Position numbers and translations under genes: made by a program. A stretch of DNA of 64,000 bases. It comes from Candidatus Campbellbacteria bacterium (GTDB taxonomy: Bacteria > Patescibacteriota > Minisyncoccia > Phycocordibacterales > EsbW-18). Location of the stretch: positions 10,096 through 74,095 of the forward strand of contig CP064977.1 in assembly GCA_016699465.1 (NCBI GenBank). Direction: 5' to 3'. Numbering within the stretch: position 1 is the first letter of the stretch; every line of letters begins with the position of its first letter. The notes beneath the pieces are model-generated. The model did not search any database, was not told where the DNA came from, and saw only the letters and a list, made by a program, of their open reading frames with translations. This document shows, piece by piece, positions 1 to 64,000 of the stretch.

Positions 1-2391
1 ACTGAAATGAAGGAGTCCTTTTTGGACTACGCGATGTCGGTTATTACTGCTCGCGCACTTCCTGATGTGCGTGATGGTTTGAAGCCTGTGCACCGTCGTA
101 TTTTGTATGCGATGTACAGTATGAATTTGACGGCAACGTCAAAGGCTCGTAAATCGGCACTCGTTGTCGGTGAAGTATTGGGTAAATACCATCCACATGG
201 TGATGCGTCTGTGTACGATGCAATGGTTGGTATGGCACAAACATTTTCATATCGATATCCGCTAGTTATCGGTCAAGGAAACTTCGGTTCAATAGATGGC
301 GATCCTCCAGCTGCAATGCGTTATACCGAGGCACGTATGTCTCGCGTGGCTGCTGAGCTCATGCAGGATCTTGAAAAAGATACAGTTGATTGGCGTCCAA
401 ACTATGATGGTACGCGTAAAGAGCCAACTGTGTTTCCGGCATCTGTCCCAGGTATTTTACTCAACGGAACATTGGGTATTGCGGTTGGTATGGCAACAAA
501 TATTCCTCCACACAATCTTCGTGAAGTGGTACATGCGACGGTGCATCTTGCTGATAATCCCGAAGCAACAAACGACGATCTCCTTTCGTTTGTGAAGGGC
601 CCCGACTTTCCAACAGGTGGTGTTATTTTTGGTGAAAAAGATATAAAACACGCATATACCAGTGGTAAGGGTGGTATTGTCACGCGCGGCGAGGCAGAAA
701 TTGTTGAAGGAAAGAAGGGACAATTTTACATTGTTATTACCTCAATCCCATTCCGTGTGAACAAGGCAGATCTCATTATGAAGGTGGCAGATCTTGTTCG
801 TGAAAAAAAGATTGATGGCATCAGGGACATTCGTGATGAATCAACAAAAGATATTCGGGTTGTTGTTGAGCTCAAAACGGGAGCACACCCGCAAAAGATT
901 CTCAACTTCCTCTACAAACACACACAATTGGAGGAAACGTTCCACATCAACACGGTGTGTCTCGTTGACGGTGTTCCACAAACACTCTCGTTAAAGAGTA
1001 TTTTGCAGGAGTTTATTAAACACCGCCTTATTGTGGTTCGCCGACGAACGCAATTTGATCTTTCTGTTGCTCAAGCCCGTGAACACATTCTTTTGGGTCT
1101 TTCAAAAGCACTTGATCATATTGATGAGGTGATTGCGGTGATTAAAAAATCAAAGGATGCCGCAGATGCAAAAGAGTCTCTCAAGAAAAAATTTGGATTT
1201 TCAGAGTTGCAAGCGATTGCGATATTAGACATGAAGTTGCAGAAGCTTGCAGGTCTTGAACGCAAGAAAATTGAGGACGAACTTGCTGAAATTCAGAAAC
1301 TTATTACGGAACTCACGGCGCTCCTCAAGAGTGAGAAGAAGATGCGCGAGGTTATTAAAGAAGAGCTTACTGCCATTGAACAGAAGTATGGTGATGATCG
1401 AAAGACAAAAGTGGTTCGAGGTGGTGTTGAAAATCTTTCAGTCGAAGATCTTATTCCAAATGAAGAAAATGTCGTGGTGTTTACTGCTGGTGGATACATT
1501 AAGCGTACAAATCCAACTGAGTACAAAGCCCAGAAGCGTGGAGGTGTGGGTGTGATTGATTTGAATACAAAAGAAGAGGACTTTGTTACGATGCTCGTTG
1601 GTGCAAGTACTCATGACGACCTCCTGTTCTTTACGGATAAAGGTAAGGTATACCAACTTAAAATGTATGAACTTCCTGAAGGAAAACGTGCAACAAAAGG
1701 GAAGTCGGTTATGAACTTTCTACAACTTTCAGATGGAGAGCGTGTGACATCTATTTTGCCACTTTCAAAAGTTTCAAAGGAATCAAAGGGTGCCGTTATG
1801 ATGGTGACACGTCGTGGTGTCGCGAAGAAAGTCGCAGTTGCTAATTTCCACGATGTTCGCCGAAGTGGTATTATCGCAATTTCACTTGATGCAAGTGATG
1901 AACTTATTGCAGCAGTGCTTGTTTCTCCCGGTGACGAGACGCTTCTTGTGTCACAAAGCGGTCAATCAATTCGCTTTAAAGAATCAGATATACGAGCAAT
2001 GGGACGAACTGCGGGTGGCGTTCGGGCGATGCGTTTATCTGCAAAAGATAGCATTGTTGGGACGAGTGTATTGAGTAAAGTAGATGAACAGTCGGCGCTT
2101 CTCATTCTTCTTTCAAATGGATACGGAAAACGAACTGCGGTTGATGAATATAAGGTACAAAAAAGAGGTGGTGGTGGTGTGAAAACGGCAAATGTCACAG
2201 CAAAAACAGGACGAGTTATGGCGTCACAAATTGTTTCGTCAGAAGAAGGTGAGCTAGTGGTTATTTCTCAAAAAGGACAAGTCATCCGCGTTGCGCTCTC
2301 TGAAATATCTCTCCTTGGTCGTGTGACACAAGGTGTTCGTATTATGAAACTTCGCGAAGGTGATTCCATTGCATCATTTGTGTGCCTCTAA
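1..2391 (+). CDS. gyrA: DNA gyrase subunit A, 5'-partial. The reading frame is open from base 1, so the N-terminus lies upstream of the window.
   Basis: Translation contains [24 protein letters not shown] and GKYHPHGD, both GyrA N-terminal signatures. The C-terminal beta-pinwheel repeats are present. Confidence 0.95.
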
Positions 2392-2396
2392 GGTGG

Positions 2397-2507
2397 AGAT
2401 TAGATATTAGATATTAGAGATTAGATTTTTGAAAAAGGTATACTATACTTCTAGTATCTAGTATCTAGTATCTAGTATCTAGTATCTAGTATCTAGTATC
2501 TAGTATC
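2397..2507. repeat. Two adjacent intergenic microsatellites: about four copies of a tagatat-like 7-mer, then seven copies of the 8-mer tctagtat.
   Basis: Read directly at 2397-2426 (gattagatattagatattagagattagatt) and 2449-2507 (tctagtat x7), between the gyrA stop and the next ATG. Confidence 0.85.
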
Positions 2508-2515
2508 AACTTTTC

Positions 2516-3055
2516 ATGTTTGCACGTCCTGAAAAAATTATTGAACAGTTTCAACTAGGAGAAGGGATGCATGTTGCAGATCTCGGTGTTGGTTCGGGTG
2601 TGTACACTTTTGCTGCGGCTCGCGATGTTGGAAAAGATGGTGTTGTGTATGCATGTGATCTTCAGAAAGAGCTTGTACAGAAGGTGCATGCGGAAGCTCG
2701 TCACGCTGGTTTTTCAAATGTGCACACAATGTGGGTGGATCTTGAAGAAGAACGTGGTACGACGCTTGCTGATGCATCGGTGCACGCAGTGATAGTAAGT
2801 ACTATACTTTTTCAAATTGAACACAAAGAGCGTTTTTTGAAGGAGGTATTTCGTATCACGCGCCCTGGAGGAAAAATACTTATTGTTGATTGGAATGATT
2901 CGTATGGGGGTATTGGTCCACATGCGGCACACATATTGAAGCGTCATACAGCACAGACACTAGCTGAGAGTGCTGGCTTTGTTTTTGAAAAGGATATTGA
3001 TGCAGGTTCACACCATTACGGGATGATTTTGAGAAAACCGAAGGATGCAGCATGA
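2516..3055 (+). CDS. Class I SAM-dependent methyltransferase
   Basis: Motif I-like VADLGVGSGVYT, followed by an acidic residue after beta2 (YACDLQ). Size is typical at 179 aa. Confidence 0.7.
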   Translation: MFARPEKIIEQFQLGEGMHVADLGVGSGVYTFAAARDVGKDGVVYACDLQKELVQKVHAEARHAGFSNVHTMWVDLEEERGTTLADASVHAVIVSTILFQIEHKERFLKEVFRITRPGGKILIVDWNDSYGGIGPHAAHILKRHTAQTLAESAGFVFEKDIDAGSHHYGMILRKPKDAA

Positions 3056-3171
3056 AGCGTGTAACACGAAACATGTAACATGTGGCAAGATACCAAATCG
3101 AACAAGCTAAACCAAACCAAAACTAAAACTAATCACTAACTCCCAACTTCTAACCCCTAACTCCCATTACC

Positions 3172-4467
3172 ATGAAATCCTTTCCAACAATTATTCTCGG
3201 TATTTTCGGTTTCTTTATTGTTGCTGGTGTTATCGCAATTGCATCATTTGGTAAATTTGGTTCCTCGGGTTCAGGGGGTGTTGCGGCAAAGGCGGTGCTC
3301 TGGGGTACGCTTGATTCGGCCATGGTTGAAAAATCTATACAGCTTTTTAATGAAAAAAATGACAACATTCTTGAAGTTACGTACGTACAATTTTCTGAAA
3401 CAGAGTTTGATTCAAAACTTACAGAAGCACTGGCAGAAAATCGTGGTCCTGATGCCATTATCCTTACCCAAGAACGATTGTTGAGACACGAGAAAAAACT
3501 CTACCCAATTCCTTTTCAGAATGTTCCCGAACGTACGTTCCGTGATACCTTTGTTGAAGGGTCTGAATTATATATTGGCTCGACGGGGATCTACGCTCTT
3601 CCGCTGGTAATTGATCCAATGGTACTTTATTGGAACAGGACACTCTTTAATGCTGCTGGCATTGCGACTCCACCAACGCAGTGGGAGGATGTGATGGCGC
3701 TCGTGCCAAAATTAACAAAGGTGGATGCGTCACGTAATGTGCTTCAAAGTACGATTGCTCTTGGTGAGTATCAAAATATTTCCCACGCAAAAGAAATTCT
3801 TGCGCTTTTGATGATGCAGGCAGGCAATCCTATTACCATTCGTACACAAAATGGTTTTATGAGTAGTATTAGTGATCGGCTCGGTCTTCCTGAGGTTCCT
3901 GCAGATTCAGCTGTTCGTTTTTATACAGAATTTGCAAATCCGGTAAAACCATCCTATTCATGGAATCGTTCATTGGCATCATCACATGATGCGTTTGTGA
4001 GAGGAACTCTTGCCATGTACCTTGGTTTTTCAAGTGAACTTTTTGGTATACGAGAACAAAATCCAAATCTTAATTTTGATGTGACCCACATGCCACAGGT
4101 TCGTGATGCAATTCAAAAAAATACATTCGGTACTATCTATGCAATCGGTATTCTCAATCAATCGACAACAAAGGCAAATGCGTTTCAGGCGGTCTCTCTC
4201 TTGACGGGTGCAACTATGGCTCCGTTTTGGGTTGATGAGCTTGGGCTTCCGCCAGCACGACGTGATGCTTTATCACAGGTGCCTACGGATCCATATAAAG
4301 CTGTGTTTTATAGAGACGCACTCATTGCTCGAGGTTTTTTTGATCCAAATCCAATCCAGACAAATGCTCTCTTCGGGGCACTCATTGAAGATGTTACGTC
4401 GGGAAAGAGGTCGATAAGTGAGAGTGTGAATTTGGCAAATGGAAGAATGGAGCTGTTGTTGAAATAA
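3172..4467 (+). CDS. Membrane-anchored extracellular solute-binding-like protein (MalE-like fold) with no adjacent permease
   Basis: N-terminal TM helix, then a periplasmic domain with SBP-like segments (ILEVTYVQF, LAMYLGFSSE). Assignment is by overall resemblance only. Confidence 0.4.
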   Translation: MKSFPTIILGIFGFFIVAGVIAIASFGKFGSSGSGGVAAKAVLWGTLDSAMVEKSIQLFNEKNDNILEVTYVQFSETEFDSKLTEALAENRGPDAIILTQERLLRHEKKLYPIPFQNVPERTFRDTFVEGSELYIGSTGIYALPLVIDPMVLYWNRTLFNAAGIATPPTQWEDVMALVPKLTKVDASRNVLQSTIALGEYQNISHAKEILALLMMQAGNPITIRTQNGFMSSISDRLGLPEVPADSAVRFYTEFANPVKPSYSWNRSLASSHDAFVRGTLAMYLGFSSELFGIREQNPNLNFDVTHMPQVRDAIQKNTFGTIYAIGILNQSTTKANAFQAVSLLTGATMAPFWVDELGLPPARRDALSQVPTDPYKAVFYRDALIARGFFDPNPIQTNALFGALIEDVTSGKRSISESVNLANGRMELLLK

Positions 4468-4548
4468 GGGTGAAATAGCAAATGGCAAAAAGAAACAGGG
4501 AATATTGGGTGGGGATAACTTTTTTTAAAAAAACCGTACAATAGAAGT

Positions 4549-4974
4549 ATGACACAGGAACAGAAACGAAATATGGTTGCACTCATGCTCTCTCTTGTGG
4601 TTGTACTCGTGCCTATATGTGTGTTTGCTGTTGATCCAGGCGGGCTTGTTCCATGTGAGGGTGCAACGTGTACGTTTAATGACCTTGTTCTTCTCGTAAA
4701 CAGAATTATTAATTTTCTTTTATATATCGTTGCATTTCCCGTTTCAGCAGGACTTTTCGCATGGGCGGGTATTTTGTACCTAACGGCTGCAGGTGATCAG
4801 GGTAAAATAAAGAAGGCGCACGATATATTTCAAAATGTCTTTTGGGGGCTTATACTGGCATTAGCAGGATTTTTAATTGTTAATTTCGTTACAATGACAC
4901 TTACGGGTACAGGATGGGCAGCAAATCCTTTTGCAGATCCAGTTCCAGCCGGAGTAAGTGGTGGAGCGCATTAA
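4549..4974 (+). CDS. VirB2/TrbC-like pilin family small membrane protein (CPR-type T4SS pilin-like), paralog 1 of 6
   Basis: Signal/TM segment, a second hydrophobic helix, and the shared motif FxWxGIxYxxAAGDxxKxKKxxxxxxxxxxGLILALxxF. Confidence 0.45.
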   Translation: MTQEQKRNMVALMLSLVVVLVPICVFAVDPGGLVPCEGATCTFNDLVLLVNRIINFLLYIVAFPVSAGLFAWAGILYLTAAGDQGKIKKAHDIFQNVFWGLILALAGFLIVNFVTMTLTGTGWAANPFADPVPAGVSGGAH

Positions 4975-4985
4975 ATCAATACCAC

Positions 4986-5405
4986 ATGAAAATATTTTTG
5001 AAAAAAAATAAAAAGATACTCGGGGCATTTTGTGCGTTATTTGTTTTAGTGCTTCCAGTTCTTCTTTTTGCAAATAGCGCTGGGACAGGGGCTACTATCA
5101 TAAACCCTCTTGCTCAACAGAATATAAACGACATTCCAACACTCATAACCGTTATTGTTGATGCAATGAAAAATATTGGGTACTTTGTTATCGTGTTCTT
5201 CATTATTTACTCTGGATTTTCTTTTGTGAAAGCACGCGGTGATGAAAAAGCTGTTACTGACGCAAAGAATATGCTCTTGTGGACAGTTGTTGGTGCGGCA
5301 GTTCTTCTTGGGGCACAAATTCTTTCAGATGTTATTAAAAATACTGTTACCCAAGTTGGTCAGACACGCAATGACGTGCCTATAACCCAACATGACACTG
5401 TATAA
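4986..5405 (+). CDS. VirB2/TrbC-like pilin family small membrane protein, paralog 2
   Basis: Internal ATG at 4986 (MKIFLKKNKK) gives signal peptide plus two hydrophobic helices and the motif GFSFVKARGDEKAVTDAKNML. The longer ORF start would overlap paralog 1. Confidence 0.45.
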   Translation: MKIFLKKNKKILGAFCALFVLVLPVLLFANSAGTGATIINPLAQQNINDIPTLITVIVDAMKNIGYFVIVFFIIYSGFSFVKARGDEKAVTDAKNMLLWTVVGAAVLLGAQILSDVIKNTVTQVGQTRNDVPITQHDTV

Positions 5406-5409
5406 ACCT

Positions 5410-5709
5410 ATGAAAAAAACACTACTATTTGTGTCGTTTTTGTCTGTACCTCTCGTTTCTTTTGCGCAGGCAACTGATTTGGCAAGTTTAATTGGTATCT
5501 TTATCGGACTTTTGAATCCGATCATCAGCTTGCTCACAGGACTCGCGGTGTTATTCTTTGTATGGGGTATTGTGAAGTATATTTATTATGCGGGAGACGA
5601 AAAGGCAAAGAAAAGCGGAAAGGACATTATGGGATATGGGATTCTTGCGCTGTTTGTTCTCTTTTCGTTTTGGGGACTTGTCCAGTTGCTTCATAATTCA
5701 ATATTTTAG
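5410..5709 (+). CDS. VirB2/TrbC-like pilin family small membrane protein, paralog 3
   Basis: Start at MKKTLLF. Motif FFVWGIVKYIYYAGDEKAKKSGKDIMGYGILALFVLF. Confidence 0.5.
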   Translation: MKKTLLFVSFLSVPLVSFAQATDLASLIGIFIGLLNPIISLLTGLAVLFFVWGIVKYIYYAGDEKAKKSGKDIMGYGILALFVLFSFWGLVQLLHNSIF

Positions 5710-5725
5710 TAATTTAATTTTACGT

Positions 5726-6148
5726 ATGCAAAAATATATTCCAATTAGTATTATTTTCTTATTTGCGCCTTTATTTGTGTTTGCCGCATCAATTACCTCC
5801 GTTATAGAGTTGTTTAGAGGGTGGATTAGTATACTTATTCCAATACTTGCGTCACTAGCGCTTCTTGTGTTTATGTGGGGTATTGTGAAGTACATTATGA
5901 GCGCTGGGGATGAAGATAAGGCAAAGGAGGGAAAGAGTATTATGATTTATGGGGTTATTGCGCTTTTTGTGATGTTTTCGGTTGCTGGTCTCATTGCGTT
6001 TATTGGAGAATCTTTTCAGATTGATCGAGGGGGTCCTATGACACCACCTGTGGTTGGAGGTTTGAGTGGCGGAAGTACTGGAGGTGGAAATACGGGCGGA
6101 AGTACAATCCCACCGAGAGGTGCTGGTGATATAGAGTATTTACCGTAG
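5726..6148 (+). CDS. VirB2/TrbC-like pilin family small membrane protein, paralog 4, with a Gly-rich C-terminal tail
   Basis: In-frame ATG at 5726 (MQKYIPIS). Motif VFMWGIVKYIMSAGDEDKAKEGKSIMIYGVIALFVMF. Tail GGLSGGSTGGGNTGGS. Confidence 0.5.
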   Translation: MQKYIPISIIFLFAPLFVFAASITSVIELFRGWISILIPILASLALLVFMWGIVKYIMSAGDEDKAKEGKSIMIYGVIALFVMFSVAGLIAFIGESFQIDRGGPMTPPVVGGLSGGSTGGGNTGGSTIPPRGAGDIEYLP

Positions 6149-6219
6149 TTTATTTTGAGTCATTGATGATATTATTAATACGTTAGTAGAGTTATTTAAA
6201 AAGTAAAATAAAACATAGT

Positions 6220-6567
6220 ATGAAAAAACTAGTACAAGGTATCGTTGTTGCATCGGCATTCGCACCATTGTTTGCGTTTGCACAATTTGGAGGCATCTCA
6301 AATATGCTTTCAGCTATCGGACGATTAATTTCAACAGCAACACCTATCGTTATTGGTCTTGCGCTCCTCGTGTTCTTCTGGGGATTGGTTAAGTTCATTA
6401 TATCTTCTGATGACGAAGACGCTCGAAAGAATGCAAAGGGTCTCATGATTGGTGGTATCATTGCACTCTTTGTGATGGTTGCAATCGTGGGTATTATCAA
6501 CTTCATTGCAGCACAGGTTGGTGTGACAACGGGCGGTAGCTTGCCGGTTCCTGGAGTACAAGGTTAA
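6220..6567 (+). CDS. VirB2/TrbC-like pilin family small membrane protein, paralog 5
   Basis: Motif VFFWGLVKFIISSDDEDARKNAKGLMIGGIIALFVMV. Signal peptide ends in AFAQ. Confidence 0.5.
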   Translation: MKKLVQGIVVASAFAPLFAFAQFGGISNMLSAIGRLISTATPIVIGLALLVFFWGLVKFIISSDDEDARKNAKGLMIGGIIALFVMVAIVGIINFIAAQVGVTTGGSLPVPGVQG

Positions 6568-6573
6568 TTCCGT

Positions 6574-6870
6574 ATGTCTCTTCAGGTTCTTCTTGCAAAT
6601 GGGTATCGTGTGATCCTTCAGCCGATTATTTTTCTGTTGTTTGCGGTCGCATTTGTTATATTCTTCTGGGGTATTGTTACGTCAATACGAGATTCAGAAG
6701 ATGAGAAGGAAAGAGCCAAGGGAAAACAAAGTATTCTCTGGGGAATTCTTGGAATGGTCATTATGATTTCAGTATTTGGAATTATACGGATTATTACGGG
6801 TACTATTGGTGTCGAAAATCCACCACAACCAAACGTGAATGTTGCGCCAAATGTGACAAATTCTCTATAG
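6574..6870 (+). CDS. VirB2/TrbC-like pilin family small membrane protein, paralog 6 (more divergent)
   Basis: Motif IFFWGIVTSIRDSEDEKERAKGKQSILWGILGMVIMI. Confidence 0.45.
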   Translation: MSLQVLLANGYRVILQPIIFLLFAVAFVIFFWGIVTSIRDSEDEKERAKGKQSILWGILGMVIMISVFGIIRIITGTIGVENPPQPNVNVAPNVTNSL

Positions 6871-6885
6871 AGAAATAATGTATAA

Positions 6886-6950
6886 AAAAAGGGCGCCCTT
6901 CGGGGCGCCCTTTGACGTTGGTTGTTTGTGCAACCACCAACGTCAACATC
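6886..6950. terminator. Two consecutive GC-rich hairpins forming a probable bidirectional terminator between the convergent pilin array and the SPFH cassette
   Basis: gggcgcc-cttc-ggggcgccc, then gacgttggt...accaacgtc, flanked by A and T runs. Confidence 0.55.
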
Positions 6951-6960
6951 ATGAATGGAA

Positions 6961-7563
6961 TCAGGAAGACTTTTCGAGGATCATGAAGCTGATCCATTGA
7001 TTGTCCTCCGTCTCGTCTCGGTACCGCCCGATAAGCTTCACAGACGTACCTACGGGCGTGGGCATTTCCTCCCACGTCCCACGTCCCGGAAGCTTACCAT
7101 TGTTCTTCCACGTGCCGACTTTCTCAGCGCGATTCAGCGTGTACACTTGTTCCTCACGTGCCCCTCCGTAGAAGTGAAACACGGAGAAGTTTATGAGACC
7201 GCTGTTGAAGGCGTTGAACTGGGCGGGGCAACACGTGCCTCGAATTCCAGACATGCCTCCAGTGACGTCCTCCGGCTTGCTCCAGCAGAACTGGAGCTCG
7301 ACGGGGGCGGGTGCGGTGGTCTCACGCGTCCTCTCCCTCTTTTGGATGTAGTAGTTGAACACCATCCAGAGCACAGTCAACAGCGCAGCAGAAGCAAGTA
7401 AAGAAAAAAGAAAATTCCTTACCCACTTAGAGATTGGACGTGCACTCCTTTCGGAGGATGGCGTCTCTCTCTTGGTGACCACTACTCTCCGTCTTCCGAT
7501 GAGCGCGGAGATTCCGTACAGCAAGAGGCAGACAAGGAAAAAGACAACGGCGACGTACTTCAT
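6961..7563 (-). CDS. Hypothetical membrane protein, 4-nt overlap partner of the SPFH gene (not recognisably NfeD)
   Basis: Two N-terminal TM helices. High GC content and GC-rich codon usage, unlike the rest of the window. ATGA overlap with the upstream gene. Confidence 0.5.
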   Translation of the reverse strand: MKYVAVVFFLVCLLLYGISALIGRRRVVVTKRETPSSERSARPISKWVRNFLFSLLASAALLTVLWMVFNYYIQKRERTRETTAPAPVELQFCWSKPEDVTGGMSGIRGTCCPAQFNAFNSGLINFSVFHFYGGAREEQVYTLNRAEKVGTWKNNGKLPGRGTWEEMPTPVGTSVKLIGRYRDETEDNQWISFMILEKSS

Positions 7564-8678
7564 GACGCCACCTTCTTCTCGGGAGAGATTTGAAGGGCAA
7601 CCTGCCCTCGCTGGACAAGTGTTGTTACCTTCGACTTTTCACTCGCGAGTGCTTGAGCTTCGGCGACCTGCGCTCGTACGGCGACGAGAACGTTTGGGTC
7701 ACCACCGATGTTGCGGTGCGCTTCGGACGCGAAGTTCCAGAAGGCCGCTTCACCTTCTGCCTCGAGCTTGCGAGCTTCTAGTGCGCCCTTCGCGGCTTCC
7801 ACTGCTGCCTCTGCTTGCTTCTTGGCGGCAGTAATCTTCGCGTCACCTTGGAGCTTCGCGAGTTCGTTGGCTCGGTTTGCTTCTTCGATGTCACGAAAAT
7901 CCTTAGAGAGGTCGTAGTCATGGAGATATGCCACGACCATGCTCAGGCCGTACTCTGCAAGCTGTCTGTCAGCCTGTGTCTTCATCCGGTCGATGAGGTT
8001 TTCACCTCCACCGCCGGCTGAAGACCCCTTCTTCATGCCGGTGAGCTTCTTGTAGGTCAGTTTCTCGCCATGGGCATCTTCGCTTGACGCGAAGTCCATC
8101 ACGGCGTTGGCGACGATACCGTCAACGGCACGGAGGAAGTTACCACCGTACTCAAAGACGGGCTTGTAGACGTTCGTCACCTGCAAGATGACCATCACGA
8201 CAAAGTTGACTTGTGTCTGGTCACCACCAAGCTCAACGTCGGGGACAAACGAAGGGCGCGCGATCTTCCAACGAAGCTCGCGTACACTCTTTGAGTCCTC
8301 GTAGGTAACCCAGGACTCCACGTTTTCTCCGTCACCCAACTGGTCCTTGAGCCGTGCGATTGACTTCACTTGAAACTCGTAGACCTTACGGATGGGGTAG
8401 ATTCCCACCCAGAAGAGCCCAAACGTTCGTGCGAGAAACCTTGGCTTGTACGTTAGGTCCTCGCCAATCGCCCCAGTCTCCTCGTCGACTCGACGACCTT
8501 GGATGTTGCCAAGGTACCGGACGACCTTACTACCCGCGACGACAAAACGAATCGTCCCTTCCGGAACGCTCGTAAAGAATATGTCGTTGTCGCGGAACTT
8601 CAACATGGCAAGGAGGAACAGGAGTGTTCCTCCGCCGATGCACATCAGTCCGAACCACCACGAACTCACCCACTCCAT
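7560..8678 (-). CDS. SPFH/band-7 (flotillin-like) membrane protein
   Basis: N-terminal TM, then an SPFH core, then a C-terminal Ala/Glu-rich coiled coil (AEAAVEAAKGALEARKLEAEGEAA). Confidence 0.8.
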   Translation of the reverse strand: MEWVSSWWFGLMCIGGGTLLFLLAMLKFRDNDIFFTSVPEGTIRFVVAGSKVVRYLGNIQGRRVDEETGAIGEDLTYKPRFLARTFGLFWVGIYPIRKVYEFQVKSIARLKDQLGDGENVESWVTYEDSKSVRELRWKIARPSFVPDVELGGDQTQVNFVVMVILQVTNVYKPVFEYGGNFLRAVDGIVANAVMDFASSEDAHGEKLTYKKLTGMKKGSSAGGGGENLIDRMKTQADRQLAEYGLSMVVAYLHDYDLSKDFRDIEEANRANELAKLQGDAKITAAKKQAEAAVEAAKGALEARKLEAEGEAAFWNFASEAHRNIGGDPNVLVAVRAQVAEAQALASEKSKVTTLVQRGQVALQISPEKKVAS

Positions 8679-9074
8679 ACCGTTCTCCTTTCGAGAGGGA
8701 AGTTGTTTGGTTTCCTGATATATTCAATCCCTTGCGGGACGAATTTCCAAATTCATAATGTTAAAGTACTTCTGAGATATAGTATATCATAAAGAGTCAA
8801 AAAGTCAAGTGGTGCGTATTCAAAAATACGGCTTTGTAAGGCCATATTATGATGATTTGATCACGATGATTTTATGAGATAACTCGGTCATAAAGATTTC
8901 ATGGGAGGACTCGGCTAAGCGCTCACTCGCCGCCGCCGTTCCTTGTTCCGCTTAGCCATGCTCGCGCGACACCGCCTACTGACGGCGTATCCGCGCTCGC
9001 TTTCGAGTCCTCTCTCATCAACAATCAGCATATACAAAACAACACCATTTAAACGGTGTTGTTTTGTATATGTG

Positions 9075-9156
9075 TGGGCGAGAGAGGACTCGAACCTCCA
9101 AGTCTTGCGACACTAGCTCCTAAGGCTAGCGCGTCTACCAATTTCGCCACTCGCCC
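9075..9156 (-). tRNA. tRNA-Leu(TAG), type II with long variable arm
   Basis: Reverse complement folds manually into a cloverleaf with anticodon loop CTTAGGA and a 3-bp D-stem. Confidence 0.8.
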
Positions 9157-9272
9157 GTTAAGAATAACAATACTACAAGTCATCACGAGTTACTAAGGAT
9201 TTTTACGCATTCGCGAAAAAATCCAAAGTACTCGCGATCCCGGCTCGCGGTCGCTGTGCAACAACGCTGCGC

Positions 9273-9321
9273 CTTGGACCACATATGCAAACAGCCCGCA
9301 GGGGCTGTTTGCATATGTGGT
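9273..9321. terminator. Perfect 22-bp stem hairpin (loop gcag) abutting and overlapping the CCA end of tRNA-Lys
   Basis: ggaccacatatgcaaacagccc-gcag-gggctgtttgcatatgtggtcc, read directly. Confidence 0.6.
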
Positions 9322-9393
9322 CCACCCAGTAGGAATCGGACCTACGACCGTCTCCTTAAGAGGGAGCTGCTCTACCAGCTGAGCTATGGGTGG
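9318..9393 (-). tRNA. tRNA-Lys(CTT), CCA encoded
   Basis: Acceptor CCACCCA/TGGGTGG, D-arm GCTCAGCTGGTAGAGC, anticodon loop CTCTTAA, T-loop TCCGATT. Confidence 0.8.
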
Positions 9394-9751
9394 TGAAGTG
9401 AGGCTAAAGCAGAAGCCCCGTTTCTGCTTTACGCCGATCGAGCCATCCATATCGAGAGGGGCGAAGATATGGGTGGTGAAGTGAGGCTAACATAGAAGCC
9501 TCATTGCGTCATTGTACCAATAAAAAAGAATTTTTCTAGTGTGGGCCAGGTGGGACTCGGTCACGAATTACAAAGTATTTTTGTAAGAGACTCGACCAAG
9601 AACATTTTTACTCGCCGTCGCTCGTAAAAATTTCTCGGTCCTGCTCGCGCGACACCGCCTACTGACGGCGTATCCGCGCTCGCTTTCTCGTCCCATCTTG
9701 TACCTACAAAACAAAATCACCGAATGCTTTGCATCCGGTTCTTTGTTTTTG

Positions 9752-9832
9752 TGGGCCAGGTGGGACTCGAACCCACATCTCATACGAGACACGATCTTAA
9801 GTCGTGCGTGTATACCATTCCACCACTGGCCC
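9752..9832 (-). tRNA. tRNA-Leu(TAA), type II
   Basis: Anticodon stem-loop CACGA-CTTAAGA-TCGTG, 13-nt variable arm, T-arm GTGGG-TTCGAGT-CCCAC. Confidence 0.8.
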
Positions 9833-9869
9833 CTGGTCCGGCTTTCAATTCCTTTACTATAAATTTTCC

Positions 9870-9945
9870 TGGAGGCACGGGCGGGAATTGAACCCGCGCA
9901 ATAACGGTTTTGCAGACCGTCGCGTTACCACTTCGCCACCGTGCC
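9870..9945 (-). tRNA. tRNA-Cys(GCA), CCA encoded
   Basis: Anticodon stem-loop ACGGT-CTGCAAA-ACCGT, T-arm GCGGG-TTCAATT-CCCGC. Confidence 0.8.
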
Positions 9946-9953
9946 ACTTCACC

Positions 9954-10286
9954 CTATTCTAAAGGTTTATTATCATCTGACAATGCCTCAAGTTCAATAC
10001 GGTTTTTTTCGCCGTAGTCGATTTCAAAATCGAAGAATGGGAGAATGCGTGTTCGTGCACGTTTCTGTGCAAATGCACGAAACTCTTTTCGTTTTCGTTT
10101 CAAAAAATCAAGAGCTGTGTCTTCGTACGAATCGGGAAGGACACTGATAAAAATAGTAAGACGTTTTTCATCGGACGACAAAACCGATCGTGTCACAGTA
10201 ACGAGTGATTGTCGGTTTGATTCGAGATTTATGAAGTCTGCAGCAATATGTGCGAACAATTCTTCTTTTTGTTCTCGGTGTGACAT
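9954..10286 (-). CDS. rbfA: Ribosome-binding factor A
   Basis: 110 aa, immediately downstream of infB on the same strand (the conserved infB-rbfA arrangement). RbfA-like length and charge pattern. The sequence motif call itself is weak. Confidence 0.65.
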   Translation of the reverse strand: MSHREQKEELFAHIAADFINLESNRQSLVTVTRSVLSSDEKRLTIFISVLPDSYEDTALDFLKRKRKEFRAFAQKRARTRILPFFDFEIDYGEKNRIELEALSDDNKPLE

Positions 10287-10289
10287 AAA

Positions 10290-11849
10290 TTAACGTGTTA
10301 CAGATGTGTACGAAATAAGTGTGTCTCCGGATGCGATAGTAACAGATGCGTCAATACGTCCTCCAAATTCGGTGCCAACAGGAACTTGTTTTACTTGGTC
10401 GCGATCTTTCTGGAGTCCCACAATACGTCCTGTTCCAATTTCTTCATCGCGACGTACAATCGTAACAGTATCACCAACATGGAATGCGCCTTCATCAACT
10501 CGTGCTCCAATAACCTGTTTTGTTTTGACTGCACTGAAAAACTTGAGTACACGTGCTTGTCCTCGAATTTCTTGAACGGTTTCCTTTGGTCGGCGTTCTG
10601 CCACAAGTTCGGTGAGCCACTCGGTTAATTTATAGATAATGGTTTCTGTGTGTACTGCCATACCAATACGCTCAGCGCTGAGACGTGCCTCCGTTTCGAC
10701 GCTTGTATTGAAACCAATAATGACTGTTCGCGCATCTCCGCCGGCACGTTTAATATCGTTTTCTGAAATAGGTCCAACGTCTGCAAGAATAATTTTAAGA
10801 TCAACTTTTTCTTCCTGGATTTTTGCAATTTCGTGAGCAATGGCATCGAGTGATCCTGACACATCTGCTTTGATGATGACAGGAACGAGTGCGTGTTCGG
10901 CGGTGTCGTCTGGTGAAAGTGTGGCACGTGTAGGTATGTCTGCGTGCACAGTGACACTGTTGGCACAGAAATTCTCGGCGTTTTTCTTTGTGTCAAATGT
11001 ATGCACGTTAATTCCAACTTCAGGCAAAGTGTTCCATCCAATGATGGTGACAGGAGCACACGCTTCTGCGGTTTCTATTTGTTCACCCTTGAAATCGTAA
11101 ATAGCTCGTACTGGTGAGCAACTTTTTCCAGCGGCTACCGCGGAACCCTTCGAAAGGTGTCCATTTGTGATGATGAATGTTGCGGAGATACCTTTTTGCG
11201 CATCTCGGTGTGCTTCAATGACAACGCCTTCTGCAGGACCATCTGGTTGTGTGGTTAATTCCTCAAGTGACGCGACAAGCAAAATCATCTCAAGGAGTTC
11301 ATTGATACCCGTTCCTTTTTTTGCGCTGATAGGAATGTATGGAGTTGAGCCCCCGTGTCCTTCAAGAAAAATACTGTTTTCGATAAGGTTAGCGACAGTG
11401 CGCTCAACATTTGCGTTTGGAGCATCTATTTTATTTATTGCGACAATGTAAGGGATACCGGCGCTTTCAATGGCATGTACGGCTTCTTTTGTTTGTGCTT
11501 TGACACCGTCTTCTGCAGAAACAACAAGAATGGCGATGTCGGCAACTGATGCTCCGCGTTGTCGTTGAGCTCTAAATGCCTCATGCCCCGGAGTGTCGAT
11601 GAATGTAATTTTTTTATGTGTTCCTGTTGCGTCTTTGTGCACTACCTCATACGCGGCGGTGTGTTGTGTAATACCACCGGCCTCTGAAGCGACGATGTTT
11701 GTTTTCCTGATGTAGTCAAGCAAGCTTGATTTGCCGTGATCGACGTGACCAAGAACCACAACAATGGGAGGACGCTCTATGCTGTTGTGTTGGTTGGTGG
11801 TCATAGGGAAAGAAAAAGCGTCTGGTGACGCAGGTAGAGCATTATACAA
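10290..11849 (-). CDS. infB: Translation initiation factor IF-2 (short form lacking the long N-terminal domains)
   Basis: GTPase G1 (GHVDHGKSSLLD), G3 (DTPGHEAF), G4 (NKID), then the beta-barrel and C2 domains. Confidence 0.9.
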   Translation of the reverse strand: MYNALPASPDAFSFPMTTNQHNSIERPPIVVVLGHVDHGKSSLLDYIRKTNIVASEAGGITQHTAAYEVVHKDATGTHKKITFIDTPGHEAFRAQRQRGASVADIAILVVSAEDGVKAQTKEAVHAIESAGIPYIVAINKIDAPNANVERTVANLIENSIFLEGHGGSTPYIPISAKKGTGINELLEMILLVASLEELTTQPDGPAEGVVIEAHRDAQKGISATFIITNGHLSKGSAVAAGKSCSPVRAIYDFKGEQIETAEACAPVTIIGWNTLPEVGINVHTFDTKKNAENFCANSVTVHADIPTRATLSPDDTAEHALVPVIIKADVSGSLDAIAHEIAKIQEEKVDLKIILADVGPISENDIKRAGGDARTVIIGFNTSVETEARLSAERIGMAVHTETIIYKLTEWLTELVAERRPKETVQEIRGQARVLKFFSAVKTKQVIGARVDEGAFHVGDTVTIVRRDEEIGTGRIVGLQKDRDQVKQVPVGTEFGGRIDASVTIASGDTLISYTSVTR

Positions 11850-11900
11850 TGTTTTTATGATATATGAAAGGATGATGGACGTGGTGTATCGGCGTATTAT

Positions 11901-13094
11901 GTGTCTATTCGTATGTCTGAATTACGCACACAAAAATCTCACCACAACGTGTATCTCGATTATGCTGCGGCGACACCGTTGGATGTTCGTGCGCGAGAAG
12001 CGATGTCTCCGTATGAAACTGATATATTTGCGAATCCACGCTCGTTACATGCATCTGGTGTGGAAGTGCGACGTGTTGTTGAGTCTGCTCGTTCTCAGGT
12101 GGCGGCGTACATTGGGGTGACTGCTGATGAAGTGTATTTTACGCACAGTGGTACTGACGGAAATACTCGTGCAATTGTTGGTGTGACAAATGCATTACAG
12201 GATAATGGTATGCAACTCTCGAACATGCATTGTATTGTGGGAAGTATTGAACACTCATCGGTTCGTTCGTGTGCAGAAACACTTTCGCGCCGTGGTATGT
12301 CTGTGTCGTATGCGCCGGTAACTCAGGAAGGCATTTTGGATATTGAAAAAACGCTTGCGTTGATACATGACAACACCGTTTTTATTTCACACATGTTGGT
12401 GAACAATGAGATCGGAACACTTCAACCAATCACCGAACTTGCTTCACGTGTTCGCGAATTAAATACAACAAGAAAAAATCAGATTATTGTGCACACTGAT
12501 GCGAGCCAGGCTCCGTTGTGGCTTCCCGTGGTGGTGCCGCAACTTGGTGTTGATTTAATGACACTTGATGCGCATAAAATGTATGGTCCAAAAGGTGTCG
12601 GGGCACTCGTTATACGAAATGGTACTCCGTATGCTGGTATCTGTGGCATACTTCACAAAAAAGATACAGACGAAGGCGGTACACCAAATGTTCCCGCAAT
12701 TGTTGGCTTTGCAGAGGCGTTTCGGGCGTGTGAAGAAAATCGCGTTGAAGCAACGAAACGTGTCACTAAGATTAGAGATTACTGTATTGAACAACTTCGT
12801 GCGCGTTTTCCTGAGGCGCGTATCCATGGGAGTGTGACGCAACGTATTGCAAACAATATAAACGTATCTTTTCCAGATAGTGAAGCCGAGTTTCTCGTGA
12901 CCCAACTTTCACTGTACGGTATTTCTGTTTCTGCAAAGAGCGCGTGTTTATCTGGTGGTGGGGAAGGTTCGTATGTTATTGCGGCACTTGATCCAGAGCG
13001 AAAGAATAATGCATTACGCATTACGCTTGGCAAAGAAACGACGCATGAGGATATTGAATACATGATTAGTGTGTTGGTTGATATTCTCTCGTAG
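11901..13094 (+). CDS. Cysteine desulfurase (class V aminotransferase, IscS/NifS-like)
   Basis: YLDYAAATP N-terminal motif and PLP-lysine context HKMYGPKGVGAL. The true start may be an internal Met. Confidence 0.85.
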   Translation: MSIRMSELRTQKSHHNVYLDYAAATPLDVRAREAMSPYETDIFANPRSLHASGVEVRRVVESARSQVAAYIGVTADEVYFTHSGTDGNTRAIVGVTNALQDNGMQLSNMHCIVGSIEHSSVRSCAETLSRRGMSVSYAPVTQEGILDIEKTLALIHDNTVFISHMLVNNEIGTLQPITELASRVRELNTTRKNQIIVHTDASQAPLWLPVVVPQLGVDLMTLDAHKMYGPKGVGALVIRNGTPYAGICGILHKKDTDEGGTPNVPAIVGFAEAFRACEENRVEATKRVTKIRDYCIEQLRARFPEARIHGSVTQRIANNINVSFPDSEAEFLVTQLSLYGISVSAKSACLSGGGEGSYVIAALDPERKNNALRITLGKETTHEDIEYMISVLVDILS

Positions 13095-13195
13095 GATTCT
13101 TGTTGCTGTGTGGATTTTCATTTATACTAAGAGTATCGTTTTCTCTTATTCCAATCCCCAAACCAATCTCTAACTTCCAACTCCTATTATTTTTT

Positions 13196-13954
13196 ATGGA
13201 TATCGAGCGACTCAACAAAACACAAATCATCCTCTTAGCCCTACTTATGTCGTTTGTGACATCAATTGCCACAGGTATTGCAACAGTGTCGCTTATGGAA
13301 AGAGCGCCAACTGATGTGATGCGTGTTATTGATAGAATTGTGGAGAAGCCAATCGAGACTATTGTACCAGGAGCAAAAGAGGTGGTGACGAATACTGTCG
13401 TTGTTCAGGAAAGTGAACTTATTGCAAAATCTGTTGAAATGATTCGTCCAAGTGTTGTGCGTGTGTATGAAATAAAGCGTCCAAAGAATGTATTTATAGC
13501 GTTTGGTTTTGTTACGGATGAGTCAGGAACCATTGTGTCCAGCACTGCATCATTTGCGCAGAAAAAAACATACGTTGCAGTACGTGATGATGGGGTGTCA
13601 TTCAAAATGATTGCTCAATCCGTTACTGGAGGAATGACGACTTTTACTCCCGATACCACACAAGAGGGAGGGGTACCGACTGGATTTAAACCAATTTCTC
13701 GTATAGCAAGTATCAATGTAAAACTCGGTCAAACTGTCATTGCTTTGAGTGGAAGTGAATCATACACCGTGTCTCCCGGTGTTGTTACTAACATATCTTT
13801 ACCCGAGGCAGACAATCCGACAGGGATTAGTATGATTAGGACAACTATAGACACCGTCGGAATGGCTGTTGGAACGCCTCTGGTGACGAATAAAGGAGAA
13901 TTTGTCGGGGTTATATATCCAACTGAATCAGGGCTCTTTAGATCGCTTTTTTAG
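13196..13954 (+). CDS. HtrA/DegP-like trypsin-fold protein lacking the catalytic triad (pseudoprotease) and lacking a PDZ domain. N-terminal TM anchor.
   Basis: Segment-by-segment resemblance to the HtrA protease domain. RPSVVRV matches [34 protein letters not shown] matches [49 protein letters not shown] matches GNSGGALVNLNGELIGINT. The protein contains no histidine at all, and the catalytic serine motif is GMAVG. Confidence 0.55.
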   Translation: [252 protein letters not shown]

Positions 13955-14039
13955 GTTTTTCGTGGGTTTCAATACTATCGTCTAATGTATGCCCAATGGG
14001 TTGACTATAATCAAAATATAGGTTATTATACAAACATAT

Positions 14040-16757
14040 ATGCCACCATTTGGTAAATTTACAACAAAAGCAAAAGAGGCAATCAAGCGGGCACACGAGC
14101 TCGCCATTGAGCGTGGTCAAAGTAACGTGGGCGTTTTGCATTTATTGACGTCGCTCATTCTCCAAGAGGAAAGTATGGTTGCGTCTATTTTGGATAAACT
14201 TGAAGTTGATACTATTGCTCTCACGGATTCACTTCTTGATGCTCTTGAACCATCTGATACAAATCAGACGGTTTCTCCAGCGTACCAAATGTACCTTACT
14301 CCGGAGCTTGCAAAAACTCTTGAGCACTCACTCAAGGTTGCAGCATCTCTTTCAGATAAATTTGTTTCTACGGAACACCTCTTTATCAGCGCTATTGATA
14401 GTCCGGGTGACGCGCAAGAAATTTTGAATCAATTTAAAGTGCGTCGCGATGCCGTCATGCACGTACTTAAAGAACTTCGTGAAAATCCTGAAACTGCGGA
14501 AGGTGGTCCAAAAAAACCACGCGCGATTGCTCGATACACACGAAGTCTTACCGTTCAGGCAAAAGAAAACAAACTTGACCCGGTTATTGGACGTGATAAA
14601 GAAATTCAGCGCATTATTCAGATACTCTCTCGTCGCACAAAAAATAATCCGATTCTTATTGGAGAAGCGGGTGTGGGAAAAACTGCTGTGGTTGAAGGAC
14701 TTGCACAACGTATTGCATCTGGAGATATTCCTGAATCACTTAAAGGTAAAGACCTTGTCTCGCTTGATCTCGGTTCACTGATTGCAGGAACAAAATACCG
14801 TGGTGAGTTTGAAGAACGTCTCAAAGCAATTGTAAAAGATATTGAGAATTCAAACGGAAATATCATTTTGTTTATTGATGAGATTCACACTATTGTGGGT
14901 GCTGGGGCTGCGGAAGGTGCGATGGATGCATCCAACATGTTGAAACCAGCTCTTGCTCGAGGAGAACTACGTGCCATTGGTGCAACAACATTGAAGGAAT
15001 ACCAAAAACACATTGAAAAAGATCCTGCACTCACACGACGATTTCAACCAGTATTCATTAATGAGCCAAATGAGGAAGATGCGGTTGCTATTTTGCGTGG
15101 ATTAAAAGAGAAGTATGAACTATTCCACGGAGTAAAGATTACTGACGATGCCATTATTGCGGCAGTCGGTCTCTCAAGTCGATATATTTCTGATCGATTT
15201 TTACCTGATAAGGCAGTTGACCTTATTGATGAAGCGTCATCGTCATTGCGTATTTCACTTGAAAACAAGCCGCCAATTCTTGAAGAAACACATAGAAAAA
15301 TAATGATGCTCGAGATTGAGAAGGAGGCGCTTAAAAGTGAGGCGTCTGGAAAGGGTGAAAAATCGTTGAAAGTAAAAGGACGAATGAAAATTATTGATAA
15401 AGAAATTGCCGATCTCAAGGAAACAATTGAAGAGATAGAATTGAAATGGAAAAACGAAAAAGAAACAATTACTGAAATAAAAGAAATCAAAAAACAATTA
15501 GAGCGTGCGCGTCTTGATGCTGAAGCTGCTGAAGCAACAGCTGATTTGGCACGTGCCGCAGAAATTCGCTACGGACACATTCCTACACTTGAAAAAGAGT
15601 TCGAAACTCGAAGTGCTCGTCTGAAACGACTTCAAAAATCGCGACGTATTCTCAAAGAAGACGTGACTGAACCAGACATTGCTGAAATTGTTTCGCGCTG
15701 GACAGGCATTCCTGTATCACGCATGTTGGAAGGAGAGGCACAGAAATTGTTTCGTATGGAAGATGAACTTCGTAAGCGAGTTGTTGGACAAGATACTGCA
15801 ATTGAAAAAGTATCAAATGCAGTGAAACGTTCACGTGCGGGTATTGCGGATCCAAATCGACCGATTGGTTCGTTTATGTTTCTTGGTCCGACAGGCGTAG
15901 GTAAAACCGAATTAGCGAAAGCTCTCGCTGAATTTATGTTTGATGATGAGAAGGCACTTATTCGTGTTGATATGTCAGAGTTTATGGAAAAGCACTCAGT
16001 ATCGAAAGTTATCGGTGCACCTCCGGGATATGTTGGTCATGAAGAGGGAGGTGCGCTCACTGAGCGTATTCGCCACCGACCATACTCCGTGATTCTCTTT
16101 GATGAGATTGAAAAAGCACATCCAGAAGTGTTCAATATTCTATTGCAGGTGTTAGATGATGGACATTTAACCGATGCAAAAGGACGTACGGTAAATTTCA
16201 AAAATTCAATTTTGATTATGACGTCTAATATTGGTGCTCAGTATCTCGATCGTATGCATGGTATTGGTTTTGGTTCTAGTGATGAAGATGAACAGTCAAG
16301 TAAAAACATTCATGACAAGGTGATGGAAGCGCTTCGTGATCAATTCCGTCCTGAATTTTTGAACCGCCTCGATGAAATGGTTGTTTTCAATGTGCTTTCA
16401 AAAGAAGCAATTGGTAACATTGTGTCTATTCAATTGGATATCGTGAAGAAACGTCTTGCTGAAAAAGAGATTACACTCGAGGTTTCTCCTGCAGCTGTTG
16501 CGTTTTTGGCAGAGAAGGGATACAACCCGACGTATGGTGCCCGACCGTTGAAGCGTTTGATTCAAGATAAAATCTTGACCCGTGTTGCACAACTCATGGT
16601 CTCTCGGGGTATTTTCCAGGGTGGTGTTGTTGCTGTTGATGCGCAAAAACAGGAAAATGGTGAGATAGATATTGTTTTTTCACTCACAAAAAAAGGAACA
16701 AGTAAGGTTATCAAATCTCGCACTTCAAAAAAACAACACGAAACGGTTCGAGTGTAG
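14040..16757 (+). CDS. clpB: ATP-dependent chaperone ClpB (Hsp100, two AAA+ modules plus M-domain coiled coil)
   Basis: Clp N-domain, Walker [10 protein letters not shown] and [12 protein letters not shown], and a long coiled-coil insert. Confidence 0.95.
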
Positions 16758-16798
16758 TTTTGCATCCAGTGTTTTTTTGTTGTACTGTATATCTCGTT

Positions 16799-16881
16799 GC
16801 GTCGGTGGCGGAGCGGTCAATCGCACTAGACTGTAAATCTAGCGCCTTCGGGCTACGGAGGTTCGAATCCTCCCCGGCGCA
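16799..16881 (+). tRNA. tRNA-Tyr(GTA), type II, no encoded CCA
   Basis: Anticodon stem-loop CTAGA-CTGTAAA-TCTAG, long variable arm, T-arm GGAGG-TTCGAAT-CCTCC. Confidence 0.8.
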
Positions 16882-16885
16882 CAGA

Positions 16886-16922
16886 ATGAAAAATACACCA
16901 GCAATGCCTGGTGTATTTTTCA
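16886..16922. terminator. Rho-independent terminator hairpin after tRNA-Tyr
   Basis: aaaaatacaccag-caatgc-ctggtgtattttt. Confidence 0.6.
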
Positions 16923-16996
16923 TTCTGATGCTATTGGGAGAGGAGGATTCGAAGGCCGTATCCAGTGAGTAAAATATTCCTGATGCTGTTGAACTA

Positions 16997-17374
16997 TTAT
17001 TTTTGCCAATACTCAGGAAGCAAGTCTTTTAATTTCATAACTTTATTTTCACTTAAAATAACCTCTGTCTCAGCGTTTCCTTTGTCTACTTGATACATCA
17101 ATTCACGGCATCTACCACATGGACTAAGAATCCCTTCGGTAGCAACGGCAACAATCTTTTTTATTCTTGTTTCTCCTCCTGTAAGCATATTTCCTATCGC
17201 GGTATGTTCTCCACAAACACCTATTCCACAAGGAGCATCTATACTAACACCCCCATAAATATTTCCACTTTCTGTAACTAAAACACTACCAACTTCTCCA
17301 GAAACAGCACCGCCATTTAACTTTTTTATACTCACCAATTCTGATGCCTTTTTAATTATTTCTTGATTGGTCAT
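16997..17374 (-). CDS. cdd: Cytidine deaminase family zinc enzyme
   Basis: Zinc-ligand motifs CGEHTAI (C/H-x-E) and SPCGRCRE (PCxxC) at the correct spacing for the roughly 125-aa homotetrameric Cdd type. Confidence 0.7.
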   Translation of the reverse strand: MTNQEIIKKASELVSIKKLNGGAVSGEVGSVLVTESGNIYGGVSIDAPCGIGVCGEHTAIGNMLTGGETRIKKIVAVATEGILSPCGRCRELMYQVDKGNAETEVILSENKVMKLKDLLPEYWQK

Positions 17375-17452
17375 ATTTTTATTATAAATAACAAAATCAC
17401 GTAAAAAGTTTAGTCGAGGGTAAAAAGCGCACCCATGGTCCTCTCCGACTTT

Positions 17453-18226
17453 TTATTTCCCCAACTCGCTATATTTCACAACAGTATTTTTTCCTCGATT
17501 CGTTTTTGCTTCGTACATGGCATGGTCAGCAAATGTAATAAGTTGTTCCAAACTGTCTGCTTGTGAGGAATGTAGGGACGCAACTCCAATACTTGCTGTG
17601 AGACAGTGTGAGCCGTGGACACAAGGCGTCTGCTCGATTTTTTTTCTGATTTCTTCTGCTTTAGTAAAAGCAGATTGCTCAGTTGCACCAAGCATGGCAA
17701 CAACAAACTCTTCGCCGCCAAAGCGCCCAACTGCATCAATGTCGCGCATTTCTTTTTTTAGCAAGGAACTAACCTTTTGTAGAGCCTCATCTCCTGCATC
17801 GTGTCCGAGAGTGTCGTTAATTTTTTTAAAATTATCCAAATCAATAAAGATGATTGAGAAGTCGTCAATAGTAACACCTGCACGCTTTTCTTTTCTCGTG
17901 TTACTAAATCGAGCTTCATCAAAGAACGCTGAAAATTCTTCATAGATACCACGTCGGTTAAGAATACCGGTCAACTCGTCCTTGTAGACCATGGTTCGTA
18001 GTTGGTGGAGCTGAGATCGAAGTTTTTCAACGAGGACATCATCCTCGGACTCGTCAAATGTGATGGAGGCCTCTGTTAGGATTTTTTTCAAATGCCCCAT
18101 GTCATCAAAAATACGATCTTCATCAAGAATGAGTGTTTTTATGTGCACAAGTGCTTTGTGAAAATCTTGTGCAGAGAGCTTTTTTAGGTCTTCTTTTTCT
18201 TCAAACATACCACTAGTATATCGCAC
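17453..18226 (-). CDS. GGDEF-domain diguanylate cyclase (motif variant GGEEF), with no obvious sensor or TM domain
   Basis: ELTGILNRRG, FIDLDNFKKINDTLGHDAGDEAL and RFGGEEF. Confidence 0.85.
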   Translation of the reverse strand: MRYTSGMFEEKEDLKKLSAQDFHKALVHIKTLILDEDRIFDDMGHLKKILTEASITFDESEDDVLVEKLRSQLHQLRTMVYKDELTGILNRRGIYEEFSAFFDEARFSNTRKEKRAGVTIDDFSIIFIDLDNFKKINDTLGHDAGDEALQKVSSLLKKEMRDIDAVGRFGGEEFVVAMLGATEQSAFTKAEEIRKKIEQTPCVHGSHCLTASIGVASLHSSQADSLEQLITFADHAMYEAKTNRGKNTVVKYSELGK

Positions 18227-18285
18227 TGAACATCAAAAAGTCGACTGTTGCATGGGGACATATCTCGTGCTATTATGCTTCCACT

Positions 18286-18453
18286 ATGTCACAAGATGCA
18301 TTGGTAAAAATGAAATCGACCAAGTCTGATCACATGTATTGGACTCGTCGCAACAAAAAGAGTAAGGGTGCTCAAAATAAAGAGCGTCTTGAATTTAAGA
18401 AATTTGATCCCACACTGAGGGAGCACGTTGCCTATAAACAAGTAAAAAAATAG
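18286..18453 (+). CDS. rpmG: 50S ribosomal protein L33 (55 aa, below the ORF-track cutoff)
   Basis: Translation MSQDALVKMKSTKSDHMYWTRRNKKSKGAQNKERLEFKKFDPTLREHVAYKQVKK matches the L33 pattern ...KNK...KLELKKFDP..R.HV.YKE.K. It is followed by the hairpin tagcc-ttctg-ggcta plus a T-run, and it precedes tRNA-Trp as in the rpmG-secE region of many bacteria. Confidence 0.8.
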   Translation: MSQDALVKMKSTKSDHMYWTRRNKKSKGAQNKERLEFKKFDPTLREHVAYKQVKK

Positions 18454-18503
18454 CCTTCTGGGCTATTTTTTGATTAGGGTGCCTTGTGGTATTGTAATCT
18501 CAC

Positions 18504-18574
18504 GGGCGATTAGTTAAATGGTATAACAGTGGTCTCCAAAACCACTATTGGGGGTTCGATTCCCTCATCGCCCG
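18504..18574 (+). tRNA. tRNA-Trp(CCA)
   Basis: Anticodon stem-loop GTGGT-CTCCAAA-ACCAC, acceptor GGGCGAT/ATCGCCC. Confidence 0.8.
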
Positions 18575-18678
18575 CTGGCTCAAGAAGGAATCGAATGCCG
18601 GAGCGCGACAGTGTGAGGTGGGGTCGCAGAAATTTTTGACAAAAAATTATCCGTGACCGATTCCCACATTGCCCACAT

Positions 18679-19128
18679 ATGAAGCCTACTCTATGGATTA
18701 TTATTGGCATCGTGATAGGTGCACTTGCACTGGCTTTTTTTGTGCGTATACCATCTAGTAATCAAAAAAAGGCGGCGATATCAATTGGTAAGACAAACAT
18801 TAATCTCGAAGTAGCTGACACGGACGTATTAAGAACACAAGGATTGAGTGGTCGCGAATCGCTCGCATCTACCACGGGAATGTTGTTTGTATTTGATGAA
18901 TCAGATACGTATGGTTTTTGGATGAAAGATATGCGTTTTCCTTTGGATATTATTTGGCTTGATGAACAAGGTGTTGTTGTACATATTGAATATAATGTCG
19001 CTCCAGAAACATACCCAAGTGTTCTTACACCAAATGAAAAAGCGCTCTATGTATTAGAAGTGAATGCTGGCGTTGCAAGCGAATTACTTATTGAGAAGGG
19101 GACACGGCTCGATATTGTGTTCAAGTAA
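18679..19128 (+). CDS. DUF192 (COG1430) secreted/membrane-anchored protein
   Basis: Signal/TM segment, then VEVADTD..RTQGLSGRESL..GMLFVF....FWMKDMRFPLDIIWLD..G.VV.I, the characteristic DUF192 layout. Confidence 0.7.
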   Translation: MKPTLWIIIGIVIGALALAFFVRIPSSNQKKAAISIGKTNINLEVADTDVLRTQGLSGRESLASTTGMLFVFDESDTYGFWMKDMRFPLDIIWLDEQGVVVHIEYNVAPETYPSVLTPNEKALYVLEVNAGVASELLIEKGTRLDIVFK

Positions 19129-19164
19129 GCATGTGCACAAAAACCCGCGTGAAGCAGGTTTTTG

Positions 19165-19712
19165 TGATAACGCTTGTACGTGTAAGCCGAATTCTGTAGT
19201 CGTTTTTCGCGACCGACAATCATTTATCTTGCCCCAGTCATTACTGAAGGGGTCTTTGCGGTTCTTCCAGCACACAATTTACCATTATCTCTTTTGTTGT
19301 TGCGTAGAGTTTTTTGAAAACCCCTTCGATAGGACAACAATGGTAAATTGTGTGCTGGACACGACCTTGCATGTAGGTAAGGATTTTGCCGTTTCACTTC
19401 GATGTTGCCATCGAAATAATCCACAAGGGATTGTTTGTGCGTTGCCACACAAACCGTCACTGCTCGCACCTCTATACTTGCGTATGATGGGCGTTACCCA
19501 CTACCGTCCTGCTAATCTCACCCACCGAAGATGTTTGCACATTTAAGCGCCCCGTTGTAACTTTAAGAAATTACAGGGCCCCGCCTTCACACTAAAGTGT
19601 TTCGGCGGGATGCTCAATTGTTGCAACTACCTTCGGTAGGCAAAATTGGCACATGTTCGGACTTTCCTCACTCTGTGAAAGAACACAGGCGCGATTGCCC
19701 TGTACAAGCAGG
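19165..19712 (-). ncRNA. rnpB: RNase P RNA (bacterial type A-like), unusually long at about 550 nt with insertions
   Basis: Minus-strand reading contains the P4 5' strand GAGGAAAGTCCGAAC (forward 19655-19668) and the P4 3' strand ACAGAATTCGGCTTAC (forward 19181-19196). A P1 pairing GCTTGTAC/GTACAAGC lies at the ends. Other matches are GGTAACGCC (the P9 region) and GATAAATGATTGTC...GACTACAGAA (the region before the 3' P4). Ends are approximate. Confidence 0.6.
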
Positions 19713-19717
19713 AGAAG

Positions 19718-19813
19718 TATACCCAGCACTAAATGTTTTGCAAGCCCAACACTAAATTTTAGTGTTGGGCAAGTCCACAATTACCCCGTATTTTATGTTT
19801 AGTGCTGGGTATA
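19718..19813. repeat. Nested palindromic element upstream (on the minus strand) of rnpB. The motif CC(A/G)GCACTAAA occurs four times in alternating orientation, including a near-perfect 27-bp palindrome.
   Basis: Outer arms acccagcactaaa (19721-19733) and tttagtgctgggt (19798-19810). Inner arms gcccaacactaaa (19744-19756) and tttagtgttgggc (19758-19770). Confidence 0.6.
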
Positions 19814-19909
19814 CGTGTAATTTTAAACAAAAGCAAGCCTAGAGCACAACCTTGTTTTAGTGACTCTTTCATACGAACCTGCTATCATTTGTAGTGCATA
19901 TAGATTGTT

Positions 19910-21589
19910 ATGATACAAAGGTTTTTTGCACTTTTCTCAACAAAGATAGAAAGTCTCCATAATGCGGCGTACGTCATCGCTTTTTTTGCTCTTACATCAC
20001 AACTATTAGGTCTCATACGAGATCGGCTATTGGCACACACGTTTGGCGCGAGTGCATCCCTCGATGTGTACTATGCATCTTTTAGGATTCCCGATGTTAT
20101 ATTTGCGTCAATTGCCTCATTTGTGTCTTTGTTTGTCCTCATTCCGTTTCTTACTAAAAGATTGGAAACAGATCGGAGGGATGCGCGTCAGTTTCTTTCT
20201 GAAGTGACGACAGTATTTACGCTTTTCATGGTTGGTAGTAGTGCCATACTATGGTTTCTCGTTCCTTCACTCTCACATTTTTTGTATCCAGGATTTTCTA
20301 TCAATGAATTGCACGTTCTTGTTTCACTCACGCGGATACTCTTGTTGTCACCAATTCTTCTTGGGTTGTCCAATATTGTTGCAAGCGTGACGCAGGTAAC
20401 AAAAAAGTTTTTTGTATATGCTCTTTCACCCATTTTGTATAACGCCGGCATTATCGTTGGTGTTGTTGTTTTTTATCCACTCTTTGGTATGTCAGGGTTA
20501 ACATACGGAGTTGTCTTGGGTGCTCTCTTACATCTCGGTATTCAAATTCCAACACTCATCACTGAACGACTTGTTCCGCAAATAACAACATCCATTGTGT
20601 GGTCAGATATTGCATCGTTGGTATATGTTTCTATACCGAGAACGATGGCGCTCGCATTTGATCAAATTATTTTAATGATACTTATTGGTATAGCGTCACG
20701 GTTTCCTGCGGGTTCTATTACGGTATTCACGTTTGCCCTTAATGTGAATTTAGCTCCGCTTACCATTATTGGTGTTTCGTATTCTGTGGCGGCGTTTCCT
20801 ACGTTGGTACATCTTTTTTCAAGTGGAAAGAAGGATGTGTTTGTTGAACACCTATTAACCGCAGTTCGACATATTCTTTTTTGGTCGTTACCAGCAACAA
20901 TGTTATTTATTGTGCTTCGAGCACACATTGTTCGACTCCTTTTTGGATCGGGAGCTTTTGATTGGTCGGCAACGCGTTTGACCGCAGCTGCAATGGCAAT
21001 GCTCGTGGTGTCACTTACAGCACACTGCATCGTGCTTCTCTTTGTGCGTGGATATTATGCTGCGGGAAAGACGGCGCGACCGTTTTGGGTGAATGTATCG
21101 ACATCAGCTCTGACCCTCTGTGCTTCCTATGGAAGTGTTGTCTTGTATCAACACGTTGATTGGGTGCGTTATTTTATTGAGTCACTCTTTCGTGTTGATG
21201 ATGTGCCGGGCACTATTGTTATTATGCTTTCGCTTGGATATAGCGTTGGGATGATAGCAAATGCCATTGGGTACGTGCTTCTTTTTAGAAAAGATTTTGG
21301 CGGACATTTACCTGAGTCTGTATATAGAACGTTTTGGCAAAGTTTTGCCGCCTCGGTTATTGCTGGTGCCAGTGCGTACATTACGCTTAGGGTATTGGAG
21401 CCGTTCGTGCACCTCGATTCGTTTATGGGTGTTTTGTCGCAGGGTATGAGTGCAGCCTTCGTTGGATTTGGTATTTATATTGTCATACTTGTTGGGCTAC
21501 ATAACCAAGAAGTTGCCGAGATGTGGCACACGCTTCACGCGAAGTTCTGGCGCGAGAAAACAATTATTCCAAACCCTGAGGAACTGTAG
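19910..21589 (+). CDS. murJ: Lipid II flippase MurJ (MviN family)
   Basis: About 14 TM helices and the N-terminal region LGLIRDRLLAHTFGAS...YYASFRIPD, characteristic of MurJ. Confidence 0.85.
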   Translation: MIQRFFALFSTKIESLHNAAYVIAFFALTSQLLGLIRDRLLAHTFGASASLDVYYASFRIPDVIFASIASFVSLFVLIPFLTKRLETDRRDARQFLSEVTTVFTLFMVGSSAILWFLVPSLSHFLYPGFSINELHVLVSLTRILLLSPILLGLSNIVASVTQVTKKFFVYALSPILYNAGIIVGVVVFYPLFGMSGLTYGVVLGALLHLGIQIPTLITERLVPQITTSIVWSDIASLVYVSIPRTMALAFDQIILMILIGIASRFPAGSITVFTFALNVNLAPLTIIGVSYSVAAFPTLVHLFSSGKKDVFVEHLLTAVRHILFWSLPATMLFIVLRAHIVRLLFGSGAFDWSATRLTAAAMAMLVVSLTAHCIVLLFVRGYYAAGKTARPFWVNVSTSALTLCASYGSVVLYQHVDWVRYFIESLFRVDDVPGTIVIMLSLGYSVGMIANAIGYVLLFRKDFGGHLPESVYRTFWQSFAASVIAGASAYITLRVLEPFVHLDSFMGVLSQGMSAAFVGFGIYIVILVGLHNQEVAEMWHTLHAKFWREKTIIPNPEEL

Positions 21590-21630
21590 CTCCTTTCACA
21601 AGTTTGTTTTTCTGGTAGTATTGACACACC

Positions 21631-23418
21631 ATGCACTCACGTCTCATACGAAATTTCAGTATTATTGCGCATATTGATCACGGGAAGTCCACGCTGGCTG
21701 ATCGGATGCTTGAGGTAACGCACACCATAGAAAAACGCAAAATGCGTGAGCAGGTGCTTGATTCTATGGATCTTGAGCGTGAAAGAGGCATTACTATCAA
21801 AATGGCTCCTGTGCGTATGGATTTTGCCACAGGGGGTGAGAAGTACGTTCTCAACCTCATTGATACTCCAGGGCACATTGATTTCTCATACGAAGTGTCG
21901 CGGGCACTGAAGGCTGTTGAGGGAACACTTCTGCTTGTTGATGCAACGCAGGGTGTTCAAGCACAAACACTTACCACACTTGCGATGGCACGTGAGCAGG
22001 GTCTCGCTATTATTCCAGTGCTTTCAAAAATTGATTCACCACTTGCTCGCGTTGATGATATTGCATTAGAAATTATTGAAATACTCGACTGTGATCCAGA
22101 ATCTATTATGAAAGTGTCTGGTAGAACAGGTGAAGGTGTTGAGGCGCTGTTACAAGAAATAGTGAAGCGTGTTCCGCCACCAACACAAGAAACAGGTGAA
22201 TCGCTGCAAGCACTTGTGTTTGATTTTACGTATTCAAATCATCGCGGCATTATTGTGCACACGCGAATTATGAACGGTCGGGTGTCTGCAAAAGATCGCT
22301 TGTTATTTAGTGCTGCTCGAGAAGAATGTTTTGCGGGTGAGGTCGGTGTGTTTACTCCACAAGAGCATGCGATGGAGTCACTTGGTCCTGGAGAAATTGG
22401 GTATATTGTGACAGGAATTAAAAAACCAGGTATTGCATCTGTCGGAGACACATTAACAAAACCAAAAGATCCTGCCGAACCGCTCCACGGGTACCAACAA
22501 CCGCGACCTGTTGTGTGGGCAAGTATTTTTCCTGAAGGACAAGATGATTTTGCGTTATTGCGTCAAGCTCTTGAACGATTACGTCTTTCTGATTCGTCTT
22601 TATCATATGAAGAAGAGGCGTCTGGTACGCTCGGGCGAGGGTTTCGATGTGGTTTTTTGGGAATGTTGCATCTTGAAATTGTGACAGAGCGATTGCGTCG
22701 TGAGTCAAATCTTTCTCTTGTCGTAACGACACCGTCTATTACGTATGAGGTAACATATAAAAATGGTGAAACAGAAATGATTTATTCACCAGCGTTTTTT
22801 CCTGATTATGGCACTGCTGTGCGCATACGTGAACCGTGGGTTGCGGTGCATCTTATTACGCCGTCAGAATACATGAATGCAATTATGCAGTTGCTCTATG
22901 ATCACGAAGCATCGTTACAAGATTCAAGGACGTTTCGTGATGGGCGTATATCACTTTCAATCACTATGCCGTTGCGTGAACTCATGCGTGGATTTTTTGA
23001 TGCGATAAAAAGTGTGACAGCCGGATACGCGTCATTGTCATATGAGCTTACTGATATGAAAGATGCGGACGTACTACGTCTTGATATTCTTGTTGCTGAT
23101 GATGTGGTGACTGCATTTTCACGTGTAGTATCTCATCGAACACTTGAAGAAGAAGCGCGAAAGGCGGTTGAAAAACTCGCCGCAGCTCTTCCTCGTCAGT
23201 TGTTCGTAACAAAAATTCAGGCACGAGCCAAGGGACGTATTATTGCCTCAGAAACGCTTAAGGCGATGCGTAAAGATGTGACGGGGTATTTGTATGGAGG
23301 TGATATTACACGAAAAATGAAACTCCTTGAAAAACAAAAGAGGGGAAAGAAGAAAATGCTCAAGAATGCAAAAGTAAACATTCCCCATGAGGTTTTTCTC
23401 AAAATGGTCAAAGAGTAA
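21631..23418 (+). CDS. lepA: Elongation factor 4 (LepA)
   Basis: NFSIIAHIDHGKSTLADR, DTPGHIDF, the LepA-specific C-terminal domain, and a KKK-rich tail. Confidence 0.95.
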   Translation: MHSRLIRNFSIIAHIDHGKSTLADRMLEVTHTIEKRKMREQVLDSMDLERERGITIKMAPVRMDFATGGEKYVLNLIDTPGHIDFSYEVSRALKAVEGTLLLVDATQGVQAQTLTTLAMAREQGLAIIPVLSKIDSPLARVDDIALEIIEILDCDPESIMKVSGRTGEGVEALLQEIVKRVPPPTQETGESLQALVFDFTYSNHRGIIVHTRIMNGRVSAKDRLLFSAAREECFAGEVGVFTPQEHAMESLGPGEIGYIVTGIKKPGIASVGDTLTKPKDPAEPLHGYQQPRPVVWASIFPEGQDDFALLRQALERLRLSDSSLSYEEEASGTLGRGFRCGFLGMLHLEIVTERLRRESNLSLVVTTPSITYEVTYKNGETEMIYSPAFFPDYGTAVRIREPWVAVHLITPSEYMNAIMQLLYDHEASLQDSRTFRDGRISLSITMPLRELMRGFFDAIKSVTAGYASLSYELTDMKDADVLRLDILVADDVVTAFSRVVSHRTLEEEARKAVEKLAAALPRQLFVTKIQARAKGRIIASETLKAMRKDVTGYLYGGDITRKMKLLEKQKRGKKKMLKNAKVNIPHEVFLKMVKE

Positions 23419-23695
23419 AAGACTGGGTCTTTGGTATGTCGTTCGGGGCTTGTGAGCACTGGTACCACTATCTAAAAAGGGCAGGGGTGTACAAGGCAAT
23501 CATGCTGATGATAACCAAGACGACGATCACTATCCAAACGACTTTTACAACTTTTTGTGTTTTCTTGTGGAATAACATATGACATGTGGGATTGTAGCAC
23601 AGCTTTGTGGGGTATATCCAGCACGTGATGTGTCTTAGCGATTGTGTCACAGCACTTTCAAATGAAGCGGGCTCTGGATATACTAAGGTGACGTT

Positions 23696-24067
23696 ATGGC
23701 AGATTTTAAACAAAAACAAAAGGCTCGACGACTTCTCTATTCCAACGTAACGCTTGTTGTGTTGAGTATGTTGCTGCTGATCACCGGAAAAGAGCTGTGG
23801 GATATTTTTAAAAAGAGACAGCAGGCGGAAGATGGGCTTGCGCGTGTACAAGCACACTATCAAGATTTACTTCAACGAAAAGAATTTCTCTCATCAGAAA
23901 TACAGTCACTGGAAACACCTGAGGGTATTGAATCAAAATTACGCGGACGATATAGTATTGCCAAGTCGGGAGAAAAAGTGATTGTTCTTGTTGCTGATGA
24001 AAAGGCAACAAGTACGGAGGCCGTTAAAGTGGGGTGGTGGAGTAGGTTGTGGGGGTGGCTGTGGTAA
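23696..24067 (+). CDS. FtsB/DivIC-like septum formation initiator
   Basis: Single TM, a coiled coil, and the C-terminal motif TPEGIESKLRGRYSIAKSGEKVIVL. Confidence 0.6.
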   Translation: MADFKQKQKARRLLYSNVTLVVLSMLLLITGKELWDIFKKRQQAEDGLARVQAHYQDLLQRKEFLSSEIQSLETPEGIESKLRGRYSIAKSGEKVIVLVADEKATSTEAVKVGWWSRLWGWLW

Positions 24068-24075
24068 CACAAAGA

Positions 24076-24146
24076 GCGGGCATAGTTTAGTGGTAGAATA
24101 CGACCTTCCCAAGGTTGAGACCCGAGTTCGATTCTCGGTGCCCGCA
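24076..24146 (+). tRNA. tRNA-Gly(CCC)
   Basis: Anticodon stem-loop CGACC-TTCCCAA-GGTTG, T-arm CCGAG-TTCGATT-CTCGG, acceptor GCGGGCA/TGCCCGC. Confidence 0.75.
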
Positions 24147-24288
24147 CAAAACAAGGGAACCGGATGTGTCAATATTCGGTGACGATTGTTTTGTAGCATG
24201 GAAACGAGAATCGAAAGACGCAGTCCCGCAGAGCGGGACGAGTTGGGGTCGCGAGTACTTATGAGCAAAGCGAATTAGTAACTCGTGA

Positions 24289-24326
24289 CCGATTCTCGGT
24301 GCCCGCACAAAACAGGGGAACCGGAT
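24289..24326. repeat. Direct repeat of the tRNA-Gly 3' end plus 20 nt downstream (38 nt, one mismatch), 140 bp after the intact tRNA-Gly
   Basis: cgattctcggtgcccgcacaaaaca[a/g]gggaaccggatg at 24129-24166 and again at 24289-24326. Confidence 0.8.
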
Positions 24327-24368
24327 GCGCACAAAACTGTTTGTGCGCATGGGGTCACATTTTCAATG

Positions 24369-24440
24369 TGCCCCCACCAGGAATTGAACCCAGATCGTTT
24401 CCTTAGGACGGAACTGCTCTATCCGTTGAGCTATGGGGGC
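24369..24440 (-). tRNA. tRNA-Arg(CCT)
   Basis: Reverse complement gives GCCCCCA-TA-GCTC-AACGGATA-GAGC with anticodon loop GTCCTAA and T-loop TTCAATT. The T-stem has two G-U pairs. Confidence 0.65.
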
Positions 24441-24492
24441 TATACACGTATTCATACTATATACTATATTCAACATACGATATACTACTTAT

Positions 24493-24747
24493 ATGAACCC
24501 CGAAGAAAAAAAACTTCTTGAAGAAACTGCAGCTCTTGTAAAAGAAACACATGGGCTTGTAAAAAAAATACACACACATATTATGTGGGGAAGTGTTATA
24601 CGTGTGGGGTATTGGGTGGTTATTATTGGTGCTTCTGTCGGTGCATTCTATCTTATACAACCGTATATTGACGTACTTAAGGATTCGTTCGGTGGTGAAA
24701 ATGGAACTACACAAAATAGTCTGATTGAAAACTATTTGAATTTTTAG
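24493..24747 (+). CDS. Small hypothetical membrane protein (84 aa)
   Basis: Start at MNPEEKKLL, one TM helix (VGYWVVIIGASVGAFYLI). No homolog recognised. Confidence 0.35.
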   Translation: MNPEEKKLLEETAALVKETHGLVKKIHTHIMWGSVIRVGYWVVIIGASVGAFYLIQPYIDVLKDSFGGENGTTQNSLIENYLNF

Positions 24748-25004
24748 TGGGTGGATGAGGACAAAAGAATGTGGTATTCTGTTTTCACCTGTCGAGGTAA
24801 TCGGGTCAAAGCCTTTTTGTCTCGGTGGATATGGATGTTTATTTGCCGGAGTAAGAAAACGTTGTTTTCTTGCCTCGGTGGCACTCGGAGAACGTGGATG
24901 CTCACGCTCCCCATTTTCTCAGAGTCAAGAGAAAACAAAAGCGAGCTTTTCTTTTCTCTTTTTCTTCGAAAATACGCGCTCGCATTCGCGTACAATCCTC
25001 ACTT

Positions 25005-25077
25005 GCCGAGGTAGCTCAGTTGGTAGAGCATCGCCCTGAAGAGGCGGGGGTCACCAGTTCGAACCTGGTCCTCGGCA
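25005..25077 (+). tRNA. tRNA-Phe(GAA)
   Basis: GCCGAGG-TA-GCTCAGTTGGTAGAGC, anticodon loop CTGAAGA, T-arm ACCAG-TTCGAAC-CTGGT. Confidence 0.85.
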
Positions 25078-25284
25078 CATGAAAATCGGTCTCATAATCG
25101 TTGGAGTGTTGGTTGTCCTTGGCGTGGTACTTTTGATGCCTTTGGGTACGAATCACTCATCAGTGTTGCGTGTGTGTAAGTTTGATGAAATGGCTGGAAC
25201 GTATTCGAGATGTTTTTGGCGCTGGGATGATTCTCTGAGCAATCCGTCAATTTATTTTTAAAACTAGCGTAACCTGTATGACGT

Positions 25285-25518
25285 ATGGGAAATAAAATAG
25301 CTTTTTTCTTTCTAGCACTAGTGGGAACGTGTCTCCTGGGTCTTATTGGATGGGTTGTTTTAGCAACGTATGGAGGTAACTACGCAGAAGATTTCATTGC
25401 TTTCGGTTTGCGTGGGTATGAAGCTACTGGTTTCATAGGACAGTGTGTTGGACTTGTTCTCGGAGTTGTTATGACGATATATATTTACCAAAAAAACTTT
25501 AAAAAGAATGTGTTGTAA
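25285..25518 (+). CDS. Small hypothetical membrane protein (77 aa, two TM helices)
   Basis: ORF with two hydrophobic helices, followed by the hairpin aaaaaccgcc-cgaa-ggcggttttttg. Confidence 0.3.
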   Translation: MGNKIAFFFLALVGTCLLGLIGWVVLATYGGNYAEDFIAFGLRGYEATGFIGQCVGLVLGVVMTIYIYQKNFKKNVL

Positions 25519-25558
25519 GTAGCGCGAATAAAAAACCGCCCGAAGGCGGTTTTTTGTA

Positions 25559-26023
25559 TTAGATTGTTCGAATACGGAGTTTTGTTTGTCGTTGTTTATC
25601 AATCTTTGGAAGTCGAATGGTGAGAAGTCCGTTTTTAAGTTCTGCCACTGCATCTTCTGCTTTGACCTCTGCTGGGAGCAGTATTGTTCGAGCAAATGTA
25701 CCCCAGTACAATTCACGATGGAAGTAGTCGCTGTCGTCGGCCTCGTACATTTCTCTACGTGAACCCTTAATGGTCACCATCTCTTGACTAATGGACACAT
25801 CGAGATCGTCGAGACCTACCCCTGCCACCATCGTTTTTATGATGATTTCAGTTGGTGTTTGGCTTACGTCAACAGCGAGTTCCGCTTCTTGCTCTCGATC
25901 TTCGGCGAGTGTACTAATACTATCTTTGCGCATGAGATCTTTTGGACTCTCGTCGTCATCAAGAAAATCGTCATCAGTATTGATTGCGCCTGTTAGTCGT
26001 TGAAAGAATGATTGTTTTTTCAT
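25559..26023 (-). CDS. Hsp20/alpha-crystallin family small heat-shock protein
   Basis: Alpha-crystallin domain with GLLTIRLPK and an IRI-like C-terminal motif. The start is taken at the internal MKKQSFF. Confidence 0.85.
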   Translation of the reverse strand: MKKQSFFQRLTGAINTDDDFLDDDESPKDLMRKDSISTLAEDREQEAELAVDVSQTPTEIIIKTMVAGVGLDDLDVSISQEMVTIKGSRREMYEADDSDYFHRELYWGTFARTILLPAEVKAEDAVAELKNGLLTIRLPKIDKQRQTKLRIRTI

Positions 26024-26101
26024 GATAAGTAGTAGGGGGCAATTATTTTTATAACATCGTATCTTGTATTGTATCATCCGTGGCACAACTCGCCAGAGTA
26101 G

Positions 26102-26788
26102 TTACTGTGGACGAACATGTTTAACATCTTCAAAGAGCAACATGAGTCCAATAACGAGTATCCACAACATGGCAAAAACATAGAAAATACCGTCTGTGCC
26201 TCCTTGTACAATAAAATAATTGAACCCGGCATGAAGAAGCACCGCGCCAATGAGGCCAAGCCAAAAATATTCATGTTGCACTTTTTTCTTTTTATAAAAT
26301 GAAAGCGCAATCATGCCCCCAATGACCGATGAGGCCACAACATGGAGGAGCGATGTGCCAATGAAGCGAATATTTCCTGTGAGAATTCCCGTAAATGCGT
26401 CACCTTCAATAAGGGGATTGAGAAGAAAAAGCATGTTTTCCGCAGCTGCAAATCCGAGTGCTGCGGTAAGCAGGTACACCATTGCGTCAATCGGTTCATC
26501 CTCTGCCTGTGTGTGCATGCCACCGATGTACGCAGCGCCATACTTGAGTGTTTCTTCGATAAGTGCCCACGCAATGAAAATAAACAATGGAGCTGTTGAA
26601 ATAAACTCCACGGCCCGTTCAAGCGGAACAGCGAGCGCTACTCCCGCCATACCGAGTACAAAACATGCGACAAGGAGATGACGAGGTTCGGGATGACGAC
26701 GATCTTCGCGTAGCCAAAACCACAACCAGAAAAAGGCCGGAATAGAACCTCCCAAGAATGCAAAGATAACTGTTTGAAAGAGCGACAT
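26102..26788 (-). CDS. PrsW-family intramembrane metalloprotease
   Basis: Multi-TM protein with ALIEETLKY (EExxK), GFAAAENMLFL (FxxxE) and a conserved His in HVVASS. Confidence 0.65.
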   Translation of the reverse strand: MSLFQTVIFAFLGGSIPAFFWLWFWLREDRRHPEPRHLLVACFVLGMAGVALAVPLERAVEFISTAPLFIFIAWALIEETLKYGAAYIGGMHTQAEDEPIDAMVYLLTAALGFAAAENMLFLLNPLIEGDAFTGILTGNIRFIGTSLLHVVASSVIGGMIALSFYKKKKVQHEYFWLGLIGAVLLHAGFNYFIVQGGTDGIFYVFAMLWILVIGLMLLFEDVKHVRPQ

Positions 26789-26843
26789 TATTTTGTATTT
26801 ACATCAATTTCCAAACTAATCACTAACTTCTCACCCCCAACTC

Positions 26844-29042
26844 CTAACACCTACTACTTTTTGGCCACAACGCTACCATAATCATATCAGTTTCTGTGTG
26901 GGGAAGTGAGCTCCAAATTTCTTCGGTGATAAATGGCATGAATGGGTGGAGTAGTTTGAGTGATGTTTTGAGAATGTGTGTTAGTGTCCACTGTGCGCTC
27001 TGTTTTATGTGTCCACCTTCCCCCATAAGTGCTGGTTTCGCTTCTTCAAGAATGATATCGGCAAACGTGTGCCAAATGTAGTGATACAGTTTTTCAGATG
27101 CGAGGTACAGACGATACGTTTCCATATCATCAGTCACCTCTTGTACGAGTGCGTCCAACTCCTTGATGCGAGAGTTATCCGCGTCGGTGAGGGTTGGTTG
27201 TTCGGTTGGTGCATCTTCAGTATTTGAAAGAATAAAACGTGTCATGTTCCACATTTTGTTTCCAAACTTTTTGTACGCCTTCACTTTTTCTTCCGAAAGG
27301 TTGCTATCGTTTCCAGGGCCAACGGCGACTATCATTGCCATGCGAAGTGAATCGGCACCATATTTTTCAATGAGGCTCAATGGATCGACAATGTTACCGA
27401 GAGATTTTGACATCTTTCGTCCTTTCTCGTCACGAACAAGGCCGTGAAGGTACACAGTACGGAAGGGAACATCGCCAAGTAAGTATCCAGACATGAGAAT
27501 CATGCGTGCAACCCAGAAAAAGAGAATGTCATACCCAGTTTCAAGAAGCGCAGTCGGGTGATACGTTTTGAAGTCGGCAGTTTCTTCGGGCCAGCCAAGT
27601 GTTGAGAATGTCCACAAACCAGATGAAAACCACGTATCAAGTGTATCTTCGTCTTGGGCCCACCCATCGCCCGTTGGTGCCTCTAGGCCAACGTATGTTT
27701 CTGAGCCCTTGTACCAAACCGGAATGCGGTGTCCGTACCAAATCTGTCGGCTGATACACCAATCACGGAGGTTATCAATCCAATGGAAATACGTTTTCTC
27801 AAATCGTTCTGGGAGAACTGTCACAGCCTTACTTTCAACAGATGCCCGCATGATGTTCTTGAGTGTGGTTTCACTTCCAGATGCGATACTAGGAATGTTT
27901 GAGTGCTTGAGAGTAAATGGTTTGGTAACGCTGATGAACCACTGCATCTTTGGAATCGGTTCAATGATGCCTCCTGAGCGTTCTGCCTTTGACACATTCT
28001 GTGTGACCGTTTCTTCTTTCTCGATGAGACCTTCTGTACGTAACCACGCGACAACATTTTCGCGTGCCTCGGTTGTTTTCTTCCCTTTGATTGTTTCATT
28101 ACCAATAACCATTTTTGCAAACTCATCAATGACTTGTATTGAAGAAAGGTTGTGACGCAGTGCGATGTCTGCATCTATTTGTGAGTGTGCGGGAGTCACA
28201 CCAAGTGCGCCAGTACCAAACTCAGGGTCAACACTTTCGTCAGCAATAATTTTGATTGAGAGTGGGGCACCTGCAAAGGTGAGGTTGTATGTTTTTCCAA
28301 TATATTCTTTGTATCGTGCGTCGTCGGGATGTACTGCCACAGCGGTATCGCCTAATTTCGTTTCTGGTCGTGTAGTTGAAATTGCAAAAGGGAAGTCTTT
28401 TGAGTATCGGAATGTGTACATCGTTGCTTGTCGTTCCTCATACACAACTTCGTCATCGGAAATCACCGTTTGACCTTTTGGATCCCAGTTCACCACCTTG
28501 TGTCCGCGATAAATGAGTCCATCGTTGTACATACGCACAAATGCTGTTTGCACGGCTTTTGTGCGAACAGTGTCGAGCGTAAAGGCTTCACGTGACCAAT
28601 CAATAGACGAACCCATTGAACGGACTTGACCCACAATGGTGTCGTGTGATTCTTGAGCAAAAGCGTTCACACGTTCAAGAAATGCTTCACGTCCTAGTTC
28701 GTGTTTCTTCACCCCTTCTTTTTCTAGTATTTTTTCAACCTTGCTTTGTGTCGCGATTGCAGCGTGGTCTGTCCCTGGAACCCAAAGAGCTTTTTTGCCA
28801 CGCATGCGTTCAAAGCGAATAATTGTGTCTTGAATTGCAAGCATGAGGGCGTGGCCTGTGTGTAGTGTTCCAGTAACATTAGGTGGAGGAAGGACTACGG
28901 AAAATGGAGTTGCGTTAGGAGATGTAATACTTTTTTCCACACATACATCAGGATTAAAATAACCACTCTTTTCCCATTTTGTATAGGTTTCTTTTTCTGT
29001 GTGTGTTGGGTCGTACGGTTTGAGGAATTTCTCGTGAGGCAT
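26844..29042 (-). CDS. valS: Valyl-tRNA synthetase (short form, lacking the C-terminal coiled coil)
   Basis: PPPNVTGTLHTGHAL (HIGH motif) and KMSKSLGN. The editing domain is present. Start is at MPHEKF. Confidence 0.9.
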   Translation of the reverse strand: MPHEKFLKPYDPTHTEKETYTKWEKSGYFNPDVCVEKSITSPNATPFSVVLPPPNVTGTLHTGHALMLAIQDTIIRFERMRGKKALWVPGTDHAAIATQSKVEKILEKEGVKKHELGREAFLERVNAFAQESHDTIVGQVRSMGSSIDWSREAFTLDTVRTKAVQTAFVRMYNDGLIYRGHKVVNWDPKGQTVISDDEVVYEERQATMYTFRYSKDFPFAISTTRPETKLGDTAVAVHPDDARYKEYIGKTYNLTFAGAPLSIKIIADESVDPEFGTGALGVTPAHSQIDADIALRHNLSSIQVIDEFAKMVIGNETIKGKKTTEARENVVAWLRTEGLIEKEETVTQNVSKAERSGGIIEPIPKMQWFISVTKPFTLKHSNIPSIASGSETTLKNIMRASVESKAVTVLPERFEKTYFHWIDNLRDWCISRQIWYGHRIPVWYKGSETYVGLEAPTGDGWAQDEDTLDTWFSSGLWTFSTLGWPEETADFKTYHPTALLETGYDILFFWVARMILMSGYLLGDVPFRTVYLHGLVRDEKGRKMSKSLGNIVDPLSLIEKYGADSLRMAMIVAVGPGNDSNLSEEKVKAYKKFGNKMWNMTRFILSNTEDAPTEQPTLTDADNSRIKELDALVQEVTDDMETYRLYLASEKLYHYIWHTFADIILEEAKPALMGEGGHIKQSAQWTLTHILKTSLKLLHPFMPFITEEIWSSLPHTETDMIMVALWPKSSRC

Positions 29043-29118
29043 ACTTGCTATTCTAGCAACAGAAGTGAAAACAGAGAAATCGAATATATACATTTACGGG
29101 AATGTAACTACACGTGTG

Positions 29119-29254
29119 GATAAAGGACACTCAGTCCTGTGAGTTCAATAAAAATAAGACGAGCATGTATAAAGGACATTTTTTGTACATAAAGGACATG
29201 CGCGACGATTGCGGCGTCCACTGGTATAAGTATGATGTCTTTTATAAAGGACAT
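29119..29254. promoter_or_regulatory. Four direct copies of TATAAAGGACAT in the divergent valS / surface-protein intergenic region
   Basis: Copies at 29119, 29168, 29188 and 29243. The first copy sits in the palindrome aggacactcagtcct. Confidence 0.5.
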
Positions 29255-29612
29255 TTACGATATGGGTTGGGTGGTTTGGTGTATTCGTTTTGCTGGTATT
29301 GCAGAATATGTGGTGTGTATTGGACAGAGATATTCGTGGGGTGTGTGATAAAAAAGTAAAAGTATTGTGATGGTAAGTATTGACTATGTTTAAAGATAGT
29401 TTTATAGCGTGATATGCGATATCTACAAATTTCAAAATAATGTCTTTAAAAAGCAATATTGACCAAAGGGTAAGTGTAAAGTAGTGTTTATATAAATTTG
29501 ATCTCTGTGGTGGAGACATTTTTAAATTGTGGAAAAAGTAGGATGAAAAGTCTTTATTAATTTTATTTGTAATTTTTAAACTTGCGTATACAGCAAGTTA
29601 TTAATCGTATAT

Positions 29613-32600
29613 ATGAATTTCATTACTAACGCATCGTATAAAACATATCGAGGTATCGGTCTTACGTTCATGGCAGCGCTCCTTATTGTTGGAGTGTTTT
29701 CTTTTAATGCACTGAATGCAAATGCACTGGTCGCACCCCTGTGTGAACCAAATAACCCAGACATTATTTACAGTGATTCAGATACACAAGTAGAAGGTGG
29801 TGGTTCTGCAGTAGCTGTTACTCCTCACTCTGTGTGGCTATCAACAGTGTCAATTCCAGGAGCGACATGGGTTTGGGATGCGGACAAGACACCCGCGAAT
29901 GATACGGGTTCAAATCCAGCAGGAACACTTACTTTCACGAGAACGTTTACTATCACAGATACTCCAACAGGAGCAACTCTTGATATAACTACAGACAATA
30001 GTTACGTTGCAACAATAAATGGTCATGCGATTGGTTCTGATGGCACCTGGCAGTCGGTTGAATCATACGTCATTCCTGCGGGCGATCTTCTATCAGGTAC
30101 AAACACACTGACGATTGTAGCAACCAACGACGGACCAGATGGGCCGGGAAATCCCGCGGGCTTGCTCTACAAGCTCACCGTGAATAGCGAAGTGTGCCCA
30201 CCAGATCTTGATTTTGGTGATGCACCAGACCCAGGACACAGCTACCCAACACGGCTTGTTTCTGACGGGGCACGACACGTGATTGTTCCTGGCGTATACC
30301 TCGGAACTCTTATTGATGCAGAGACAGATGTAGTTCCCGGGTCAGACGCACTTGAAGATGATAACTTTGGTATTGATGACGAAGATGGGGTTCTCATTAC
30401 ATCCTCTCCTGTGGCATGCCCAACCAATCACGGGTGTATCCTTGTAACGGGCACGACAGCAACTATGGAAGTAACCGCATCAGTTGCAGGATACATTGAT
30501 GCATGGGTTGATTGGAGTACGAGCGGTGTCTTCGAACCAACCGATAGGATTTTCAACAACCAGCCTGTTGTTGCAGGTCTCAACACGCTTACATTCGCCG
30601 TTCCAATTGATGGAAATGCCTCCAACTATGTTGAAAGTTTCTTGCGAGTTCGATTCCACACAACAGATGGCGCACTTCTTCCAAGCGGGCTTGCTTCTGA
30701 TGGAGAAGTGGAAGATTACCAAATTGCGATTCGCAATTGGTGTGAACCTGGACAAGAACCGGGCACTGACCCAGGATATCCATACAGTTGTATTCCAGTT
30801 CAAGCTTGCCGCGTAGATGTTGTGAGTGCAGTCGGTGACCAAGGTGTTGGCAATGGAAACGCTGTTGCAGCATGGATTCACTCTGGCTGGACCACAGCAC
30901 TCAACAGTGTTGCCACATGGATTTGGGATTCATACCAGATACAAAATCTTGCAGTAGATGAATCAAAAACATTCACGAAAGACTTCTACGTTGACGGTCC
31001 TGTCAATGACGCAACACTAAACCTTGCAGCAGACAATCGCTACTGGGTTACTATCAACGGCAATCCAATCATCTCAAACACAGGTGAATTCAACTATGGA
31101 GCAGTCACTGGTCCTACTGATGTGACAACAAACGTTGTCTCAGGATGGAATACCATTGAATTTAAGATTGAAAACATTGCAAATGGTGAATTGAACCCAG
31201 AAATAAATCCAGCTGCTGGAATCTACCAGCTTGTGGTGAATGGACGTGAAGAAGGTGTGTGTGAGCAACCACCAGCTGACGACACAACACTCACCGTCAT
31301 CAAAATGACGAACCCTGACGGATCTACACAGCCTTTTGACTTCACACTCGATAGCGAGGCATTCGCGACTCTTCAGGACAACGACGACGGCTCAGGTGCA
31401 ATACCTGTTGCAACAGGAACACACCTTCTTGCAGAAATCGGTCTTCCGGATTGGGGTCTCACTGGTTGGGAGTGTCGCAACGACGCGGAACAACTTGTGG
31501 GAACGGATATGGGTGAAAGTGGCATTGAGCTCGACTTCTCACACGGCGACGACATCACGTGTACATTCACAAACACAAAAGATGAAGCACCTTTCTGTGA
31601 AGGAAATCTCATCAAAAACGGAAGTTTTGAGGCACCGATTGTTACTGACAACGGAGGCGACTGGCAACTTTTTGCAAACCTTACTCCGGGACTTGAGTGG
31701 ATTGCAAAGCTGGTAGACACAGAAACAGATGCTCCTCTAGAGATTCAGGCAGGTTACTCAGGGTGGGTTGCGCAGAATGGTGACCAATATGCAGAACTCG
31801 ACTCAACAGCACCAACAACGATTTCTCAAAATGTTGTGACAACTCCAGGACAAGCATACAAATTAACCTACTGGCGTGCGACACGTCCCGGAACGCTTCC
31901 AGAAAACAACGCAGTATGGGTCACACAAAATGGCGAACAAATTGATAGTAACGTTTTTGGGGTAACATCAAGTAATCCTGACTGGTATATGTCTCCAGAA
32001 GTTACTTTTATTGCAACATCATCATTGACAAACCTTGCATTTAAAGATATTGGTTCGTCGGCAGATTCTCTTGGAACATTTATTGACTCAGTTTGTTTGG
32101 TTCCAACGAAGAACCCAGAACCAAAGACATGTAGCCTTGACGTCGTAAGTGATACAACAAACGTTGTTGTTGAAACAGGACTTAATGCAGTTGCAACATG
32201 GGTACACCCAGGATGGACAACATCAATTCCTGGTGCAACATGGATTTGGAAATCACTCAACGTTGAGAATCCTACAAGTGACGAAATATACACGTTCACA
32301 AAGTATTTCAACTGGACAGATACAACAAAGCTCGTAAGTGCAAATCTTGATCTTGCAACAGATAACTCATACCGCGTATGGGTCAATGATCAAGGAGTAA
32401 GTACAAGTACAGATGAAAATAACTTTAGCGCAGCAGATTCATACGATGTGAAATCACTTCTCGTGAATGGTACAAACAAGATTACTGTTGAAGTAAAGAA
32501 CTGGGCATTGGGTGGTTCTACTGCAGAAACAAATCCTGCCGGAGCACTCTACAAGCTTACACTTACTGGTGAAGATGGATCGTGTACGCCAGATCCACTT

Positions 32601-33221
32601 CCACAGTGTTCAGACGGTATCGACAACGACGAAGATGGATTCACTGACTGGCCATCAGACACAACATGCGGCGGGCCATCAGACAATGATGAGCAGGGTG
32701 GTGGTGGTGACGAACAACGCGGAACAATCATCATTAAAAAAGAGGTAACTGATGGTAGTGACAGTGATGTAAACTTCTTCTTCAACGCAACATGGTTGGG
32801 AGAAGAGGGAACATTCAGTCTCACTGGTGGCGATGAAAAGTCCTACGTTCTTGCCCCTGGTGAATACGGTGTTGATGAGGCTCAAAAGCTTGGTTGGACT
32901 CTCACGAATGAATCATGTGTGTCTGACAACCCAACTCCAACAAAGGTATTCTCTGAGATACAAACACAAATCACATCAGACATTACTCTCCACGATGGTG
33001 AAGTGGTGACATGCACCTTCATAAACGATCAAGATAAGAAAAATAATGGAGATGATGATGGTGGAGGACAAAGCAGTGGTGGTGGAGGACGCAGTCACCG
33101 AAACAGGTCTTCAAGCACAGGAGAAGTGCTTGGTGAACAAGTGCTCGGCGATCAGGTTGCCCTTGCCCCTGTTGGAGCACCAAACACAGGTTTTGGAGGA
33201 CTCAAGATGTGTTTCTACTAA
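29613..33221 (+). CDS. Large secreted cell-surface protein (1202 aa) with signal peptide, three copies of a roughly 130-aa repeat, a GEVED domain, and prealbumin/Cna-B-like beta domains
   Basis: Three repeats share W...GW....A.WIW....E..TFT..F....A.L.LA.DN.Y...ING....NPAG..Y.L.V. DFGDAPDPGHSYPT...SDGEVEDYQIAI is the GEVED signature. The C-terminus carries APNTG, 10 residues from the end. Confidence 0.8.
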   Translation: MNFITNASYKTYRGIGLTFMAALLIVGVFSFNALNANALVAPLCEPNNPDIIYSDSDTQVEGGGSAVAVTPHSVWLSTVSIPGATWVWDADKTPANDTGSNPAGTLTFTRTFTITDTPTGATLDITTDNSYVATINGHAIGSDGTWQSVESYVIPAGDLLSGTNTLTIVATNDGPDGPGNPAGLLYKLTVNSEVCPPDLDFGDAPDPGHSYPTRLVSDGARHVIVPGVYLGTLIDAETDVVPGSDALEDDNFGIDDEDGVLITSSPVACPTNHGCILVTGTTATMEVTASVAGYIDAWVDWSTSGVFEPTDRIFNNQPVVAGLNTLTFAVPIDGNASNYVESFLRVRFHTTDGALLPSGLASDGEVEDYQIAIRNWCEPGQEPGTDPGYPYSCIPVQACRVDVVSAVGDQGVGNGNAVAAWIHSGWTTALNSVATWIWDSYQIQNLAVDESKTFTKDFYVDGPVNDATLNLAADNRYWVTINGNPIISNTGEFNYGAVTGPTDVTTNVVSGWNTIEFKIENIANGELNPEINPAAGIYQLVVNGREEGVCEQPPADDTTLTVIKMTNPDGSTQPFDFTLDSEAFATLQDNDDGSGAIPVATGTHLLAEIGLPDWGLTGWECRNDAEQLVGTDMGESGIELDFSHGDDITCTFTNTKDEAPFCEGNLIKNGSFEAPIVTDNGGDWQLFANLTPGLEWIAKLVDTETDAPLEIQAGYSGWVAQNGDQYAELDSTAPTTISQNVVTTPGQAYKLTYWRATRPGTLPENNAVWVTQNGEQIDSNVFGVTSSNPDWYMSPEVTFIATSSLTNLAFKDIGSSADSLGTFIDSVCLVPTKNPEPKTCSLDVVSDTTNVVVETGLNAVATWVHPGWTTSIPGATWIWKSLNVENPTSDEIYTFTKYFNWTDTTKLVSANLDLATDNSYRVWVNDQGVSTSTDENNFSAADSYDVKSLLVNGTNKITVEVKNWALGGSTAETNPAGALYKLTLTGEDGSCTPDPLPQCSDGIDNDEDGFTDWPSDTTCGGPSDNDEQGGGGDEQRGTIIIKKEVTDGSDSDVNFFFNATWLGEEGTFSLTGGDEKSYVLAPGEYGVDEAQKLGWTLTNESCVSDNPTPTKVFSEIQTQITSDITLHDGEVVTCTFINDQDKKNNGDDDGGGQSSGGGGRSHRNRSSSTGEVLGEQVLGDQVALAPVGAPNTGFGGLKMCFY

Positions 33222-33372
33222 AAATGTAAGATACGAAGCACGGCCTCCGAAAGGGAAGCCTCGCTTCTAGAAATCAAACAAAACCCGCCATCTAGGCGGG
33301 TTTTGTGCTGTAGATACAGTATTTGGACGGGATTGACATAAACTCTAAAAAGAGTTATCATATATAACGTAT

Positions 33373-34023
33373 ATGATTTCTTTTACTCTAGAAACACACA
33401 CAAAACAACTACTCGTATCTGTAGGAATTCTAGTTCTCGTTGTTGGGTGTGGAATTCTCCTTGTCTCAAAACAAGGTGTGCAGGAGGGCCGTTTCTCAAA
33501 AAGTCTTACGAGCGATCGTGCTACATCTTCACGACCAATGTTTGATCCAGCACAACCACTTACTGAATCAGTGCCAGTACGTATCCGTATACCAAAAATA
33601 TATGTAGATACAAATTTTGTTCCGCTTGGATTACAAGACACTGGAGAAATTGAAATTCCAAAAGGATATACAGAAGTGGGATGGTATACGTATGGTCCAA
33701 CTCCCGGTGAATTAGGACCAGCAGTTGTTCTTGGGCACGTTGATTCATATGAAGGACCTGGTGTGTTTATGTCACTCGGACAACTCACACAGGGTGAGTA
33801 TGTGTACATTGATCGCGCTGATGGAACGACAGCACTATTTCGTGTAACAGCACTTGAACGATACAATAGGAATGAGTTTCCAACGAAGGATGTCTATGGT
33901 GATATAGATTTTTCTGGGTTGCGTCTTATCACGTGTTCAGGGACCTACAATCATGAGACACACGAATATGACCGAGTACTCGTGGTGTATGCGACACTTG
34001 TTGATAACGATGGTACGAAGTAG
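33373..34023 (+). CDS. Class F-like sortase (transpeptidase)
   Basis: N-terminal TM, catalytic His in VVLGHVDS, and the sortase TLxTC motif as LRLITCSG. Confidence 0.8.
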   Translation: MISFTLETHTKQLLVSVGILVLVVGCGILLVSKQGVQEGRFSKSLTSDRATSSRPMFDPAQPLTESVPVRIRIPKIYVDTNFVPLGLQDTGEIEIPKGYTEVGWYTYGPTPGELGPAVVLGHVDSYEGPGVFMSLGQLTQGEYVYIDRADGTTALFRVTALERYNRNEFPTKDVYGDIDFSGLRLITCSGTYNHETHEYDRVLVVYATLVDNDGTK

Positions 34024-34032
34024 GATATACTA

Positions 34033-35082
34033 ATGCTACATACTATGCGAAAACATCTCAAAGATTATTTTATTCCACATCAGGGCAATGATCACAAGCC
34101 ACACATGGTTCGTGATGTAAGTATTGTTGCGTTGACAACCGTGTTGGTTCTTACGTTTGGATTTTCTGTTTTTCAGGCACTGCTTATTCGTACAAGTACA
34201 GAGTTTACTGCAGCTGTTGTTCCTGCAGTACTTGTTGATTTAGCAAATAAAGATCGAGAAGGAGATGGGCTCTCTGACTTAACTGTAAGTCCTATTTTGG
34301 AAGAAGCAGCACGCATGAAAGCAGAGCACATGGCGGCGAATGAGTATTTTGCCCACACAAGTCCTGATGGTTTGAATCCCTGGTACTGGTTTTATCGAGC
34401 AGGATACAATTTTGTGAATGCTGGAGAAAATTTGGCAGTTAACTTTGTTGATTCAGGTGATGTTGAAAAAGCGTGGATGAATTCTCCAGGGCACCGTGCA
34501 AACATCATGAATGGATTGTTTACTGAAATTGGTATTGCTGCTGTTCCGGGACACTACAAAGGTAAAAAAACTATTTTTGTCGTACAACTTTTTGGAACAC
34601 CTGCACGTGTTGCTACGCCGTTAAGTGCGCAAGAACCACTGCCACAGTCAACGTTGGGAAATACTCAAGAAGTTCAAGGGGCAACAGTTGTGCAAGTTGA
34701 ATCGAACACATCGAGTGCGTCAGTACAACCAACGGAATCTGCTCCTGTGGCAACACAAGACATTTCGTTGGCTCAAGAGCGTATACCTGCACAGGGAACA
34801 AACACAGCGGGCGCATCGGCGCAAAATGAAGTAATGCCTGTGGAGCGTATAGTACATGCAAATGCGTGGGATACCTTTTTATCACAGCCACGAGCCATTG
34901 TTCGATGGGGATACATTATCATTGGACTCGCTCTCGCATTCGTTACGATGCTTATGGTGTGGTATCAGGTACATCGTAGGCACTCGCGTGAATTTTCACA
35001 CGGTATTGCACTCATTATTTTGATTGTCTTTTTGTCGTACTTCAACTACCTACTTCTTGCAAAAGAGTTACTCATTATGTAA
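34033..35082 (+). CDS. CAP/SCP (YkwD-like) domain protein with N- and C-terminal TM segments
   Basis: EEAARMKAEHMAANEYFAHTSPDG...AGENLAVNF...EKAWMNSPGHRANIMN is the CAP domain signature. Confidence 0.75.
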   Translation: MLHTMRKHLKDYFIPHQGNDHKPHMVRDVSIVALTTVLVLTFGFSVFQALLIRTSTEFTAAVVPAVLVDLANKDREGDGLSDLTVSPILEEAARMKAEHMAANEYFAHTSPDGLNPWYWFYRAGYNFVNAGENLAVNFVDSGDVEKAWMNSPGHRANIMNGLFTEIGIAAVPGHYKGKKTIFVVQLFGTPARVATPLSAQEPLPQSTLGNTQEVQGATVVQVESNTSSASVQPTESAPVATQDISLAQERIPAQGTNTAGASAQNEVMPVERIVHANAWDTFLSQPRAIVRWGYIIIGLALAFVTMLMVWYQVHRRHSREFSHGIALIILIVFLSYFNYLLLAKELLIM

Positions 35083-36342
35083 ACGTAGTGTGCCGTGTGC
35101 ACGAAGTGTGTCGTGTGCGGGTAGAAAAACTCCATACCCATTGGAGTTTTTTGTATAGGCAATATAGCCAGCAATACCTATCATAACTGCGTTGTCAGTC
35201 GAGAGTTCGTGCGTAGGGAGAAGTAGGGTAACATCAGGAAATTCTTGTGCGAGCATTTTTTTCATCTCGTCACGCAGGTAGGTGTTTGCGACAACACCGC
35301 CACCAATAATGAGTGTTGGTGCATTGTAGAGCTCGAGAGCTTTTTTTGTTTTTGCAACGAGCACTTCAATAGCGGCGTCTTCAAATTCTCTCGCAATTTC
35401 TTTTTTTTGATCATCGGAGAGTTCGCCGATTTTTTTGACAGTGTAGAGTACTGCGGTTTTGAGTCCTGCAAAAGAAAAGTCAAAATCTTCAGAATTGATC
35501 ATGGGACGAGGGAGATGAATCGCAGATGTACGCGAATCAGACGCAGATACACGCGAATTTGTATTGGTGTTTATTTGTGTTTTTTGTGCGTTCGTTCGCG
35601 AGATTTCGGCAAGAGCCGAAATCTGAGGTCCGCCAGGATAGGGAAGTCCGAGGAGACGTGCGACTTTATCAAACGCCTCTCCCACGGCGTCATCGCGTGT
35701 TTGTCCTATGAGTTCGTAGGTGCCCCAGTCGCGCACACAAACAAGTTCCGTGTGTCCACCCGACACAAGAAGCGCAACCGTAGGAAATTCTATTTTCGGA
35801 TTTCGGATTTCGGATTTCGGATTTTTTTCTCCGTTCATCAACACGGAGAGGATGTGTCCTTCCATGTGGTTAACAGGAACAAGTGGAATATTCCAAAAGA
35901 AAGAAAGTGCTTTTGCAAAACTAATACCAACCCAAAGTGCGGGTTCAAGACCGGGACCTTGTGTAACCGCTATCGCATCAAACCCAGGATTTTCAGGATG
36001 CTCTGTGAAGTATTGTTTGAGTTGAATGAGGAGCTCTGGTTCACGATCGAGGATGGAAGATAAAATGTCGAATGTGGAAGCGTCGTGTTTTTCATTTGTT
36101 ATTTGATATTTGATATTGCCCCCTGCGTTTTGAAGGGCAAGTGTAAGCATTGGTACCAAGTTGAGCTGGTGCTCCCGTTTTGCAAGGTTAGGGAAGACAC
36201 CACCAAATTCGGCGTGTTTTGAGGCCTGCGAGTAGAGTCCTGTGCCTAAAACGCTACAGGAGGGCATATGCGCCTCTCCAGAGCATTCTAGGATGCTCAC
36301 CGCTGTCTCGTCACAACTTGTTTCTATTGCTAGTATTTTCAT
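35068..36342 (-). CDS. tsaD: tRNA N6-adenosine threonylcarbamoyltransferase TsaD with low-complexity insertions
   Basis: MKILAIETSCDETAVSI, LNLVPMLTLA and GGVAAN-like motifs. The 424-aa length is explained by inserts encoding NSRVSASDSRTSA and KNPKSEIRNPKIE. Confidence 0.9.
   Translation of the reverse strand: MKILAIETSCDETAVSILECSGEAHMPSCSVLGTGLYSQASKHAEFGGVFPNLAKREHQLNLVPMLTLALQNAGGNIKYQITNEKHDASTFDILSSILDREPELLIQLKQYFTEHPENPGFDAIAVTQGPGLEPALWVGISFAKALSFFWNIPLVPVNHMEGHILSVLMNGEKNPKSEIRNPKIEFPTVALLVSGGHTELVCVRDWGTYELIGQTRDDAVGEAFDKVARLLGLPYPGGPQISALAEISRTNAQKTQINTNTNSRVSASDSRTSAIHLPRPMINSEDFDFSFAGLKTAVLYTVKKIGELSDDQKKEIAREFEDAAIEVLVAKTKKALELYNAPTLIIGGGVVANTYLRDEMKKMLAQEFPDVTLLLPTHELSTDNAVMIGIAGYIAYTKNSNGYGVFLPAHDTLRAHGTLRLHNE
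35800..35830. repeat. Heptanucleotide microsatellite (atttcgg x4) inside the tsaD coding insert
   Basis: ggatttcggatttcggatttcggattttt, read directly. Confidence 0.8.
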
Positions 36343-36483
36343 GCGGGCGGTCTCGTGTTAGAACCAAAGTCGGACAAGACCAGTAAGGTTATTTTAGCAC
36401 TTTTTCAGAAACTAAATCGACGCGTCTCGTGCGGACTAAAAAGTGACAAAAGTTACACTACTTGGGGTATATAAAGTTACACC

Positions 36484-37095
36484 CTACTGTAACTTTATAA
36501 CTTTAAATGAACCTGTGTTATTTCTATCTCTGCCAGAATAGTATTCTGTTTCAAGGCTATTTTCATCAGTAAGTTTGGCTGTCGCAGATCCATAGTGAAT
36601 ATGCATAGTCTCAGGCGCACTATCCTTTGGGACATTCATATACTGATAATGAATTCTGGCTGTATCAAATTGATCCACATTCATTGATGTCTCAAAACTA
36701 TGAGATTCCGATGTCTCTGTTTCTAGGTAAATACTGACATGTGTCCATGTTTGTTTAATACAAAACTTTTTTGTTGGTATCGGTCCTTTTGAGTAAACAG
36801 AAGCCGAGTTTATTTCACCCGACCATGAGCCATCAACTATAGGCGTTCTAATTCCAAGTAGCTTACGAATATGTTTGTTTCTCCAAAGCTTAGTATCAAA
36901 CCATTTATACAGAATTCCGTAGAACCCTATTACTGATGGCGCTTCTATCCACCAAGGCAGGGATATTACGTTCTTGGAGAATAAATACAGCCCCCAAGCA
37001 AGCAATATTGCAAATACTGCCAAGTAGAAAGATGCCTTTTTATGTTCTTCTGAATTTATTGAATATGGGTGCATATAGATTATCTTTCGTACCAA
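36484..37095 (-). CDS. 2TM beta-strand-rich effector-like membrane protein (S-2TMbeta-like), overlapping the SMODS gene by 16 nt
   Basis: Two N-terminal TM helices (FYLAVFAILLAWGLYLF, WWIEAPSVIGFYGILYKWF), then a beta-rich soluble domain. Translational coupling with the upstream cyclase. Confidence 0.5.
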   Translation of the reverse strand: MVRKIIYMHPYSINSEEHKKASFYLAVFAILLAWGLYLFSKNVISLPWWIEAPSVIGFYGILYKWFDTKLWRNKHIRKLLGIRTPIVDGSWSGEINSASVYSKGPIPTKKFCIKQTWTHVSIYLETETSESHSFETSMNVDQFDTARIHYQYMNVPKDSAPETMHIHYGSATAKLTDENSLETEYYSGRDRNNTGSFKVIKLQ

Positions 37096-37997
37096 TTATC
37101 CCAAAGATCAACAAGTGCAACTATTGTCGCTACAGCATCGTCAGTATTCCATTGCTCTCCTGACGTGCCAAAAAGTGGTATAAGACCATTTTGACACATG
37201 AAATCGTCAATTGGGTTAGTGTATAAATAATTTAAAACAGATCTTGTTGACGCAGATAAATCGTTAGAGAAACAAGAGTTTGGTACATTGTAAATTAAGC
37301 TTTGTAAAAAATACGATGGTGCCTTTTCTTTATCTAGAAGACCTTTGTCAACAAGATAATTTCGAGCGTTTTTTATAATTCTTACAACCTGCTTAAATTG
37401 ATTTTGAGTATTTTGATGTTTTTGTGCACCATTTTTGAAATGATGTTCAGGGTAATTTACAATGGCTCTATTGGTTGTTCGGTGATAAAATTTTACACCT
37501 TCCTCTGAACTATGTGTGTCAGATCCGAAAAAATAGTCATACTTACGATAATTAATTACTGGTACCACATCCGCTTTTAAGCGACCCGATGTTGGTAGAA
37601 TTTTAATAGATTTATTTCCGCTTGTATCAACATTAGCTACAGCATAGTAGCTTTCGAGTGCCGAAATAACATCTCGTCGCAAATCTTGCCAATCGTAAAT
37701 AGCGCTACTGTATGCTTGATCATGAGCAGTTTTTTGTTCATAAGGAAGTTCATGTGCATTATGACCAAACGTAGTTGTAAGCTCAACGACAACATCAACA
37801 TCGCTATCCGCCCTAATATTTGTGTCGTTTTTATAAGAACCTTGTAAATAAATTTTTACAGAACCACTACTAATACGATCTTTCAGTGGCGAAAGATCGT
37901 GAGTAAGTGCACAACGTATAGATTCGTGAGTTGTTTTAGATGACACAGTAGCACCTTGGTTCGACCATGTTTCTAATTGAGAAAGAGGTATAGACAT
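37080..37997 (-). CDS. SMODS-domain nucleotidyltransferase (CD-NTase-like cyclic oligonucleotide synthase)
   Basis: Pol-beta NTase core YLQGSYKNDTNIRADSDVDVVVEL (GS...DxD), a third acidic residue in KADVVPV, and SMODS-like KSIKILPTS and QVVRIIKNAR. Confidence 0.65.
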   Translation of the reverse strand: MSIPLSQLETWSNQGATVSSKTTHESIRCALTHDLSPLKDRISSGSVKIYLQGSYKNDTNIRADSDVDVVVELTTTFGHNAHELPYEQKTAHDQAYSSAIYDWQDLRRDVISALESYYAVANVDTSGNKSIKILPTSGRLKADVVPVINYRKYDYFFGSDTHSSEEGVKFYHRTTNRAIVNYPEHHFKNGAQKHQNTQNQFKQVVRIIKNARNYLVDKGLLDKEKAPSYFLQSLIYNVPNSCFSNDLSASTRSVLNYLYTNPIDDFMCQNGLIPLFGTSGEQWNTDDAVATIVALVDLWDNWYER

Positions 37998-37999
37998 AT

Positions 38000-38227
38000 T
38001 TAGCCCCTAGGTGGGAATGGATCGTTGCCGTAACTATTACGTTCCTGAATCTTTCCATCTTTACCGTGAATAAAATGTTCAACCTTTGCTTTTTCAGCAA
38101 TATTTTCTGCTCTATTGAGAGCATTCTCTTTTGTGTGATGTGAAGAAAGTGGAGTAGAAGATTTTTCTGCTTTATTTTCCCACATGTGACGATCTGAATT
38201 GAAAACTGTATGTATATTTTTTGCCAT
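38000..38227 (-). CDS. DUF2188-family small protein
   Basis: MAKNIHTVFNSDRHMWENKAEKS...TKENALNRAENIAEKAKVEHFIHGKDGKIQERNSYGNDPFPPRG matches the DUF2188 pattern ...HV.P...GW.VK.EG......T...A...AR..A.....EL.IHG.DG.I....SYGNDP.PP.G. Confidence 0.6.
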   Translation of the reverse strand: MAKNIHTVFNSDRHMWENKAEKSSTPLSSHHTKENALNRAENIAEKAKVEHFIHGKDGKIQERNSYGNDPFPPRG

Positions 38228-38240
38228 ATGTTTTTTAAGA

Positions 38241-38879
38241 TTAACTTTTAATAATACCCACAACCTTTCCGCTTATCTGGAAGTCATCACCCTCGTGAAT
38301 AAATATTGGTAGATATTTTTCAGTTGAGTCGGCTTCTAGAATAATCATTCTATTCACCTTGTCTTCTCTGTATCGCTTGATCGTAGCAAGACCGTCTATA
38401 ACAGCGACAACTATGTCAGTATTTTTATAAATCTTGTATTCACTATCAACCAAAACAAAATCTCCACTTTCAATCGTCTTTCCATCAATTTCTGCTTTGT
38501 TCATACTATCGCCGTCAGCGATAAGTGCATACAAATTACTTTTGTTGCGTGGAAGAAGTGAAGAAGAAATTTTCAAATACTGGTCTATATTTTGCTCTGC
38601 GAATATTGTGGCAGGACCACAGTTGGCAGACCCAACAACAGGGAGGGAGTAGATCGGACTTGCTGATGCTTTTGCATAACCTCTTTTGACGAGCTTTATA
38701 ACCCCAGCTTCAAGATTCATTTGGATCAATCCTCCCTCAGCAAGCTTCTGAAGGTGGTACTTGGCAGTCTGGGGTTTTCCCTCTGCACCAACCATTTCAG
38801 CTATCTTTCTAAGGCTGTATGACCCAAAATCCTCGTGTGTCGCAATAAGATCTAAAAGTTGCTTTTGTATGATATGCAT
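38241..38879 (-). CDS. lexA: LexA-like repressor (winged-HTH plus S24 peptidase), possibly a phage CI-type repressor
   Basis: N-terminal LexA DNA-binding-domain-like segment (LTQKQLLDLI...YHLQKLAEGGLI). A C-terminal Ser-Lys dyad (GDSMNKA, ATIKRY). Confidence 0.8.
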   Translation of the reverse strand: MHIIQKQLLDLIATHEDFGSYSLRKIAEMVGAEGKPQTAKYHLQKLAEGGLIQMNLEAGVIKLVKRGYAKASASPIYSLPVVGSANCGPATIFAEQNIDQYLKISSSLLPRNKSNLYALIADGDSMNKAEIDGKTIESGDFVLVDSEYKIYKNTDIVVAVIDGLATIKRYREDKVNRMIILEADSTEKYLPIFIHEGDDFQISGKVVGIIKS

Positions 38880-38957
38880 AGGGGTAGTATAGCATGTTCA
38901 AAGTAAAGTGTAAATAAAGATTTGACATTTTACACCCCCTCTTGATAGAATAGAGAC

Positions 38958-39371
38958 ATGGAGCAGAAATTAGTATTGCACGAAGCGATTCACGAACCCA
39001 AATTGGGTGATATTATCATCGAAATAACCGATGTTCAATTTCACACCAATGCTCGTGTGACCACTTCCCAAGCAAATACTATTGATCGCTCCGTGCAGTC
39101 AAATAAGCCTGGTCGAGTATTTTCTCCAATGAGCCAAGGCTCGTTGAAAATAATAGAAAACAATACATTGTTGTTTTCTGGTCCATTTTTTGATTACGAA
39201 CAACTCAAAATTCTTGTTACAAAATATAATCAACAAGGAAAAAGAGTTTTTATTAAAAAACCAACAGCTAAAATACCATTACTTCCTGGTAAAGATACTG
39301 TTGAATTCGTAAACAGTATAAAGGGACAAAGAATTTTAAGGAGATTAGAAAAACAGGAAAAGATTGCTTAA
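38958..39371 (+). CDS. Hypothetical protein, divergent from the lexA-like gene
   Basis: ORF only. No recognisable motif. Confidence 0.35.
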   Translation: MEQKLVLHEAIHEPKLGDIIIEITDVQFHTNARVTTSQANTIDRSVQSNKPGRVFSPMSQGSLKIIENNTLLFSGPFFDYEQLKILVTKYNQQGKRVFIKKPTAKIPLLPGKDTVEFVNSIKGQRILRRLEKQEKIA

Positions 39372-39533
39372 AACAATAATGCGTAGTAACAAGCGAATAG
39401 TGTAGCTCCCTAGGACATGCCTATTCCGCGCAAAAAATAGCAGAAGCTTCGAACTTCTTTTATTTTGTGTGTGGAATAGGCTTTTTCTATACCTGTGTCC
39501 ATACATTTTATTAAAAATTATTAATAAAATGCT

Positions 39534-40808
39534 ATGCAAAAAATACAATGGCGTGCAGAAATTCGAGAGGTTAAAGATCTTGTTCCTTGGAAAGAAAATC
39601 CGAGAAAAATAACAAAGGTCGCTCTTGAGAAATTAAAAGACAAAATCATTCAAAGTGGTTTTCATAGTGTGATCGTTGTTGATACCGACAATACTATTTT
39701 GTCAGGTAACCAAAGAAAAGTAGCTCTCACTCAATTAGGAATCAAGGAAGTCCCTGTTCTCGTTCCTGATCGTACACTCACTAATGATGAGCGTACCAAG
39801 ATTGCACTTGAAAGCAATGTGAACGATGGCGAGTGGGATTTTGAAAAGCTTAAGTCGTTTGATTTAGATCTCATAAAATTTGCAGGATTTTCTGACATGG
39901 AAATCGCAAAGTTTTGGGATGAAGACAAAGATACAAAAGACGATAAGTTTGACGTCGACAAGGAAATCAAAAAGATAAAGACACCTGTGGTGCAAAAAGG
40001 TGATCTCATTATCATGGGTGATCACAAGTTACTCTGTGCCAGTTCAACAGACATACACGCCGTACAAAAACTATTCGGAGAGCATAAGGCGACGGCTATC
40101 TATAGCGATCCACCTTTTAATATCGGGCTATCGTATGACAAAGGCGTTGGTAACACCAGAAACTATGGTGGATCTTTCGACGACAACCAGTCTCCAAAAG
40201 AGTACGTTGAATTCATTCGACAAGTATTGAAGTCTGCACTTTCTGTATCTGTTGAAGACTTGCATGTCGCATTCTGGGCGGATGAAGCCTGGGTGTGGGT
40301 TTTTCAAACGCTCTACATGGAACTGGGTATTAAGAACAGACGCTTGAATGTCTGGGTGAAGAACAATTCATCACCGACCCCTACGGTTGCTTTCAACAAA
40401 TGTACAGAGTTTTGTGTCTATGGAAGTAAAGGATCTCCATACTTGTCTGACTTGGTAAAAAATCTCAATGAGATACAAAACAAAGATCTAAGCACAGGAA
40501 ACCAATTGCTTGAAGAAATATCAAACCTCTGGGCAACGAAGCGACTTCCATCGAATCAAATGGAGCACCCAACAAGCAAGAATCCAGAATTACATCATAA
40601 GTTCATTATGCGTTGCACTAAGCCTGGCGACATTATTTTTGATGCCTTCTCGGGATCTGCTAGCACCATGATCTGTGCGGAACAATTGGGTCGCAAGGTG
40701 TACTCCTTAGAAATCGAGCCAGTATTTTGTGATTTGGCAATTCGCCGTTATGAAAAACTGACTGGTCGGAAAGCAGAGATAATCAAAAACTTCTATGAAG
40801 AAAAATAA
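39534..40808 (+). CDS. ParB-like nuclease domain fused to a beta-class N6-adenine/N4-cytosine DNA methyltransferase
   Basis: ParB N-terminal motif SGNQRKVALTQLG. Catalytic motif IV SDPPFNIG precedes SAM motif I FDAFSGSAST (beta order). Such fusions are typical of phages and plasmids. Confidence 0.8.
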   Translation: MQKIQWRAEIREVKDLVPWKENPRKITKVALEKLKDKIIQSGFHSVIVVDTDNTILSGNQRKVALTQLGIKEVPVLVPDRTLTNDERTKIALESNVNDGEWDFEKLKSFDLDLIKFAGFSDMEIAKFWDEDKDTKDDKFDVDKEIKKIKTPVVQKGDLIIMGDHKLLCASSTDIHAVQKLFGEHKATAIYSDPPFNIGLSYDKGVGNTRNYGGSFDDNQSPKEYVEFIRQVLKSALSVSVEDLHVAFWADEAWVWVFQTLYMELGIKNRRLNVWVKNNSSPTPTVAFNKCTEFCVYGSKGSPYLSDLVKNLNEIQNKDLSTGNQLLEEISNLWATKRLPSNQMEHPTSKNPELHHKFIMRCTKPGDIIFDAFSGSASTMICAEQLGRKVYSLEIEPVFCDLAIRRYEKLTGRKAEIIKNFYEEK

Positions 40809-41202
40809 ACTCCAAGATCATTTTTTTGAAGAACTGACAAAAGTACCGATTGTACAAGTTGCTTGTGAAAAAACAGGTGTCTCTCGCAATAGTGTATACC
40901 GTTGGCGGAAAGACGATGCTTCATTCTGCAAGAAAATGGATCAAGCACTTAAAGACGGTGTGGCGTTGGTGAACGATATGAGTGAGACACAGCTCCTCAC
41001 CTTGATTAAGGAAAAGAATTATCCCGCCATCAGTTTCTGGCTCCGTCACCGCAATGACAACTACAAAAATAAACTCGAAATCACGACAAAAGAAGAAAGC
41101 GAAGCACTCACACCGTCACAGGCAAAGATCGTCCGCAACGCTCTTAAACTCGCTTCTATTACCAAGAGCAAATCCATTAAAAGAATTAACAAAGAAAAAT
41201 AA
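40795..41202 (+). CDS. Putative terminase small subunit (HTH protein immediately upstream of TerL)
   Basis: HTH-like VACEKTGVSRNSVYRWRK. The call rests on size and position. Confidence 0.45.
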   Translation: MKKNKLQDHFFEELTKVPIVQVACEKTGVSRNSVYRWRKDDASFCKKMDQALKDGVALVNDMSETQLLTLIKEKNYPAISFWLRHRNDNYKNKLEITTKEESEALTPSQAKIVRNALKLASITKSKSIKRINKEK

Positions 41203-41204
41203 TT

Positions 41205-42734
41205 ATGACTAAAATAATTGAAACCAGTTTAGTGAATAAAATGATGAAAGATAAGTTAGTGCGAACCTCTATCACTAAAGATAGCTTCTTGTACTTCTTC
41301 CACTTCTATTATGCCCATTATGTAAAGTATGAGACTGCGGACTTCCAGAAAGAGATCATCCACCATTTAGAAAAGTCAGCCATAGAGAATTTGTATGTGG
41401 TGGCATTTCGTGGATCAGGAAAATCAACCATGGTGACAACTGCATACCCGATCTGGGCGATCCTTGGAAAACAACAAAAGAAGTTTTGTATGATCTTCTG
41501 TCAGACCAGAATACAAGCCAAGCAACACATGATGAACATTAAAAACGAACTTGAGGGAAATGATCTGCTCAAGAAAGACCTCGGACCATTCCAAGAAGAG
41601 AGCGATGAATGGGGTTCATATTCTCTTGTGTTCAACAAAAGCGGTGCCAGAATTACAGTTGCTTCAACTGAACAAAGTATCCGTGGGTCACGACACAATG
41701 AACACCGCCCCGATCTCATCATCTGTGACGACGTTGAAGACGTACAGTCCACCAAAACACGCGAGGGGCGGGATAAGACATACCAATGGCTCTATGGCGA
41801 GGTTATTCCTGCGGGAGATAGAAAGACCCGATTGATCATTGTTGGAAACCTCTTACACGAAGATTCGCTTCTCATGCGTATCAAGGATGATATTGAGAAC
41901 AAACGCTCAAGAGGTGTCTTTAAACAATACCCACTTTTAGATGAACAAGATGTTTGTTTATGGCCTGGAAAATATCCAGAACTCAAAGATGTTGAAGAAC
42001 AGAAAATGAGTGTGGCGAGTGAGATATCGTGGCAGAGAGAATACTTGCTCCGTATTATTCCAAGTGACGATCAAGTAATTTATCCAGAGTGGATTCAATT
42101 CTATGACGAACTTCCTGGAACAAAACATAAGGGCTATCGTGGTACCTATGCAGGAGTGGATCTTGCAATCTCAACCAAAGATTCAGCGGACTATACTGCT
42201 ATCGTGTCTGCTCATGTGTATTCTCGTCGGGAGAAAATGAGAATCTATATTCTTCCAAATCCAATAAAACAGAAATTAAATTTTCCTGCACAAGTTGATC
42301 TCATGAAGAACTTCAAGAATACACAAATGCCAAGAAGACAAGATACGCTGTTTGTTGAAAGTGTGTCGTATCAAGAAGCCTTACCACAAATGCTTGAACT
42401 TAACGGTGTTGAAGCAGAGTCAGTAAAGCCAAAAGGAGACAAAAGAACAAGACTATCTCTCACTTCGACTTCTATCAAATCAGGAATCATTAAGTTTCCG
42501 CGGCACGGATGTGAAGATCTGATCCAAGAGCTTGTTGGATTCGGTGTTGAAAAGCATGATGACTTAGCCGATGCTTTTTCGCTCCTTATTAACTCGACAT
42601 TAGACAAACACGCACATGACGGTACGGTACTTATGGCATGGGTTAGTACAGATCGTAACTATGGCTGTGACGACGATGACATCTTATATTACAGCGATTA
42701 TGTTGATGTAGAAAAACCTATTCGTTTATCTTAA
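41205..42734 (+). CDS. Phage terminase large subunit
   Basis: Walker A AFRGSGKST and Walker B LIICDDVED. RNase-H-like nuclease domain with acidic residues (GVDLAISTKDSADYTAIV, HDDLADAF). Confidence 0.85.
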   Translation: MTKIIETSLVNKMMKDKLVRTSITKDSFLYFFHFYYAHYVKYETADFQKEIIHHLEKSAIENLYVVAFRGSGKSTMVTTAYPIWAILGKQQKKFCMIFCQTRIQAKQHMMNIKNELEGNDLLKKDLGPFQEESDEWGSYSLVFNKSGARITVASTEQSIRGSRHNEHRPDLIICDDVEDVQSTKTREGRDKTYQWLYGEVIPAGDRKTRLIIVGNLLHEDSLLMRIKDDIENKRSRGVFKQYPLLDEQDVCLWPGKYPELKDVEEQKMSVASEISWQREYLLRIIPSDDQVIYPEWIQFYDELPGTKHKGYRGTYAGVDLAISTKDSADYTAIVSAHVYSRREKMRIYILPNPIKQKLNFPAQVDLMKNFKNTQMPRRQDTLFVESVSYQEALPQMLELNGVEAESVKPKGDKRTRLSLTSTSIKSGIIKFPRHGCEDLIQELVGFGVEKHDDLADAFSLLINSTLDKHAHDGTVLMAWVSTDRNYGCDDDDILYYSDYVDVEKPIRLS

Positions 42735-43635
42735 AAGAGACAATCGCAAGTGGTAGTTCAAAGTCATCCATTGAGATAATGAATGGACCTTCCTTACCTT
42801 TCTTGTATAGGTACAAAAATCCATCTCTAATATCTAGAGAGGATATTTTGTCGTACGGAATACTGAAGTGTTTATTAAGACCAATATATCCAAGATTTTC
42901 TGTTGTTAGATAAAAAGTACCAGCATCGTCTGTCATCATGACATTCACTTTTTGTGGATTAATTTTGACATTACCAACTCGGTATCTCAACCCCTTGGCA
43001 ATTTTTATAGATGCAGAAAAACCACTGTAGTTATAACTCTTGGTTATCGATTTGTTTTTGATAATAAATGCCTTACTAACATAGTGCAGTTTTTCACCAT
43101 TACTTAAATTAACATTCAAATTAGGAACATCAATAGTTGGAAGTTTACCCTCGTCGATTAGATAAAGTGTATGGTATTTATTAAAATCACTCTGATTGTA
43201 AGCGAGATTATCAGTTGAAAGATTTAGATCTGAATAAATTTTAACTAGTTCCTTTCGCTCTGCTTCTGTAATTCGTGAGTCATCAGTGATCTTGTCAAAG
43301 AAAATTTTGAATCCTGCTAAGTTGTATTTCTCAACATCCTTGTCAGTTAAATTATGCTCCTTTTTAATTTCTTCTAAAATTATTTTCTCTTCATCTGAGA
43401 GGTTGCCGTCAATTAATAGCTCTTTAATTTTCTGAGAATATAAATCTAAGCCTTTTCTTTTTGGTGATCTGAATACTTTGGTAAATAAAAGATAGATTAC
43501 ACCGACAATAAGACCTATATAAACGAGGTTTTTAAATAAATCAAAATTAACTATAACAATAGTAAGAACAACGAGAACAATAATTATCTGTTTAAAAAGA
43601 GATAATTGTTTAAACTTTTCTAAAAGATTTTTCAT
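42718..43635 (-). CDS. Hypothetical membrane protein: two TM helices, TerB-like helical repeats, and a bacterial-PH-like C-terminal domain
   Basis: TM helices at the N-terminus. DGNLSDEEKIILEEI and SRITEAERKELVKIY resemble TerB. TDDAGTFYLTTENLGYIG...SIPYDKISSLDIRDGFLYLYKKG resembles a bPH domain. Confidence 0.4.
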   Translation of the reverse strand: MKNLLEKFKQLSLFKQIIIVLVVLTIVIVNFDLFKNLVYIGLIVGVIYLLFTKVFRSPKRKGLDLYSQKIKELLIDGNLSDEEKIILEEIKKEHNLTDKDVEKYNLAGFKIFFDKITDDSRITEAERKELVKIYSDLNLSTDNLAYNQSDFNKYHTLYLIDEGKLPTIDVPNLNVNLSNGEKLHYVSKAFIIKNKSITKSYNYSGFSASIKIAKGLRYRVGNVKINPQKVNVMMTDDAGTFYLTTENLGYIGLNKHFSIPYDKISSLDIRDGFLYLYKKGKEGPFIISMDDFELPLAIVSFKINE

Positions 43636-43989
43636 AAACTTTGGACGGTTTTGTTATGAAGGATCGTATAGGTAGCAAAAAGCTCCTAGCCAGATCCGAT
43701 ATACCCCGTGAGGTATACCCATACCCGTTTCCAGATATGACCGTCCAAAGTAGACTCTGACTAGGAGTTCTTTACTTTGGACGGATTTTGCGACCATATC
43801 CTGTAATTGCTTACAGGGGTTAGGTCTCTGTATTAACTTGTAAATGAATAATAACATTTTTGACCCTATTATTCAATTTAAATTCTATCGCAAACCCCTA
43901 GTTTTGCTAAGGCTAGTACGCGAGTACGCTACGTTTTTTTAGTTCTGCATAGACTTAGCAAGACTAGTGTTCTCTGTCATTAATATAGT

Positions 43990-45309
43990 ATGGAAACATA
44001 TACCACAGCCAGAATTGGTAAGGAGGTTATAGCACCAGTACAAAAAATTAGGTACGTTCTATATGCTCGTAAATCAACCGAATCAGAAGAACGCCAAGTT
44101 CTTTCGATTGATTCGCAAGTAAAGGAAATGCTTGAGCTTGCCGAACGTGATGGACTGGAAGTCGTAGAAATACGAAGAGAATCGCATAGTGCAAAAGAAT
44201 CAGGACAACGACCTGTGTACAAGGAAATTTTAGAAGATGTACGACGAGGACGATTTAATGGAATCCTCACTTGGGCACCCGATCGTCTTTCTCGTAACGC
44301 TGGTGACTTGGGAAGTATTGTCGATCTCATGGATCAGCAACTACTAATGGAGATTCGGACATACGGTCAACAGTTTAAAAACTCACCGAACGAAAAGTTC
44401 CTTTTAATGATTTTGTGTTCTCAAGCAAAACTTGAAAACGACAACAAGAGTATTAACGTAAAACGAGGATTGCGAACAAGAGTAGAAATGGGATTATGGC
44501 CTGGTCCTGCTCCAACAGGCTATATGAAAGAGAAACGAATGGATCGAAAGTGTGAGACACTCCTTGATCTAGAACGAGCACCAATTATTAAAAAGATGTT
44601 TGAGAAAGTGGCGTATGAACATTGGAGTGGTAGAAAAATCTATAATTGGCTCAAATTTGATTTAAACCTCAGAACCGCTGTAGGAAAGAAACATCTCAGT
44701 TTAGGAAATATTTATAAAGTTTTAGATAACACCTTTTATTACGGAGTTTTTGAGTATCCAAGACGATCAGGTAATTGGTATACAGGAAAGCATGAACCAA
44801 TAGTGACTAAGGAATTGTTTGATCTAGTACAAGCACAGATAAAAAGTAATGTGTTAAGAGTAGAAAACAAGGAGTTTGCTTTTACTAAAATGATGCTCTG
44901 TGGATTATGCGGATCTGGCATATCAGCAGATGAGAAATTCAAGAAAATCAAGAATGGTGGTGTTGCTCGATACGTCTATTACGGCTGTACTAAAGCGCGC
45001 GGGGTGGATTGTAAATGTGGGTATACAGAAGAAAGAGAATTGCTCAAGCAGTTCAACGAACTAATCGAAAAGATAAATTTAAATGAAATAGAAGTCAAAG
45101 AAAAGATAAAATATGATGTTGAGCGATTTTCTAAACTACAAAAATTCTTACTAGGGACTAAAGAAAAAATTGATATCCCAAATATAGACGTACGAGGATA
45201 TGCGAAGTATGTCTTAAAAGAAGGAACCGATATTGAAAAGCGAGAACTACTTGGATGTTTGAAGAGTAAGATCTGTTTGGCGAATAAAAAGATTACTTTG
45301 AAAGAATAA
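43990..45309 (+). CDS. Large serine recombinase (phage-type serine integrase)
   Basis: Resolvase catalytic domain (YARKSTESEERQ...SIDSQ), a recombinase domain, and a zinc ribbon CGLCGSG...YYGCTKARGVDCKC. Confidence 0.9.
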   Translation: METYTTARIGKEVIAPVQKIRYVLYARKSTESEERQVLSIDSQVKEMLELAERDGLEVVEIRRESHSAKESGQRPVYKEILEDVRRGRFNGILTWAPDRLSRNAGDLGSIVDLMDQQLLMEIRTYGQQFKNSPNEKFLLMILCSQAKLENDNKSINVKRGLRTRVEMGLWPGPAPTGYMKEKRMDRKCETLLDLERAPIIKKMFEKVAYEHWSGRKIYNWLKFDLNLRTAVGKKHLSLGNIYKVLDNTFYYGVFEYPRRSGNWYTGKHEPIVTKELFDLVQAQIKSNVLRVENKEFAFTKMMLCGLCGSGISADEKFKKIKNGGVARYVYYGCTKARGVDCKCGYTEERELLKQFNELIEKINLNEIEVKEKIKYDVERFSKLQKFLLGTKEKIDIPNIDVRGYAKYVLKEGTDIEKRELLGCLKSKICLANKKITLKE

Positions 45310-45341
45310 GTACAAAACTAATAGGACCCATCATTTTGACA

Positions 45342-45365
45342 AGTATACCCCCTAAGGGGTATACT
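45342..45365. promoter_or_regulatory. Candidate CsoR operator, a perfect palindrome agtatacccc-cta-aggggtatact
   Basis: Perfect inverted repeat read directly. Located 2 to 25 bp upstream of the csoR start. Confidence 0.55.
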
Positions 45366-45366
45366 T

Positions 45367-45648
45367 TTGCCTATGGAATACTTAGACAAAAAGAGTAAGG
45401 AAAAAATTGTTCGCAGGCTCAAACTTATTGAAGGTCAAATCAGAGGCCTTCAAAAAATGGTCGACAATGACACTTATTGCATTGATGTTATTACGCAGAC
45501 TTCGGCAGTCAAACAAGGTCTTTCCAACATTGAAGACTTGTTGCTTGAAAACCATCTGAATCATTGCGTAGAACATGATATGTCTTCGGGTAAGCTTGTT
45601 AAAGCAAAAAGCGAGGTCATGAAAGTCTACAAGCTTAAGAGGAAATAA
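45367..45648 (+). CDS. csoR: CsoR/RcnR-family metal-sensing repressor
   Basis: 93 aa with the W-X-Y-Z ligand pattern (C in DTYCIDV, H and C in HLNHC). A four-helix DUF156-like length. Confidence 0.75.
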   Translation: MPMEYLDKKSKEKIVRRLKLIEGQIRGLQKMVDNDTYCIDVITQTSAVKQGLSNIEDLLLENHLNHCVEHDMSSGKLVKAKSEVMKVYKLKRK

Positions 45649-45662
45649 AGCTACAATCATAT

Positions 45663-47597
45663 ATGTTTAAACAACTTTTACAAAACAAAAAATTTAAATA
45701 CTTACTCATCGCTCTTGTGGCGGTTATTCCTTTTGAAGCCCTGTCTCTTTCGGGAAAACACTTACCGTATCCTATTGAACTGGGAGCATTGGGGCTGATT
45801 GTCATTATATTCGGTCGAGATGTCTTCAAGAAAGGAATCATAAGCCTTTTGAGACTCCGTTTTTCAAGCATCAATCTTTTGATGACTATTGCTGTTATCG
45901 GCGCAGTTGCAATTGGCGAGCTTGAAGAAGCAGCGATTGTCATAATTCTCTTCTCTCTCGGTAATGTGCTTGAAGATTTTGGGATTTCCCGTAGCAAATC
46001 TTCACTTCAAGAGTTGGTAAACAAGACACCGAAGCAAGCAACTCTCAAGGACGGAACGGTTTTGCCACTAACTGAACTCGCAGTAGATATGATCATTGTC
46101 GTAAAGCACGGAGATATTATTCCCGTTGACGGTACGATTGTTTCAGGTAATTCGCTTGTAGATGAATCATCAATCACTGGAGAACCGCTTCCAAAAACAA
46201 AAGTGGCTGGCGATGCTGTGTTCGCAGGAAGCGTGGCAAGTGATGGATATCTTGAAGTAAGGGTCACAAAGCTTTCAGGTGAAAGCACGTTGCAGAAGAT
46301 AATAAATCTTACCTATGAAGCAGCCGAACGAAAATCAAACGCTCAAGCCTTCATTGAAAAATTCGCTAAATACTATACGCCACTCATCTTGCTTTCCTCT
46401 GTGCTCTTAGTGGTCATTCCTGTCCTCATTTTTGGCGAGCCATTTCAAAAGTGGTTTATTCAAGCTCTAACCCTCCTTATTATTTCTTGCCCGTGTGCTT
46501 TAGTCATCTCTACTCCTGTTAGCGTATTCTCAGCAGTAGGCAATGCCTCACGCAGAGGAGTTGTGATTAAAGGTGGTCGCTTCTTGGAGGAAATGGGTAA
46601 GATTAAAGCGATAGCATTCGACAAGACTCGCACCATTACCAAAGGTACGCCGATCGTAACTGATGTTATTCCTTTTGGCGAGAATACTGAGCAGGATGTC
46701 ATCTCATGCCTTTCAGGGCTTGAAACATTTTCTGAACATCCAATCTCAAAAAGTATCATTGCCTATGCGACAGAGAAGAAAATGGATTTGCATACGTTCG
46801 ATTCTTACAAAGCAACTTCAGGCAAAGGCATAGAAGGAGTTTGTCTTGTGTGTACCGATAGTCATCGCTGTGCAGGTACGCTTGCATATATGAGAGATGA
46901 GCATGGAGCAATTGACGACAGTATCACTAAAAAGGCGGAGGGACTTGAGAAACAAGGAAAGACTGTTATTTTTGTTTCCAATGGAGCAGAAATCAAAGGA
47001 ATTGTCGGAGTGAGTGATGAAATAAAAGAAGACAGCGCGCGAGCAGTTAGCGAACTCAAGAAAATAGGTATCACTTCAATCATGCTTACTGGCGATACGC
47101 TTGCTCCGGCACAGGCTGTGGCGAACACCGTTGGTATTGATGAAGTGTATGTGTCACTTCTACCAGAAGAAAAAGTTGCACGAATACAAGAGCTGAAAAA
47201 GAAATACGGATCAGTTGCCATGGTTGGAGATGGGGTCAACGATGCTCCAGCATTGGCTACGTCATCTGTTGGTATTGCTATGGCTTCAACTGGATCAGAT
47301 GTTGCAATTGAGAATGCTGATATTGCGATCATGAACGACAAACTATCCCTTCTGCCAGAGCTTATCTCGATTGCACAAAAATCAAATGGCATTATTCGCT
47401 TCAATATTGCGCTTGCCTTGATTACTAAAGTTGGATTCCTTGGACTTGCTGTTTCAGGTAATGCTAACCTTGTTATGGCGATTGTTGCGGATGTTGGAGT
47501 AACGATCTTTGTGGTAATCAATTCGTTGCGTCTTTATAACTACGACAGCACAACCGTAGCAGATAACCATTCTGATGGGACGTGCAGTAGTTGTTAG
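45663..47597 (+). CDS. Heavy-metal P1B-type ATPase without an N-terminal metal-binding domain. The phosphorylation motif reads DKTRT.
   Basis: CPC in SCPCALV, the phosphorylation site AFDKTRTIT, GDGVNDAPAL, eight TM helices, and a Cys-rich C-terminus (GTCSSC). Confidence 0.85.
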   Translation: MFKQLLQNKKFKYLLIALVAVIPFEALSLSGKHLPYPIELGALGLIVIIFGRDVFKKGIISLLRLRFSSINLLMTIAVIGAVAIGELEEAAIVIILFSLGNVLEDFGISRSKSSLQELVNKTPKQATLKDGTVLPLTELAVDMIIVVKHGDIIPVDGTIVSGNSLVDESSITGEPLPKTKVAGDAVFAGSVASDGYLEVRVTKLSGESTLQKIINLTYEAAERKSNAQAFIEKFAKYYTPLILLSSVLLVVIPVLIFGEPFQKWFIQALTLLIISCPCALVISTPVSVFSAVGNASRRGVVIKGGRFLEEMGKIKAIAFDKTRTITKGTPIVTDVIPFGENTEQDVISCLSGLETFSEHPISKSIIAYATEKKMDLHTFDSYKATSGKGIEGVCLVCTDSHRCAGTLAYMRDEHGAIDDSITKKAEGLEKQGKTVIFVSNGAEIKGIVGVSDEIKEDSARAVSELKKIGITSIMLTGDTLAPAQAVANTVGIDEVYVSLLPEEKVARIQELKKKYGSVAMVGDGVNDAPALATSSVGIAMASTGSDVAIENADIAIMNDKLSLLPELISIAQKSNGIIRFNIALALITKVGFLGLAVSGNANLVMAIVADVGVTIFVVINSLRLYNYDSTTVADNHSDGTCSSC

Positions 47598-47606
47598 GAA
47601 AATATA

Positions 47607-47640
47607 GTTAGAAAAAAGAACGACAATTGTCGTTCTTTTT
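47607..47640. terminator. Rho-independent terminator after the P-type ATPase
   Basis: aaaaaagaacgacaattgtcgttcttttttctg. Confidence 0.6.
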
Positions 47641-47737
47641 TCTGCAACATGTAGGTTTGTGGGTCGCACTTAGTACATAACTAAATGGGTCATCAAAACT
47701 AACAGTCATAGACAAAGTAAGGATTAATTAACTAGGT

Positions 47738-47960
47738 ATGCGAACAAAACTTGAAGAAGAGATCAAGCGATTTAACTGACAGCAAAGACTTGCAACCAAA
47801 AGAACGCCAAAGTATTCAATCAACGAAGATGCCGTGAATATTAGAGAATATGCCAAGTATGTACTTAGAGGAGGGTACTCCACTGGAGAAGCATGAACTG
47901 ATTGGACATTTGAGGAGCAGGTTAATACTGAAAGAGAAGAAAATCACCTTGGTAGTGTAA
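47738..47960 (+). pseudogene. Degraded C-terminal fragment of a second serine recombinase gene, with stops and frameshifts
   Basis: Nucleotide and translated similarity to the last roughly 75 codons of the 43990-45309 recombinase (atatgccaagtatgtacttagaggagg versus atatgcgaagtatgtcttaaaagaagg; ...aaagagaagaaaatcacc versus aataaaaagattactttg). In-frame stops are present. Confidence 0.6.
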
Positions 47961-47979
47961 TGGAGAAATTAAGTAGTTG

Positions 47980-48008
47980 ACTTCCAAAACCATATACCCT
48001 ATACTATA
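47980..48008. promoter_or_regulatory. Candidate CsoR operator, a perfect palindrome ccatataccctata-c-tatagggtatatgg
   Basis: 14-bp perfect arms, immediately upstream of the second csoR. Confidence 0.55.
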
Positions 48009-48014
48009 GGGTAT

Positions 48015-48302
48015 ATGGTCAAACAAACACACAATCATGTTCACAAGCACGGTGAGCCGAATACAAAAGCTCGCAAAGTTATTAATATGGCAATAGGAAG
48101 TGTAGCTAAGATTCCTGAGATGGTCGACGATGGACGATACTGCCCTGAAATTATTCAGCAGATCGATAGTGTCGTAGGTCTTTTACATAGCGCACGAAAA
48201 GAATTACTAAAGGGTCACTTAGAGTCTTGTCTTGCTGAAAGGTTAAAGACCGACAAGGAAGGTTCAATCAAAGAATTGTTAAAAATCTACAACATGCAGT
48301 AG
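48015..48302 (+). CDS. csoR: CsoR/RcnR-family metal-sensing repressor (second copy)
   Basis: RYCPEII (Cys), HLESC (His and Cys), 95 aa. Confidence 0.75.
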   Translation: MVKQTHNHVHKHGEPNTKARKVINMAIGSVAKIPEMVDDGRYCPEIIQQIDSVVGLLHSARKELLKGHLESCLAERLKTDKEGSIKELLKIYNMQ

Positions 48303-48340
48303 ATTTTTAGTGTTTTATTATTAAATTTATATAAAAAATT

Positions 48341-48904
48341 ATGTCTAAAATTTCAACAACATTAGCAATTTCTCTTATGGTAGTAACAAGTGTTTTGGGG
48401 TGGGTTGCTGGGTATGCCAGTACTGCTGACTATAAAGTGAATATGTACGACAAAACAACTATGGATTTTGGTCGTCCAGATCGAACACTTGATCTTCGTT
48501 ATATTGATGCGATGATTGCTCATCATAGAGGAGCAATGCTTTTGGCTACACAAGCAAGTACACAGACACAGCGACAAGAAATGAAGGATCTCTCTGCGAT
48601 GATTTTGCGGGATGAGCCAAAATCAATTGCTGAGCTATACACATGGAAAAAAGATTGGTATGGAGATACAAAACAAGTAAAAGACCCAATTGTTTCTAAC
48701 ATTGGAACGTATGATGAGAAATTTGATCTTCGCTTTCTTAATGCACTTATCGCACACCATGAAGCAGGATTGCTCATGACAAAAGAAATAAAGACAAAAT
48801 CAAGTAGAACTGAAATTTTAAATAATGCGGATGCGGTTGATACATTCCTTACAACAACACTTAAGATCTTCAAAGACTGGAGAACACAGTGGTATAACAT
48901 CTAA
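48341..48904 (+). CDS. DUF305-domain protein (a copper-homeostasis-associated four-helix protein), secreted
   Basis: Two DUF305 repeats: YIDAMIAHHRGAMLLA and FLNALIAHHEAGLLMT. Confidence 0.75.
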   Translation: MSKISTTLAISLMVVTSVLGWVAGYASTADYKVNMYDKTTMDFGRPDRTLDLRYIDAMIAHHRGAMLLATQASTQTQRQEMKDLSAMILRDEPKSIAELYTWKKDWYGDTKQVKDPIVSNIGTYDEKFDLRFLNALIAHHEAGLLMTKEIKTKSSRTEILNNADAVDTFLTTTLKIFKDWRTQWYNI

Positions 48905-48918
48905 TATAAAATCCCTAT

Positions 48919-51189
48919 ATGACAAATAAAACACTAAAAATTAAAGGGATGCATTGTGCAAGTTGTGCAACTATTATCACCAACAAGGTTTCTAAACTTG
49001 GAGGTGTAGATGCTGTTAATGTTAATTTTGCGACTGAAAAAGCAAATGTTTCATTTGATGACACAATTGTTTCTGTACATCAAATGAATAATGAGATTGA
49101 AAAATTAGGATACACATTTGTTGATGAAACTAGTTCTCATACTATGGAAGATCACAGTATGCATACAGGTATCAATGAATCAAAAGATGAAAAGTTGAAA
49201 GAGCTTCTTACTATGAAGACAAAAACACAGTTTGTGTTACCGATTGCTCTTCTTGTTTTTATCTTAATGATGTGGGATATCGGTGCGAAATTATTTACAT
49301 CAATTCCAAATCTTCCATTACCGATGTCTATCTTCAACACCATCTCTATGGTGCTTGCGAGTGTTGTATTGTTTTGGATTGGGCAACCCTTTCTACAAGG
49401 AGTAGTAAAATTTGCTAAATATCGTGTCGCTAATATGGATACTCTTATTGGTATTGGAACGCTTGTTGCATACCTTTACAGTATCAGTATTACACTCTTC
49501 CCTTTGATGAGGGTGGCCTTGAAACTTCCTGAAACCACTTATTTTGATGTGACTATAGTAGTAATTGGTTTCGTGATGTTAGGTAAATATCTCGAAGCAC
49601 GCTCAAAACTTCGTACTGGTGAAGCAATAGAAAAACTTCTAGGCCTTCAAGCAAAAACCGCCTTACTATGGCGTAATGGTGTTGAGGTGGAAGTACCTGT
49701 GCACGAAGTACAAATCGGTGACATCATTATCGTGAAGCCAGGATCAAAAATCCCTGTAGATGGAGTTATTGTCGAAGGATATTCATCTATCGATGAATCA
49801 ATGATTACAGGTGAGCCAATTCCTGTTGATAAAAAGACTGGAGACTTTGTTGTTGGTGCAACAATTAATAAACAAGGTAATTTCAAATTCAAAGCGACAA
49901 AAATTGGATCTGATACTGTACTCGCTCAAATCATAAAAATGGTTGAAGATGCACAAGGATCAAAAGCCCCGATACAAGCAATGGCTGATAAAATTTCTAG
50001 CGTGTTTGTGCCAATCGTACTTGGCATAGCGGTACTCACTCTACTCCTTTGGCTTACTGTGGGTACATCAGCGCTCGGTTTCTCAACAGCTCTTTCTTAT
50101 GGGATTCTTTCGTTTGTAGGAGTTCTTGTTATTGCATGTCCGTGTGCATTAGGACTTGCAACACCTACAGCCATTATTGTTGGTGTTGGAAAAGGTGCAG
50201 AACACGGGATCCTTATTCGAAACGCAGAAGCACTAGAGAAGCTCAGTCATGTAGATACTGTTGTTCTCGATAAGACAGGAACAATAACTAAAGGAAAACC
50301 TGAAGTAACTGATATTATCTCTCTTGATACAACATGGGCAGAAGCAGATATCCTTCGTGTAAGTGCGAGCGTAGAAAAACTTTCTGAGCACCCTCTCGCA
50401 GATGCTGTTGTTATTAAGGCAAACGAACAAAAAATATCTCTTGAAACCGTTACAAATTTCCAAGCACTCGAAGGTGTTGGAGTCGAAGGTATGATTGGCA
50501 ATAAACACATAGCAATTCATAAACCATCAAAAGATGTCTCTATTACAGGTAATATCAAAGAACTACAAGAGCAAGGTAAAACAGTTGTTATTATAGAAGT
50601 TGATAAAAAACAGATTGGACTTATTGCACTTTCAGATACTTTAAAAAAAGAATCAAAAGAAGCGGTTGCAAAACTCCATGCAAGAAATATTAAAGTAATA
50701 ATGCTCACAGGAGATAACTATTTAGCAGCAAGCTATATAGCGAAACTCGCAGGTATTGACGCAGTTATTGCTGAAGTTATACCTCAAGAAAAGGCAGGAA
50801 AAATAAAAGAACTACAAGATGGCGGTGCAATTGTCGCTATGGTTGGAGATGGTATAAATGATGCCCCTGCTCTTGTACAGGCTGATGTCGGTATCGCTAT
50901 GGGGACAGGGACAGACGTCGCCATTGAATCAGCAGGTATCACACTTTTAGGTGGTGATGTTTCCAAAATTGCACAAGCAATAAAGCTGTCGAAGATGACA
51001 ATGCGAGGTATCAAACAGAATCTTTTTTGGGCATTTATCTTTAATGTTGTAGGTATTCCTCTTGCTGCAGGACTCTTCTATCCAGTATTTGGTTGGTTAT
51101 TAAATCCAGCGTTTGCAGGACTTGCTATGGCATTCTCAAGTGTTTCTGTAGTATCGAACTCATTACGAATTAAGGCTAAGAAACTATAA
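48919..51189 (+). CDS. copA: Copper-translocating P1B-type ATPase
   Basis: N-terminal HMA domain (GMHCASCA), [20 protein letters not shown]. Confidence 0.9.
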
Positions 51190-51193
51190 TTAT

Positions 51194-52777
51194 ATGAAAA
51201 ATAAAACACCTTATATAATCTTGGCACTAGTAATCGTTGTAGTTATAGCTCTATTTAGTTTTAGTAAAAATACATCATTAATTAAAAATAATGTTACACA
51301 AAACGACTCAGGGAAAACAGCAATAGAAAGTTCATTTGTTGATTTAAAAAATGGAGATACATTTGATTTGACTGCTTCGTATATAACAAGAAGTATTAAT
51401 GGCACAAATCAAAAAATGCTTGCATATAATGAGTCAATCCCTGGGCCAACTATTCGAGTAGCACAAGGATCAGAGGTAACAATAAATTTCAAAAACAACA
51501 CAGATATTCCACAATTACTTCATTCTCATGGTGTGCGAATGGATAACGCATATGATGGATCGCAAATGGTGCAAAAAGAAATGAAACCCGGTGAATCATT
51601 TTCCTATAAATTAAAATTCCCTGATGCTGGTATATATTGGTACCATCCCCATGTTCAAGAAGTATATGGGCAAGGTTTGGGACTTTACGGAGCTTTTATT
51701 GTAACACCGACCGATCCCGCATATTTCCCTGCGGTAAACAGAGAGATTCCATTATTTCTTTCAGATATTCCATTTGAAAATGGAAGTATTACTTTAAACA
51801 AAAATAAAACAAGTCACACACTCATGGGACATTATGGCAATATTATGCTCGTAAATGGAGATGATAATTACATACTCAAAGCAATCTCTGGTGAGGTTGT
51901 AAGAATGTATGTTGTTAACTCAGCAAACGCTCGACCCTATAATTTTGCAATAAATGGTTTAAAACTAAAATTAGTAGGCAGTGATAGTGGTGCTTATGAA
52001 AAGGCGTCATTTGTAAACAGTGTAGTTCTCGGTCCATCTGAACGAGCAATTGTAGATGTACTTATACCGAAAGCAGGTACTTACGAAATACAGAATCAGA
52101 CCCCTAGTAAAACCTACTCACTCGGAACTATTTCAGCTAGTGAGGAGAAAATAAATGTCTCATATGAAAAAGAATTTAATATTCTTCAATCAAATATAGC
52201 AACAATAAAAAGCATTGATCCATTTAGAAGTTATTTCAATAATACTCCAGATAAAAATATTACCCTTACTCTTGATATGGCAGGAAATATGATGGGAATG
52301 CAAGGTATGGGTCACGGAAATCATATGATGTCCGATGGATCTTCAATGGGCGGGTCAATGATGGGGTCTAGCCCTGACGGTATTGAATGGGACGATTCGA
52401 ATCAAATGATGAGTGCCGTGACTAATACTGATTCCATCAAATGGAAGATTAAAGAGCAAAATACTGGAAAAGAGAACAAAGATATTAATTGGACATTTAA
52501 GAAGGATCAACCTGTTAAAATTAGGATTTTTAATGATCCAAATTCCATGCACCCAATGCAACACCCTATTCATTTTCATGGACAGCGATTTCTTGTAGTT
52601 AGCCGTAATGGTATACAACAAACAAATCTTGCATGGAAAGATACTGTTCTTGTTAAATCAGGAGAAACGGTTGATATTATTCTTGATCCTTCGAATGTTG
52701 GTACATGGATGGCACATTGTCACATTTCAGAACATCTTGAATCAGGAATGATGCTTCAGTTTACAGTTGAAAAATAA
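51194..52777 (+). CDS. Multicopper oxidase (CueO/laccase-like) with a Met-rich insert
   Basis: Copper ligands HSHG, WYHPH, HPIHFHG and HCHISEHLESGMM. A Met-rich segment MMGMQGMGHGNHMMSDGSSMGGSMMG. Confidence 0.85.
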   Translation: MKNKTPYIILALVIVVVIALFSFSKNTSLIKNNVTQNDSGKTAIESSFVDLKNGDTFDLTASYITRSINGTNQKMLAYNESIPGPTIRVAQGSEVTINFKNNTDIPQLLHSHGVRMDNAYDGSQMVQKEMKPGESFSYKLKFPDAGIYWYHPHVQEVYGQGLGLYGAFIVTPTDPAYFPAVNREIPLFLSDIPFENGSITLNKNKTSHTLMGHYGNIMLVNGDDNYILKAISGEVVRMYVVNSANARPYNFAINGLKLKLVGSDSGAYEKASFVNSVVLGPSERAIVDVLIPKAGTYEIQNQTPSKTYSLGTISASEEKINVSYEKEFNILQSNIATIKSIDPFRSYFNNTPDKNITLTLDMAGNMMGMQGMGHGNHMMSDGSSMGGSMMGSSPDGIEWDDSNQMMSAVTNTDSIKWKIKEQNTGKENKDINWTFKKDQPVKIRIFNDPNSMHPMQHPIHFHGQRFLVVSRNGIQQTNLAWKDTVLVKSGETVDIILDPSNVGTWMAHCHISEHLESGMMLQFTVEK

Positions 52778-52780
52778 TTT

Positions 52781-53416
52781 ATGAAAAAACAGCCTAAAAA
52801 TAAAATTTCAAATAAAGTGTGGATTACAGGGATACTGATTGTGATACTCGGATTATCTCTATGGAGCTACCATCACGCAAAAAGAACAGTCACAGTATTG
52901 GATAATCCTGAATTACTCCCTGGCATACAAACAGGAACTGCCCCGTGGGAAGCTGAAACTGTAAACCTCCGTGCTCGCTTAAATGCAGTTCATTTACCAG
53001 CACTTTCTTCAGAAGGGTCTGCTCTACATTTACATCAACATCTTGATATTTTTGTAAATGGTAAATTAATACCTGTGCCATCAAGTATTGGAGTTAATCA
53101 GTCGGTCGGTTTTATCTCTGACATTCATACTCATGACAAAACAGGAGTTATTCATGTTGAGTCACCGAGAATTCAAACATTTACATTGGGTCAGTTCTTT
53201 GATATTTGGGGAGTACAGTTTACTCAAAAATCAATTGGGGGATATGTGGTTACAGAAGATAACTTATTAAAAGTTTTTGTTAATGGTAAACAATACATAG
53301 GTGACCCAAGACAGCTTCCGCTTGAGACACATCAAGAAATTGTCATTACTTACGGAACAGAGAAAGAATCTCCAAGTACTATTCCAAGTTCATATCAATT
53401 TACTGCAGGATTATAA
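52781..53416 (+). CDS. Hypothetical secreted protein in the copper cluster (His-rich segment HLHQHLD)
   Basis: Signal/TM segment. No recognisable domain. Confidence 0.4.
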   Translation: MKKQPKNKISNKVWITGILIVILGLSLWSYHHAKRTVTVLDNPELLPGIQTGTAPWEAETVNLRARLNAVHLPALSSEGSALHLHQHLDIFVNGKLIPVPSSIGVNQSVGFISDIHTHDKTGVIHVESPRIQTFTLGQFFDIWGVQFTQKSIGGYVVTEDNLLKVFVNGKQYIGDPRQLPLETHQEIVITYGTEKESPSTIPSSYQFTAGL

Positions 53417-53439
53417 ATTATAAACATAACCAAAATATT

Positions 53440-54450
53440 ATGAAAAATTACACATTACATGTTTCTGGAACTCATTGTGCGTCATGCAAAATATTAATTG
53501 AGGATATTCTTGGTAATCAAGATATGGTCAAAGGTGTTCATGTAAATCTAAAAAAAGAAATTGTTCATATTGATACTGATAGCAATAGTAGCCCAGAAGA
53601 GTTAGCCTCACTGCTTACTGAAAAGATTAAATCACACGGCTACACTCTTTCTGTTGATAAGATTATTAAAGAAAAACAGTCTGATGACATTATTTGGAAA
53701 GCAATACCAATTGGCTTAGTGTTCTTGGTATTATTCTTTATTCTTCAAAAATCAGGTATTTTAAATCTTGGTATCGGTGGCAAAACTACACCCGCAACAA
53801 GTTTTATTATTGGACTCATAGCTTCAGTCTCAAGTTGCCTTGCAATCGTAGGAGGACTTGTTCTGTCACTTTCAGCTAAGGTTATGCAAGATGATGGTAA
53901 GTCTGCAAAAAAACCATTTATCCTATTTCACCTAGGTAGAGTGCTTGGATTTGCTTTACTTGGAGGATTGCTTGGTCTTATTGGTAAAGCAATTGGAATA
54001 AACTTTATGTTCTCCGCAATACTTGGACTAATTGCTTCAACAGTAATGATTCTCCTCGGTTTAAATCTTGTTGGAGTTTTCAAAAAGAGCAAATTAACAC
54101 TACCAAGTAATTTATTTGCGTATTTTAGAAAAGTAGAACACGCGACTATTGCGCCGATCCTTATTGGTATAGGTACATTCTTCCTTCCATGTGGATTTAC
54201 TCAATCAATGCAAGTCGCCGCACTTTCAAGTGGGTCATTTATTTCTGGCATGGGATTAATGCTTGCATTCGCCCTCGGTACACTTCCAATGCTCGCACTA
54301 TTGTCTTTTAGTTCAGTATCATTTGCTCATTCAAAACACGCTCCATTGTTCTTTAAATCAGCAGGTGTCGTAGTGATCGGCCTTGGAATCTTTGCTTTAC
54401 TTGCTGGTCTTGCAGGTATCGGTATTATTAGCCCTTTGTTTAATATATAA
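53440..54450 (+). CDS. HMA-domain protein fused to a multi-TM (CcdA/DsbD-like or TauE-like) membrane domain
   Basis: N-terminal GTHCASCK HMA motif, then about six TM helices. Confidence 0.55.
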   Translation: MKNYTLHVSGTHCASCKILIEDILGNQDMVKGVHVNLKKEIVHIDTDSNSSPEELASLLTEKIKSHGYTLSVDKIIKEKQSDDIIWKAIPIGLVFLVLFFILQKSGILNLGIGGKTTPATSFIIGLIASVSSCLAIVGGLVLSLSAKVMQDDGKSAKKPFILFHLGRVLGFALLGGLLGLIGKAIGINFMFSAILGLIASTVMILLGLNLVGVFKKSKLTLPSNLFAYFRKVEHATIAPILIGIGTFFLPCGFTQSMQVAALSSGSFISGMGLMLAFALGTLPMLALLSFSSVSFAHSKHAPLFFKSAGVVVIGLGIFALLAGLAGIGIISPLFNI

Positions 54451-54457
54451 TTATCAT

Positions 54458-54853
54458 ATGAATAAAACTGTCTCAATCATTATTATTAGCGCACTTCTTA
54501 TAGGTATAGGAATCGTTGTTTTGGGTGGATCTTCAAAGGGGGGCTCAGAAACTGCTACAGGAGTCCAAAACAGCGAAATAAGAGATGGTATACAATACAT
54601 AACCATAGATGCTAAAGCAGGATACTCTCCAAAGGTTTCTACCGCAAAAGCAGGTATCCCTACAAAACTAATAGTGAAAACTAATGGTACTTACGACTGC
54701 TCTGCTTCTTTGGTTATTAAATCATTAAACTATCAAAAAATTCTTTCTCAGACAGGAGAAGAAACTATAGATATTGGTACACCTGTAGCAGGAACTCCAT
54801 TGAGAGGGGTTTGTGGTATGGGGATGTATAATTTCCTCATTAACTTCAGTTAA
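54458..54853 (+). CDS. Putative cupredoxin-like domain protein (secreted)
   Basis: Start at MNKTVSIIIIS. A beta-rich domain with a C-terminal Cys/Met (RGVCGMGMYNF). Weak assignment. Confidence 0.35.
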   Translation: MNKTVSIIIISALLIGIGIVVLGGSSKGGSETATGVQNSEIRDGIQYITIDAKAGYSPKVSTAKAGIPTKLIVKTNGTYDCSASLVIKSLNYQKILSQTGEETIDIGTPVAGTPLRGVCGMGMYNFLINFS

Positions 54854-54859
54854 ACGCAA

Positions 54860-54900
54860 CAACAAAAAGAGCAACAAATTATGTTGCTCTTTTTGTTGTT
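54860..54900. terminator. Rho-independent terminator closing the copper cluster
   Basis: caacaaaaagagcaacaaattatgttgctctttttgttg. Confidence 0.6.
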
Positions 54901-54991
54901 ATCTTGCGCGCAAAGTTCTAGCGTCTCAAATGGGTTGATTTTAAACCTATTAAAAATACTTAAAAACTAAGCATCTCGTGCTATCACGATT

Positions 54992-55081
54992 TGGCGGAGA
55001 CGGGAGGATTCGAACCTCCGATCCGGTTTCCCAGATGCCGGTTTTCGAAACCGGTGCCTTCAACCACTCAGCCACGTCTCC
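54992..55081 (-). tRNA. tRNA-Ser(CGA), type II, CCA encoded
   Basis: Reverse complement gives GGAGACG-TG-GCTGAGTGGTTGAAGGC, anticodon stem-loop CCGGT-TTCGAAA-ACCGG, a long variable arm, and T-arm GGAGG-TTCGAAT-CCTCC. Confidence 0.8.
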
Positions 55082-55277
55082 ATTTCATTCCAACAAGGCT
55101 GAGTGCTTGTCCACCTCACTTCGCTCGGATGAAAACCTCCACAGGAGCTTTTCATCCACTCAGCCACGTCTCCATTTCATTCCGACAAGGCTGAGTGCTT
55201 GTCCACCTCACTTCGCTCGGATGAAAACCTCCACAGGAGCTTTTCAACCACTCAGCCACGTCTCCATCTCGGTCTTC
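55061..55277. repeat. 92-bp tandem repeat (about 2.4 copies). Each unit is the first 21 nt of tRNA-Ser plus 71 nt of upstream sequence.
   Basis: Unit starts at 55061, 55153 and 55245 (caaccactcagccacgtctccatttcattcc...). The first unit overlaps the real tRNA 5' end. Confidence 0.85.
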
Positions 55278-55334
55278 TATGGAAGTAGGTGTATTTTGCC
55301 ATTTTTTCAAAAAAATGCTATATTTCTGCTCGTC

Positions 55335-55408
55335 GGCCTTATCGTCTAGCCTGGTTAGGACGTCACCCTTTCACGGTGAAAACTCGGGTTCGAATCCCGA
55401 TAAGGTCA
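55335..55408 (+). tRNA. tRNA-Glu(TTC)
   Basis: Anticodon stem-loop TCACC-CTTTCAC-GGTGA, T-arm TCGGG-TTCGAAT-CCCGA. Confidence 0.75.
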
Positions 55409-55584
55409 CAACACAAAACAAAAATGCCCCAACCGGGCGTTTTTGTTTTATGTCTGAGTGACCGAAATAGCAGACAAACTGTTTTGTCTGCGTCGGGATT
55501 CGAATGACGGAGCATGTTTGTGAAAGCTTTCAAAAACAGCGAGTCAGGGCCTAACCCGAGGCGAGCGACGGCGAGCCGAGAGGT

Positions 55585-55603
55585 GAATCCCGATAAGGTC
55601 ACA
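55585..55603. repeat. Direct repeat of the tRNA-Glu 3' end (19 nt), 175 bp downstream of the intact tRNA
   Basis: gaatcccgataaggtcaca at 55392-55410 and again at 55585-55603. Confidence 0.8.
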
Positions 55604-55657
55604 TAATATGAGTGAGGTTTTAAAAACACGCACTAGAGGGCATGTTTTTGCTTTAGC

Positions 55658-56947
55658 GTGGTCCATGTATACTATGTTTATATGGGTTTTGAACAAAAAA
55701 AAGATCTTAGTTCACAGGAAGATGGTCCAAACACAGAGGGGTTTGAAGGAGTCGTTTTTGAGCACCTTATAGAGGGTTCAAAAATTATTGGCTCAGGAAA
55801 AGATGGAGTTGTGTTTCGTCTTTTTCCGGAAGAAATGGATCCTCCTGAAGTTGAAACACTTGTACATTCGGGAATGTTATCTGAAAACGATATAGATTCC
55901 CATGCTGTGAAAATATTAAAAATATACCAGCGTGGTAAGGCTCGAGAGGAATATGATTTACATGCTCGCGCGTTTGCCGTTCTTCAAGAGGCGGGAGGAT
56001 ATGATGCGGGGCTATGTTGTGTACCTACTATTTCGTCCACTACACATCAAAACCTCACAGAACGCGCTCAACAACTTTTAAATAGTTATGATGCAAAGTT
56101 GGGGCGGGAAGCGGAACTTTTGTTAATGGAATATGTTGATGGTAAAGACCTTGGAACGGTTATGTATGAGCACGTACTCAAGCATGATGGATTGGATGAG
56201 GTCGATTACGGAGATATGACATTTGATGAAAAAGAGGCAGAGGTGGGGCGCATTCTTGGGTTTGAGCGCCCGAATCTTGAGGGAAAGACTCCGGAAGAAG
56301 AACAATCTGCTCGTTCAATTACGTTTGCTCGGAATGAACAAAAACTTATAAAACATCTTCGACAATCTGGTTTTGTGTTATCTCCAGAAGTCCTTACTCG
56401 TATTGAAAATACATTGGCTGTGTTACATAAAAAAGGTTTTTACCACAATGATTTACATAAGCGAAACGTTATGATTGGAACAGATGGGAGAGTATTTCTT
56501 ATTGACTTTGGTCGTTCAGGGGGTCATCCCGAAGAGGGTGGTTTAGATGATACCGCTGGTATTCGTATGTGGAAGCCACTTACCATGAACGAACACGCTG
56601 AAGTGGAACAGAAACGCCTACAAGACAAAAGACAGTGGAATGGTGTATATGGTCAAATGGTGAAAAGTCAGAAGTACGTAGAGGAAATGAAAAAATTACA
56701 AAATGATGTTGCACAACACGGAGTATCGGAACTCGAAAAAAGAGTAGCTCTTACGATGGGTGGTGGAAATAAGTTTGAATACTTTCTTGTTATGTTAAAA
56801 GCGCTTTTTGGGAATACAACTACAGAGGAGTATGTGCAATATTTCATTACCTCACTGATGTCATCTGAAACAATACTACATACTCCAGAAAGAAAATTGG
56901 TACAACGTTTTTTTGAGAGTGGTTTTTGGAACGAAACTACAACATAG
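55658..56947 (+). CDS. Divergent eukaryotic-like (Hanks-type) protein kinase fold protein
   Basis: Gly-rich loop IGSGKDGVV, a Lys in AVKILK, catalytic loop YHNDLHKRNVMI, DFG as LIDFGRS, and a long C-terminal extension. Confidence 0.55.
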   Translation: MVHVYYVYMGFEQKKDLSSQEDGPNTEGFEGVVFEHLIEGSKIIGSGKDGVVFRLFPEEMDPPEVETLVHSGMLSENDIDSHAVKILKIYQRGKAREEYDLHARAFAVLQEAGGYDAGLCCVPTISSTTHQNLTERAQQLLNSYDAKLGREAELLLMEYVDGKDLGTVMYEHVLKHDGLDEVDYGDMTFDEKEAEVGRILGFERPNLEGKTPEEEQSARSITFARNEQKLIKHLRQSGFVLSPEVLTRIENTLAVLHKKGFYHNDLHKRNVMIGTDGRVFLIDFGRSGGHPEEGGLDDTAGIRMWKPLTMNEHAEVEQKRLQDKRQWNGVYGQMVKSQKYVEEMKKLQNDVAQHGVSELEKRVALTMGGGNKFEYFLVMLKALFGNTTTEEYVQYFITSLMSSETILHTPERKLVQRFFESGFWNETTT

Positions 56948-56964
56948 TGCTAATCGAGTGTGTA

Positions 56965-57951
56965 TTAAAACGCTCCACAGGTGCTTGTTGCGGTGGAGCC
57001 GTCTTTTTCAAGCCATGTAAATGACTCATCAGTGGTATATGACATGTTTGGTGGAGTTATGGTGAGTGTGACGAGGGCTCCACACCGAACAGTGCTTTTC
57101 CAATATTGATCAAAAATAAAATTACCGAGCGAATAGTAAATTGTTTTACCTTTATATAGTTCCTTATTTTGAATAACATGTGGGTGTGAACCAATAACCG
57201 TGTCAGCTCCGGCATCAATAAAGCGATGGGCGAGTTGCTGTTGGAATGCGTTAGCTGTTGTTTCATATTCGGACCCCCAATGAGTGTACACAACAACAAA
57301 ATCAACAGTACGTGATAGGTTTTCTATACTTTGAACCAACTCCTCTTCGTTAAAAGGGAAGAACTCATTAAAAGCAACAAATCCCACAGATATTCCGTTG
57401 ATATCCTGTGTGAGTATGCTATTGGTGTATGGTTCTCCAAAATATTTTAAATCTGCTTCCTGTAGATATTTTTTTGTTTGCTCCAAACCGTCGGTACCAA
57501 AATTAAGAATGTGATTATTCCCAAGAGAAACCGCATCAACACCAGCGTTGCTGAGTGTTTGAACAGCACTGGGTGAGAACGTGAAGACGAAATTATTTGG
57601 TTCTGCCGGCAATGTACCACTACTGTACGAAGGATATGCAGTCACAGGACCCTCAAGGTTTGCTACAACAAAATCACTCTGGTCTAAAAGGGGTGAGATA
57701 TTTTTGAGTATGTTTTGGTATCCGCTGTCCGCATTCATTTCTCTAATGTAGCGGTCCAACATGATATCTCCAGCAAAGGTGAGTGTGATTGGCTCCTTAT
57801 TTCTAAATAGAGAGGCAACTCCAGAGGCAATGGCGGTGGTGACAGTGCTGTGCGACGCAAAAGAAACCGCTACCACGGCCAAACCAACAAATGCGCCAAT
57901 TGCAATAAACACTTTTAAAGCTTTCATATCCGCATTGTACCGTTTTTCCAA
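56965..57951 (-). CDS. CapA/PgsA-family metallophosphatase-like protein (poly-gamma-glutamate synthesis family), membrane anchored
   Basis: TLTFAGDIMLDR, VANLEGPVT, GNNHILNFG. Confidence 0.75.
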   Translation of the reverse strand: MEKRYNADMKALKVFIAIGAFVGLAVVAVSFASHSTVTTAIASGVASLFRNKEPITLTFAGDIMLDRYIREMNADSGYQNILKNISPLLDQSDFVVANLEGPVTAYPSYSSGTLPAEPNNFVFTFSPSAVQTLSNAGVDAVSLGNNHILNFGTDGLEQTKKYLQEADLKYFGEPYTNSILTQDINGISVGFVAFNEFFPFNEEELVQSIENLSRTVDFVVVYTHWGSEYETTANAFQQQLAHRFIDAGADTVIGSHPHVIQNKELYKGKTIYYSLGNFIFDQYWKSTVRCGALVTLTITPPNMSYTTDESFTWLEKDGSTATSTCGAF

Positions 57952-57993
57952 GCGTTGAAAAGGGGTTTTACTTGACGTACAATGCCTGTATTC

Positions 57994-58068
57994 GCGCCCT
58001 TAGCTCAGGGGTAGAGCGTTACATTGACATTGTAAAGGCCGTAGGTCCGATTCCTACAGGGCGCACCA
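57994..58068 (+). tRNA. tRNA-Val(GAC), CCA encoded
   Basis: GCGCCCT-TA-GCTCAGGGGTAGAGC, anticodon loop TTGACAT, T-arm GTAGG-TCCGATT-CCTAC. Confidence 0.85.
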
Positions 58069-58133
58069 CGTTTCGTTTACTCTTTTGTAGGGCTAGTGTA
58101 GTATTGCTACAGATATACCCTAAGGAGGTAGTA

Positions 58134-58307
58134 ATGAATACAGTGGCACTTACTGTAGAAGAGCTTCAGAGACGAGGGGAAGAATTGTACAATAGTCGTC
58201 CCCAGTTTCCATTCTGGCTTCTGTGCAAGCTAATTTATCATACTATTCGTGGTCGAAACTCAAGGTTTGTTCTTCTGTGTCCTCCGTATACCATCAACCC
58301 CCAGTAA
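58134..58307 (+). CDS. Small hypothetical protein (57 aa) with a strong Shine-Dalgarno sequence
   Basis: AAGGAGGT lies 6 nt before the ATG. The terminator hairpin aaccccc-agtaatgc-tgggggttg follows. Confidence 0.35.
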   Translation: MNTVALTVEELQRRGEELYNSRPQFPFWLLCKLIYHTIRGRNSRFVLLCPPYTINPQ

Positions 58308-58332
58308 TGCTGGGGGTTGTTCTTTTATGCAC

Positions 58333-59256
58333 TTATTTTCCCGTCTTCAGATAGAGATATAAATCTTCTATTGCGCGAACCGCATCGCCCGCAGCGATGT
58401 TGTTTTGGTGGTATTTGATGTTTGAACAATCTCCTGCGGCCCAGATACCAAGTGCCGATGTTCGTTGTGTCCAAGGATCAATTTTTATACGTTTGTAGTC
58501 GTCCACATCAACAAGAGAACCAACAAAGGAGGTGCTTGGCATGAGGCCTATTTCAACAAAAATACCTGTGACAGGAAGCTCATGCTTTTCGTGTGTTGTT
58601 GTGTCCTCGTATACTATTCCTGTAACGAATTTCTCTCCCTTCACCTCAACAACTTCAGTGTTCAGAATTCCTATGACGTTTGGATGTGCGAGTACTTTTG
58701 CAACAGTTACTTCGTCCGCTTTGTAGCGGTCTCCGTGTTGTAAGATGGTGACACTTTTACAGTAGGTGAGCAGTTGTGCGGCACTTTCAAATCCTGCATT
58801 TCCTCCGCCAACTACGGCGACATCTTGTCCAGAAAAGAGTGGGCCATCACATGATGCGCAGTAGGTGAGTCCTTTGTTTTCAAATGTGTCAGCACCAGGC
58901 ACAGTAAGTTTGCGTCGTGTGGAACCGCTTGTAATCAACACGGAGCGTCCTGTGAATGTCTCTTTGTCTGTGATGACGGTAAATACACCTTCTTTGTGTT
59001 CAACACTTTGTACCCACACACCTTCGCGTACGGTTACAAAGTCAGAGTGTTGCGCGACATGATTCTTAAAAGATGCTGCAAGATCAGCTCCTGAAATGGA
59101 AGGTGTACCTATCCAGTTTTGGATATCTTCTGAGACAATACTTTGTCCACCGAATTCTTTACAGAGTAGAAGTGTTTTAAGTTGTTTGCGGGCTGCATAG
59201 ACAGCGGCAGCTGCTCCGCCAGGTCCTGCTCCGATGATGATTACGTCGTACGCCAT
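58333..59256 (-). CDS. trxB: Thioredoxin reductase
   Basis: FAD motif GAGPGGAAAA, the redox-active CASCDG, and NADPH motif GGGNAG. Confidence 0.9.
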   Translation of the reverse strand: MAYDVIIIGAGPGGAAAAVYAARKQLKTLLLCKEFGGQSIVSEDIQNWIGTPSISGADLAASFKNHVAQHSDFVTVREGVWVQSVEHKEGVFTVITDKETFTGRSVLITSGSTRRKLTVPGADTFENKGLTYCASCDGPLFSGQDVAVVGGGNAGFESAAQLLTYCKSVTILQHGDRYKADEVTVAKVLAHPNVIGILNTEVVEVKGEKFVTGIVYEDTTTHEKHELPVTGIFVEIGLMPSTSFVGSLVDVDDYKRIKIDPWTQRTSALGIWAAGDCSNIKYHQNNIAAGDAVRAIEDLYLYLKTGK

Positions 59257-59290
59257 AGTTTATTAGGTTATAGGTTGCTAGCTTATAGCT

Positions 59291-59665
59291 TCACTGGGAA
59301 GCGGGTTTGTTTAACCGCCGTATTATAACATTGAGCATGCACATTGCCTCATTCAACAACGAATTCACCTCAGTATATTTTTCATTTGGTATAGTTGTGA
59401 CCTTTTGAGCAATAGAGAGTTGGGTTTCAAGTTCTGCTCCAGACGCATACGCTATTCGTAAAAACTGAAGAAAATCTTTTCGTGTTCCGCGATAACGACC
59501 CTCGGCAATGTTTGAGGCAATAGAAACAGCCGAACGCCGTATTTGAGACGTTAGACTGTATAGTTCGTTTCGTGGAAAAGTATTGGTCAGTGCGTATGTT
59601 GCAACGGCAAGTGAGATTGCTTTTTGCCACACGACTAAATCCTTATACGAATGGAGTGGTTCCAT
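59291..59665 (-). CDS. Four-helix-bundle protein of the 23S rRNA intervening-sequence (IVS) family
   Basis: SIASNIAEG...FLQFLRIAYASGAELETQLSIA, the typical four-helix-bundle IVS-protein signature. Confidence 0.75.
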   Translation of the reverse strand: MEPLHSYKDLVVWQKAISLAVATYALTNTFPRNELYSLTSQIRRSAVSIASNIAEGRYRGTRKDFLQFLRIAYASGAELETQLSIAQKVTTIPNEKYTEVNSLLNEAMCMLNVIIRRLNKPASQ

Positions 59666-59759
59666 GTATATAAGATACTCCGTCTGTGTTCAAATAAATC
59701 TAAATTACAGGCTAACAAGCTACTGAAGCTAGTAAGCTAACAAAGCTATAAGCTAGTTT

Positions 59760-60983
59760 CTATTTTTTGCGTCGCAAGAATGCGGGAATAGCACCCCAAT
59801 CATCTTCTTCGTCTATTTCTGCTTTTGGTTTGAGGTCGTTTTTTTCAATAACTGCTTTTGGTTCCTCAACAAAAACTTCCTCCTTGAGTTCTTCAATCTC
59901 GTTTTTCTTTTCTTTACTCTTCAATTCTACAGGGGTTGTTTTTGTGAATGAGTTAAAAATACTACCCGATTCCTCCTTTTCTTTTCGTACAGCTCCTGTG
60001 AACAGAGATGGCGATACGCCGTTACCTTCAGGGAAACCAGATGCAATGACAGTGACTTTGATCTCGTTTTTCTTGAGACGCTCATCTTTAACGGCACCAA
60101 AGATAATTTTTGCTTCCTTATCAACATTTTCGGTAATAACCTTTGCTGCATCATGTACTTCCATCATAGTGAGGTCATCACTACCGGCAATCGTAAAGAG
60201 CACGCCCTTTGCCCCAGTAACTGATACATCGAGAAGAGGAGAATTGATAGCTTGTTGAGCGGCTTCAACTGCACGACGTTCACCTGTGCCGAGCCCAATT
60301 CCCATGAGGGCTGAACCAGTGTTTTGTAAGACGGCGCGAATATCGGCGAAGTCCAAGTTCACAATACCTGGCATCGTGATAAGGTCGGCAATACCTTCAA
60401 CCGCCTGACGCAACACCTCGTCACACATAGAGAATGCATTTTTGAGTGTCGTGTCTTTTTGAATAACATTAAAGAGACGATCGTTTGGAATCACGATAAT
60501 TGAGTCAACTTCTTTCTTGAGCTCTTCAATTGCTTGCTGAGCGATACGTTGACGTTGCAATCCTTCAAAACTGAATGGTTTGGTCACAACACCAATAACA
60601 AGCGCTCCGAGTTCGCGGGCTACTTGTGCAACAACAGGAGATGCTCCTGAACCAGTTCCACCTCCAAGTCCTCCGGCAACAAACACCATGTCTGCGCCTT
60701 TGAGTGCCTCTTGTATTTCTTCTTTTGTTTCTTCTGCGGCACGTCGTCCAACACTTGGATCCATTCCTGCACCGAGTCCTTTTGTGAGATTTTTTCCAAT
60801 GTGGATTTTTTTCTTTGCGTTGCTGTGGTGAAGGTCTTGCGCGTCTGTGTTGATAGAGATGAATTCAACACCACGAACTTTTTCGTTAATCATGTGGTTA
60901 ACAGCATTGAGACCCGATCCGCCGACACCGACGACTTTGATTCGAGCGAATGCTTCCACGACTGGTTCAATTTTGGTAGCCAT
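59760..60983 (-). CDS. ftsZ: Cell division GTPase FtsZ
   Basis: [11 protein letters not shown] tubulin signature and NTDAQ. Confidence 0.95.
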
Positions 60984-61149
60984 AAATATTAAGAAAGAAA
61001 CTGGCCTGAGATTGTCTCTGCGGGCCTATTACTACCCCTGTAATATAGCCATCGTATCAGATAGAATCGTCCTTGGCTATATGCACTTCGAGGTGAAAAA
61101 TAGTTGACGAATGTTGTATATATTCTCTAATTGCAACACCTCGAGTTGA

Positions 61150-62349
61150 TTAGGGAAGAAATTTTTTGATGAGCTCACCAATTCGAGATCCGCTATTTTT
61201 TAGGAGCTTAAAGTTCTGTCCTGCGAGTGAGGAGTGAGAACGTTTTGTTATATCTGGAGAAAGTCCAAAGATGGAAAGGCCATATGCAACCGTCCACGAG
61301 GGGTCATATACTTGCCCGTGTGCGGTGCTGTTTGTTTCAATGGTTCCGAGTCGCGAGGGAAGTCCGAGAACATTTTTTGCGATGTCGGCAATTGATGGAA
61401 TTTGAGCACCACCTCCCGCGAGTACAATACCTGCAGGGAGTAAACCGTCTTTTCCCATTTTTTTCAAATGTGTTTGTACTAAATCAAAAATATCTTTAAG
61501 ACGCGCGTTTACAATTTCATCAATTTTTTTCTTTGGGTATTGTACAGACATGCCCGTTCCCATCTTCACGCGCTCAGCCTCTTCAATGGAGATGCGTAAT
61601 CCGAGTGCAATGTCGTTCGTAATGTCGTTACCACCTCGAGGAAATACTTTGAGTGAAAGAGGGGTGTCGTTTTCATACACAACGAGAGATACTGTTTCTG
61701 AGCCAATATCAACGAGTACCACTCCAGCAATTCGTTGTGCTTTGGTGAGTGTGGCGATAGCTGATGCAACCGGTGACGCGACGAACTCACGAACTTCAAC
61801 ACCTGCACTTTCAACAGCTTCGATTATATCGGACAAGTGTTGCTCTAAGATGGTTATGAAGAGCGTCTTTACTTCGAGTTTCAAACCGCGCATACCAACA
61901 ACACGACCGAGTGCTTCTTTGCCATCGATTTTGTATGACAGGGGAATAGTTTCAATTATTTTTCGATTCATTCGTGCAACCTCAGGAAGCATTTCTTGAC
62001 TTGCTGAAAGTACCCGCGAAACATCAAGATCGGTGATTTCTGAATCAGCACGGGCAATGCTTGTTGAACCGACTGTGGTGAATGATTCGAGGCCTGTTCC
62101 ACCAACTGACAAAATAACATTTTGAATTTGTACACGCGCTGCGCGCTGGGCTTGAGAGAGTGCCCGGGCAACACTTTTGGTCACCTGTTCTTGGTCGACG
62201 ACGTATCCGTGACGTAATCCTGATGATTCTGAAAACCCTATACCAATAACACGACGTAGCGGACCACGATCTGTTTTTACATATTCTGAAACAACGACGC
62301 GAACAGTCGTTGTCCCAATAGCAAGACCTGTGGAAATAGTTCTACTCAT
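61150..62349 (-). CDS. ftsA: Cell division protein FtsA (actin-like ATPase)
   Basis: Actin-fold phosphate motifs (GLAIGTTTVRVVV, VDIGSETV, LAGGGAQ). Located upstream of ftsZ. Confidence 0.9.
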   Translation of the reverse strand: MSRTISTGLAIGTTTVRVVVSEYVKTDRGPLRRVIGIGFSESSGLRHGYVVDQEQVTKSVARALSQAQRAARVQIQNVILSVGGTGLESFTTVGSTSIARADSEITDLDVSRVLSASQEMLPEVARMNRKIIETIPLSYKIDGKEALGRVVGMRGLKLEVKTLFITILEQHLSDIIEAVESAGVEVREFVASPVASAIATLTKAQRIAGVVLVDIGSETVSLVVYENDTPLSLKVFPRGGNDITNDIALGLRISIEEAERVKMGTGMSVQYPKKKIDEIVNARLKDIFDLVQTHLKKMGKDGLLPAGIVLAGGGAQIPSIADIAKNVLGLPSRLGTIETNSTAHGQVYDPSWTVAYGLSIFGLSPDITKRSHSSLAGQNFKLLKNSGSRIGELIKKFLP

Positions 62350-62479
62350 AATTCTCTGTACACATAGTATATCCCGTTGTGTACACTCAAGACAAGTTAA
62401 TAGTGGAAAATACACACATGTGGCGCGCGTGTAAAAACATAAAACCGAAACTATAGTAGTTTCGGTTGAGATGAAGACG

Positions 62480-62872
62480 TTAGAAATATTTTTTCATGTA
62501 CTGCTGTTCAAGATGCTCCATGGTAGGACTATGATCGTATCCTTTGAGGTGCAGAAGTCCGTGTATAAACAAAAAATGGACGTGCTCTAGAATGGTAGAT
62601 TCAAAACGGGCCGCTTCTCTTCGAGCACAAGGAATGTTGATATAGAGCTCTCCAGAGGTTTTTGAAAGGGGAAATGCGAGAACATTCGTGCTTTTGTGCT
62701 TATCTCGGTATGTTGTATTGAGTCGTTTTGAAAAAGTGTCCCCAATAAAAACAATTGTTAGTTCATAGGATAATCCAAGGACGTCTTCCGCAACACGGGC
62801 AAAAACACGACCCTCTTTCTGTATTGAAAGAGGGGCGGTGCTTTTAAGTGTTGTCGTACAGTGCGTTGCCAT
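62480..62872 (-). CDS. ybeY: Endoribonuclease YbeY
   Basis: HGLLHLKGYDH zinc motif. Confidence 0.85.
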   Translation of the reverse strand: MATHCTTTLKSTAPLSIQKEGRVFARVAEDVLGLSYELTIVFIGDTFSKRLNTTYRDKHKSTNVLAFPLSKTSGELYINIPCARREAARFESTILEHVHFLFIHGLLHLKGYDHSPTMEHLEQQYMKKYF

Positions 62873-62880
62873 GGTGCCTG

Positions 62881-63111
62881 TTACGCGTGGTCAACGTGAC
62901 CAAGTTTGAAAAGTCGTTCACGTTCAACCTTCTTCTCGATGGCACGAAGACGGTTCTTTTTTGTAACGTAACTTGAAAGATCCCGTTTGTGGTATCGAAT
63001 AGTGCGAAGCTTGCGGAGTCCTCCCCACTCGTTCACTTTTTGACGGAAACGACGAAGCAGGCTCATGTTGTTTTCGCGCTCTGTTTTGACGATGTTTACA
63101 TTTGCTTTCAT
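62881..63111 (-). CDS. rpsU: 30S ribosomal protein S21 (start taken at the internal MKANV)
   Basis: VKTERENNMSLLRRFRQKV...RRYHKRDLSSYVTKKNRLRAIEKK resembles the bS21 pattern V.V.ENE..D.ALRRFKR..E..G.L.E.RRR..YEKP...RKR. Confidence 0.6.
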   Translation of the reverse strand: MKANVNIVKTERENNMSLLRRFRQKVNEWGGLRKLRTIRYHKRDLSSYVTKKNRLRAIEKKVERERLFKLGHVDHA

Positions 63112-63155
63112 GAGAGAGCATTCTACCATGCTAAAAAAAGCTGCGCAAGGAGCTT

Positions 63156-64000
63156 TTACGCTCGGCGGACGCGGTCCTTGAGGTAGAGAGAGAGCTGTGC
63201 GAGAGGAACTGTTTCTTGTTGGTTGGTCATAATGTGGCGTACCAGTGCGGTTCCCTCGCATACTTCTCGTTGGCCAATAATGACCACAAAGGGAACTCCT
63301 AGTTCTCGGGCCTCGTCCATCTGTTCGCAGACGCTATTTTTGTGGAGTGTTGTCGTGACACGAATGTGTGCCCTGCGAAGATCTTCTCCAACAATCAACG
63401 TGCGGATTTTTGCCTGTAATCCAACCTGAATGAGATACACTGACGCCTCGCGCGGTGCGCGTTTGAGAAGGGTTATTTTTTCATGGGGTGATTCGGTGTT
63501 AAAAAAGAATGTTGCCTGTAGTGCGGGAATACTTTTACGCATGCCAAGTTTTTTTGCGAGGTGATCGTATCGTTCTCCGAAGACAAGAGGTGTGTCTATT
63601 GGTGAGTCATTAAATGCATCTGAAAAAGAAAAAATAGTCCGTGAAGAGTAATGTTCGGAACCAACGTGTGTTGGGTCAACGGTATATGCAATACCGAGTG
63701 ATTCTAGATATTCAAGTACTTCTTTAAAGTGTCGTCGGCTTGGTTCAGATAAATAATTGAGTGACTGTGGTGCGTCTGCGCGTACATCTATGCATTTTGG
63801 ATGAGAGCAGCGCATTGGTGCAAACGTATTTTCTTTAAATGCTTCTCGACAGGGTGTTTCAAGATCACCAAGACGTGGTCTGAAGTAGTTGGCGAGTGCT
63901 TGGGTAAAGAGTGCAACTGATTCTCGCGCGCCAATACTGTTGATTGATGCAGTAATATTTTTGTGACCGTACTCAGCAAGAATTGACTGTGCTGTTTGAA
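63156..64000 (-). CDS. hisS: Histidyl-tRNA synthetase, 5'-partial. The reading frame stays open past the first Met to the window end.
   Basis: C-terminal anticodon-binding domain (GVPFVVIIGQREV). The frame continues without a stop upstream of 63815 into ...LGDLETPCREAFKENTFAP.... Confidence 0.8.
   Translation of the reverse strand, partial: QTAQSILAEYGHKNITASINSIGARESVALFTQALANYFRPRLGDLETPCREAFKENTFAPMRCSHPKCIDVRADAPQSLNYLSEPSRRHFKEVLEYLESLGIAYTVDPTHVGSEHYSSRTIFSFSDAFNDSPIDTPLVFGERYDHLAKKLGMRKSIPALQATFFFNTESPHEKITLLKRAPREASVYLIQVGLQAKIRTLIVGEDLRRAHIRVTTTLHKNSVCEQMDEARELGVPFVVIIGQREVCEGTALVRHIMTNQQETVPLAQLSLYLKDRVRRA

Follow-up and report, generated by a model that had tools for sequence, protein, structure and literature searches.

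The ways in which CPR/Patescibacteria draw on their hosts for what they need are not yet understood, and in the one species tested a T4SS together with its pilin array is essential. The role of the Patescibacteria T4SS and of its pilins has been described as completely unknown (PMC11665869). A locus of Candidatus Campbellbacteria bacterium (class Paceibacteria, Patescibacteria/CPR) poses this problem in a concrete form: six divergent pilin-like genes lie side by side on the chromosome, and it may be asked whether they encode alternative versions of one surface subunit, different parts of a single structure, or something other than a pilus.

Organisation of the array

The array is located in the window, the 64-kb stretch of chromosomal DNA that was analysed, and consists of six consecutive plus-strand ORFs between positions 4549 and 6870, which are separated by gaps of 4–71 nt. 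With the most plausible start codons chosen, the ORFs encode proteins of 141, 139, 99, 140, 115 and 98 aa, here termed P1 to P6, and their mutual resemblance is far beyond chance, in line with the initial annotation of six consecutive paralogous ORFs of 98–141 aa. P1 (4549..4974) comprises a signal peptide, a Cys pair and a two-helix hairpin, and P2 (4986..5405) is the TrbC/VirB2-like member that bridges the set to known pilins. P3 (5410..5709) is the shortest leader-bearing type with a C-terminus ending in SIF; it would be 105 aa long if the upstream ATG at 5392 were used, and is identical to a database protein of Candidatus Campbellbacteria bacterium (P0003, IPJ70_00070). P4 (5726..6148) carries a Gly/Pro-rich C-terminal tail (GGLSGGSTGGGNTGGST), which had been pointed out previously as Gly-rich, P5 (6220..6567) is the most conserved type and P6 (6574..6870) is leaderless. 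All six are real coding genes, because their dN/dS values against orthologues are well below 1.

The genes apparently form one operon, judging from the short gaps, the lack of a convincing internal terminator and the presence of a strong hairpin after P6. Between the six genes no terminator-like site was found except one weak 5-pair match inside P1. The hairpin after P6 (AAAGGGCGCCC-TTCG-GGGCGCCCTTT, 6888..6913, listed without a strand) is G+C-rich and lies between the array and convergent minus-strand genes, with an A-run before it and TTT after it. It was called as a terminator-like site on the minus strand, with 11 pairs of which 8 are G-C, as well as an inverted repeat, and is a likely terminator. 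A second hairpin follows at 6912-6946. The plus-strand gene directly upstream of P1 (3172..4467) encodes a membrane-anchored solute-binding-protein (SBP) homologue of 431 aa that is of a distant MalE/oligosaccharide-binding type (Pfam SBP_bac_8, E=5.6e-19; SBP_bac_1, E=8e-15), and possibly belongs to the same operon.

Relationship to the VirB2/TrbC pilins

In a Pfam search all six proteins match PF18895 (T4SS_pilin) with E = 4e-5 to 7e-10, and the matches span nearly the whole 71-position profile, charged loop included. Five of them exceed the gathering cut-off of 26.6 bits for the whole-protein score (P2 34.9, P3 39.4, P4 37.9, P5 34.2 and P6 30.9 bits) and P1 falls just under it with 24.0 bits (E=4e-5). 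The P1 orthologues likewise show weak PF18895 matches, and Pfam assigns this family to orthologues throughout. The name of PF18895 is itself a computational annotation. P2 additionally matches the TrbC/VirB2 family PF04956 over profile positions 1-94 of 98 with 30.6 bits, above the whole-protein cut-off of 27.9 bits (E=3.9e-7). P1 has a PF04956 score of 13.7 bits, which is under this cut-off, and P3-P6 give no PF04956 match in the same search. Profile comparison with hhalign aligned the orthologues of P2 (type 2) with bona fide VirB2/TrbC proteins from MPF-T plasmids at a probability of 49%; the 64 aligned columns are in register and take in the entire mature domain (E=1.7e-4). The type-2 profile, which links the other five proteins to PF04956, in turn matched the profile of the other types at 98.9% (E = 1e-17), and a broad alignment of types 3-6 reached 0.8% against bona fide VirB2. 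Types 3-6 appear to be linked to bona fide VirB2 solely via type 2, with no direct profile similarity. In NCBIfam the best match for all but P2, where it ranks second, is NF045849 (Mbov_0395 pilin-like), with all scores below the 40-bit cut-off (P6 35.2 bits).

Neither the sequence-profile search nor the fold search of the PDB picked out solved pilins. The former gave only spurious TM matches. The latter was uninformative, its closest small-fold match being the ring-forming hairpin of ATP-synthase subunit c, which was not significant; the simplicity of a helical hairpin keeps this fold from being diagnostic. The proteins do not resemble type IV pilins either: none of the six sequences contains the class III signal peptide motif G↓(F/M)TLxE, none matches a T4P Pfam family, and in place of the single N-terminal hydrophobic helix there are two TM helices and an SPase-I-type leader. 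By their profile matches the six proteins belong to PF18895 and are most likely anciently diverged members of the VirB2/TrbC pilin superfamily, and the VirB2/TrbC-like identity originally given to them is upheld.

Architecture and sequence features

Hydropathy analysis reveals two TM helices in each of the six proteins, preceded in P1-P5, but not in P6, by a leader. The signal/TM segment that had been attributed to all six proteins is therefore a feature of the first five, and the motif FxWG(I/L)VKYI..GDE, also thought to be general, is present in P3-P6 but not in P1 and P2. P5 was modelled with AlphaFold2 (mean pLDDT 79.6), and in this model the leader helices at residues 2-22 are followed by a helix (26-61), a loop (62-65), a second helix (66-100) and a low-confidence C-tail devoid of secondary structure. 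The architecture is thus one of paired membrane helices with a short charged loop, (A/S)GDE-K, between them. Cleavage of the signal peptide is predicted from the -3/-1 rule and probably takes place behind a conserved P-x-x-x-(F)-A motif; residues P16 and A21 at the leader end are nearly invariant in 106 sequences.

The paralogues are distinguished by several features outside this core. P1 has a conserved Cys pair, (L/I)(V/I)PC-x(3-9)-C-x-F, at its mature N-terminus, which is kept in the orthologues of the related loci L001, L002, L007, L009 and L011. P6 starts with a segment matching the mature N-terminus of the other paralogues, and its ORF cannot be longer, since an in-frame stop is found 6 nt upstream. 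In about 56 of 62 related arrays the last gene is likewise leaderless. Pairwise identity is 33-48% among P3-P6 and 17-30% between P1 or P2 and the remaining paralogues, and one Asp is the sole residue that is invariant across all six. Elsewhere, fused proteins occur in which 3-8 pilin repeats are placed behind one signal peptide.

Conservation and selection

Each paralogue has a positional orthologue in L001 to which it is 63-83% identical, compared with 17-48% between paralogues, and this correspondence extends across genomes whose GyrA proteins are only about 61-65% identical. Against their orthologues (dS 0.46-0.82) the dN/dS ratios are 0.125 for P1, 0.171 for P2, 0.107 for P3, 0.077 for P4, 0.133 for P5 and 0.157 for P6, or 0.127 for the six genes concatenated; the neighbouring genes have values of 0.028 (GyrA), 0.047 (SBP) and 0.076 (methyltransferase). 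All six pilin genes are under purifying selection (dN/dS 0.08-0.17). Divergence is unevenly distributed along the proteins: relative to L011 the TM helices differ at 4-7% of positions and the signal peptide plus mature N-terminus at 23-24%, and relative to L001 the C-tails do so at 64%. The DNA repeats that paralogues share reach just 60-77% identity, and there is thus no sign of recent gene conversion. Recent duplicates of type 4 are found in L002 and in L009/L010, and two of these, L009_4 and L009_5, share an identical core and differ at both ends.

Arrays of 4-9 genes, with a mode of six, are found in the gyrA-SBP context in 55 species representatives, and the block gyrA-(methyltransferase)-SBP-pilin is fixed in at least 55 Paceibacteria species. 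The comparison shows what appears to be an old and stable set of specialised paralogues, not fast-changing antigen variants.

Genomic neighbourhood

The SBP gene is located directly upstream of the first pilin gene in every related locus with upstream sequence, and nothing is ever inserted between the two. A scan of every ORF of at least 200 aa that does not shadow an opposite-strand gene revealed no VirB4, VirD4 or type IV pilus ATPase in the 64-kb window, as had been stated initially. The window also contains no VirB3 or VirB6, and no ABC permease or ATPase partner for the SBP. VirB4, VirB3, VirB6 and VirD4 are likewise absent to a distance of 10 kb from the array in all of about 60 related loci, and over 19 kb on its upstream side in L012.

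Proposed function and alternatives

We propose, with a probability of about 0.6, that this chromosomal operon of six old VirB2/TrbC-superfamily paralogues provides non-redundant subunits of one T4SS-dependent pilus or conduit. Five of the six would be made with a Sec-type signal peptide, and P6, which lacks a leader, would have to enter the membrane by another route. The subunits may then be drawn from the membrane pool by a Patescibacteria T4SS with VirB4/VirB3/VirB6-like components, of the monoderm conjugation type, which would have to be encoded elsewhere in the genome, and built into a single structure, pilus-like or a conduit, that faces the host cell. It is most likely that the six represent different, non-redundant parts of a single assembly, for instance major, minor, tip or base subunits, because every paralogue is conserved in its own right and multi-repeat fusions occur in nature. 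The upstream sugar-type SBP may work with the pilins as an adhesin or substrate receptor. The proposal is weakened by the absence of VirB4, VirB3, VirB6 and VirD4 from the window and from the surroundings of related arrays, by the link of types 3-6 to VirB2 through type 2 only, and by the PDB searches, which did not pick out solved pilins. That the six proteins form a surface filament is something we infer, and to our knowledge these organisms have never been observed to carry a pilus. The roles in host attachment or DNA uptake that the initial annotation ascribed to such filaments in CPR bacteria result from a mixing of two systems, as in the literature they belong to type IV pili.

The array could alternatively be a cassette for antigenic or host-range variation, in which the paralogues are alternative forms of a single surface subunit that diversify rapidly; this has been proposed for the VirB2 paralogues of Bartonella and Anaplasma. 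The low identity between paralogues, the variation in copy number between species and the type 4 duplicates that differ at both ends are in keeping with this idea, as is the faster change of the N-terminal segments and C-tails, which are presumably exposed; the same idea is raised in a published survey (PMC12102498). Nevertheless, every paralogue has a positional orthologue across genomes with GyrA identities of only about 61-65%, the gene-wide dN/dS is low, and there is no DNA-level trace of recent gene conversion within this array. The genes form one apparent operon in which no internal terminator or invertible element was found, and covalent multi-repeat fusions imply that the units are used together. 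We regard this reading as improbable and the six proteins as unlikely to be interchangeable antigenic variants; of the antigenic or functional diversification suggested earlier, the functional part is still plausible. More improbable by far is that the six have no relationship to pilins and are small membrane proteins of another sort (holins, bacteriocin-immunity proteins, generic two-TM proteins), whose profile matches reflect hydrophobic composition only. There are weak sub-threshold matches to many membrane-protein families, and the PDB searches gave either spurious TM matches or no information. Against this stand the PF18895 matches, five of them above the cut-off and covering the charged loop, the match of P2 to 94 of 98 TrbC positions, and the annotation of the same family on orthologues throughout. 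The only PHROGs matches were three weak ones, which fell on families of unknown function and not on holins, Pfam gave no holin family, and neither these two databases nor NCBIfam contained another small-membrane-protein family with a better fit.

A further alternative, which we consider doubtful but less so than the two preceding ones, is that the six hairpins assemble into a membrane complex of fixed stoichiometry with about 12 TM helices, a channel or permease that is fed by the SBP, is not an extracellular filament and does not need VirB4. This would agree with the invariable position of the SBP gene next to the first pilin gene, the lack of an ABC permease or ATPase partner for the SBP in the window, the modal number of six genes with each position conserved, and the array never being linked to virB4 in this clade. 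The natural fusions of 3-8 repeats also resemble polytopic membrane proteins, and ATP-synthase subunit c is the closest, albeit not significant, small-fold match. However, P2 ties the family to VirB2/TrbC, the equivalent array of Southlakia epibionticum lies inside a T4SS cluster (PMC10633639), and long, variable Gly/Pro-rich external tails are hard to account for in a permease. Moreover, gyrA is conserved upstream as well, and the adjacency of the SBP may therefore be inherited synteny without functional meaning. Somewhat more speculative still is a combination of these elements, in which a Paceibacteria unit of the SBP and about six specialised hairpin subunits, the last of them leaderless, encoded near gyrA and apart from virB4, would build a hetero-oligomeric pilus or membrane pore of fixed composition. 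The SBP would here serve as receptor or tip adhesin for the uptake of molecules from the host, the pilin fold would have been turned to nutrient import and not to secretion or conjugation, and the fused 'polypilins' of 3-8 repeats would be single-chain versions of the same structure.

No new kind of system comes to light in this locus, which instead sharpens the picture of a known one. A large clade, comprising at least 55 Paceibacteria species, appears to keep under selection an old and stable set of about six distinct pilin subunits that is separate from virB4. Together with the SBP and the leaderless end, such a set argues for a multi-subunit structure with division of labour and against antigenic variation, and it singles out three concrete candidates for study in tractable relatives, namely the SBP, the subunit without a leader and the one with the Cys pair.

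Comparison with known systems

Tandem VirB2 arrays of this kind have already been published (Quinonero-Coronel 2025; Wang 2023). In the former such arrays are widespread in Patescibacteria: 441 VirB2 arrays of 2-11 genes are reported from 383 assemblies, with a within-array identity of about 25% on average and 54% at most. Of the 1,948 assemblies that possess both genes, just 1,135 have the pilin gene close to virB4, and all ten Campbellbacteria assemblies among the Table S1 entries examined carry VirB4 (PMC12102498). An array is defined there as at least two PF04956/PF18895 genes in tandem or one non-pilin gene apart, with low mutual identity, and the six Campbellbacteria genes (gaps 4-71 nt, identity 17-48%) constitute an array by this definition. 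They resemble the surveyed arrays in their tandem arrangement, Pfam models and low identity, and belong to a Paceibacteria block that is unlinked to virB4. What is new is the recognition of six positional orthologues under purifying selection, an SBP companion, a leaderless last gene, the absence of VirB4 within 10 kb and the occurrence of 3-8-repeat fusions elsewhere; in the part of the survey available to us, no description of the positional orthology, the purifying selection, the SBP companion or the leaderless last gene was found (PMC12102498).

In S. epibionticum ML1 (Saccharimonadia) a series of predicted pilins, shown to be essential, lies within the T4SS cluster SEML1_0006-0019 (Wang 2023, PMC10633639), and a later review counts six of them (PMC12857230). 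Both arrays are chromosomal and not on a mobile element, but the Campbellbacteria array, known here from sequence alone, is tied to gyrA and the SBP, and any VirB4 is at least 19 kb away upstream (judging from L012) and at least 57 kb downstream.

VirB2 of the Agrobacterium T-pilus and TrbC of RP4 (PF04956) share with the Campbellbacteria proteins, except for the leaderless P6, a signal peptide and two hydrophobic helices joined by a short polar loop. They are encoded by single-copy genes in virB1-virB2-virB3-virB4 operons of diderms, unlike the six copies without adjacent T4SS genes in a monoderm-type cell described here, of which types 3-6 are not directly recognisable as VirB2. The Mbov_0395 pilin-like conjugal transfer protein of Mycoplasma ICEs (NF045849) is likewise a small T4SS hairpin protein of a wall-less/monoderm bacterium, but is encoded by a single gene on a mobile element.

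A parallel in arrangement is offered by the VirB2 paralogue clusters of Bartonella and Anaplasma phagocytophilum, which are read as serving antigenic or host-range variation (as cited in PMC12102498). There too a host-dependent bacterium carries a tandem series of divergent virB2 copies, whereas the Campbellbacteria copies are orthologues of long standing, every one of which evolves under purifying selection.

Organisation and setting of the array

The six paralogues P1-P6 follow one another on the + strand at 4549-6870, all of them where the initial annotation had placed them, and from their most plausible start codons they encode proteins of 141 aa (P1, 4549-4974), 139 aa (P2, 4986-5405), 99 aa (P3, 5410-5709), 140 aa (P4, 5726-6148), 115 aa (P5, 6220-6567) and 98 aa (P6, 6574-6870). 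P3, P5 and P6 are identical to IPJ70_00070, IPJ70_00080 and IPJ70_00085 of Candidatus Campbellbacteria bacterium (811,376-nt contig). The genes are spaced by 4-71 nt, a terminator scan between them gave no convincing terminator-like site, and beyond P6 comes a strong G+C hairpin (6888-6913), followed by convergent genes on the minus strand. The latter are a pair at 6961-8678 (-) of raised G+C content (0.49-0.51 versus approximately 0.42), encoding a 200-aa protein that matches no family and a 372-aa protein with a weak SPFH/Band_7 match. The equivalent place holds a Band_7/SPFH gene in five related loci (L013, L025, L029, L037 and L056) and a similar-sized gene pair without family match in another, L005. 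A 913-aa MVP-like protein encoded by a Patescibacteria MAG (CPR bacterium; L062, 4-2742, -) shows similarity to the shoulder domain of the major vault protein (E=2e-22), to vault repeat domains and to SPFH.

The window is chromosomal, with ordinary gene content (GyrA, IF-2, ClpB, MurJ, LepA, a class I tRNA synthetase, FtsZ/FtsA) and 12 tRNA genes, including a cluster at 9074-9945 (-) between the SPFH gene and infB (Leu-TAG, Lys-CTT, Leu-TAA, Cys-GCA). At 29613-34023 (+) a sortase gene follows one for a 1202-aa surface protein that carries GEVED, SpaA-type prealbumin-fold and DUF642 domains; this protein is a sortase substrate in the Gram-positive style and a second candidate for a surface structure in the window. 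In the related locus L012 a sortase and a 1161-aa protein likewise lie upstream of the array. A probable CBASS anti-phage pair at 36484-37997 (-) consists of a Cap15 effector (TM helices and a cyclic-dinucleotide receptor domain, E=1.6e-25) and a 305-aa protein with weak SMODS/nucleotidyltransferase matches, the likely cyclase. The low G+C stretch at 38241-45309 (0.35-0.42) is prophage- or mobile-element-like, with genes for an S24 peptidase/repressor-like protein, an N6/N4 DNA methylase, a terminase large subunit, DUF5048 and a large serine recombinase, and contains a LOOT RNA (Rfam RF03000, 80 bits) at 43698-43826 (-). A copper or heavy-metal resistance island at 45663-54853 (+), low in G+C and probably acquired, encodes two P-type ATPases, of which one carries an HMA domain, together with DUF305, a multicopper oxidase, an HMA-DsbD_2 membrane protein and a cupredoxin-like protein, and is followed by tRNA-Ser at 54992-55081.

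Family identity and architecture

All six proteins match the Pfam family PF18895 (T4SS_pilin), five above the gathering cut-off and P1 just under it (24.0 versus 26.6 bits). P2 also matches PF04956 (TrbC/VirB2) at 30.6 bits (cut-off 27.9) over 94 of 98 profile positions, whereas the NCBIfam search returned sub-threshold matches only, to the Mycoplasma ICE 'Mbov_0395 pilin-like' family, and a PHROGs search with the array proteins returned no holin family. When P2 and its orthologues were aligned by hhalign with Agrobacterium VirB2 and five annotated TrbC/VirB2 proteins whose genes lie between virB1 and virB3 on MPF-T plasmids, the whole mature domain fell in register (E=1.7e-4, probability 49%). 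The same P2 alignment matches one dominated by the other types at 98.9% (E=1e-17). This last alignment gave no signal when compared directly with VirB2, and therefore the VirB2 connection is real but transitive, running via P2. Together these profile and hhalign matches bear out the identification as a VirB2/TrbC-like pilin array.

The signal/TM segment described as common to all six is found in P1-P5, which have an N-terminal signal-like hydrophobic stretch and two transmembrane stretches; in P6 only the transmembrane stretches are present, and its ORF is not extendable because of an in-frame TAA 6 nt upstream. Similarly, the proposed consensus motif fits P3-P6 (33-48% identical to each other) and leaves P1 and P2 outside (17-30% identity to the rest), the sole residue invariant across all six being one Asp in the loop. 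The Gly-rich tail ascribed to P4 is present in its sequence. The AlphaFold2 model of P5 (106 aligned homologues, mean pLDDT 79.6) predicts the hairpin expected of a pilin, with leader helices at 2-22, a helix at 26-61, a four-residue loop, a helix at 66-100 and then a tail of low confidence that lacks secondary structure. This fold is too simple for the fold search and the PDB profile search to be discriminating.

Conservation, age and selection

The block gyrA-(methyltransferase)-SBP-pilin array, where SBP denotes a solute-binding protein gene, is present in all 8 related loci compared by contig look-ups and in 55 species-representative genomes, which span Campbell-, Zambryski-, Taylor-, Wolfe-, Nomura- and Kaiserbacteria, all of the class Paceibacteria. 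In a local HMM survey the arrays contained 4-9 pilin genes (mode 6), always on a single strand. The methyltransferase and the genes downstream vary among related loci. Upstream of the window's start, relatives encode a conserved 430-aa DUF8128 (PF26449) protein between a sigma-70-like factor and YceG (L001 596-1891, L007 1404-2696, L011 1822-3111), for which neither the Pfam copy searched nor the PDB gave a match.

Each paralogue finds its best match elsewhere at the same array position, with 63-83% identity to its counterpart in the related locus L001 versus 17-48% between paralogues, and the duplications are therefore old. The inter-paralogue DNA repeats are just 60-77% identical and thus give no sign of recent gene conversion. 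The genes are under purifying selection: against L011, the closest relative with DNA (dS 0.46-0.82), dN/dS is 0.08-0.17 per pilin gene and 0.127 for the concatenated genes, compared with 0.028 for GyrA, 0.047 for the SBP and 0.076 for the methyltransferase. Differences from L011 affect 4-7% of positions in the two membrane helices and 23-24% in the signal peptide and mature N-terminal segment, and 64% of C-tail positions differ from L001. A Cys pair at the mature N-terminus is kept in all type 1 orthologues. Recent duplicates occur in type 4 only, in L002 (9105-9889) and L009/L010 (9103-9869 each), and the two copies in L009 share an identical 50-residue core but differ at both termini; nowhere else do the arrays give the appearance of ongoing evolution.

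The last gene is leaderless in about 56 of 62 arrays, judged by a profile match that begins past the leader columns although it lies within 2-24 residues of the start of the longest ORF that could be read, and its product begins at the segment equivalent to the mature N-terminus of the other pilins. When 1.84 billion cluster representatives were searched with a profile, 58,736 proteins reached E<=0.001 and 11,433 reached E<=1e-10; the best-scoring ones are 200-930 aa long with 2-8 pilin repeats. Four such 'polypilins' (P0241, P0242, P0250 and P0276; 333-820 aa) combine 3-8 hairpin repeats with one N-terminal signal peptide, and 2-8 matched stretches were found in many more among the best 150 profile matches. 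In the Rosetta-stone sense, these fusions hint that different pilin units may work together in one assembly.

Proposed mechanism and alternatives

In the proposed mechanism the pilins would be exported by Sec and cleaved by signal peptidase after a conserved P-x-x-x-(F)-A motif, the hairpins would form a membrane pool, and a T4SS encoded elsewhere would extract and assemble them, the six types taking different roles within a single pilus or conduit. As the initial annotation stated, neither VirB4, VirD4 nor a T4P ATPase was found among the window ORFs of at least 200 aa (opposite-strand shadows excluded). None of the related loci has a VirB4-like ORF within 10 kb of the array, as checked on unannotated ORFs of at least 450 aa (Walker A in only one; ten Pfam-checked), and one upstream step in one relative covered 19 kb without such an ORF.

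The main alternative, a membrane-embedded hetero-oligomer operating with the SBP, is unlikely, if worth keeping in view. The SBP homologue (3172-4467, +) is membrane-anchored, of the MalE/oligosaccharide type and encoded 81 nt upstream of the array on the same strand; it is an orphan, with neither a permease nor an ATPase of an ABC system to serve it among the window ORFs. Its gene lies immediately 5' of the array in every related locus with upstream sequence, with no insertion before the first pilin gene, and this adjacency persists while other neighbours change. Antigenic diversification, as suggested by the initial annotation for an array of divergent paralogues, is improbable as the sole explanation, since both the positional orthology and the low dN/dS values conflict with it. 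That the hairpins are membrane proteins other than pilins is most improbable of all, given the curated profile scores.

Comparison with known pilin arrays

A predicted pilin series lies within an essential T4SS cluster of Southlakia epibionticum, and a pilus is normally absent from Gram-positive T4SSs (Wang et al. 2023, PMC10633639). When PF04956 and PF18895 were used to search 3,035 genomes of Patescibacteria, 441 arrays were found, each comprising 2-11 pilin genes, at a mean identity of about 25%, and a pilin gene lay near virB4 in 1,135 of 1,948 assemblies; antigenic or host-range variation was raised as possible (Quinonero-Coronel et al. 2025, PMC12102498). Each of the ten Campbellbacteria assemblies seen in that survey's Table S1 has VirB4, and the role of the T4SS itself has been termed completely unknown (PMC11665869). 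In the portions of the array literature that were consulted, no mention was found of natural polypilins, nor of four features that are modest additions here: a stable set of six orthologous types, its separation from virB4, an SBP neighbour that is invariant and a terminal gene that is leaderless. The finding is real, and the array is a new example of an already published array type, not a new type of system.

Follow-up and report, generated by a model that had tools for sequence, protein, structure and literature searches.

An RNase P RNA gene (rnpB) of about 550 nt that carries a perfect inverted repeat raises two questions, namely whether it is the working gene of its organism and where its additional length comes from. 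We addressed both for a locus within a 64-kb stretch of DNA, referred to here as the window and used for all coordinates, from a complete genome of 811,376 bases (G000).

The locus is probably the working RNase P RNA gene, enlarged at two sites

Searching a 1.1-kb stretch with the Rfam model RF00010 gave a minus-strand match of 544 nt (19167-19710), which covers model positions 1-367 with 70.2 bits and an E value of 4.8e-21 and in which both P4 strands and P1 are aligned. The original prediction, which had recognised a minus-strand rnpB of ~550 nt from these helices, was thus borne out. The covariance-model search suggested along with it returned a match on the expected strand, albeit one below the RF00010 gathering score of 100 bits, and because 70.2 bits falls short of that score, RNase P was absent from the 13 matches of a default Rfam scan of the window. 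No further RF00010 match occurs in the complete genome. Module-free rnpB genes of other genus members score 104-126 bits with the same model, and we attribute the shortfall of the G000 gene to two insertions, hereafter module 1 and module 2, for neither of which an Rfam family other than RF00010 was found at E values up to 10.

In the Rfam alignment both P4 strands are conserved and P1-P3, P15 and P18 occur in order; using MAFFT, the gene could be aligned throughout with 12 homologues from the genus. A gene for the RnpA protein lies at another locus of G000 (PF00825, 47 bits; cut-off 22.3). Across the genus, rnpB length ranges from 346 to 544 nt, with variation at the P3, P12, P16/17 and P19 sites, and the G000 gene lies ~180 nt above the length of its shortest relatives. 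Collectively, these data identify the locus as a type-A RNase P RNA gene. Our preferred reading, to which we give a probability of roughly 0.6, is that this gene is the one at work in the organism and that it has been enlarged by two modules that would fold on their own. The modules would sit at the tips of peripheral helices, with normal size retained both in the catalytic core (P1-P5, P15, P18) and in the specificity domain (Table 1). A consensus terminator scan did not flag the hairpin found directly downstream of the gene.

Table 1. Predicted features of the rnpB locus and its flanks (window coordinates).
Feature	Position	Strand	Evidence
rnpB, bacterial type-A RNase P RNA, 544 nt	19167..19710	-	RF00010; single match in genome; rnpA in genome
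P1, P2, P3 5' strands, P4 5' strand, P5 5' strand (RNA positions 1-59)	19652..19710	-	Rfam alignment; relatives' alignment
Module 2, ~145-nt four-hairpin domain at the P5-P7 junction	19508..19652	-	Rfam alignment; relatives; covariation; model R1
Specificity domain of ordinary size: P7-P12, P13- and P14-position hairpins, return strands to P5	19370..19508	-	MAFFT alignment to G006 and G011; local folds
Module 1, 94-nt long-stem hairpin in place of the distal P16/P17 hairpin	19266..19359	-	Inverted repeat; fold; Rfam alignment; homologues
P15 3' strand and P18 (GUAA loop)	19229..19265	-	Rfam alignment
P2 3' strand, short P19-position hairpin, P4 3' strand, P1 3' strand	19167..19228	-	Rfam alignment; local fold
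Promoter-like TTGCAA-16 nt-TATACT, with its end 6 nt before the predicted RNA 5' end	19716..19743	-	9/12 consensus matches; consensus match only
Nested palindrome spanning the rnpB promoter, with perfect outer arms of 17 bp (GTATACCCAGCACTAAA) and an inner hairpin of 13 bp	19717..19814	.	Inverted-repeat scan
Terminator-like hairpin followed by a U-run, just 3' of rnpB	19137..19165	-	Read from sequence; weak Rfam matches to terminator-bearing families align a stem

A long-stem hairpin replaces the tip of the P15-P17 arm

The inverted repeat had been described as two perfect 20-bp arms around a 52-nt spacer, situated where P13 and P14 would lie. It is indeed perfect and encloses 52 nt, but the arms measure 21 bp (19266-19286 and 19339-19359), and the proposed location did not hold: in the Rfam alignment the repeat falls between the P15 strands, directly before P18, and hence in the P15-P17 arm, the helix in question being what we take to be P16/P17 of the type-A structure. 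The P13 and P14 positions are both occupied by hairpins (~19418-19432 and ~19398-19415, respectively), an assignment made by MAFFT alignment to the relative G006, whose P13 and P14 are aligned by Rfam. The predicted minimum free energy of module 1 is -40.5 kcal/mol. By simple arithmetic, a perfect 21-bp repeat at this spacing is expected by chance ~1e-6 times per 64 kb. The window contains 11 inverted repeats of at least 16 nt, four of which are perfect and at least 19 bp long, which marks long perfect hairpins as a trait of the genome.

Alignment with the RNase P RNAs of relatives, as the original prediction had recommended, located the insertion and agreed with its suggestion of a small inserted element, since the sister genome G001 (91% core identity) lacks module 1 and has a short ordinary hairpin at the P16/17 site. 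Module 1 recurs in G002 at a non-homologous helix, occupying RNA positions 60-153 (P5-P7) there and 352-445 (P15-P17 arm) in G000. The module is exactly 94 nt long in both genomes and 70 of the 94 positions are identical in an ungapped alignment (74%; E 3.9e-13). Both 21-bp stems are perfect and free of wobble pairs, and two pairs differ between them by changes on both sides. Close relatives differ in presence or absence of the module at two helices, P16/17 (G000 vs G001) and P5-P7 (G002 vs G013). As the 74% identity of the modules is not above that of the rnpB cores (75%), there is no signal of a recent transfer between G000 and G002. In rnpB the native hairpin tip is replaced by module 1 and not split by it, which is more in keeping with template switching or recombination than with insertion by cut and paste.

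Palindromes and repeats may mislead assemblers, and the genome comes from one assembly, so that the hairpin or the second domain might in principle be products of repeat misassembly. We regard this as barely credible, because DNA contigs from two other sequencing runs carry module 1 at the same rnpB site and span both junctions (X1 record 1, 19136-19510; X2 record 11, 19252-19486), each differing from G000 at several positions, and because module 2 occurs independently at the same site in G001, where it is 93% identical. In one of the contigs from the other runs, the change 19277 A>T is matched by 19348 T>A on the opposite side of the stem; a variant in run X1, 19284 A>G, creates an A.C mismatch in the rnpB sense and is seen in a single low-depth contig. 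The best sequencing run contained 0.19 of the sampled G000 words, and the contigs of four runs belong to relatives. The RNA contigs of relatives do not cover 19266-19359 and have no bearing on expression or excision.

Searches for close copies of module 1 returned little. BLAST of a 106-nt stretch against its own genome, run in search of a multi-copy element, gave self-hits only, and no second copy of the module's interior was found in G000. The exact arm pattern matched no metagenome contig and a single genome contig, the record of G002 itself, and none of the three metagenome rnpB genes retrieved with a conserved core pattern carries module 1. The family to which module 1 belongs is detectable only through its 7-bp stem base.

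The hairpin belongs to a dispersed palindromic repeat family

Members of this family are non-coding palindromes that end in YCCAGCAC...GTGCTGGR and have stems of ~20 bp and very variable interiors. G000 contains eight CCAGCAC...GTGCTGG hairpins and none with the motifs in reversed order, and shuffled 7-mers gave a mean of 0.8. Within the genus, at least one copy is present in 11 of 15 genomes: G002 has 15, G001 13, G004 six, G011 five and G007 four, seven genomes have 0-2, and the backwards control yielded 0-2 across the genus genomes. An alignment of 10 copies revealed that the terminal inverted repeats are conserved and the interior between them varies, and three intergenic copies in G002 (C1:145077, C2:47973 and C1:198965) have the same sub-terminal motifs as the rnpB copy. 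The family is also represented elsewhere in G000. The nested palindrome at the rnpB promoter is a member (19723-19808); a 141-nt copy replaces a 4-nt hairpin loop of the 16S rRNA gene at model positions ~1150-1169, giving this loop a surplus of 132 nt; and the CCAGCAC stem base closes a hairpin ~150 nt upstream of the 16S gene. Judged by sequence, module 1 is a copy of this dispersed palindromic repeat family of the genus.

A clear target-site duplication was not seen. Four of eight dispersed copies are flanked by the same dinucleotide on both sides (AT in three, GT in one), but AT is self-complementary and may extend the stem, and flanking T...A or AT...AT is indistinguishable from an extension of the inverted repeat. 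We found no mobilising enzyme for the hairpins: Y1 transposase (PF01797) had no match in G000 or in G136, and in the 7 of 15 genus genomes with PF01797 it never adjoined a hairpin.

An alternative is that module 1 and its 141-nt relative in the 16S gene are intervening sequences like those known from some 23S rRNAs. RNase III or a dedicated nuclease would then excise them, leaving a two-piece RNase P RNA held together by P1-P4 and P15. Several observations would suit such processing, namely the perfect wobble-free 21-bp stem in G000 and G002, the replacement of a hairpin tip by a long stem, the same stem base closing both the 16S insert and the hairpin upstream of 16S, the sporadic distribution among close relatives and the presence of an RNase III gene in G000 (PF14622, 134 bits). 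Such a reading would cover module 1 at most, as module 2 consists of separate short hairpins and offers no long duplex, and we know of no natural two-piece bacterial RNase P RNA, which counts against it further. We consider it improbable and favour two modules that stay in the RNA.

Covariation supports a four-hairpin RNA motif between P5 and P7

The larger share of the additional length (~125-130 nt) lies outside the repeat noted originally, in the ~145-nt domain between P5 and P7 that had been missed. In the RF00010 alignment, the P5 strands are separated by 280 nt, compared with 160 model positions. In module 2, two central hairpins are flanked by the arm hairpins H1 (19610-19652) and H4 (19509-19550), the latter being at the DNA level the reverse complement of H1. 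The first 47-70 nt of the module have matches in 21 of 401 genomes of the order, with 81-88% identity across families and at four helices. Among 19 module 2 loci that were fetched, 18 are rnpB genes and one is a group I intron in 23S rRNA; the rnpB sites are P5-P7 (five genomes), P3, P19 and P16/17. In G279 (L056), Rfam leaves a 185-nt gap inside a doubtful P8. Contigs from RNA runs with flanks 98-99% identical to those of G000 have a 16-nt hairpin in place of module 2. An origin of module 2 from a group I intron was rejected, as the intron at L053 shares H1 and H2 only and Rfam finds no intron in the window stretch.

Two folds were compared on an alignment of 11 domains. With local hairpins, 93.8% of cells are paired, 14 pairs have changed on both sides, and none of 500 shuffles reached this result. 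The RNAfold minimum, in which the two arms pair with each other at long range, gave 84.9% paired cells and three pairs changed on both sides, was equalled by 375 of 500 shuffles and was therefore rejected. In the rnpB sense, G.U pairs outnumber A.C mismatches by 14 to 6. Covariation together with the excess of G.U over A.C points to selection at the RNA level, which is not required of a purely selfish DNA element. From its sequences and predicted fold, module 2 is a covariation-supported RNA motif for which Rfam holds no family.

A covariance model of the arm hairpin (R1) matched both arms of module 2 in G000, where the R1 family is confined to rnpB, and detected the hairpin in 28 of 151 genomes of the order, located in rnpB (P3, P5-P7, P16/17, P19), in group I introns and in intergenic gaps. 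Dispersed copies occur in G155 (nine) and G136 (six), where they lie on different contigs. An alignment of 23 arm hairpins shows conserved terminal inverted repeats and a variable interior, the conserved stem having a bulged A and a 2-nt bulge. In five of the six G136 copies, H1 is followed by a hairpin with a CCAGCAC stem, forming a fixed composite. One weak candidate lies inside a long ORF (L080, 30.5 bits). RAYT/Y1 as mobiliser was rejected: four of the five Y1 loci found were examined for R1, three had no match at E values up to 0.01, and the fourth is merely a neighbour of rnpB.

The conservation of this hairpin raises the alternative that it is a relocatable functional module, whose hairpins, above all those of the four-hairpin domain, would be binding sites for a protein or processing factor able to act wherever they stick out, so that they could be moved between helices of RNase P RNA, introns and leaders. 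Such a role would account for the strongly covariation-supported arm fold, a stem sequence conserved in 28 of 131 genera, the G.U bias in the rnpB sense and the H1-CCAGCAC composite, and would also suit the positions of the dispersed single copies, which mostly lie in the sense of the neighbouring gene, after terminators and upstream of genes, with one copy 82 nt ahead of a 16S rRNA gene and another ahead of a tRNA. Against this, the rnpB domain combines one sense arm with one reverse complement, which are different hairpins as RNA; 123 of 151 genomes have no match and sister strains do without the module; and no candidate protein was identified among mechanically called neighbouring ORFs. On balance we judge a dedicated function unlikely, and prefer repeat-derived modules.

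Could the two helices have simply grown in place, by duplication and drift of P16/P17 and P5-P7, with convergence producing the similarity between sites? The length variation of P3, P12, P16/17 and P19 within the genus, which extends to metagenome relatives, is in keeping with such growth, as are the extended helices already published for CPR rnpB (PMC8172020), and of the four cross-site matches, two are as short as 16 and 18 nt and of simple sequence, the latter being an exact match between different helices of the G001 and G016 genes. The equal-length 94-nt match between G000 and G002 and a 34-nt exact duplicate at two helices of the G007 gene contradict this explanation; so do the sub-terminal motifs that dispersed genomic copies have in common and the similarity of module 2 across families and four helices. 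We therefore hold in-place growth to be very unlikely and retain insertion of modules from dispersed families.

A model for the enlargement of rnpB

We propose that the repeats spread at the DNA level, either in a manner resembling MITEs or REPs or through template switching from one hairpin to another that has identical base pairs. Within a gene-dense genome of 0.8 Mb they would persist only where they are harmless, that is, in intergenic gaps and at solvent-exposed hairpin tips of rnpB, 16S rRNA and group I introns, where the terminal pairs CC(A)...(U)GG of the element would prolong the native stem. The modules would then ride in the transcript as expansion segments and may be retained in the mature RNA. 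Module 1 would have taken the place of the ordinary P16/P17 hairpin, and module 2 would stem from a second family, one found widely across the order.

A far bolder version, which we regard as a long shot, is that the two families make up a kit of expansion segments on which structured RNAs in Saccharibacteria draw alike (RNase P RNA, 16S rRNA, group I introns, and rRNA and tRNA leaders), and that a common cellular factor reads them. In its boldest form, the CCAGCAC/GUGCUGG stem would be a processing signal, the hairpin would be excised from RNase P RNA and 16S rRNA, and H1 would be bound by a protein active on all of these RNAs; were excision true, this would be the first natural split bacterial RNase P RNA.

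If the preferred reading of site-hopping modules is correct, CPR rnpB genes are missed by standard models because insertion modules interrupt them and not because the core has decayed, and masking or modelling the modules would be a practical remedy. The outer helices of an essential ribozyme, a 16S hairpin and group I introns would then, in highly compact genomes, act as landing sites for one and the same set of small repeat families. The genes also constitute a natural experiment that identifies P3, the P5-P7 junction, P16/17 and P19 as positions of RNase P RNA tolerating 90-190 extra nt. The four-hairpin domain merits description as an RNA motif. A literature search confined to the main texts of freely accessible papers found no description of modules or of palindromic repeats within the rnpB of CPR bacteria or Saccharibacteria, nor of a modular, site-hopping origin of its enlargement.

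Comparison with known systems

Among dispersed repeats, Rickettsia palindromic elements (RPEs), for which to our knowledge no transposase of their own has been described, come close, being dispersed palindromes of ~100-150 nt in a reduced genome that are also found inside genes. They are numerous, however, and lie in frame in proteins, whereas here there are 0-15 copies per genome with L080 as the one weak candidate within an ORF, and it is rnpB that has been struck repeatedly, at several helices. REP/REPIN sequences, mobilised by RAYT/Y1 enzymes, and the Correia elements of Neisseria are imperfect palindromes between genes, often after terminators, that form hairpins in transcripts. Module 2 resembles REPs/REPINs in its inverted doublet around a spacer, but we found no repeat-flanked RAYT-type gene, G000 has no Y1, and copies amount to tens at most, not hundreds; insertion into structural RNA genes is, as far as we know, not a habit of REPs. 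STRR sequences are short tandem heptamer repeats, in contrast to the long-stem palindromes in the G000 gene. Their occurrence inside rnpB of heterocyst-forming cyanobacteria was reportedly described by Vioque in 1997.

The intervening sequences (IVSs) of 23S and 16S rRNA and the rRNA insertions of CPR bacteria share with module 1 a long-stem insert at a hairpin tip and a sporadic distribution in close relatives, and the 141-nt family member in the 16S gene of G000 adds to this likeness. IVSs are defined by RNase III excision, which for module 1 would be hypothetical. We know of no IVS in rnpB.

A close precedent is the survey of Lui, Nielsen and Arkin (2021; PMC8172020). In the parts of that paper on which we draw, CPR type-A RNAs fell under Rfam thresholds (10 of 35 were missed) and required manual refolding, 'large extensions of helices' including an extended P15 were reported, and the CCA-binding motif was absent in 23 of 35. 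Oversized, sub-threshold CPR RNase P RNAs are thus already published; the parts in question describe structures and do not state that the extensions are discrete modules common to different helices, different RNAs and intergenic sites. As to CCA, a crude check of G000 showed 31 of 46 tRNA genes without it in the last three ARAGORN bases or the next three, and in the remaining 15 it may be stem plus discriminator, which is no more than a hint that CCA binding by the P15 loop may be dispensable. With its 70.2 bits and its expanded P15-P17 arm, the G000 gene resembles the CPR RNAs described in that survey.

The RNase P RNA gene carries two repeat modules

The RNase P RNA gene (rnpB) of the window's own genome, G000, is an ordinary essential ribozyme that carries one passenger from each of two hairpin repeat families, a long-stem hairpin (module 1) and a four-hairpin domain (module 2). 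At default settings, Rfam listed 12 tRNAs and one LOOT RNA in the window and no RNase P RNA. A permissive scan of positions 18900-20000 placed rnpB on the minus strand, as in the original prediction, with a score below the RF00010 gathering score of 100 bits. This is the single RF00010 match in the genome (one complete contig of 811,376 bases), which also encodes the protein subunit RnpA. Of 41 related genomes, 39 gave an RF00010 match, which in 21 of the 41 lay above the cut-off. Within the genus, rnpB measures 346-544 nt, the G000 gene being the longest, and alignment of 13 genus sequences showed the length-variable sites to be P3, the P5-P7 junction, P12, P16/17 and a P19-position hairpin.

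The strands of P5 enclose 280 nt in G000 compared with 160 in the RF00010 model, and hence the bulk of the surplus is the module 2 domain and not the inverted repeat. The latter had been expected as perfect 20-bp arms around a 52-nt spacer in the place of P13/P14. The arms are indeed perfect and the spacer length is correct, but the stem comprises 21 bp and the assigned site proved wrong: the Rfam alignment puts the repeat between the 5' and 3' strands of P15, followed by P18 (GUAA loop), and alignment to a genus member with Rfam-aligned helices (G006) recovered hairpins at both the P13 and P14 positions. We take the arm between the P15 strands to be the P16/P17 arm of type-A RNase P RNA, and the alignment of the 13 genus sequences locates the insertion there. 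The suspicion of an inserted element was borne out, since module 1 belongs to a dispersed repeat family and the closest relative, G001, has a short ordinary P16/17 hairpin without it; G001 is 91% identical to G000 across rnpB (313 columns ungapped in all sequences) and 93% across the P5-P7 domain.

Some RNase P RNA genes in the order are far larger still, with P4 strands spaced by 863 nt (L050, from G056), 609 nt (L052, from G274) and 632 nt (L046, from G040) versus 472 nt in G000, at scores of only 24-52 bits. By a crude check, most G000 tRNA genes apparently do not encode CCA (31 of 46 lack it at the last three called or next three bases), in agreement with the small P15 internal loop of genus RNase P RNA.

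Features in the window and elsewhere in the G000 genome. Positions are those of the window unless marked as genome.
Feature	Position	Details
rnpB (RF00010, bacterial class A)	19167-19710	minus strand; 70.2 bits, E 4.8e-21; model positions 1-367
Promoter-like site TTGCAA-16-TATACT		ends 6 nt upstream of predicted rnpB 5' end; consensus scan
Hairpin followed by U-run		directly past rnpB 3' end; read from sequence
Module 1 arms	19266-19286/19339-19359	21-bp perfect stem
Hairpins at P13 and P14 positions	~19418-19432 and ~19398-19415
Module 2	19508-19652	~145 nt, immediately after P5
Nested palindrome	19717-19814	over rnpB promoter; 17-bp perfect outer arms, related 13-bp inner hairpin; CCAGCAC-stem member at 19723-19808
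559-aa ORF	19910-21589
CCAGCAC-stem hairpin		~150 nt upstream of 16S rRNA gene
CCAGCAC-stem hairpin in 16S rRNA gene	genome 665383-665523	141 nt; outside window; L085, G000:C1:665150-665850
CCAGCAC-stem hairpins with similar upstream sequences	genome 458571-458664 and 600207-600240	outside window
LOOT RNA (RF03000)	43698-43826	minus strand; 80 bits vs gathering score 46.4
tRNA 3' end (TTCGAATCC...) repeated inverted	9002-9094, 16862-16953, 55389-55504	30-66 nt downstream; 71-86% complementarity
Perfect hairpins of 23, 20 and 19 bp	9275-9324, 16882-16927, 54858-54900	loops 4-6 nt; the first two, at least, directly adjoin tRNA genes

Module 1 is a member of a dispersed hairpin family

An assembly artefact was excluded for module 1, because two DNA runs on other samples yielded contigs that read right through the hairpin at its G000 location, each with several differences from the G000 sequence. 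In one of them, 19277 A>T is accompanied by 19348 T>A at the partner position, and 19284 A>G has no such counterpart. A search with the whole element matched 4 of 17 family genomes at E up to 0.01, near full length only in G000 and a relative, G002, and 2 of 401 genomes in the order sample; BLAST of the G000 genome detected no second copy. The G002 hairpin has the same length of 94 nt, with 70 of 94 positions identical and no gaps, and its 21-bp stem is likewise perfect, two stem pairs differing from G000 through changes on both sides. It lies between P5 and P7 (RNA positions 60-153), and P16/17 of G002 is its own short hairpin. Module identity between the two genomes (74%) is close to that of the core rnpB (75%), giving no sign of recent exchange.

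The origin of module 1 became visible on searching by stem base instead of the whole element. G000 contains eight CCAGCAC...GTGCTGG hairpins, with stems reaching 11-20 bp and interiors of 4 to more than 100 nt, whereas the reversed order gave none and shuffled 7-mers a mean of 0.8. Across the genus the pattern was counted 15 times in G002, 13 in G001, 6 in G004, 5 in G011, 4 in G007 and 0-2 times in each remaining genome; with the pattern reversed as a control, the count was 0-2 per genome. Of eight dispersed copies that were fetched, seven in G002 and one in G007, several have sub-terminal motifs in common with the copies in rnpB. Each has its own stem of ~20 bp, spelled differently, and they lie mostly in inter-ORF gaps, two directly behind terminator-like hairpins. 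This one dispersed repeat family has thus landed in rnpB twice, once in G000 and once in G002, and the difference in helix is no longer puzzling.

The nested palindrome, which sits in the divergent gap between rnpB and the 559-aa ORF, could be an operator or a further landing of the repeat. At two family members outside the window, the similar upstream sequences extend over ~45 nt and start with TGATTGATTTT, and a larger repeat unit may therefore exist.

Element ends coincide with the native stem base

In the subclade nearest G000 (G001, G002, G011 and G013), the native P16/17 hairpin starts with CC and ends with GG after a conserved GUG, and the native P5-P7 hairpin starts with UCC and ends with GGA. 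The 16S hairpin hosting an insert, at model positions ~1150-1169, starts with CCCAGC and ends with CUGGG; in the Rfam alignment its 4-nt loop is replaced by 132 nt. At all three sites the terminal pairs of the element match those at the base of the native stem, whose tip is exchanged for the element instead of being interrupted by it. Module 1 may thus join its host by template switching or microhomology-guided replacement; alternatively, a filter might retain only helix-preserving insertions. Either would fit tip replacement at the stem base better than cut-and-paste transposition. As a mobilising enzyme, the Y1 transposase (PF01797) was considered. Neither G000 nor G136, another genome of the order, has one; it occurs in 7 of 15 genus genomes, never adjoining the hairpins. 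Its position next to hairpins in G060 was discounted, since those hairpins are in rnpB, the neighbour of the transposase gene. Target duplications at the dispersed copies were ambiguous.

A 21-bp perfect duplex is the type of substrate cut by RNase III, which is encoded in G000, and it is therefore conceivable, if improbable, that module 1 would be excised from the transcript in the fashion of rRNA intervening sequences. Close relatives represented by contigs of RNA runs, with 2-3 differences from G000 over 19360-19510, have a different P16/17 and a 16-nt hairpin replacing module 2. We rejected this 16-nt form as a spliced product because the same form is encoded in G013 DNA, making it a module-free allele.

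Module 2 is a covariation-supported RNA domain

Module 2 is 117-147 nt in full length and consists of an arm hairpin (H1), two central hairpins and a second arm (H4); as DNA, H4 reads as the reverse complement of H1. H1 has a conserved stem with a bulged A near its base, a 2-nt bulge and a variable tip. RNAfold preferred a long-range stem joining the two arms, but this was 84.9% paired with three pairs changed on both sides, and 375 of 500 shuffles scored as high. The two local hairpins were 93.8% paired, with 14 pairs (34 cells) changed on both sides, a result reached by 0 of 500 shuffles. In the rnpB sense, 14 G.U pairs stand against 6 A.C mismatches, an excess that hints weakly at selection on the RNA.

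Matches of 81-88% identity to the first 47-70 nt of module 2 were found in 21 of 401 order genomes (18 of 223 genera), at 1-3 per genome. All but one of the 19 fetched loci have an RF00010 match, the remaining one being a 23S rRNA gene in which module 2 matches within a group I intron hit. Judged from adjacency to the P4 strands and from Rfam alignments, with G279 left out, the domain occupies the P5-P7 junction (G000, G001, G040, G238, G069), P3 (G328), P19 (G328, G338, G329) and the P15-P17 arm (G166, G329). Some genomes thus have module 2 at the P16/17 tip, where G000 has module 1. The four-hairpin domain is a covariation-supported RNA domain without an Rfam family, present at four different rnpB helices across the order.

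A covariance model of H1 matched 28 of 151 order genomes (28 of 131 genera), with two matches in G000 (both arms of the rnpB domain) and nine in G155 and six in G136, on different contigs. Further loci fetched were rnpB again and another group I intron hit, together with sites upstream of a tRNA, 82 nt upstream of a 16S gene and in inter-ORF gaps; at these, H1 is mostly oriented in the sense of the adjacent, mechanically called ORFs. A CCAGCAC-stem hairpin directly follows H1 in five of the six G136 copies, so the two families can form one composite. In a G155 locus (L066, G155:C3:42800-44400), a group I intron hit at 636-914 (48.3 bits against a cut-off of 50) encloses an inverted pair of H1 hairpins; the fetched 1.6 kb yielded no rRNA or tRNA host for it.

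Comparing 34 rnpB sequences all against all (2817 HSPs) gave four cases of similarity between non-homologous helices, including the G000/G002 hairpin. G007 rnpB (L020) has a 34-nt exact duplicate hairpin at the P5-P7 and P19 sites (RNA positions 68-101 and 335-368), the G001 P16/17 hairpin shares an 18-nt exact match with the G016 P14-position hairpin and, as a weak case, G023 (P16/17) and G004 (P3) have a common 16-nt GC-rich hairpin.

Comparison with known systems

Repeats within rnpB reportedly have a cyanobacterial precedent, dating from Vioque in 1997. No account of repeat modules common to rnpB helices, 16S, introns and intergenic sites in Saccharibacteria was found in a search of openly accessible article texts. 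According to Lui, Nielsen and Arkin (PMC8172020), 10 of 35 circular CPR genomes seemingly had no RNase P RNA unless lower thresholds were used, most structures had to be refolded by hand because helices were greatly extended or missing, and the CCA-binding motif is absent in 23 of the 35 RNAs; G000 rnpB is a case of this diverged CPR RNase P RNA. For palindromic repeats inside RNA genes, Rickettsia bellii offers a precedent, with 526 palindromic elements, one of them within the tmRNA gene (PMC1458961). The G000 modules extend these known kinds, CPR rnpB expansions and palindromic repeats in RNA genes, and the four-hairpin domain is the component that deserves follow-up.

What the first reader, a model, noticed from the sequence alone, without database searches (positions are those of the whole stretch)
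36484..38879. Minimal CBASS-like operon (SMODS cyclase plus 2TM beta-rich effector) co-oriented with a DUF2188 gene and a LexA-like repressor, in a CPR-like genome
On the minus strand the order is lexA-like (38241-38879), DUF2188 (38000-38227), SMODS nucleotidyltransferase (37080-37997, GS...DxD...ADVVP) and a 203-aa protein with two N-terminal TM helices and a beta-rich tail (36484-37095). The effector overlaps the cyclase by 16 nt, which implies translational coupling. A SMODS cyclase paired with a 2TM effector is the simplest CBASS layout. Finding it behind a LexA/CI-type repressor, together with a DUF2188 protein, inside a prophage-like element in a CPR-like bacterium is unusual. It may be an SOS-controlled or phage-repressor-controlled abortive-infection module whose regulator (LexA plus DUF2188) is part of the system.
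Basis: partly seen in the sequence, partly recalled or inferred. Interest (0 to 1): 0.8.

Follow-up and report, generated by a model that had tools for sequence, protein, structure and literature searches.

The report
CBASS cargo on a small mobile element
This is a genuine two-gene CBASS anti-phage suicide system (a CdnE cyclase plus the membrane-disrupting effector Cap15) in a Saccharibacteria genome, carried as swappable cargo behind a LexA-like repressor and a very conserved small DUF2188 protein on a ~9-kb mobile element that has phage packaging genes but no virion genes.

Summary
On the minus strand lie an S24 LexA-like repressor (38241-38879), DUF2188 (38000-38227), a clade-E CD-NTase (37080-37997) and Cap15 (36484-37074/37095). 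The cyclase and effector form an ordinary type I CBASS of a documented pairing (CdnE + Cap15).

The context is the new part. The operon is the cargo end of a compact ~9-kb integrated element (~36340-45340): serine integrase, TerL, TerS, ParB-methyltransferase and a small ORF, then divergently the repressor, DUF2188 and the cargo. No capsid, tail or lysis genes were recognised. The same backbone recurs in many CPR genomes, and the host flanks are unrelated.

One exact DUF2188 protein, behind 97-98% identical repressors, precedes CBASS in some copies and Thoeris in others. The swap junctions lie ~11 nt after the DUF2188 stop codon and at a conserved terminal motif. Other copies carry PADLOC candidate defence genes.

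So LexA-like + DUF2188 belong to the element's backbone (a cargo-expression head). They are not CBASS-specific regulators. SOS-type control of the operon is plausible: the Ser/Lys dyad is intact, a Cys-Gly cleavage site is present, and an inverted repeat overlaps both divergent promoters. It is untested. DUF2188's function remains unknown, although it is under strong purifying selection.

The parts
36484..37095 (-). Cap15 effector (two N-terminal TM segments plus a cyclic-nucleotide-binding beta-barrel). The likely true start is the ATG at 37074 (196 aa); the TTG at 37095 gives 203 aa.
   Evidence: Pfam Cap15_CD_rec 1.6e-25 and Cap15_TM 2e-10. PADLOC 2TM effector 3.5e-57. PDB 7N34 Cap15 4e-08. 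Profile alignments start at residue 8. Sequence read.
37080..37997 (-). Clade-E CD-NTase (CdnE), the CBASS cyclase.
   Evidence: PADLOC cyclase 6.7e-106. PDB 6E0K RmCdnE 2.9e-66, full length. Invariant G53 S54 D64 D66 D68, near-invariant D143. Lid-1 Asn181, and Cys/Glu at the RmCdnE C252/E265 positions.
38000..38227 (-). DUF2188 protein (75 aa), the last backbone gene before the swappable cargo. Its stop codon is 2 nt before the cyclase ATG.
   Evidence: Pfam DUF2188 9.4e-16. PADLOC PDC-S16 3e-25. phrog_3220 2.1e-20. 13 synonymous / 0 non-synonymous codon differences versus L002. Swap junction ~11 nt after its stop codon.
38241..38879 (-). Self-cleaving S24 LexA/CI-like repressor ('type A'), first gene of the operon.
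   Evidence: Peptidase_S24 1.6e-19. phrog_4 transcriptional repressor 1.1e-22. Full-length alignment to E. coli LexA with Ser (GDSM), Lys (IKRY) and a Cys-Gly site. NCBIfam lexA 83.9 bits, below the 110.95 cut-off.
38880..38957 (.). Divergent control region. It holds the inverted repeat GTGTAAA-N14-TTTACAC (38908-38935), which overlaps the -35 boxes of the two best promoter-like sites (+ strand 38922-38951, - strand 38914-38886).
   Evidence: One match versus 0.02 expected. Promoter scan 11/12 and 10/12. The sequence is not conserved in L002/L095/L097, whose repressor is 72% identical.
36343..36498 (.). Conserved terminal segment of the element after the cargo. It contains AAAGTTACAC x2 and GTGACAAAAG (36443-36485). 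Similarity to sister elements ends at ~36337-36343, at the TsaD start codon.
   Evidence: blastn to L001/L002/L026 ends at 36336-36343. The motif is shared with L095/L097/L002 downstream of either cargo. Coordinates.
38958..39371 (+). orf137, first gene of the divergent operon. Unknown function; co-varies with the type-A repressor.
   Evidence: No Pfam/PHROG/PADLOC hit. Homologs lie divergent from the repressor in L002, L014 and L017.
39534..40808 (+). ParB_N-DNA methyltransferase fusion.
   Evidence: N6_N4_Mtase 4.2e-29. phrog_498 3.7e-73.
40795..41202 (+). Small terminase subunit.
   Evidence: phrog_4044 2.5e-08 and four other TerS PHROGs.
41205..42734 (+). Large terminase subunit.
   Evidence: phrog_38 6.6e-79. 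Terminase_6C 2.1e-05. NCBIfam TIGR01630 above cut-off.
42718..43635 (-). orf305, which occupies a second variable cargo slot between TerL and the integrase.
   Evidence: Absent from L005-L008. Only weak PDC-S48/DUF5048 hits. The same slot holds SNase+LTD in L017 and an Ltp lipoprotein in L086.
43990..45309 (+). Large serine recombinase (integrase) at the right end of the element.
   Evidence: Resolvase 9e-21, Recombinase 4.5e-14. phrog_95 integrase 5.4e-59. A CsoR box and CsoR gene start at ~45344, which sets the right boundary.

Best explanation
The locus is a type I CBASS: a clade-E CD-NTase plus Cap15.

Inferred from characterised homologs: on phage infection the cyclase makes a cyclic dinucleotide, most likely 3'3'-cUMP-AMP-like. 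Cap15's beta-barrel binds it, Cap15 oligomerises through its two TM helices, and it disrupts the inner membrane, killing the cell before phage release.

Shown here by comparative genomics: this CBASS pair is exchangeable cargo in a defence hotspot at one end of a ~9-kb integrative element (~36340-45340). The layout is serine integrase - [cargo slot 2] - TerL - TerS - ParB-methyltransferase - orf137, then divergently the S24 repressor - DUF2188 - [cargo slot 1 = CdnE-Cap15] - terminal motif. The element has no recognisable virion genes, so it looks like a phage satellite or mini-prophage. The S24 repressor and DUF2188 are backbone genes. In sister elements the same two genes precede Thoeris or other candidate defence genes.

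Inferred from anatomy: the four genes are one transcription unit driven from the repressor's own promoter. The repressor binds the inverted repeat that overlaps both divergent -35 boxes. The defence cargo is therefore expressed at a repressor-limited level in the integrated state. RecA-stimulated self-cleavage (DNA damage or phage replication) would derepress both the cargo operon and the element's packaging operon.

This is functionally like lambda cI-rexAB, and like CapH/CapP-controlled CBASS. DUF2188's role is unknown. It is a strongly constrained protein tied to the backbone and not to any particular cargo.
For: CBASS identity. PMC10442399 documents CdnE+Cap15 type I operons and the Cap15 mechanism.

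Product guess: Asn181 matches RmCdnE N166, and Cys/Glu sit at the RmCdnE C252/E265 positions. The specificity rules are from PMC10442399.

Element backbone:
- It recurs in L005-L008, L017, L021, L026, L086, L095, L107, L108 and L113.
- TerL is directly adjacent to the integrase in L005, L006, L008, L095 and L108.
- TerL/TerS/integrase identities.
- Boundaries.
- Host flanks are unrelated in 116 of 120 locus pairs.

Cargo swap:
- One exact DUF2188 sequence (P0125) lies in L097 with CdnE-Cap15 and in L095/L096/L098-L100 with ThsB_TIR+ThsA_Macro. ThsA is confirmed at 2.8e-38.
- The S24 proteins are 97-98% identical.
- Junctions: 95% nt identity up to ~11 nt after the DUF2188 stop codon, nothing across the cargo, then 88% from the cargo stop codon.
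- Other cargo: PDC-S39, PDC-M36A and PDC-S33.

Repressor competence. Operator and promoters.

Regulator swapping at the same position: S24 type A versus type B (~30% identical), or an XRE HTH plus an HEAGH-motif protein.

DUF2188 constraint.
Against: - There are no expression, cleavage or binding data. Co-transcription and SOS control are inferred from spacing and motifs only.
- The inverted repeat is not conserved in the closest type-A repressor loci, so its operator role rests on this one sequence.
- No replication gene, helper phage, att core or excised form has been identified, so mobility is inferred only from differing flanks and mosaicism.
- In L018 and L022 a LexA-small gene-CdnE-Cap15 cassette occurs without a nearby TerL module. 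That fits a repressor+CBASS unit that can exist on its own.
- The cyclic-nucleotide product is a guess from three residues.
Confidence: 0.7

Rival explanations
1. LexA-like plus DUF2188 are dedicated regulatory components of a four-gene CBASS variant: an SOS-triggered CBASS, a one-protein analogue of CapH/CapP.
For: - Tight packing: 13-, 2- and 5-nt gaps.
- A same-strand S24 gene lies upstream in 11 of the 26 closest CdnE loci.
- Type-B S24 proteins are 45-97% identical across loci whose cyclases are 50-72% identical to the window's.
- L018 and L022 carry the cassette without the terminase module.
- The L086 family has an HTH plus an HEAGH-motif protein in the same place.
- DUF2188 has been reported next to CBASS, and in HTH/metallopeptidase operons.
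Against: - The same DUF2188 and 97-98% identical S24 head Thoeris instead of CBASS, with junctions outside DUF2188.
- DUF2188 also heads PDC-S39, PDC-M36A and unknown cargo, with the S24 gene divergent or absent.
- None of the 54 more distant CdnE-Cap15 loci has an S24 gene on the same strand upstream, and no DUF2188 was detected in them.
- The repressor type co-varies with the divergent partner gene, as phage immunity modules do.
Confidence: 0.12
2. DUF2188 is a stand-alone defence (or counter-counter-defence) gene stacked in the same hotspot. It has no functional link to the repressor or to CBASS.
For: It matches PADLOC single-gene candidate PDC-S16 at 3e-25. It has its own PHROG. The literature lists it beside CBASS, Thoeris and cyclase systems. 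A 49%-identical relative is solitary in oral-metagenome contigs.
Against: It stays constant while the cargo varies. It lies outside the swap junction. It is always the gene immediately before the cargo, 2-10 nt from the next start codon. Sister elements have a different small protein in exactly this position, which suggests a positional or backbone role.
Confidence: 0.15
3. The surrounding segment is a decayed prophage remnant fixed in the chromosome and not a functional mobile element. CBASS is simply chromosomal island cargo.
For: No capsid, portal, tail, lysis or replication genes were recognised. No att repeat was found. A copper-resistance cluster of similarly low GC lies next to it.
Against: The same compact layout with intact ORFs recurs at 66-86% nt identity in many genomes. 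Flanks are unrelated in 116 of 120 pairs. Modules are exchanged mosaically between copies, as in L026. The cargo replacement is recent and precise.
Confidence: 0.1
4. The 212-aa protein is the host's housekeeping SOS LexA, and its position next to CBASS is incidental.
For: It aligns over its full length to LexA. Type-B relatives pass the NCBIfam LexA equivalog cut-off. There is no other S24 gene in the window.
Against: It lies inside the element boundaries, in the low-GC block. It scores below the LexA cut-off, 83.9 vs 110.95 bits. It is replaced by a 30%-identical S24 or by an XRE HTH at the same position in sister elements. It is always divergent from the packaging operon.
Confidence: 0.04

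Closest known systems
Type I CBASS with CdnE + Cap15 (e.g. the EfCdnE, ClCdnE and LpCdnE operons; Cap15 structure 7N34)
   Same: Same two-gene core, same gene order and tight coupling. Same domain content: a clade-E CD-NTase, and an effector with two TM segments plus a beta-barrel. No Cap2/Cap3/HORMA/TRIP13 genes.
   Different: The closest solved cyclase is RmCdnE, a cUA producer, and the (R/Q)xW di-pyrimidine motif is absent. The host is a CPR bacterium. The pair sits behind a repressor and DUF2188 on a mobile element.
CapH/CapP- and CapW-regulated CBASS (Lau et al. 2022, bioRxiv 10.1101/2022.04.27.489752; Blankenchip et al. 2022, PMC9122588)
   Same: A cleavable or ligand-responsive repressor sits next to a CBASS operon, which could link expression to DNA damage. 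DUF2188 has been reported in CapH/CapP-like operons. The sister family L086 has an XRE HTH plus an HEAGH-motif protein in the same slot.
   Different: Here a single S24 self-cleaving protein replaces the HTH + metallopeptidase pair. It is co-directional with CBASS and first in the operon, not divergent from it. It also controls an element's packaging operon and is not specific to CBASS.
Lambda cI-rexA-rexB and other repressor-linked prophage defence genes
   Same: An abortive-infection module lies directly downstream of, and co-oriented with, an S24-type immunity repressor that is divergent from the lytic or early genes.
   Different: The cargo is different (CBASS versus Rex). There is one inverted repeat over both -35 boxes and not a tripartite OR. 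The element has no virion genes.
[quoted passage not shown] 2022, PMC9122126; PMC13586616; PMC10085698)
   Same: A small integrative, phage-related element has a hotspot with conserved flanks in which unrelated defence systems replace each other. There is also a second variable slot.
   Different: The backbone differs: a large serine recombinase, both TerS and TerL, a ParB-methyltransferase and an S24 repressor, with no recognised primase/replicase or capsid-remodelling genes. The hosts are CPR bacteria. It matches none of the four satellite families named in the abstract of PMC10085698 (seen; only P4-like and PICI are legible there).

Membership tests
CBASS type I | CD-NTase with the GS...[DE]x[DE]...[DE] nucleotidyltransferase active site | tested here: met
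   PADLOC cyclase 6.7e-106. RmCdnE 2.9e-66 over the full length. G53 S54 D64 D66 D68 invariant, D143 near-invariant.
CBASS type I | Adjacent effector with a cyclic-nucleotide sensor domain fused to a killing domain | tested here: met
   Cap15_CD_rec 1.6e-25 + Cap15_TM 2e-10. Paired with the cyclase in 77 of 80 related loci.
CBASS type I | No Cap2/Cap3 (type II), HORMA/TRIP13 (type III) or other signature accessory genes | tested here: met
   Pfam and PADLOC scans of all neighbours show none.
CBASS type I | Synthesis of a cyclic oligonucleotide, and phage protection by abortive infection | not testable with these tools
   Needs biochemistry and phage assays. The product is only guessed from Asn181/Cys/Glu.
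Cap15 effector family | Two N-terminal TM helices plus a C-terminal minimal beta-barrel | tested here: met
   Both Pfam domains are above cut-off. The C-terminus aligns to 7N34. One strongly hydrophobic segment at residues 12-40 (196-aa numbering), plus a second weaker one covered by Cap15_TM. No structure was predicted here.
LexA / S24 self-cleaving repressors | S24 domain with a Ser-Lys dyad and an Ala/Cys-Gly cleavage site | tested here: met
   Peptidase_S24 1.6e-19. GDSM Ser, IKRY Lys, and Cys-Gly aligned to LexA Ala84-Gly85.
LexA / S24 self-cleaving repressors | N-terminal winged-helix DNA-binding domain | tested here: inconclusive
   Only a weak HTH_20 hit (0.0011, below cut-off). However, the N-terminus aligns to the LexA DNA-binding domain in the full-length alignment.
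Bona fide LexA (SOS regulator equivalog) | Score above the NCBIfam TIGR00498 cut-off | tested here: not met
   83.9 bits versus a cut-off of 110.95. The type-B repressor of L005 does pass, at 130.7 bits.
CapH/CapP-regulated CBASS | XRE-type HTH repressor plus Zn-metallopeptidase, divergent from the CBASS operon | tested here: not met
   The window has a single S24 protein, co-directional with CBASS. An HTH + HEAGH-motif pair occurs only in the L086 family, and it too is co-directional.
Intact temperate prophage | Virion (portal, capsid, tail) and lysis modules inside the element boundaries | tested here: not met
   Every ORF between ~36340 and ~45340 was scanned, and none matched. TerL abuts the integrase in several sister elements.
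Phage satellite (P4-like, PICI and the other described families) | Integrase + repressor + own replication module + packaging-hijack genes; no full virion module; dependence on a helper phage | tested here: inconclusive
   The integrase (serine type), repressor, TerS and TerL are present and virion genes are absent. No replication gene was recognised and no helper is known. SatelliteFinder was not run.
DUF2188 / PADLOC PDC-S16 | Match to the family profiles | tested here: met
   Pfam 58.2 bits versus a cut-off of 22. PDC-S16 3e-25. The function of the family is unknown.

The most novel reading that the evidence does not exclude
The ~9-kb backbone is a previously undescribed family of phage-satellite-like elements of CPR/Patescibacteria. 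It carries its own TerS and TerL, a serine integrase and an SOS-sensitive repressor. It serves as a shuttle for interchangeable abortive-infection systems (CBASS, Thoeris and PDC candidates). DUF2188, with its near-invariant C-terminal SYGNDPFPPRG tail, is a general cargo-independent control factor. For example, it could couple repressor cleavage or helper-phage infection to expression or licensing of whatever suicide system sits downstream, or it could protect the element's own induction from its cargo.
Probability: 0.25. Interest if true: 0.8.

Novelty: new variant of a known kind. Interest (0 to 1): 0.55.

Why it matters
The CBASS pair itself is ordinary. The value lies in three things.

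1. It is clear evidence that ultra-small episymbiotic CPR bacteria carry nucleotide-signalling suicide defences, and that they acquire them on a tiny terminase-bearing integrative element with a cassette-like hotspot. This extends the idea that phages and satellites carry defence hotspots, known from P2/P4 and PICIs, to a very different branch of bacteria.

2. It provides a natural experiment: the same repressor and the same DUF2188, with CBASS in one copy and Thoeris in another. This separates backbone genes from system genes. It also explains why DUF2188 keeps turning up beside unrelated signalling defences in the literature, and why it is listed as PADLOC candidate PDC-S16.

3. It suggests a third route, alongside CapH/CapP and CapW, by which DNA-damage sensing could be wired to CBASS expression: a one-protein S24 repressor.

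DUF2188 becomes a well-defined target for experiments.

Tried and rejected
- **att repeats.** I looked for direct repeats between the Cap15 side (36200-36600) and the tRNA-Ser region (54300-55500). The longest exact match was 10 nt and inside genes. Integration at tRNA-Ser was rejected because the copper cluster lies between, and the element ends at ~45340.
- **Full prophage.** Rejected after Pfam, PHROG and PADLOC scans of every ORF out to 54.8 kb.
- **Operator conservation.** The inverted repeat is absent from the L002/L095/L097 intergenic regions, so it could not be corroborated by comparison.
- **Variable-slot proteins.** Pfam/PADLOC scans of those in L006, L008, L014 and L017 returned nothing.
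- **L086 234-aa protein.** It has no NCBIfam hit and no Pfam family on record in the listing. The peptidase assignment rests on the HEAGH motif alone.
- **Burroughs & Aravind 2020.** The source of the DUF2188/DUF3892 defence link could not be retrieved. It is cited only through Lau et al..
- **16-nt overlap.** I judged this an artefact of taking the longest ORF.


Full report
**1. Observation**

- The 305-aa protein is a CD-NTase. It matches PADLOC CBASS cyclase model PDLC00788 at 6.7e-106 over its full length. Its homologs carry the precomputed Pfam CD_NTase_C domain. It aligns end to end with entry 6E0K (2.9e-66), which PMC10442399 identifies as RmCdnE. In an alignment of 44 homologs, G53, S54, D64, D66 and D68 are invariant and D143 is nearly so.
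- The 203-aa protein is Cap15. Cap15_CD_rec scores 1.6e-25 and Cap15_TM 2e-10, both above cut-off. The PADLOC 2TM effector model scores 3.5e-57. The C-terminal half aligns to the Cap15 crystal structure 7N34.
- DUF2188 is confirmed at 9.4e-16. It also matches the PADLOC single-gene defence candidate PDC-S16 at 3e-25.
- The 212-aa protein has a Peptidase_S24 domain (1.6e-19). It aligns over residues 5-211 with E. coli LexA. The nucleophilic Ser (GDSM) and the general-base Lys (IKRY) are conserved. Cys-Gly sits where LexA has Ala84-Gly85; from my own knowledge, UmuD uses the same pair.
- The inverted repeat GTGTAAA-N14-TTTACAC occurs once in the window, at 38908-38935, against 0.02 expected. It overlaps the -35 hexamers of the two best-scoring promoter-like sites in the region, one on each strand.

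There is one correction. The 16-nt cyclase/effector overlap assumes a TTG start at 37095. The PADLOC and PHROG profiles begin at residue 8, and the L002 ortholog is called from the equivalent start as 196 aa. The ATG at 37074, 5 nt after the cyclase stop codon, is therefore more likely. Gene spacing is 13, 2 and 5 nt, which fits a single transcription unit.

**2. What the core is**

CdnE + Cap15 is a documented type I CBASS pairing. PMC10442399 describes the EfCdnE, ClCdnE and LpCdnE operons with Cap15. It summarises Cap15 as two TM segments plus a beta-barrel that disrupts the inner membrane after ligand binding and oligomerisation. No type II or type III accessory genes are present.

In the alignment to RmCdnE, the lid-1 Asn is conserved (RmCdnE N166, query N181). 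The positions of RmCdnE C252 and E265 are also Cys and Glu. According to PMC10442399, those residues leave the donor pocket open to a purine, and the (R/Q)xW di-pyrimidine motif is absent here. The best guess for the signal is therefore a cUMP-AMP-like dinucleotide. This is an inference from three residues.

**3. The genome and the element**

The closest loci in a species-level genome collection are Candidatus Saccharibacteria MAGs at 96% and 94%, and other CPR lineages follow. GC content drops from ~0.44 to ~0.37 at 36 kb.

The genes to the right of the operon are orf137 (no hits), a ParB_N-methyltransferase, TerS, TerL (phrog_38, 6.6e-79), orf305 on the opposite strand, and a large serine recombinase. 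No ORF matches portal, capsid, tail or lysis families.

Beyond the integrase lies a CsoR-type repressor with its palindromic box, followed by a copper-resistance cluster that runs to tRNA-Ser. Nucleotide similarity to sister loci stops at 36337-36343, the TsaD start codon. The element therefore spans ~36340-45340, about 9 kb.

**4. The same compact backbone elsewhere**

In 80 genome loci retrieved with a cyclase profile, the CdnE-Cap15 pair is present in 77. In the closest, mostly CPR, loci I find the same layout: integrase, TerL, TerS, ParB-methyltransferase and a small ORF, then divergently the S24 repressor, a variable gene, CdnE and Cap15. This holds for L005-L008, L017, L021 and L026, for L086 and L095, and for the IMG/VR contigs L107 and L108. 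TerL directly abuts the integrase in several of them.

The elements are mosaic. L026 shares 89% nt identity in Cap15 and 86% in the packaging genes with the window, yet it has a 57%-identical cyclase and a different repressor. A second variable slot lies between TerL and the integrase. It holds orf305 in the window, a SNase+LTD protein in L017 (PADLOC C3a212, 1e-46), an Ltp-type lipoprotein in L086, and ~8 kb in L107. Host-side flanks beyond the cargo end are unrelated in 116 of 120 locus pairs. I take this as evidence for a functional, mobile, satellite-like element, not a one-off prophage remnant. However, no replication gene, helper phage or att core was identified.

**5. Are LexA-like and DUF2188 part of the CBASS system?**

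A same-strand S24 gene lies directly upstream of the cyclase in 11 of the 26 closest loci and in none of the 54 more distant ones. The association is therefore real, but it is specific to this clade.

There are two S24 lineages. Type A is found in the window and in L002, L095 and L097. Type B is found in L005-L008, L014, L017, L018, L022, L026 and L082. The two types are only ~30% identical to each other. Type B passes the NCBIfam LexA equivalog cut-off and the window's type A does not. In the L086 family the same position holds an XRE HTH and a 234-aa protein with an HEAGH motif, which is an ImmR/ImmA- or CapH/CapP-like pair. The regulator type changes along with the divergent partner gene, as phage immunity modules do.

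The decisive result came from sampling DUF2188 independently of the cyclase. One exact DUF2188 sequence (P0125, 86% identical to the window's) lies behind 97-98% identical S24 repressors in two kinds of locus. In L097 it is followed by CdnE-Cap15. In L095, L096 and L098-L100 it is followed by ThsB_TIR + ThsA_Macro, a Thoeris system; ThsA scores 2.8e-38 against PADLOC.

L095 and L097 are 95% identical up to ~11 nt past the DUF2188 stop codon. They are unrelated across the cargo. They are 88% identical again from the cargo stop codon onward, through a terminal motif that the window also carries at 36437-36498.

Other members of this DUF2188 subfamily head other cargo:
- PDC-S39;
- PDC-M36A plus a RelA_SpoT protein (PDC-S33);
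- unrecognised gene pairs.

In these cases the S24 gene is upstream, divergent or absent.

LexA-like + DUF2188 are therefore the constant head of a defence-cargo hotspot, and CBASS is one of several interchangeable cargoes. This probably explains why DUF2188 has been noted beside a P. aeruginosa CBASS, beside Thoeris islands and in CapH/CapP-like operons.

**6. DUF2188**

The protein is under strong purifying selection. Between the window and L002 there are 13 synonymous and 0 non-synonymous codon differences. The C-terminal 27 residues (VEHFIHGKDGKIQERNSYGNDPFPPRG) are identical in eight of the ten elements compared; L091 and L118 differ by 1 and 2 residues. This holds although nucleotide identity falls to ~60-66% and the repressors and cargo differ.

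In sister elements the same position holds a Myb/SANT-like 68-69-aa protein (L017, L086), a weak DUF3892 match (L018), a larger unknown protein, or nothing. The function of DUF2188 is open. The constraint points to a partner that is constant across elements: a host factor, a backbone protein or a helper-phage protein, and not the cargo.

**7. Mechanism, with status**

- Shown: gene identities, catalytic residues, element architecture, cargo exchange, and selection on DUF2188.
- Inferred from characterised homologs: infection-triggered cyclic dinucleotide synthesis, followed by Cap15 oligomerisation and membrane disruption.
- Inferred from anatomy: co-transcription from the repressor's promoter; repressor binding at the inverted repeat that overlaps both -35 boxes; and derepression of both the cargo operon and the packaging operon on RecA-stimulated self-cleavage.

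The inverted repeat is not conserved in the nearest type-A loci, whose repressor is 72% identical. The operator assignment is therefore tentative.

**8. Comparison and novelty**

The core is a member of type I CBASS (CdnE/Cap15). The regulatory arrangement works like lambda cI-rexAB and like CapH/CapP- or CapW-controlled CBASS. It fails the defining features of CapH/CapP: it is a single S24 protein, and it is co-directional with the operon.

The element works like the defence hotspots of P2 phages, P4 satellites and PICIs (PMC9122126, PMC13586616, PMC10085698), but its backbone and host clade are different. I found no paper in the held library that describes CBASS on such elements in CPR bacteria. 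That is an absence of hits, not proof of novelty.

Overall this is a new variant of known kinds, and I rate it moderately interesting.

Noticed in passing
window 45344-54853 (to tRNA-Ser at 54992-55081): A copper-resistance cluster directly abuts the element. It holds two CsoR-type repressors (45367-45648, 48015-48302) with palindromic boxes, two P-type ATPases, a DUF305 protein, a multicopper oxidase, a DsbD-like/HMA protein and a cupredoxin. Its GC content is as low as the element's, so it may be a second island.
   Followed up: partly
window 43636-43989: The 354-nt spacer upstream of the serine integrase carries three copies of CTTTGGACGG (43639 and 43775 direct, 43741 inverted) and a CsoR-box-like ATATACCCCGTGAGGTATAC (43699-43718). 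Parts of the spacer are conserved in L017 and L107. It may be a regulatory or recombination site.
   Followed up: partly
window 36443-36485; L095 ~6644-6720; L097 ~3083-3150: A conserved motif directly after the cargo stop codon (AAAGTTACAC x2 plus GTGACAAAAG) marks the downstream swap junction. Its core GTGTAAC resembles the operator arm GTGTAAA. Its role is unknown; it could be a terminator, a repressor site, a recombination anchor or an att arm.
   Followed up: partly
L010 4400-5923; L091-L094 (524-aa gene, e.g. L091 8454-10028): Single ORFs fuse a LexA DNA-binding domain and an S24 peptidase to a DNA methyltransferase (N6_N4 type in L010, C5 type in L091-L094). They lie near CdnE-Cap15 or DUF2188 cargo. 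This would be a self-cleaving repressor-methylase fusion.
   Followed up: no
L086 8628-9999 (also L087-L090): A sister element family replaces the S24 repressor with an XRE HTH (110 aa) plus a 234-aa protein bearing an HEAGH motif (ImmA/CapP-like, with no Pfam hit on record), followed by a 69-aa Myb/SANT-like protein directly upstream of CdnE-Cap15.
   Followed up: partly
window 42718-43635; L017 456-1349; L086 3837-4562: A second variable slot lies between TerL and the integrase. It holds orf305 (weak PDC-S48/DUF5048) in the window, a SNase+LTD protein (PADLOC C3a212, 1e-46) in L017, and an Ltp-type lipoprotein in L086 (a family I recall as superinfection exclusion; not checked here).
   Followed up: partly
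L018 4150-5109: In a complete Kaiserbacteria chromosome, the LexA-small gene-CdnE-Cap15 cassette follows a 319-aa Mg-chelatase/ComM-like ORF that covers only the N-terminal part of the domain. This may be an insertion into comM.
   Followed up: no
window 37080-37997: NCBIfam's best hit for the cyclase is NF053871 'DS2_2_antiphage, anti-phage nucleotidyltransferase' (295 bits, below the 350 cut-off). It is not one of the generic CBASS cyclase models. The origin of that family name was not traced.
   Followed up: no
window 29613-34023: A 1202-aa repeat-rich secreted protein is followed by a 216-aa ORF that I labelled a sortase from reading its sequence (no family scan was run). Both lie just upstream of the tsaD side of the element and are probably host surface machinery.
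   Followed up: no
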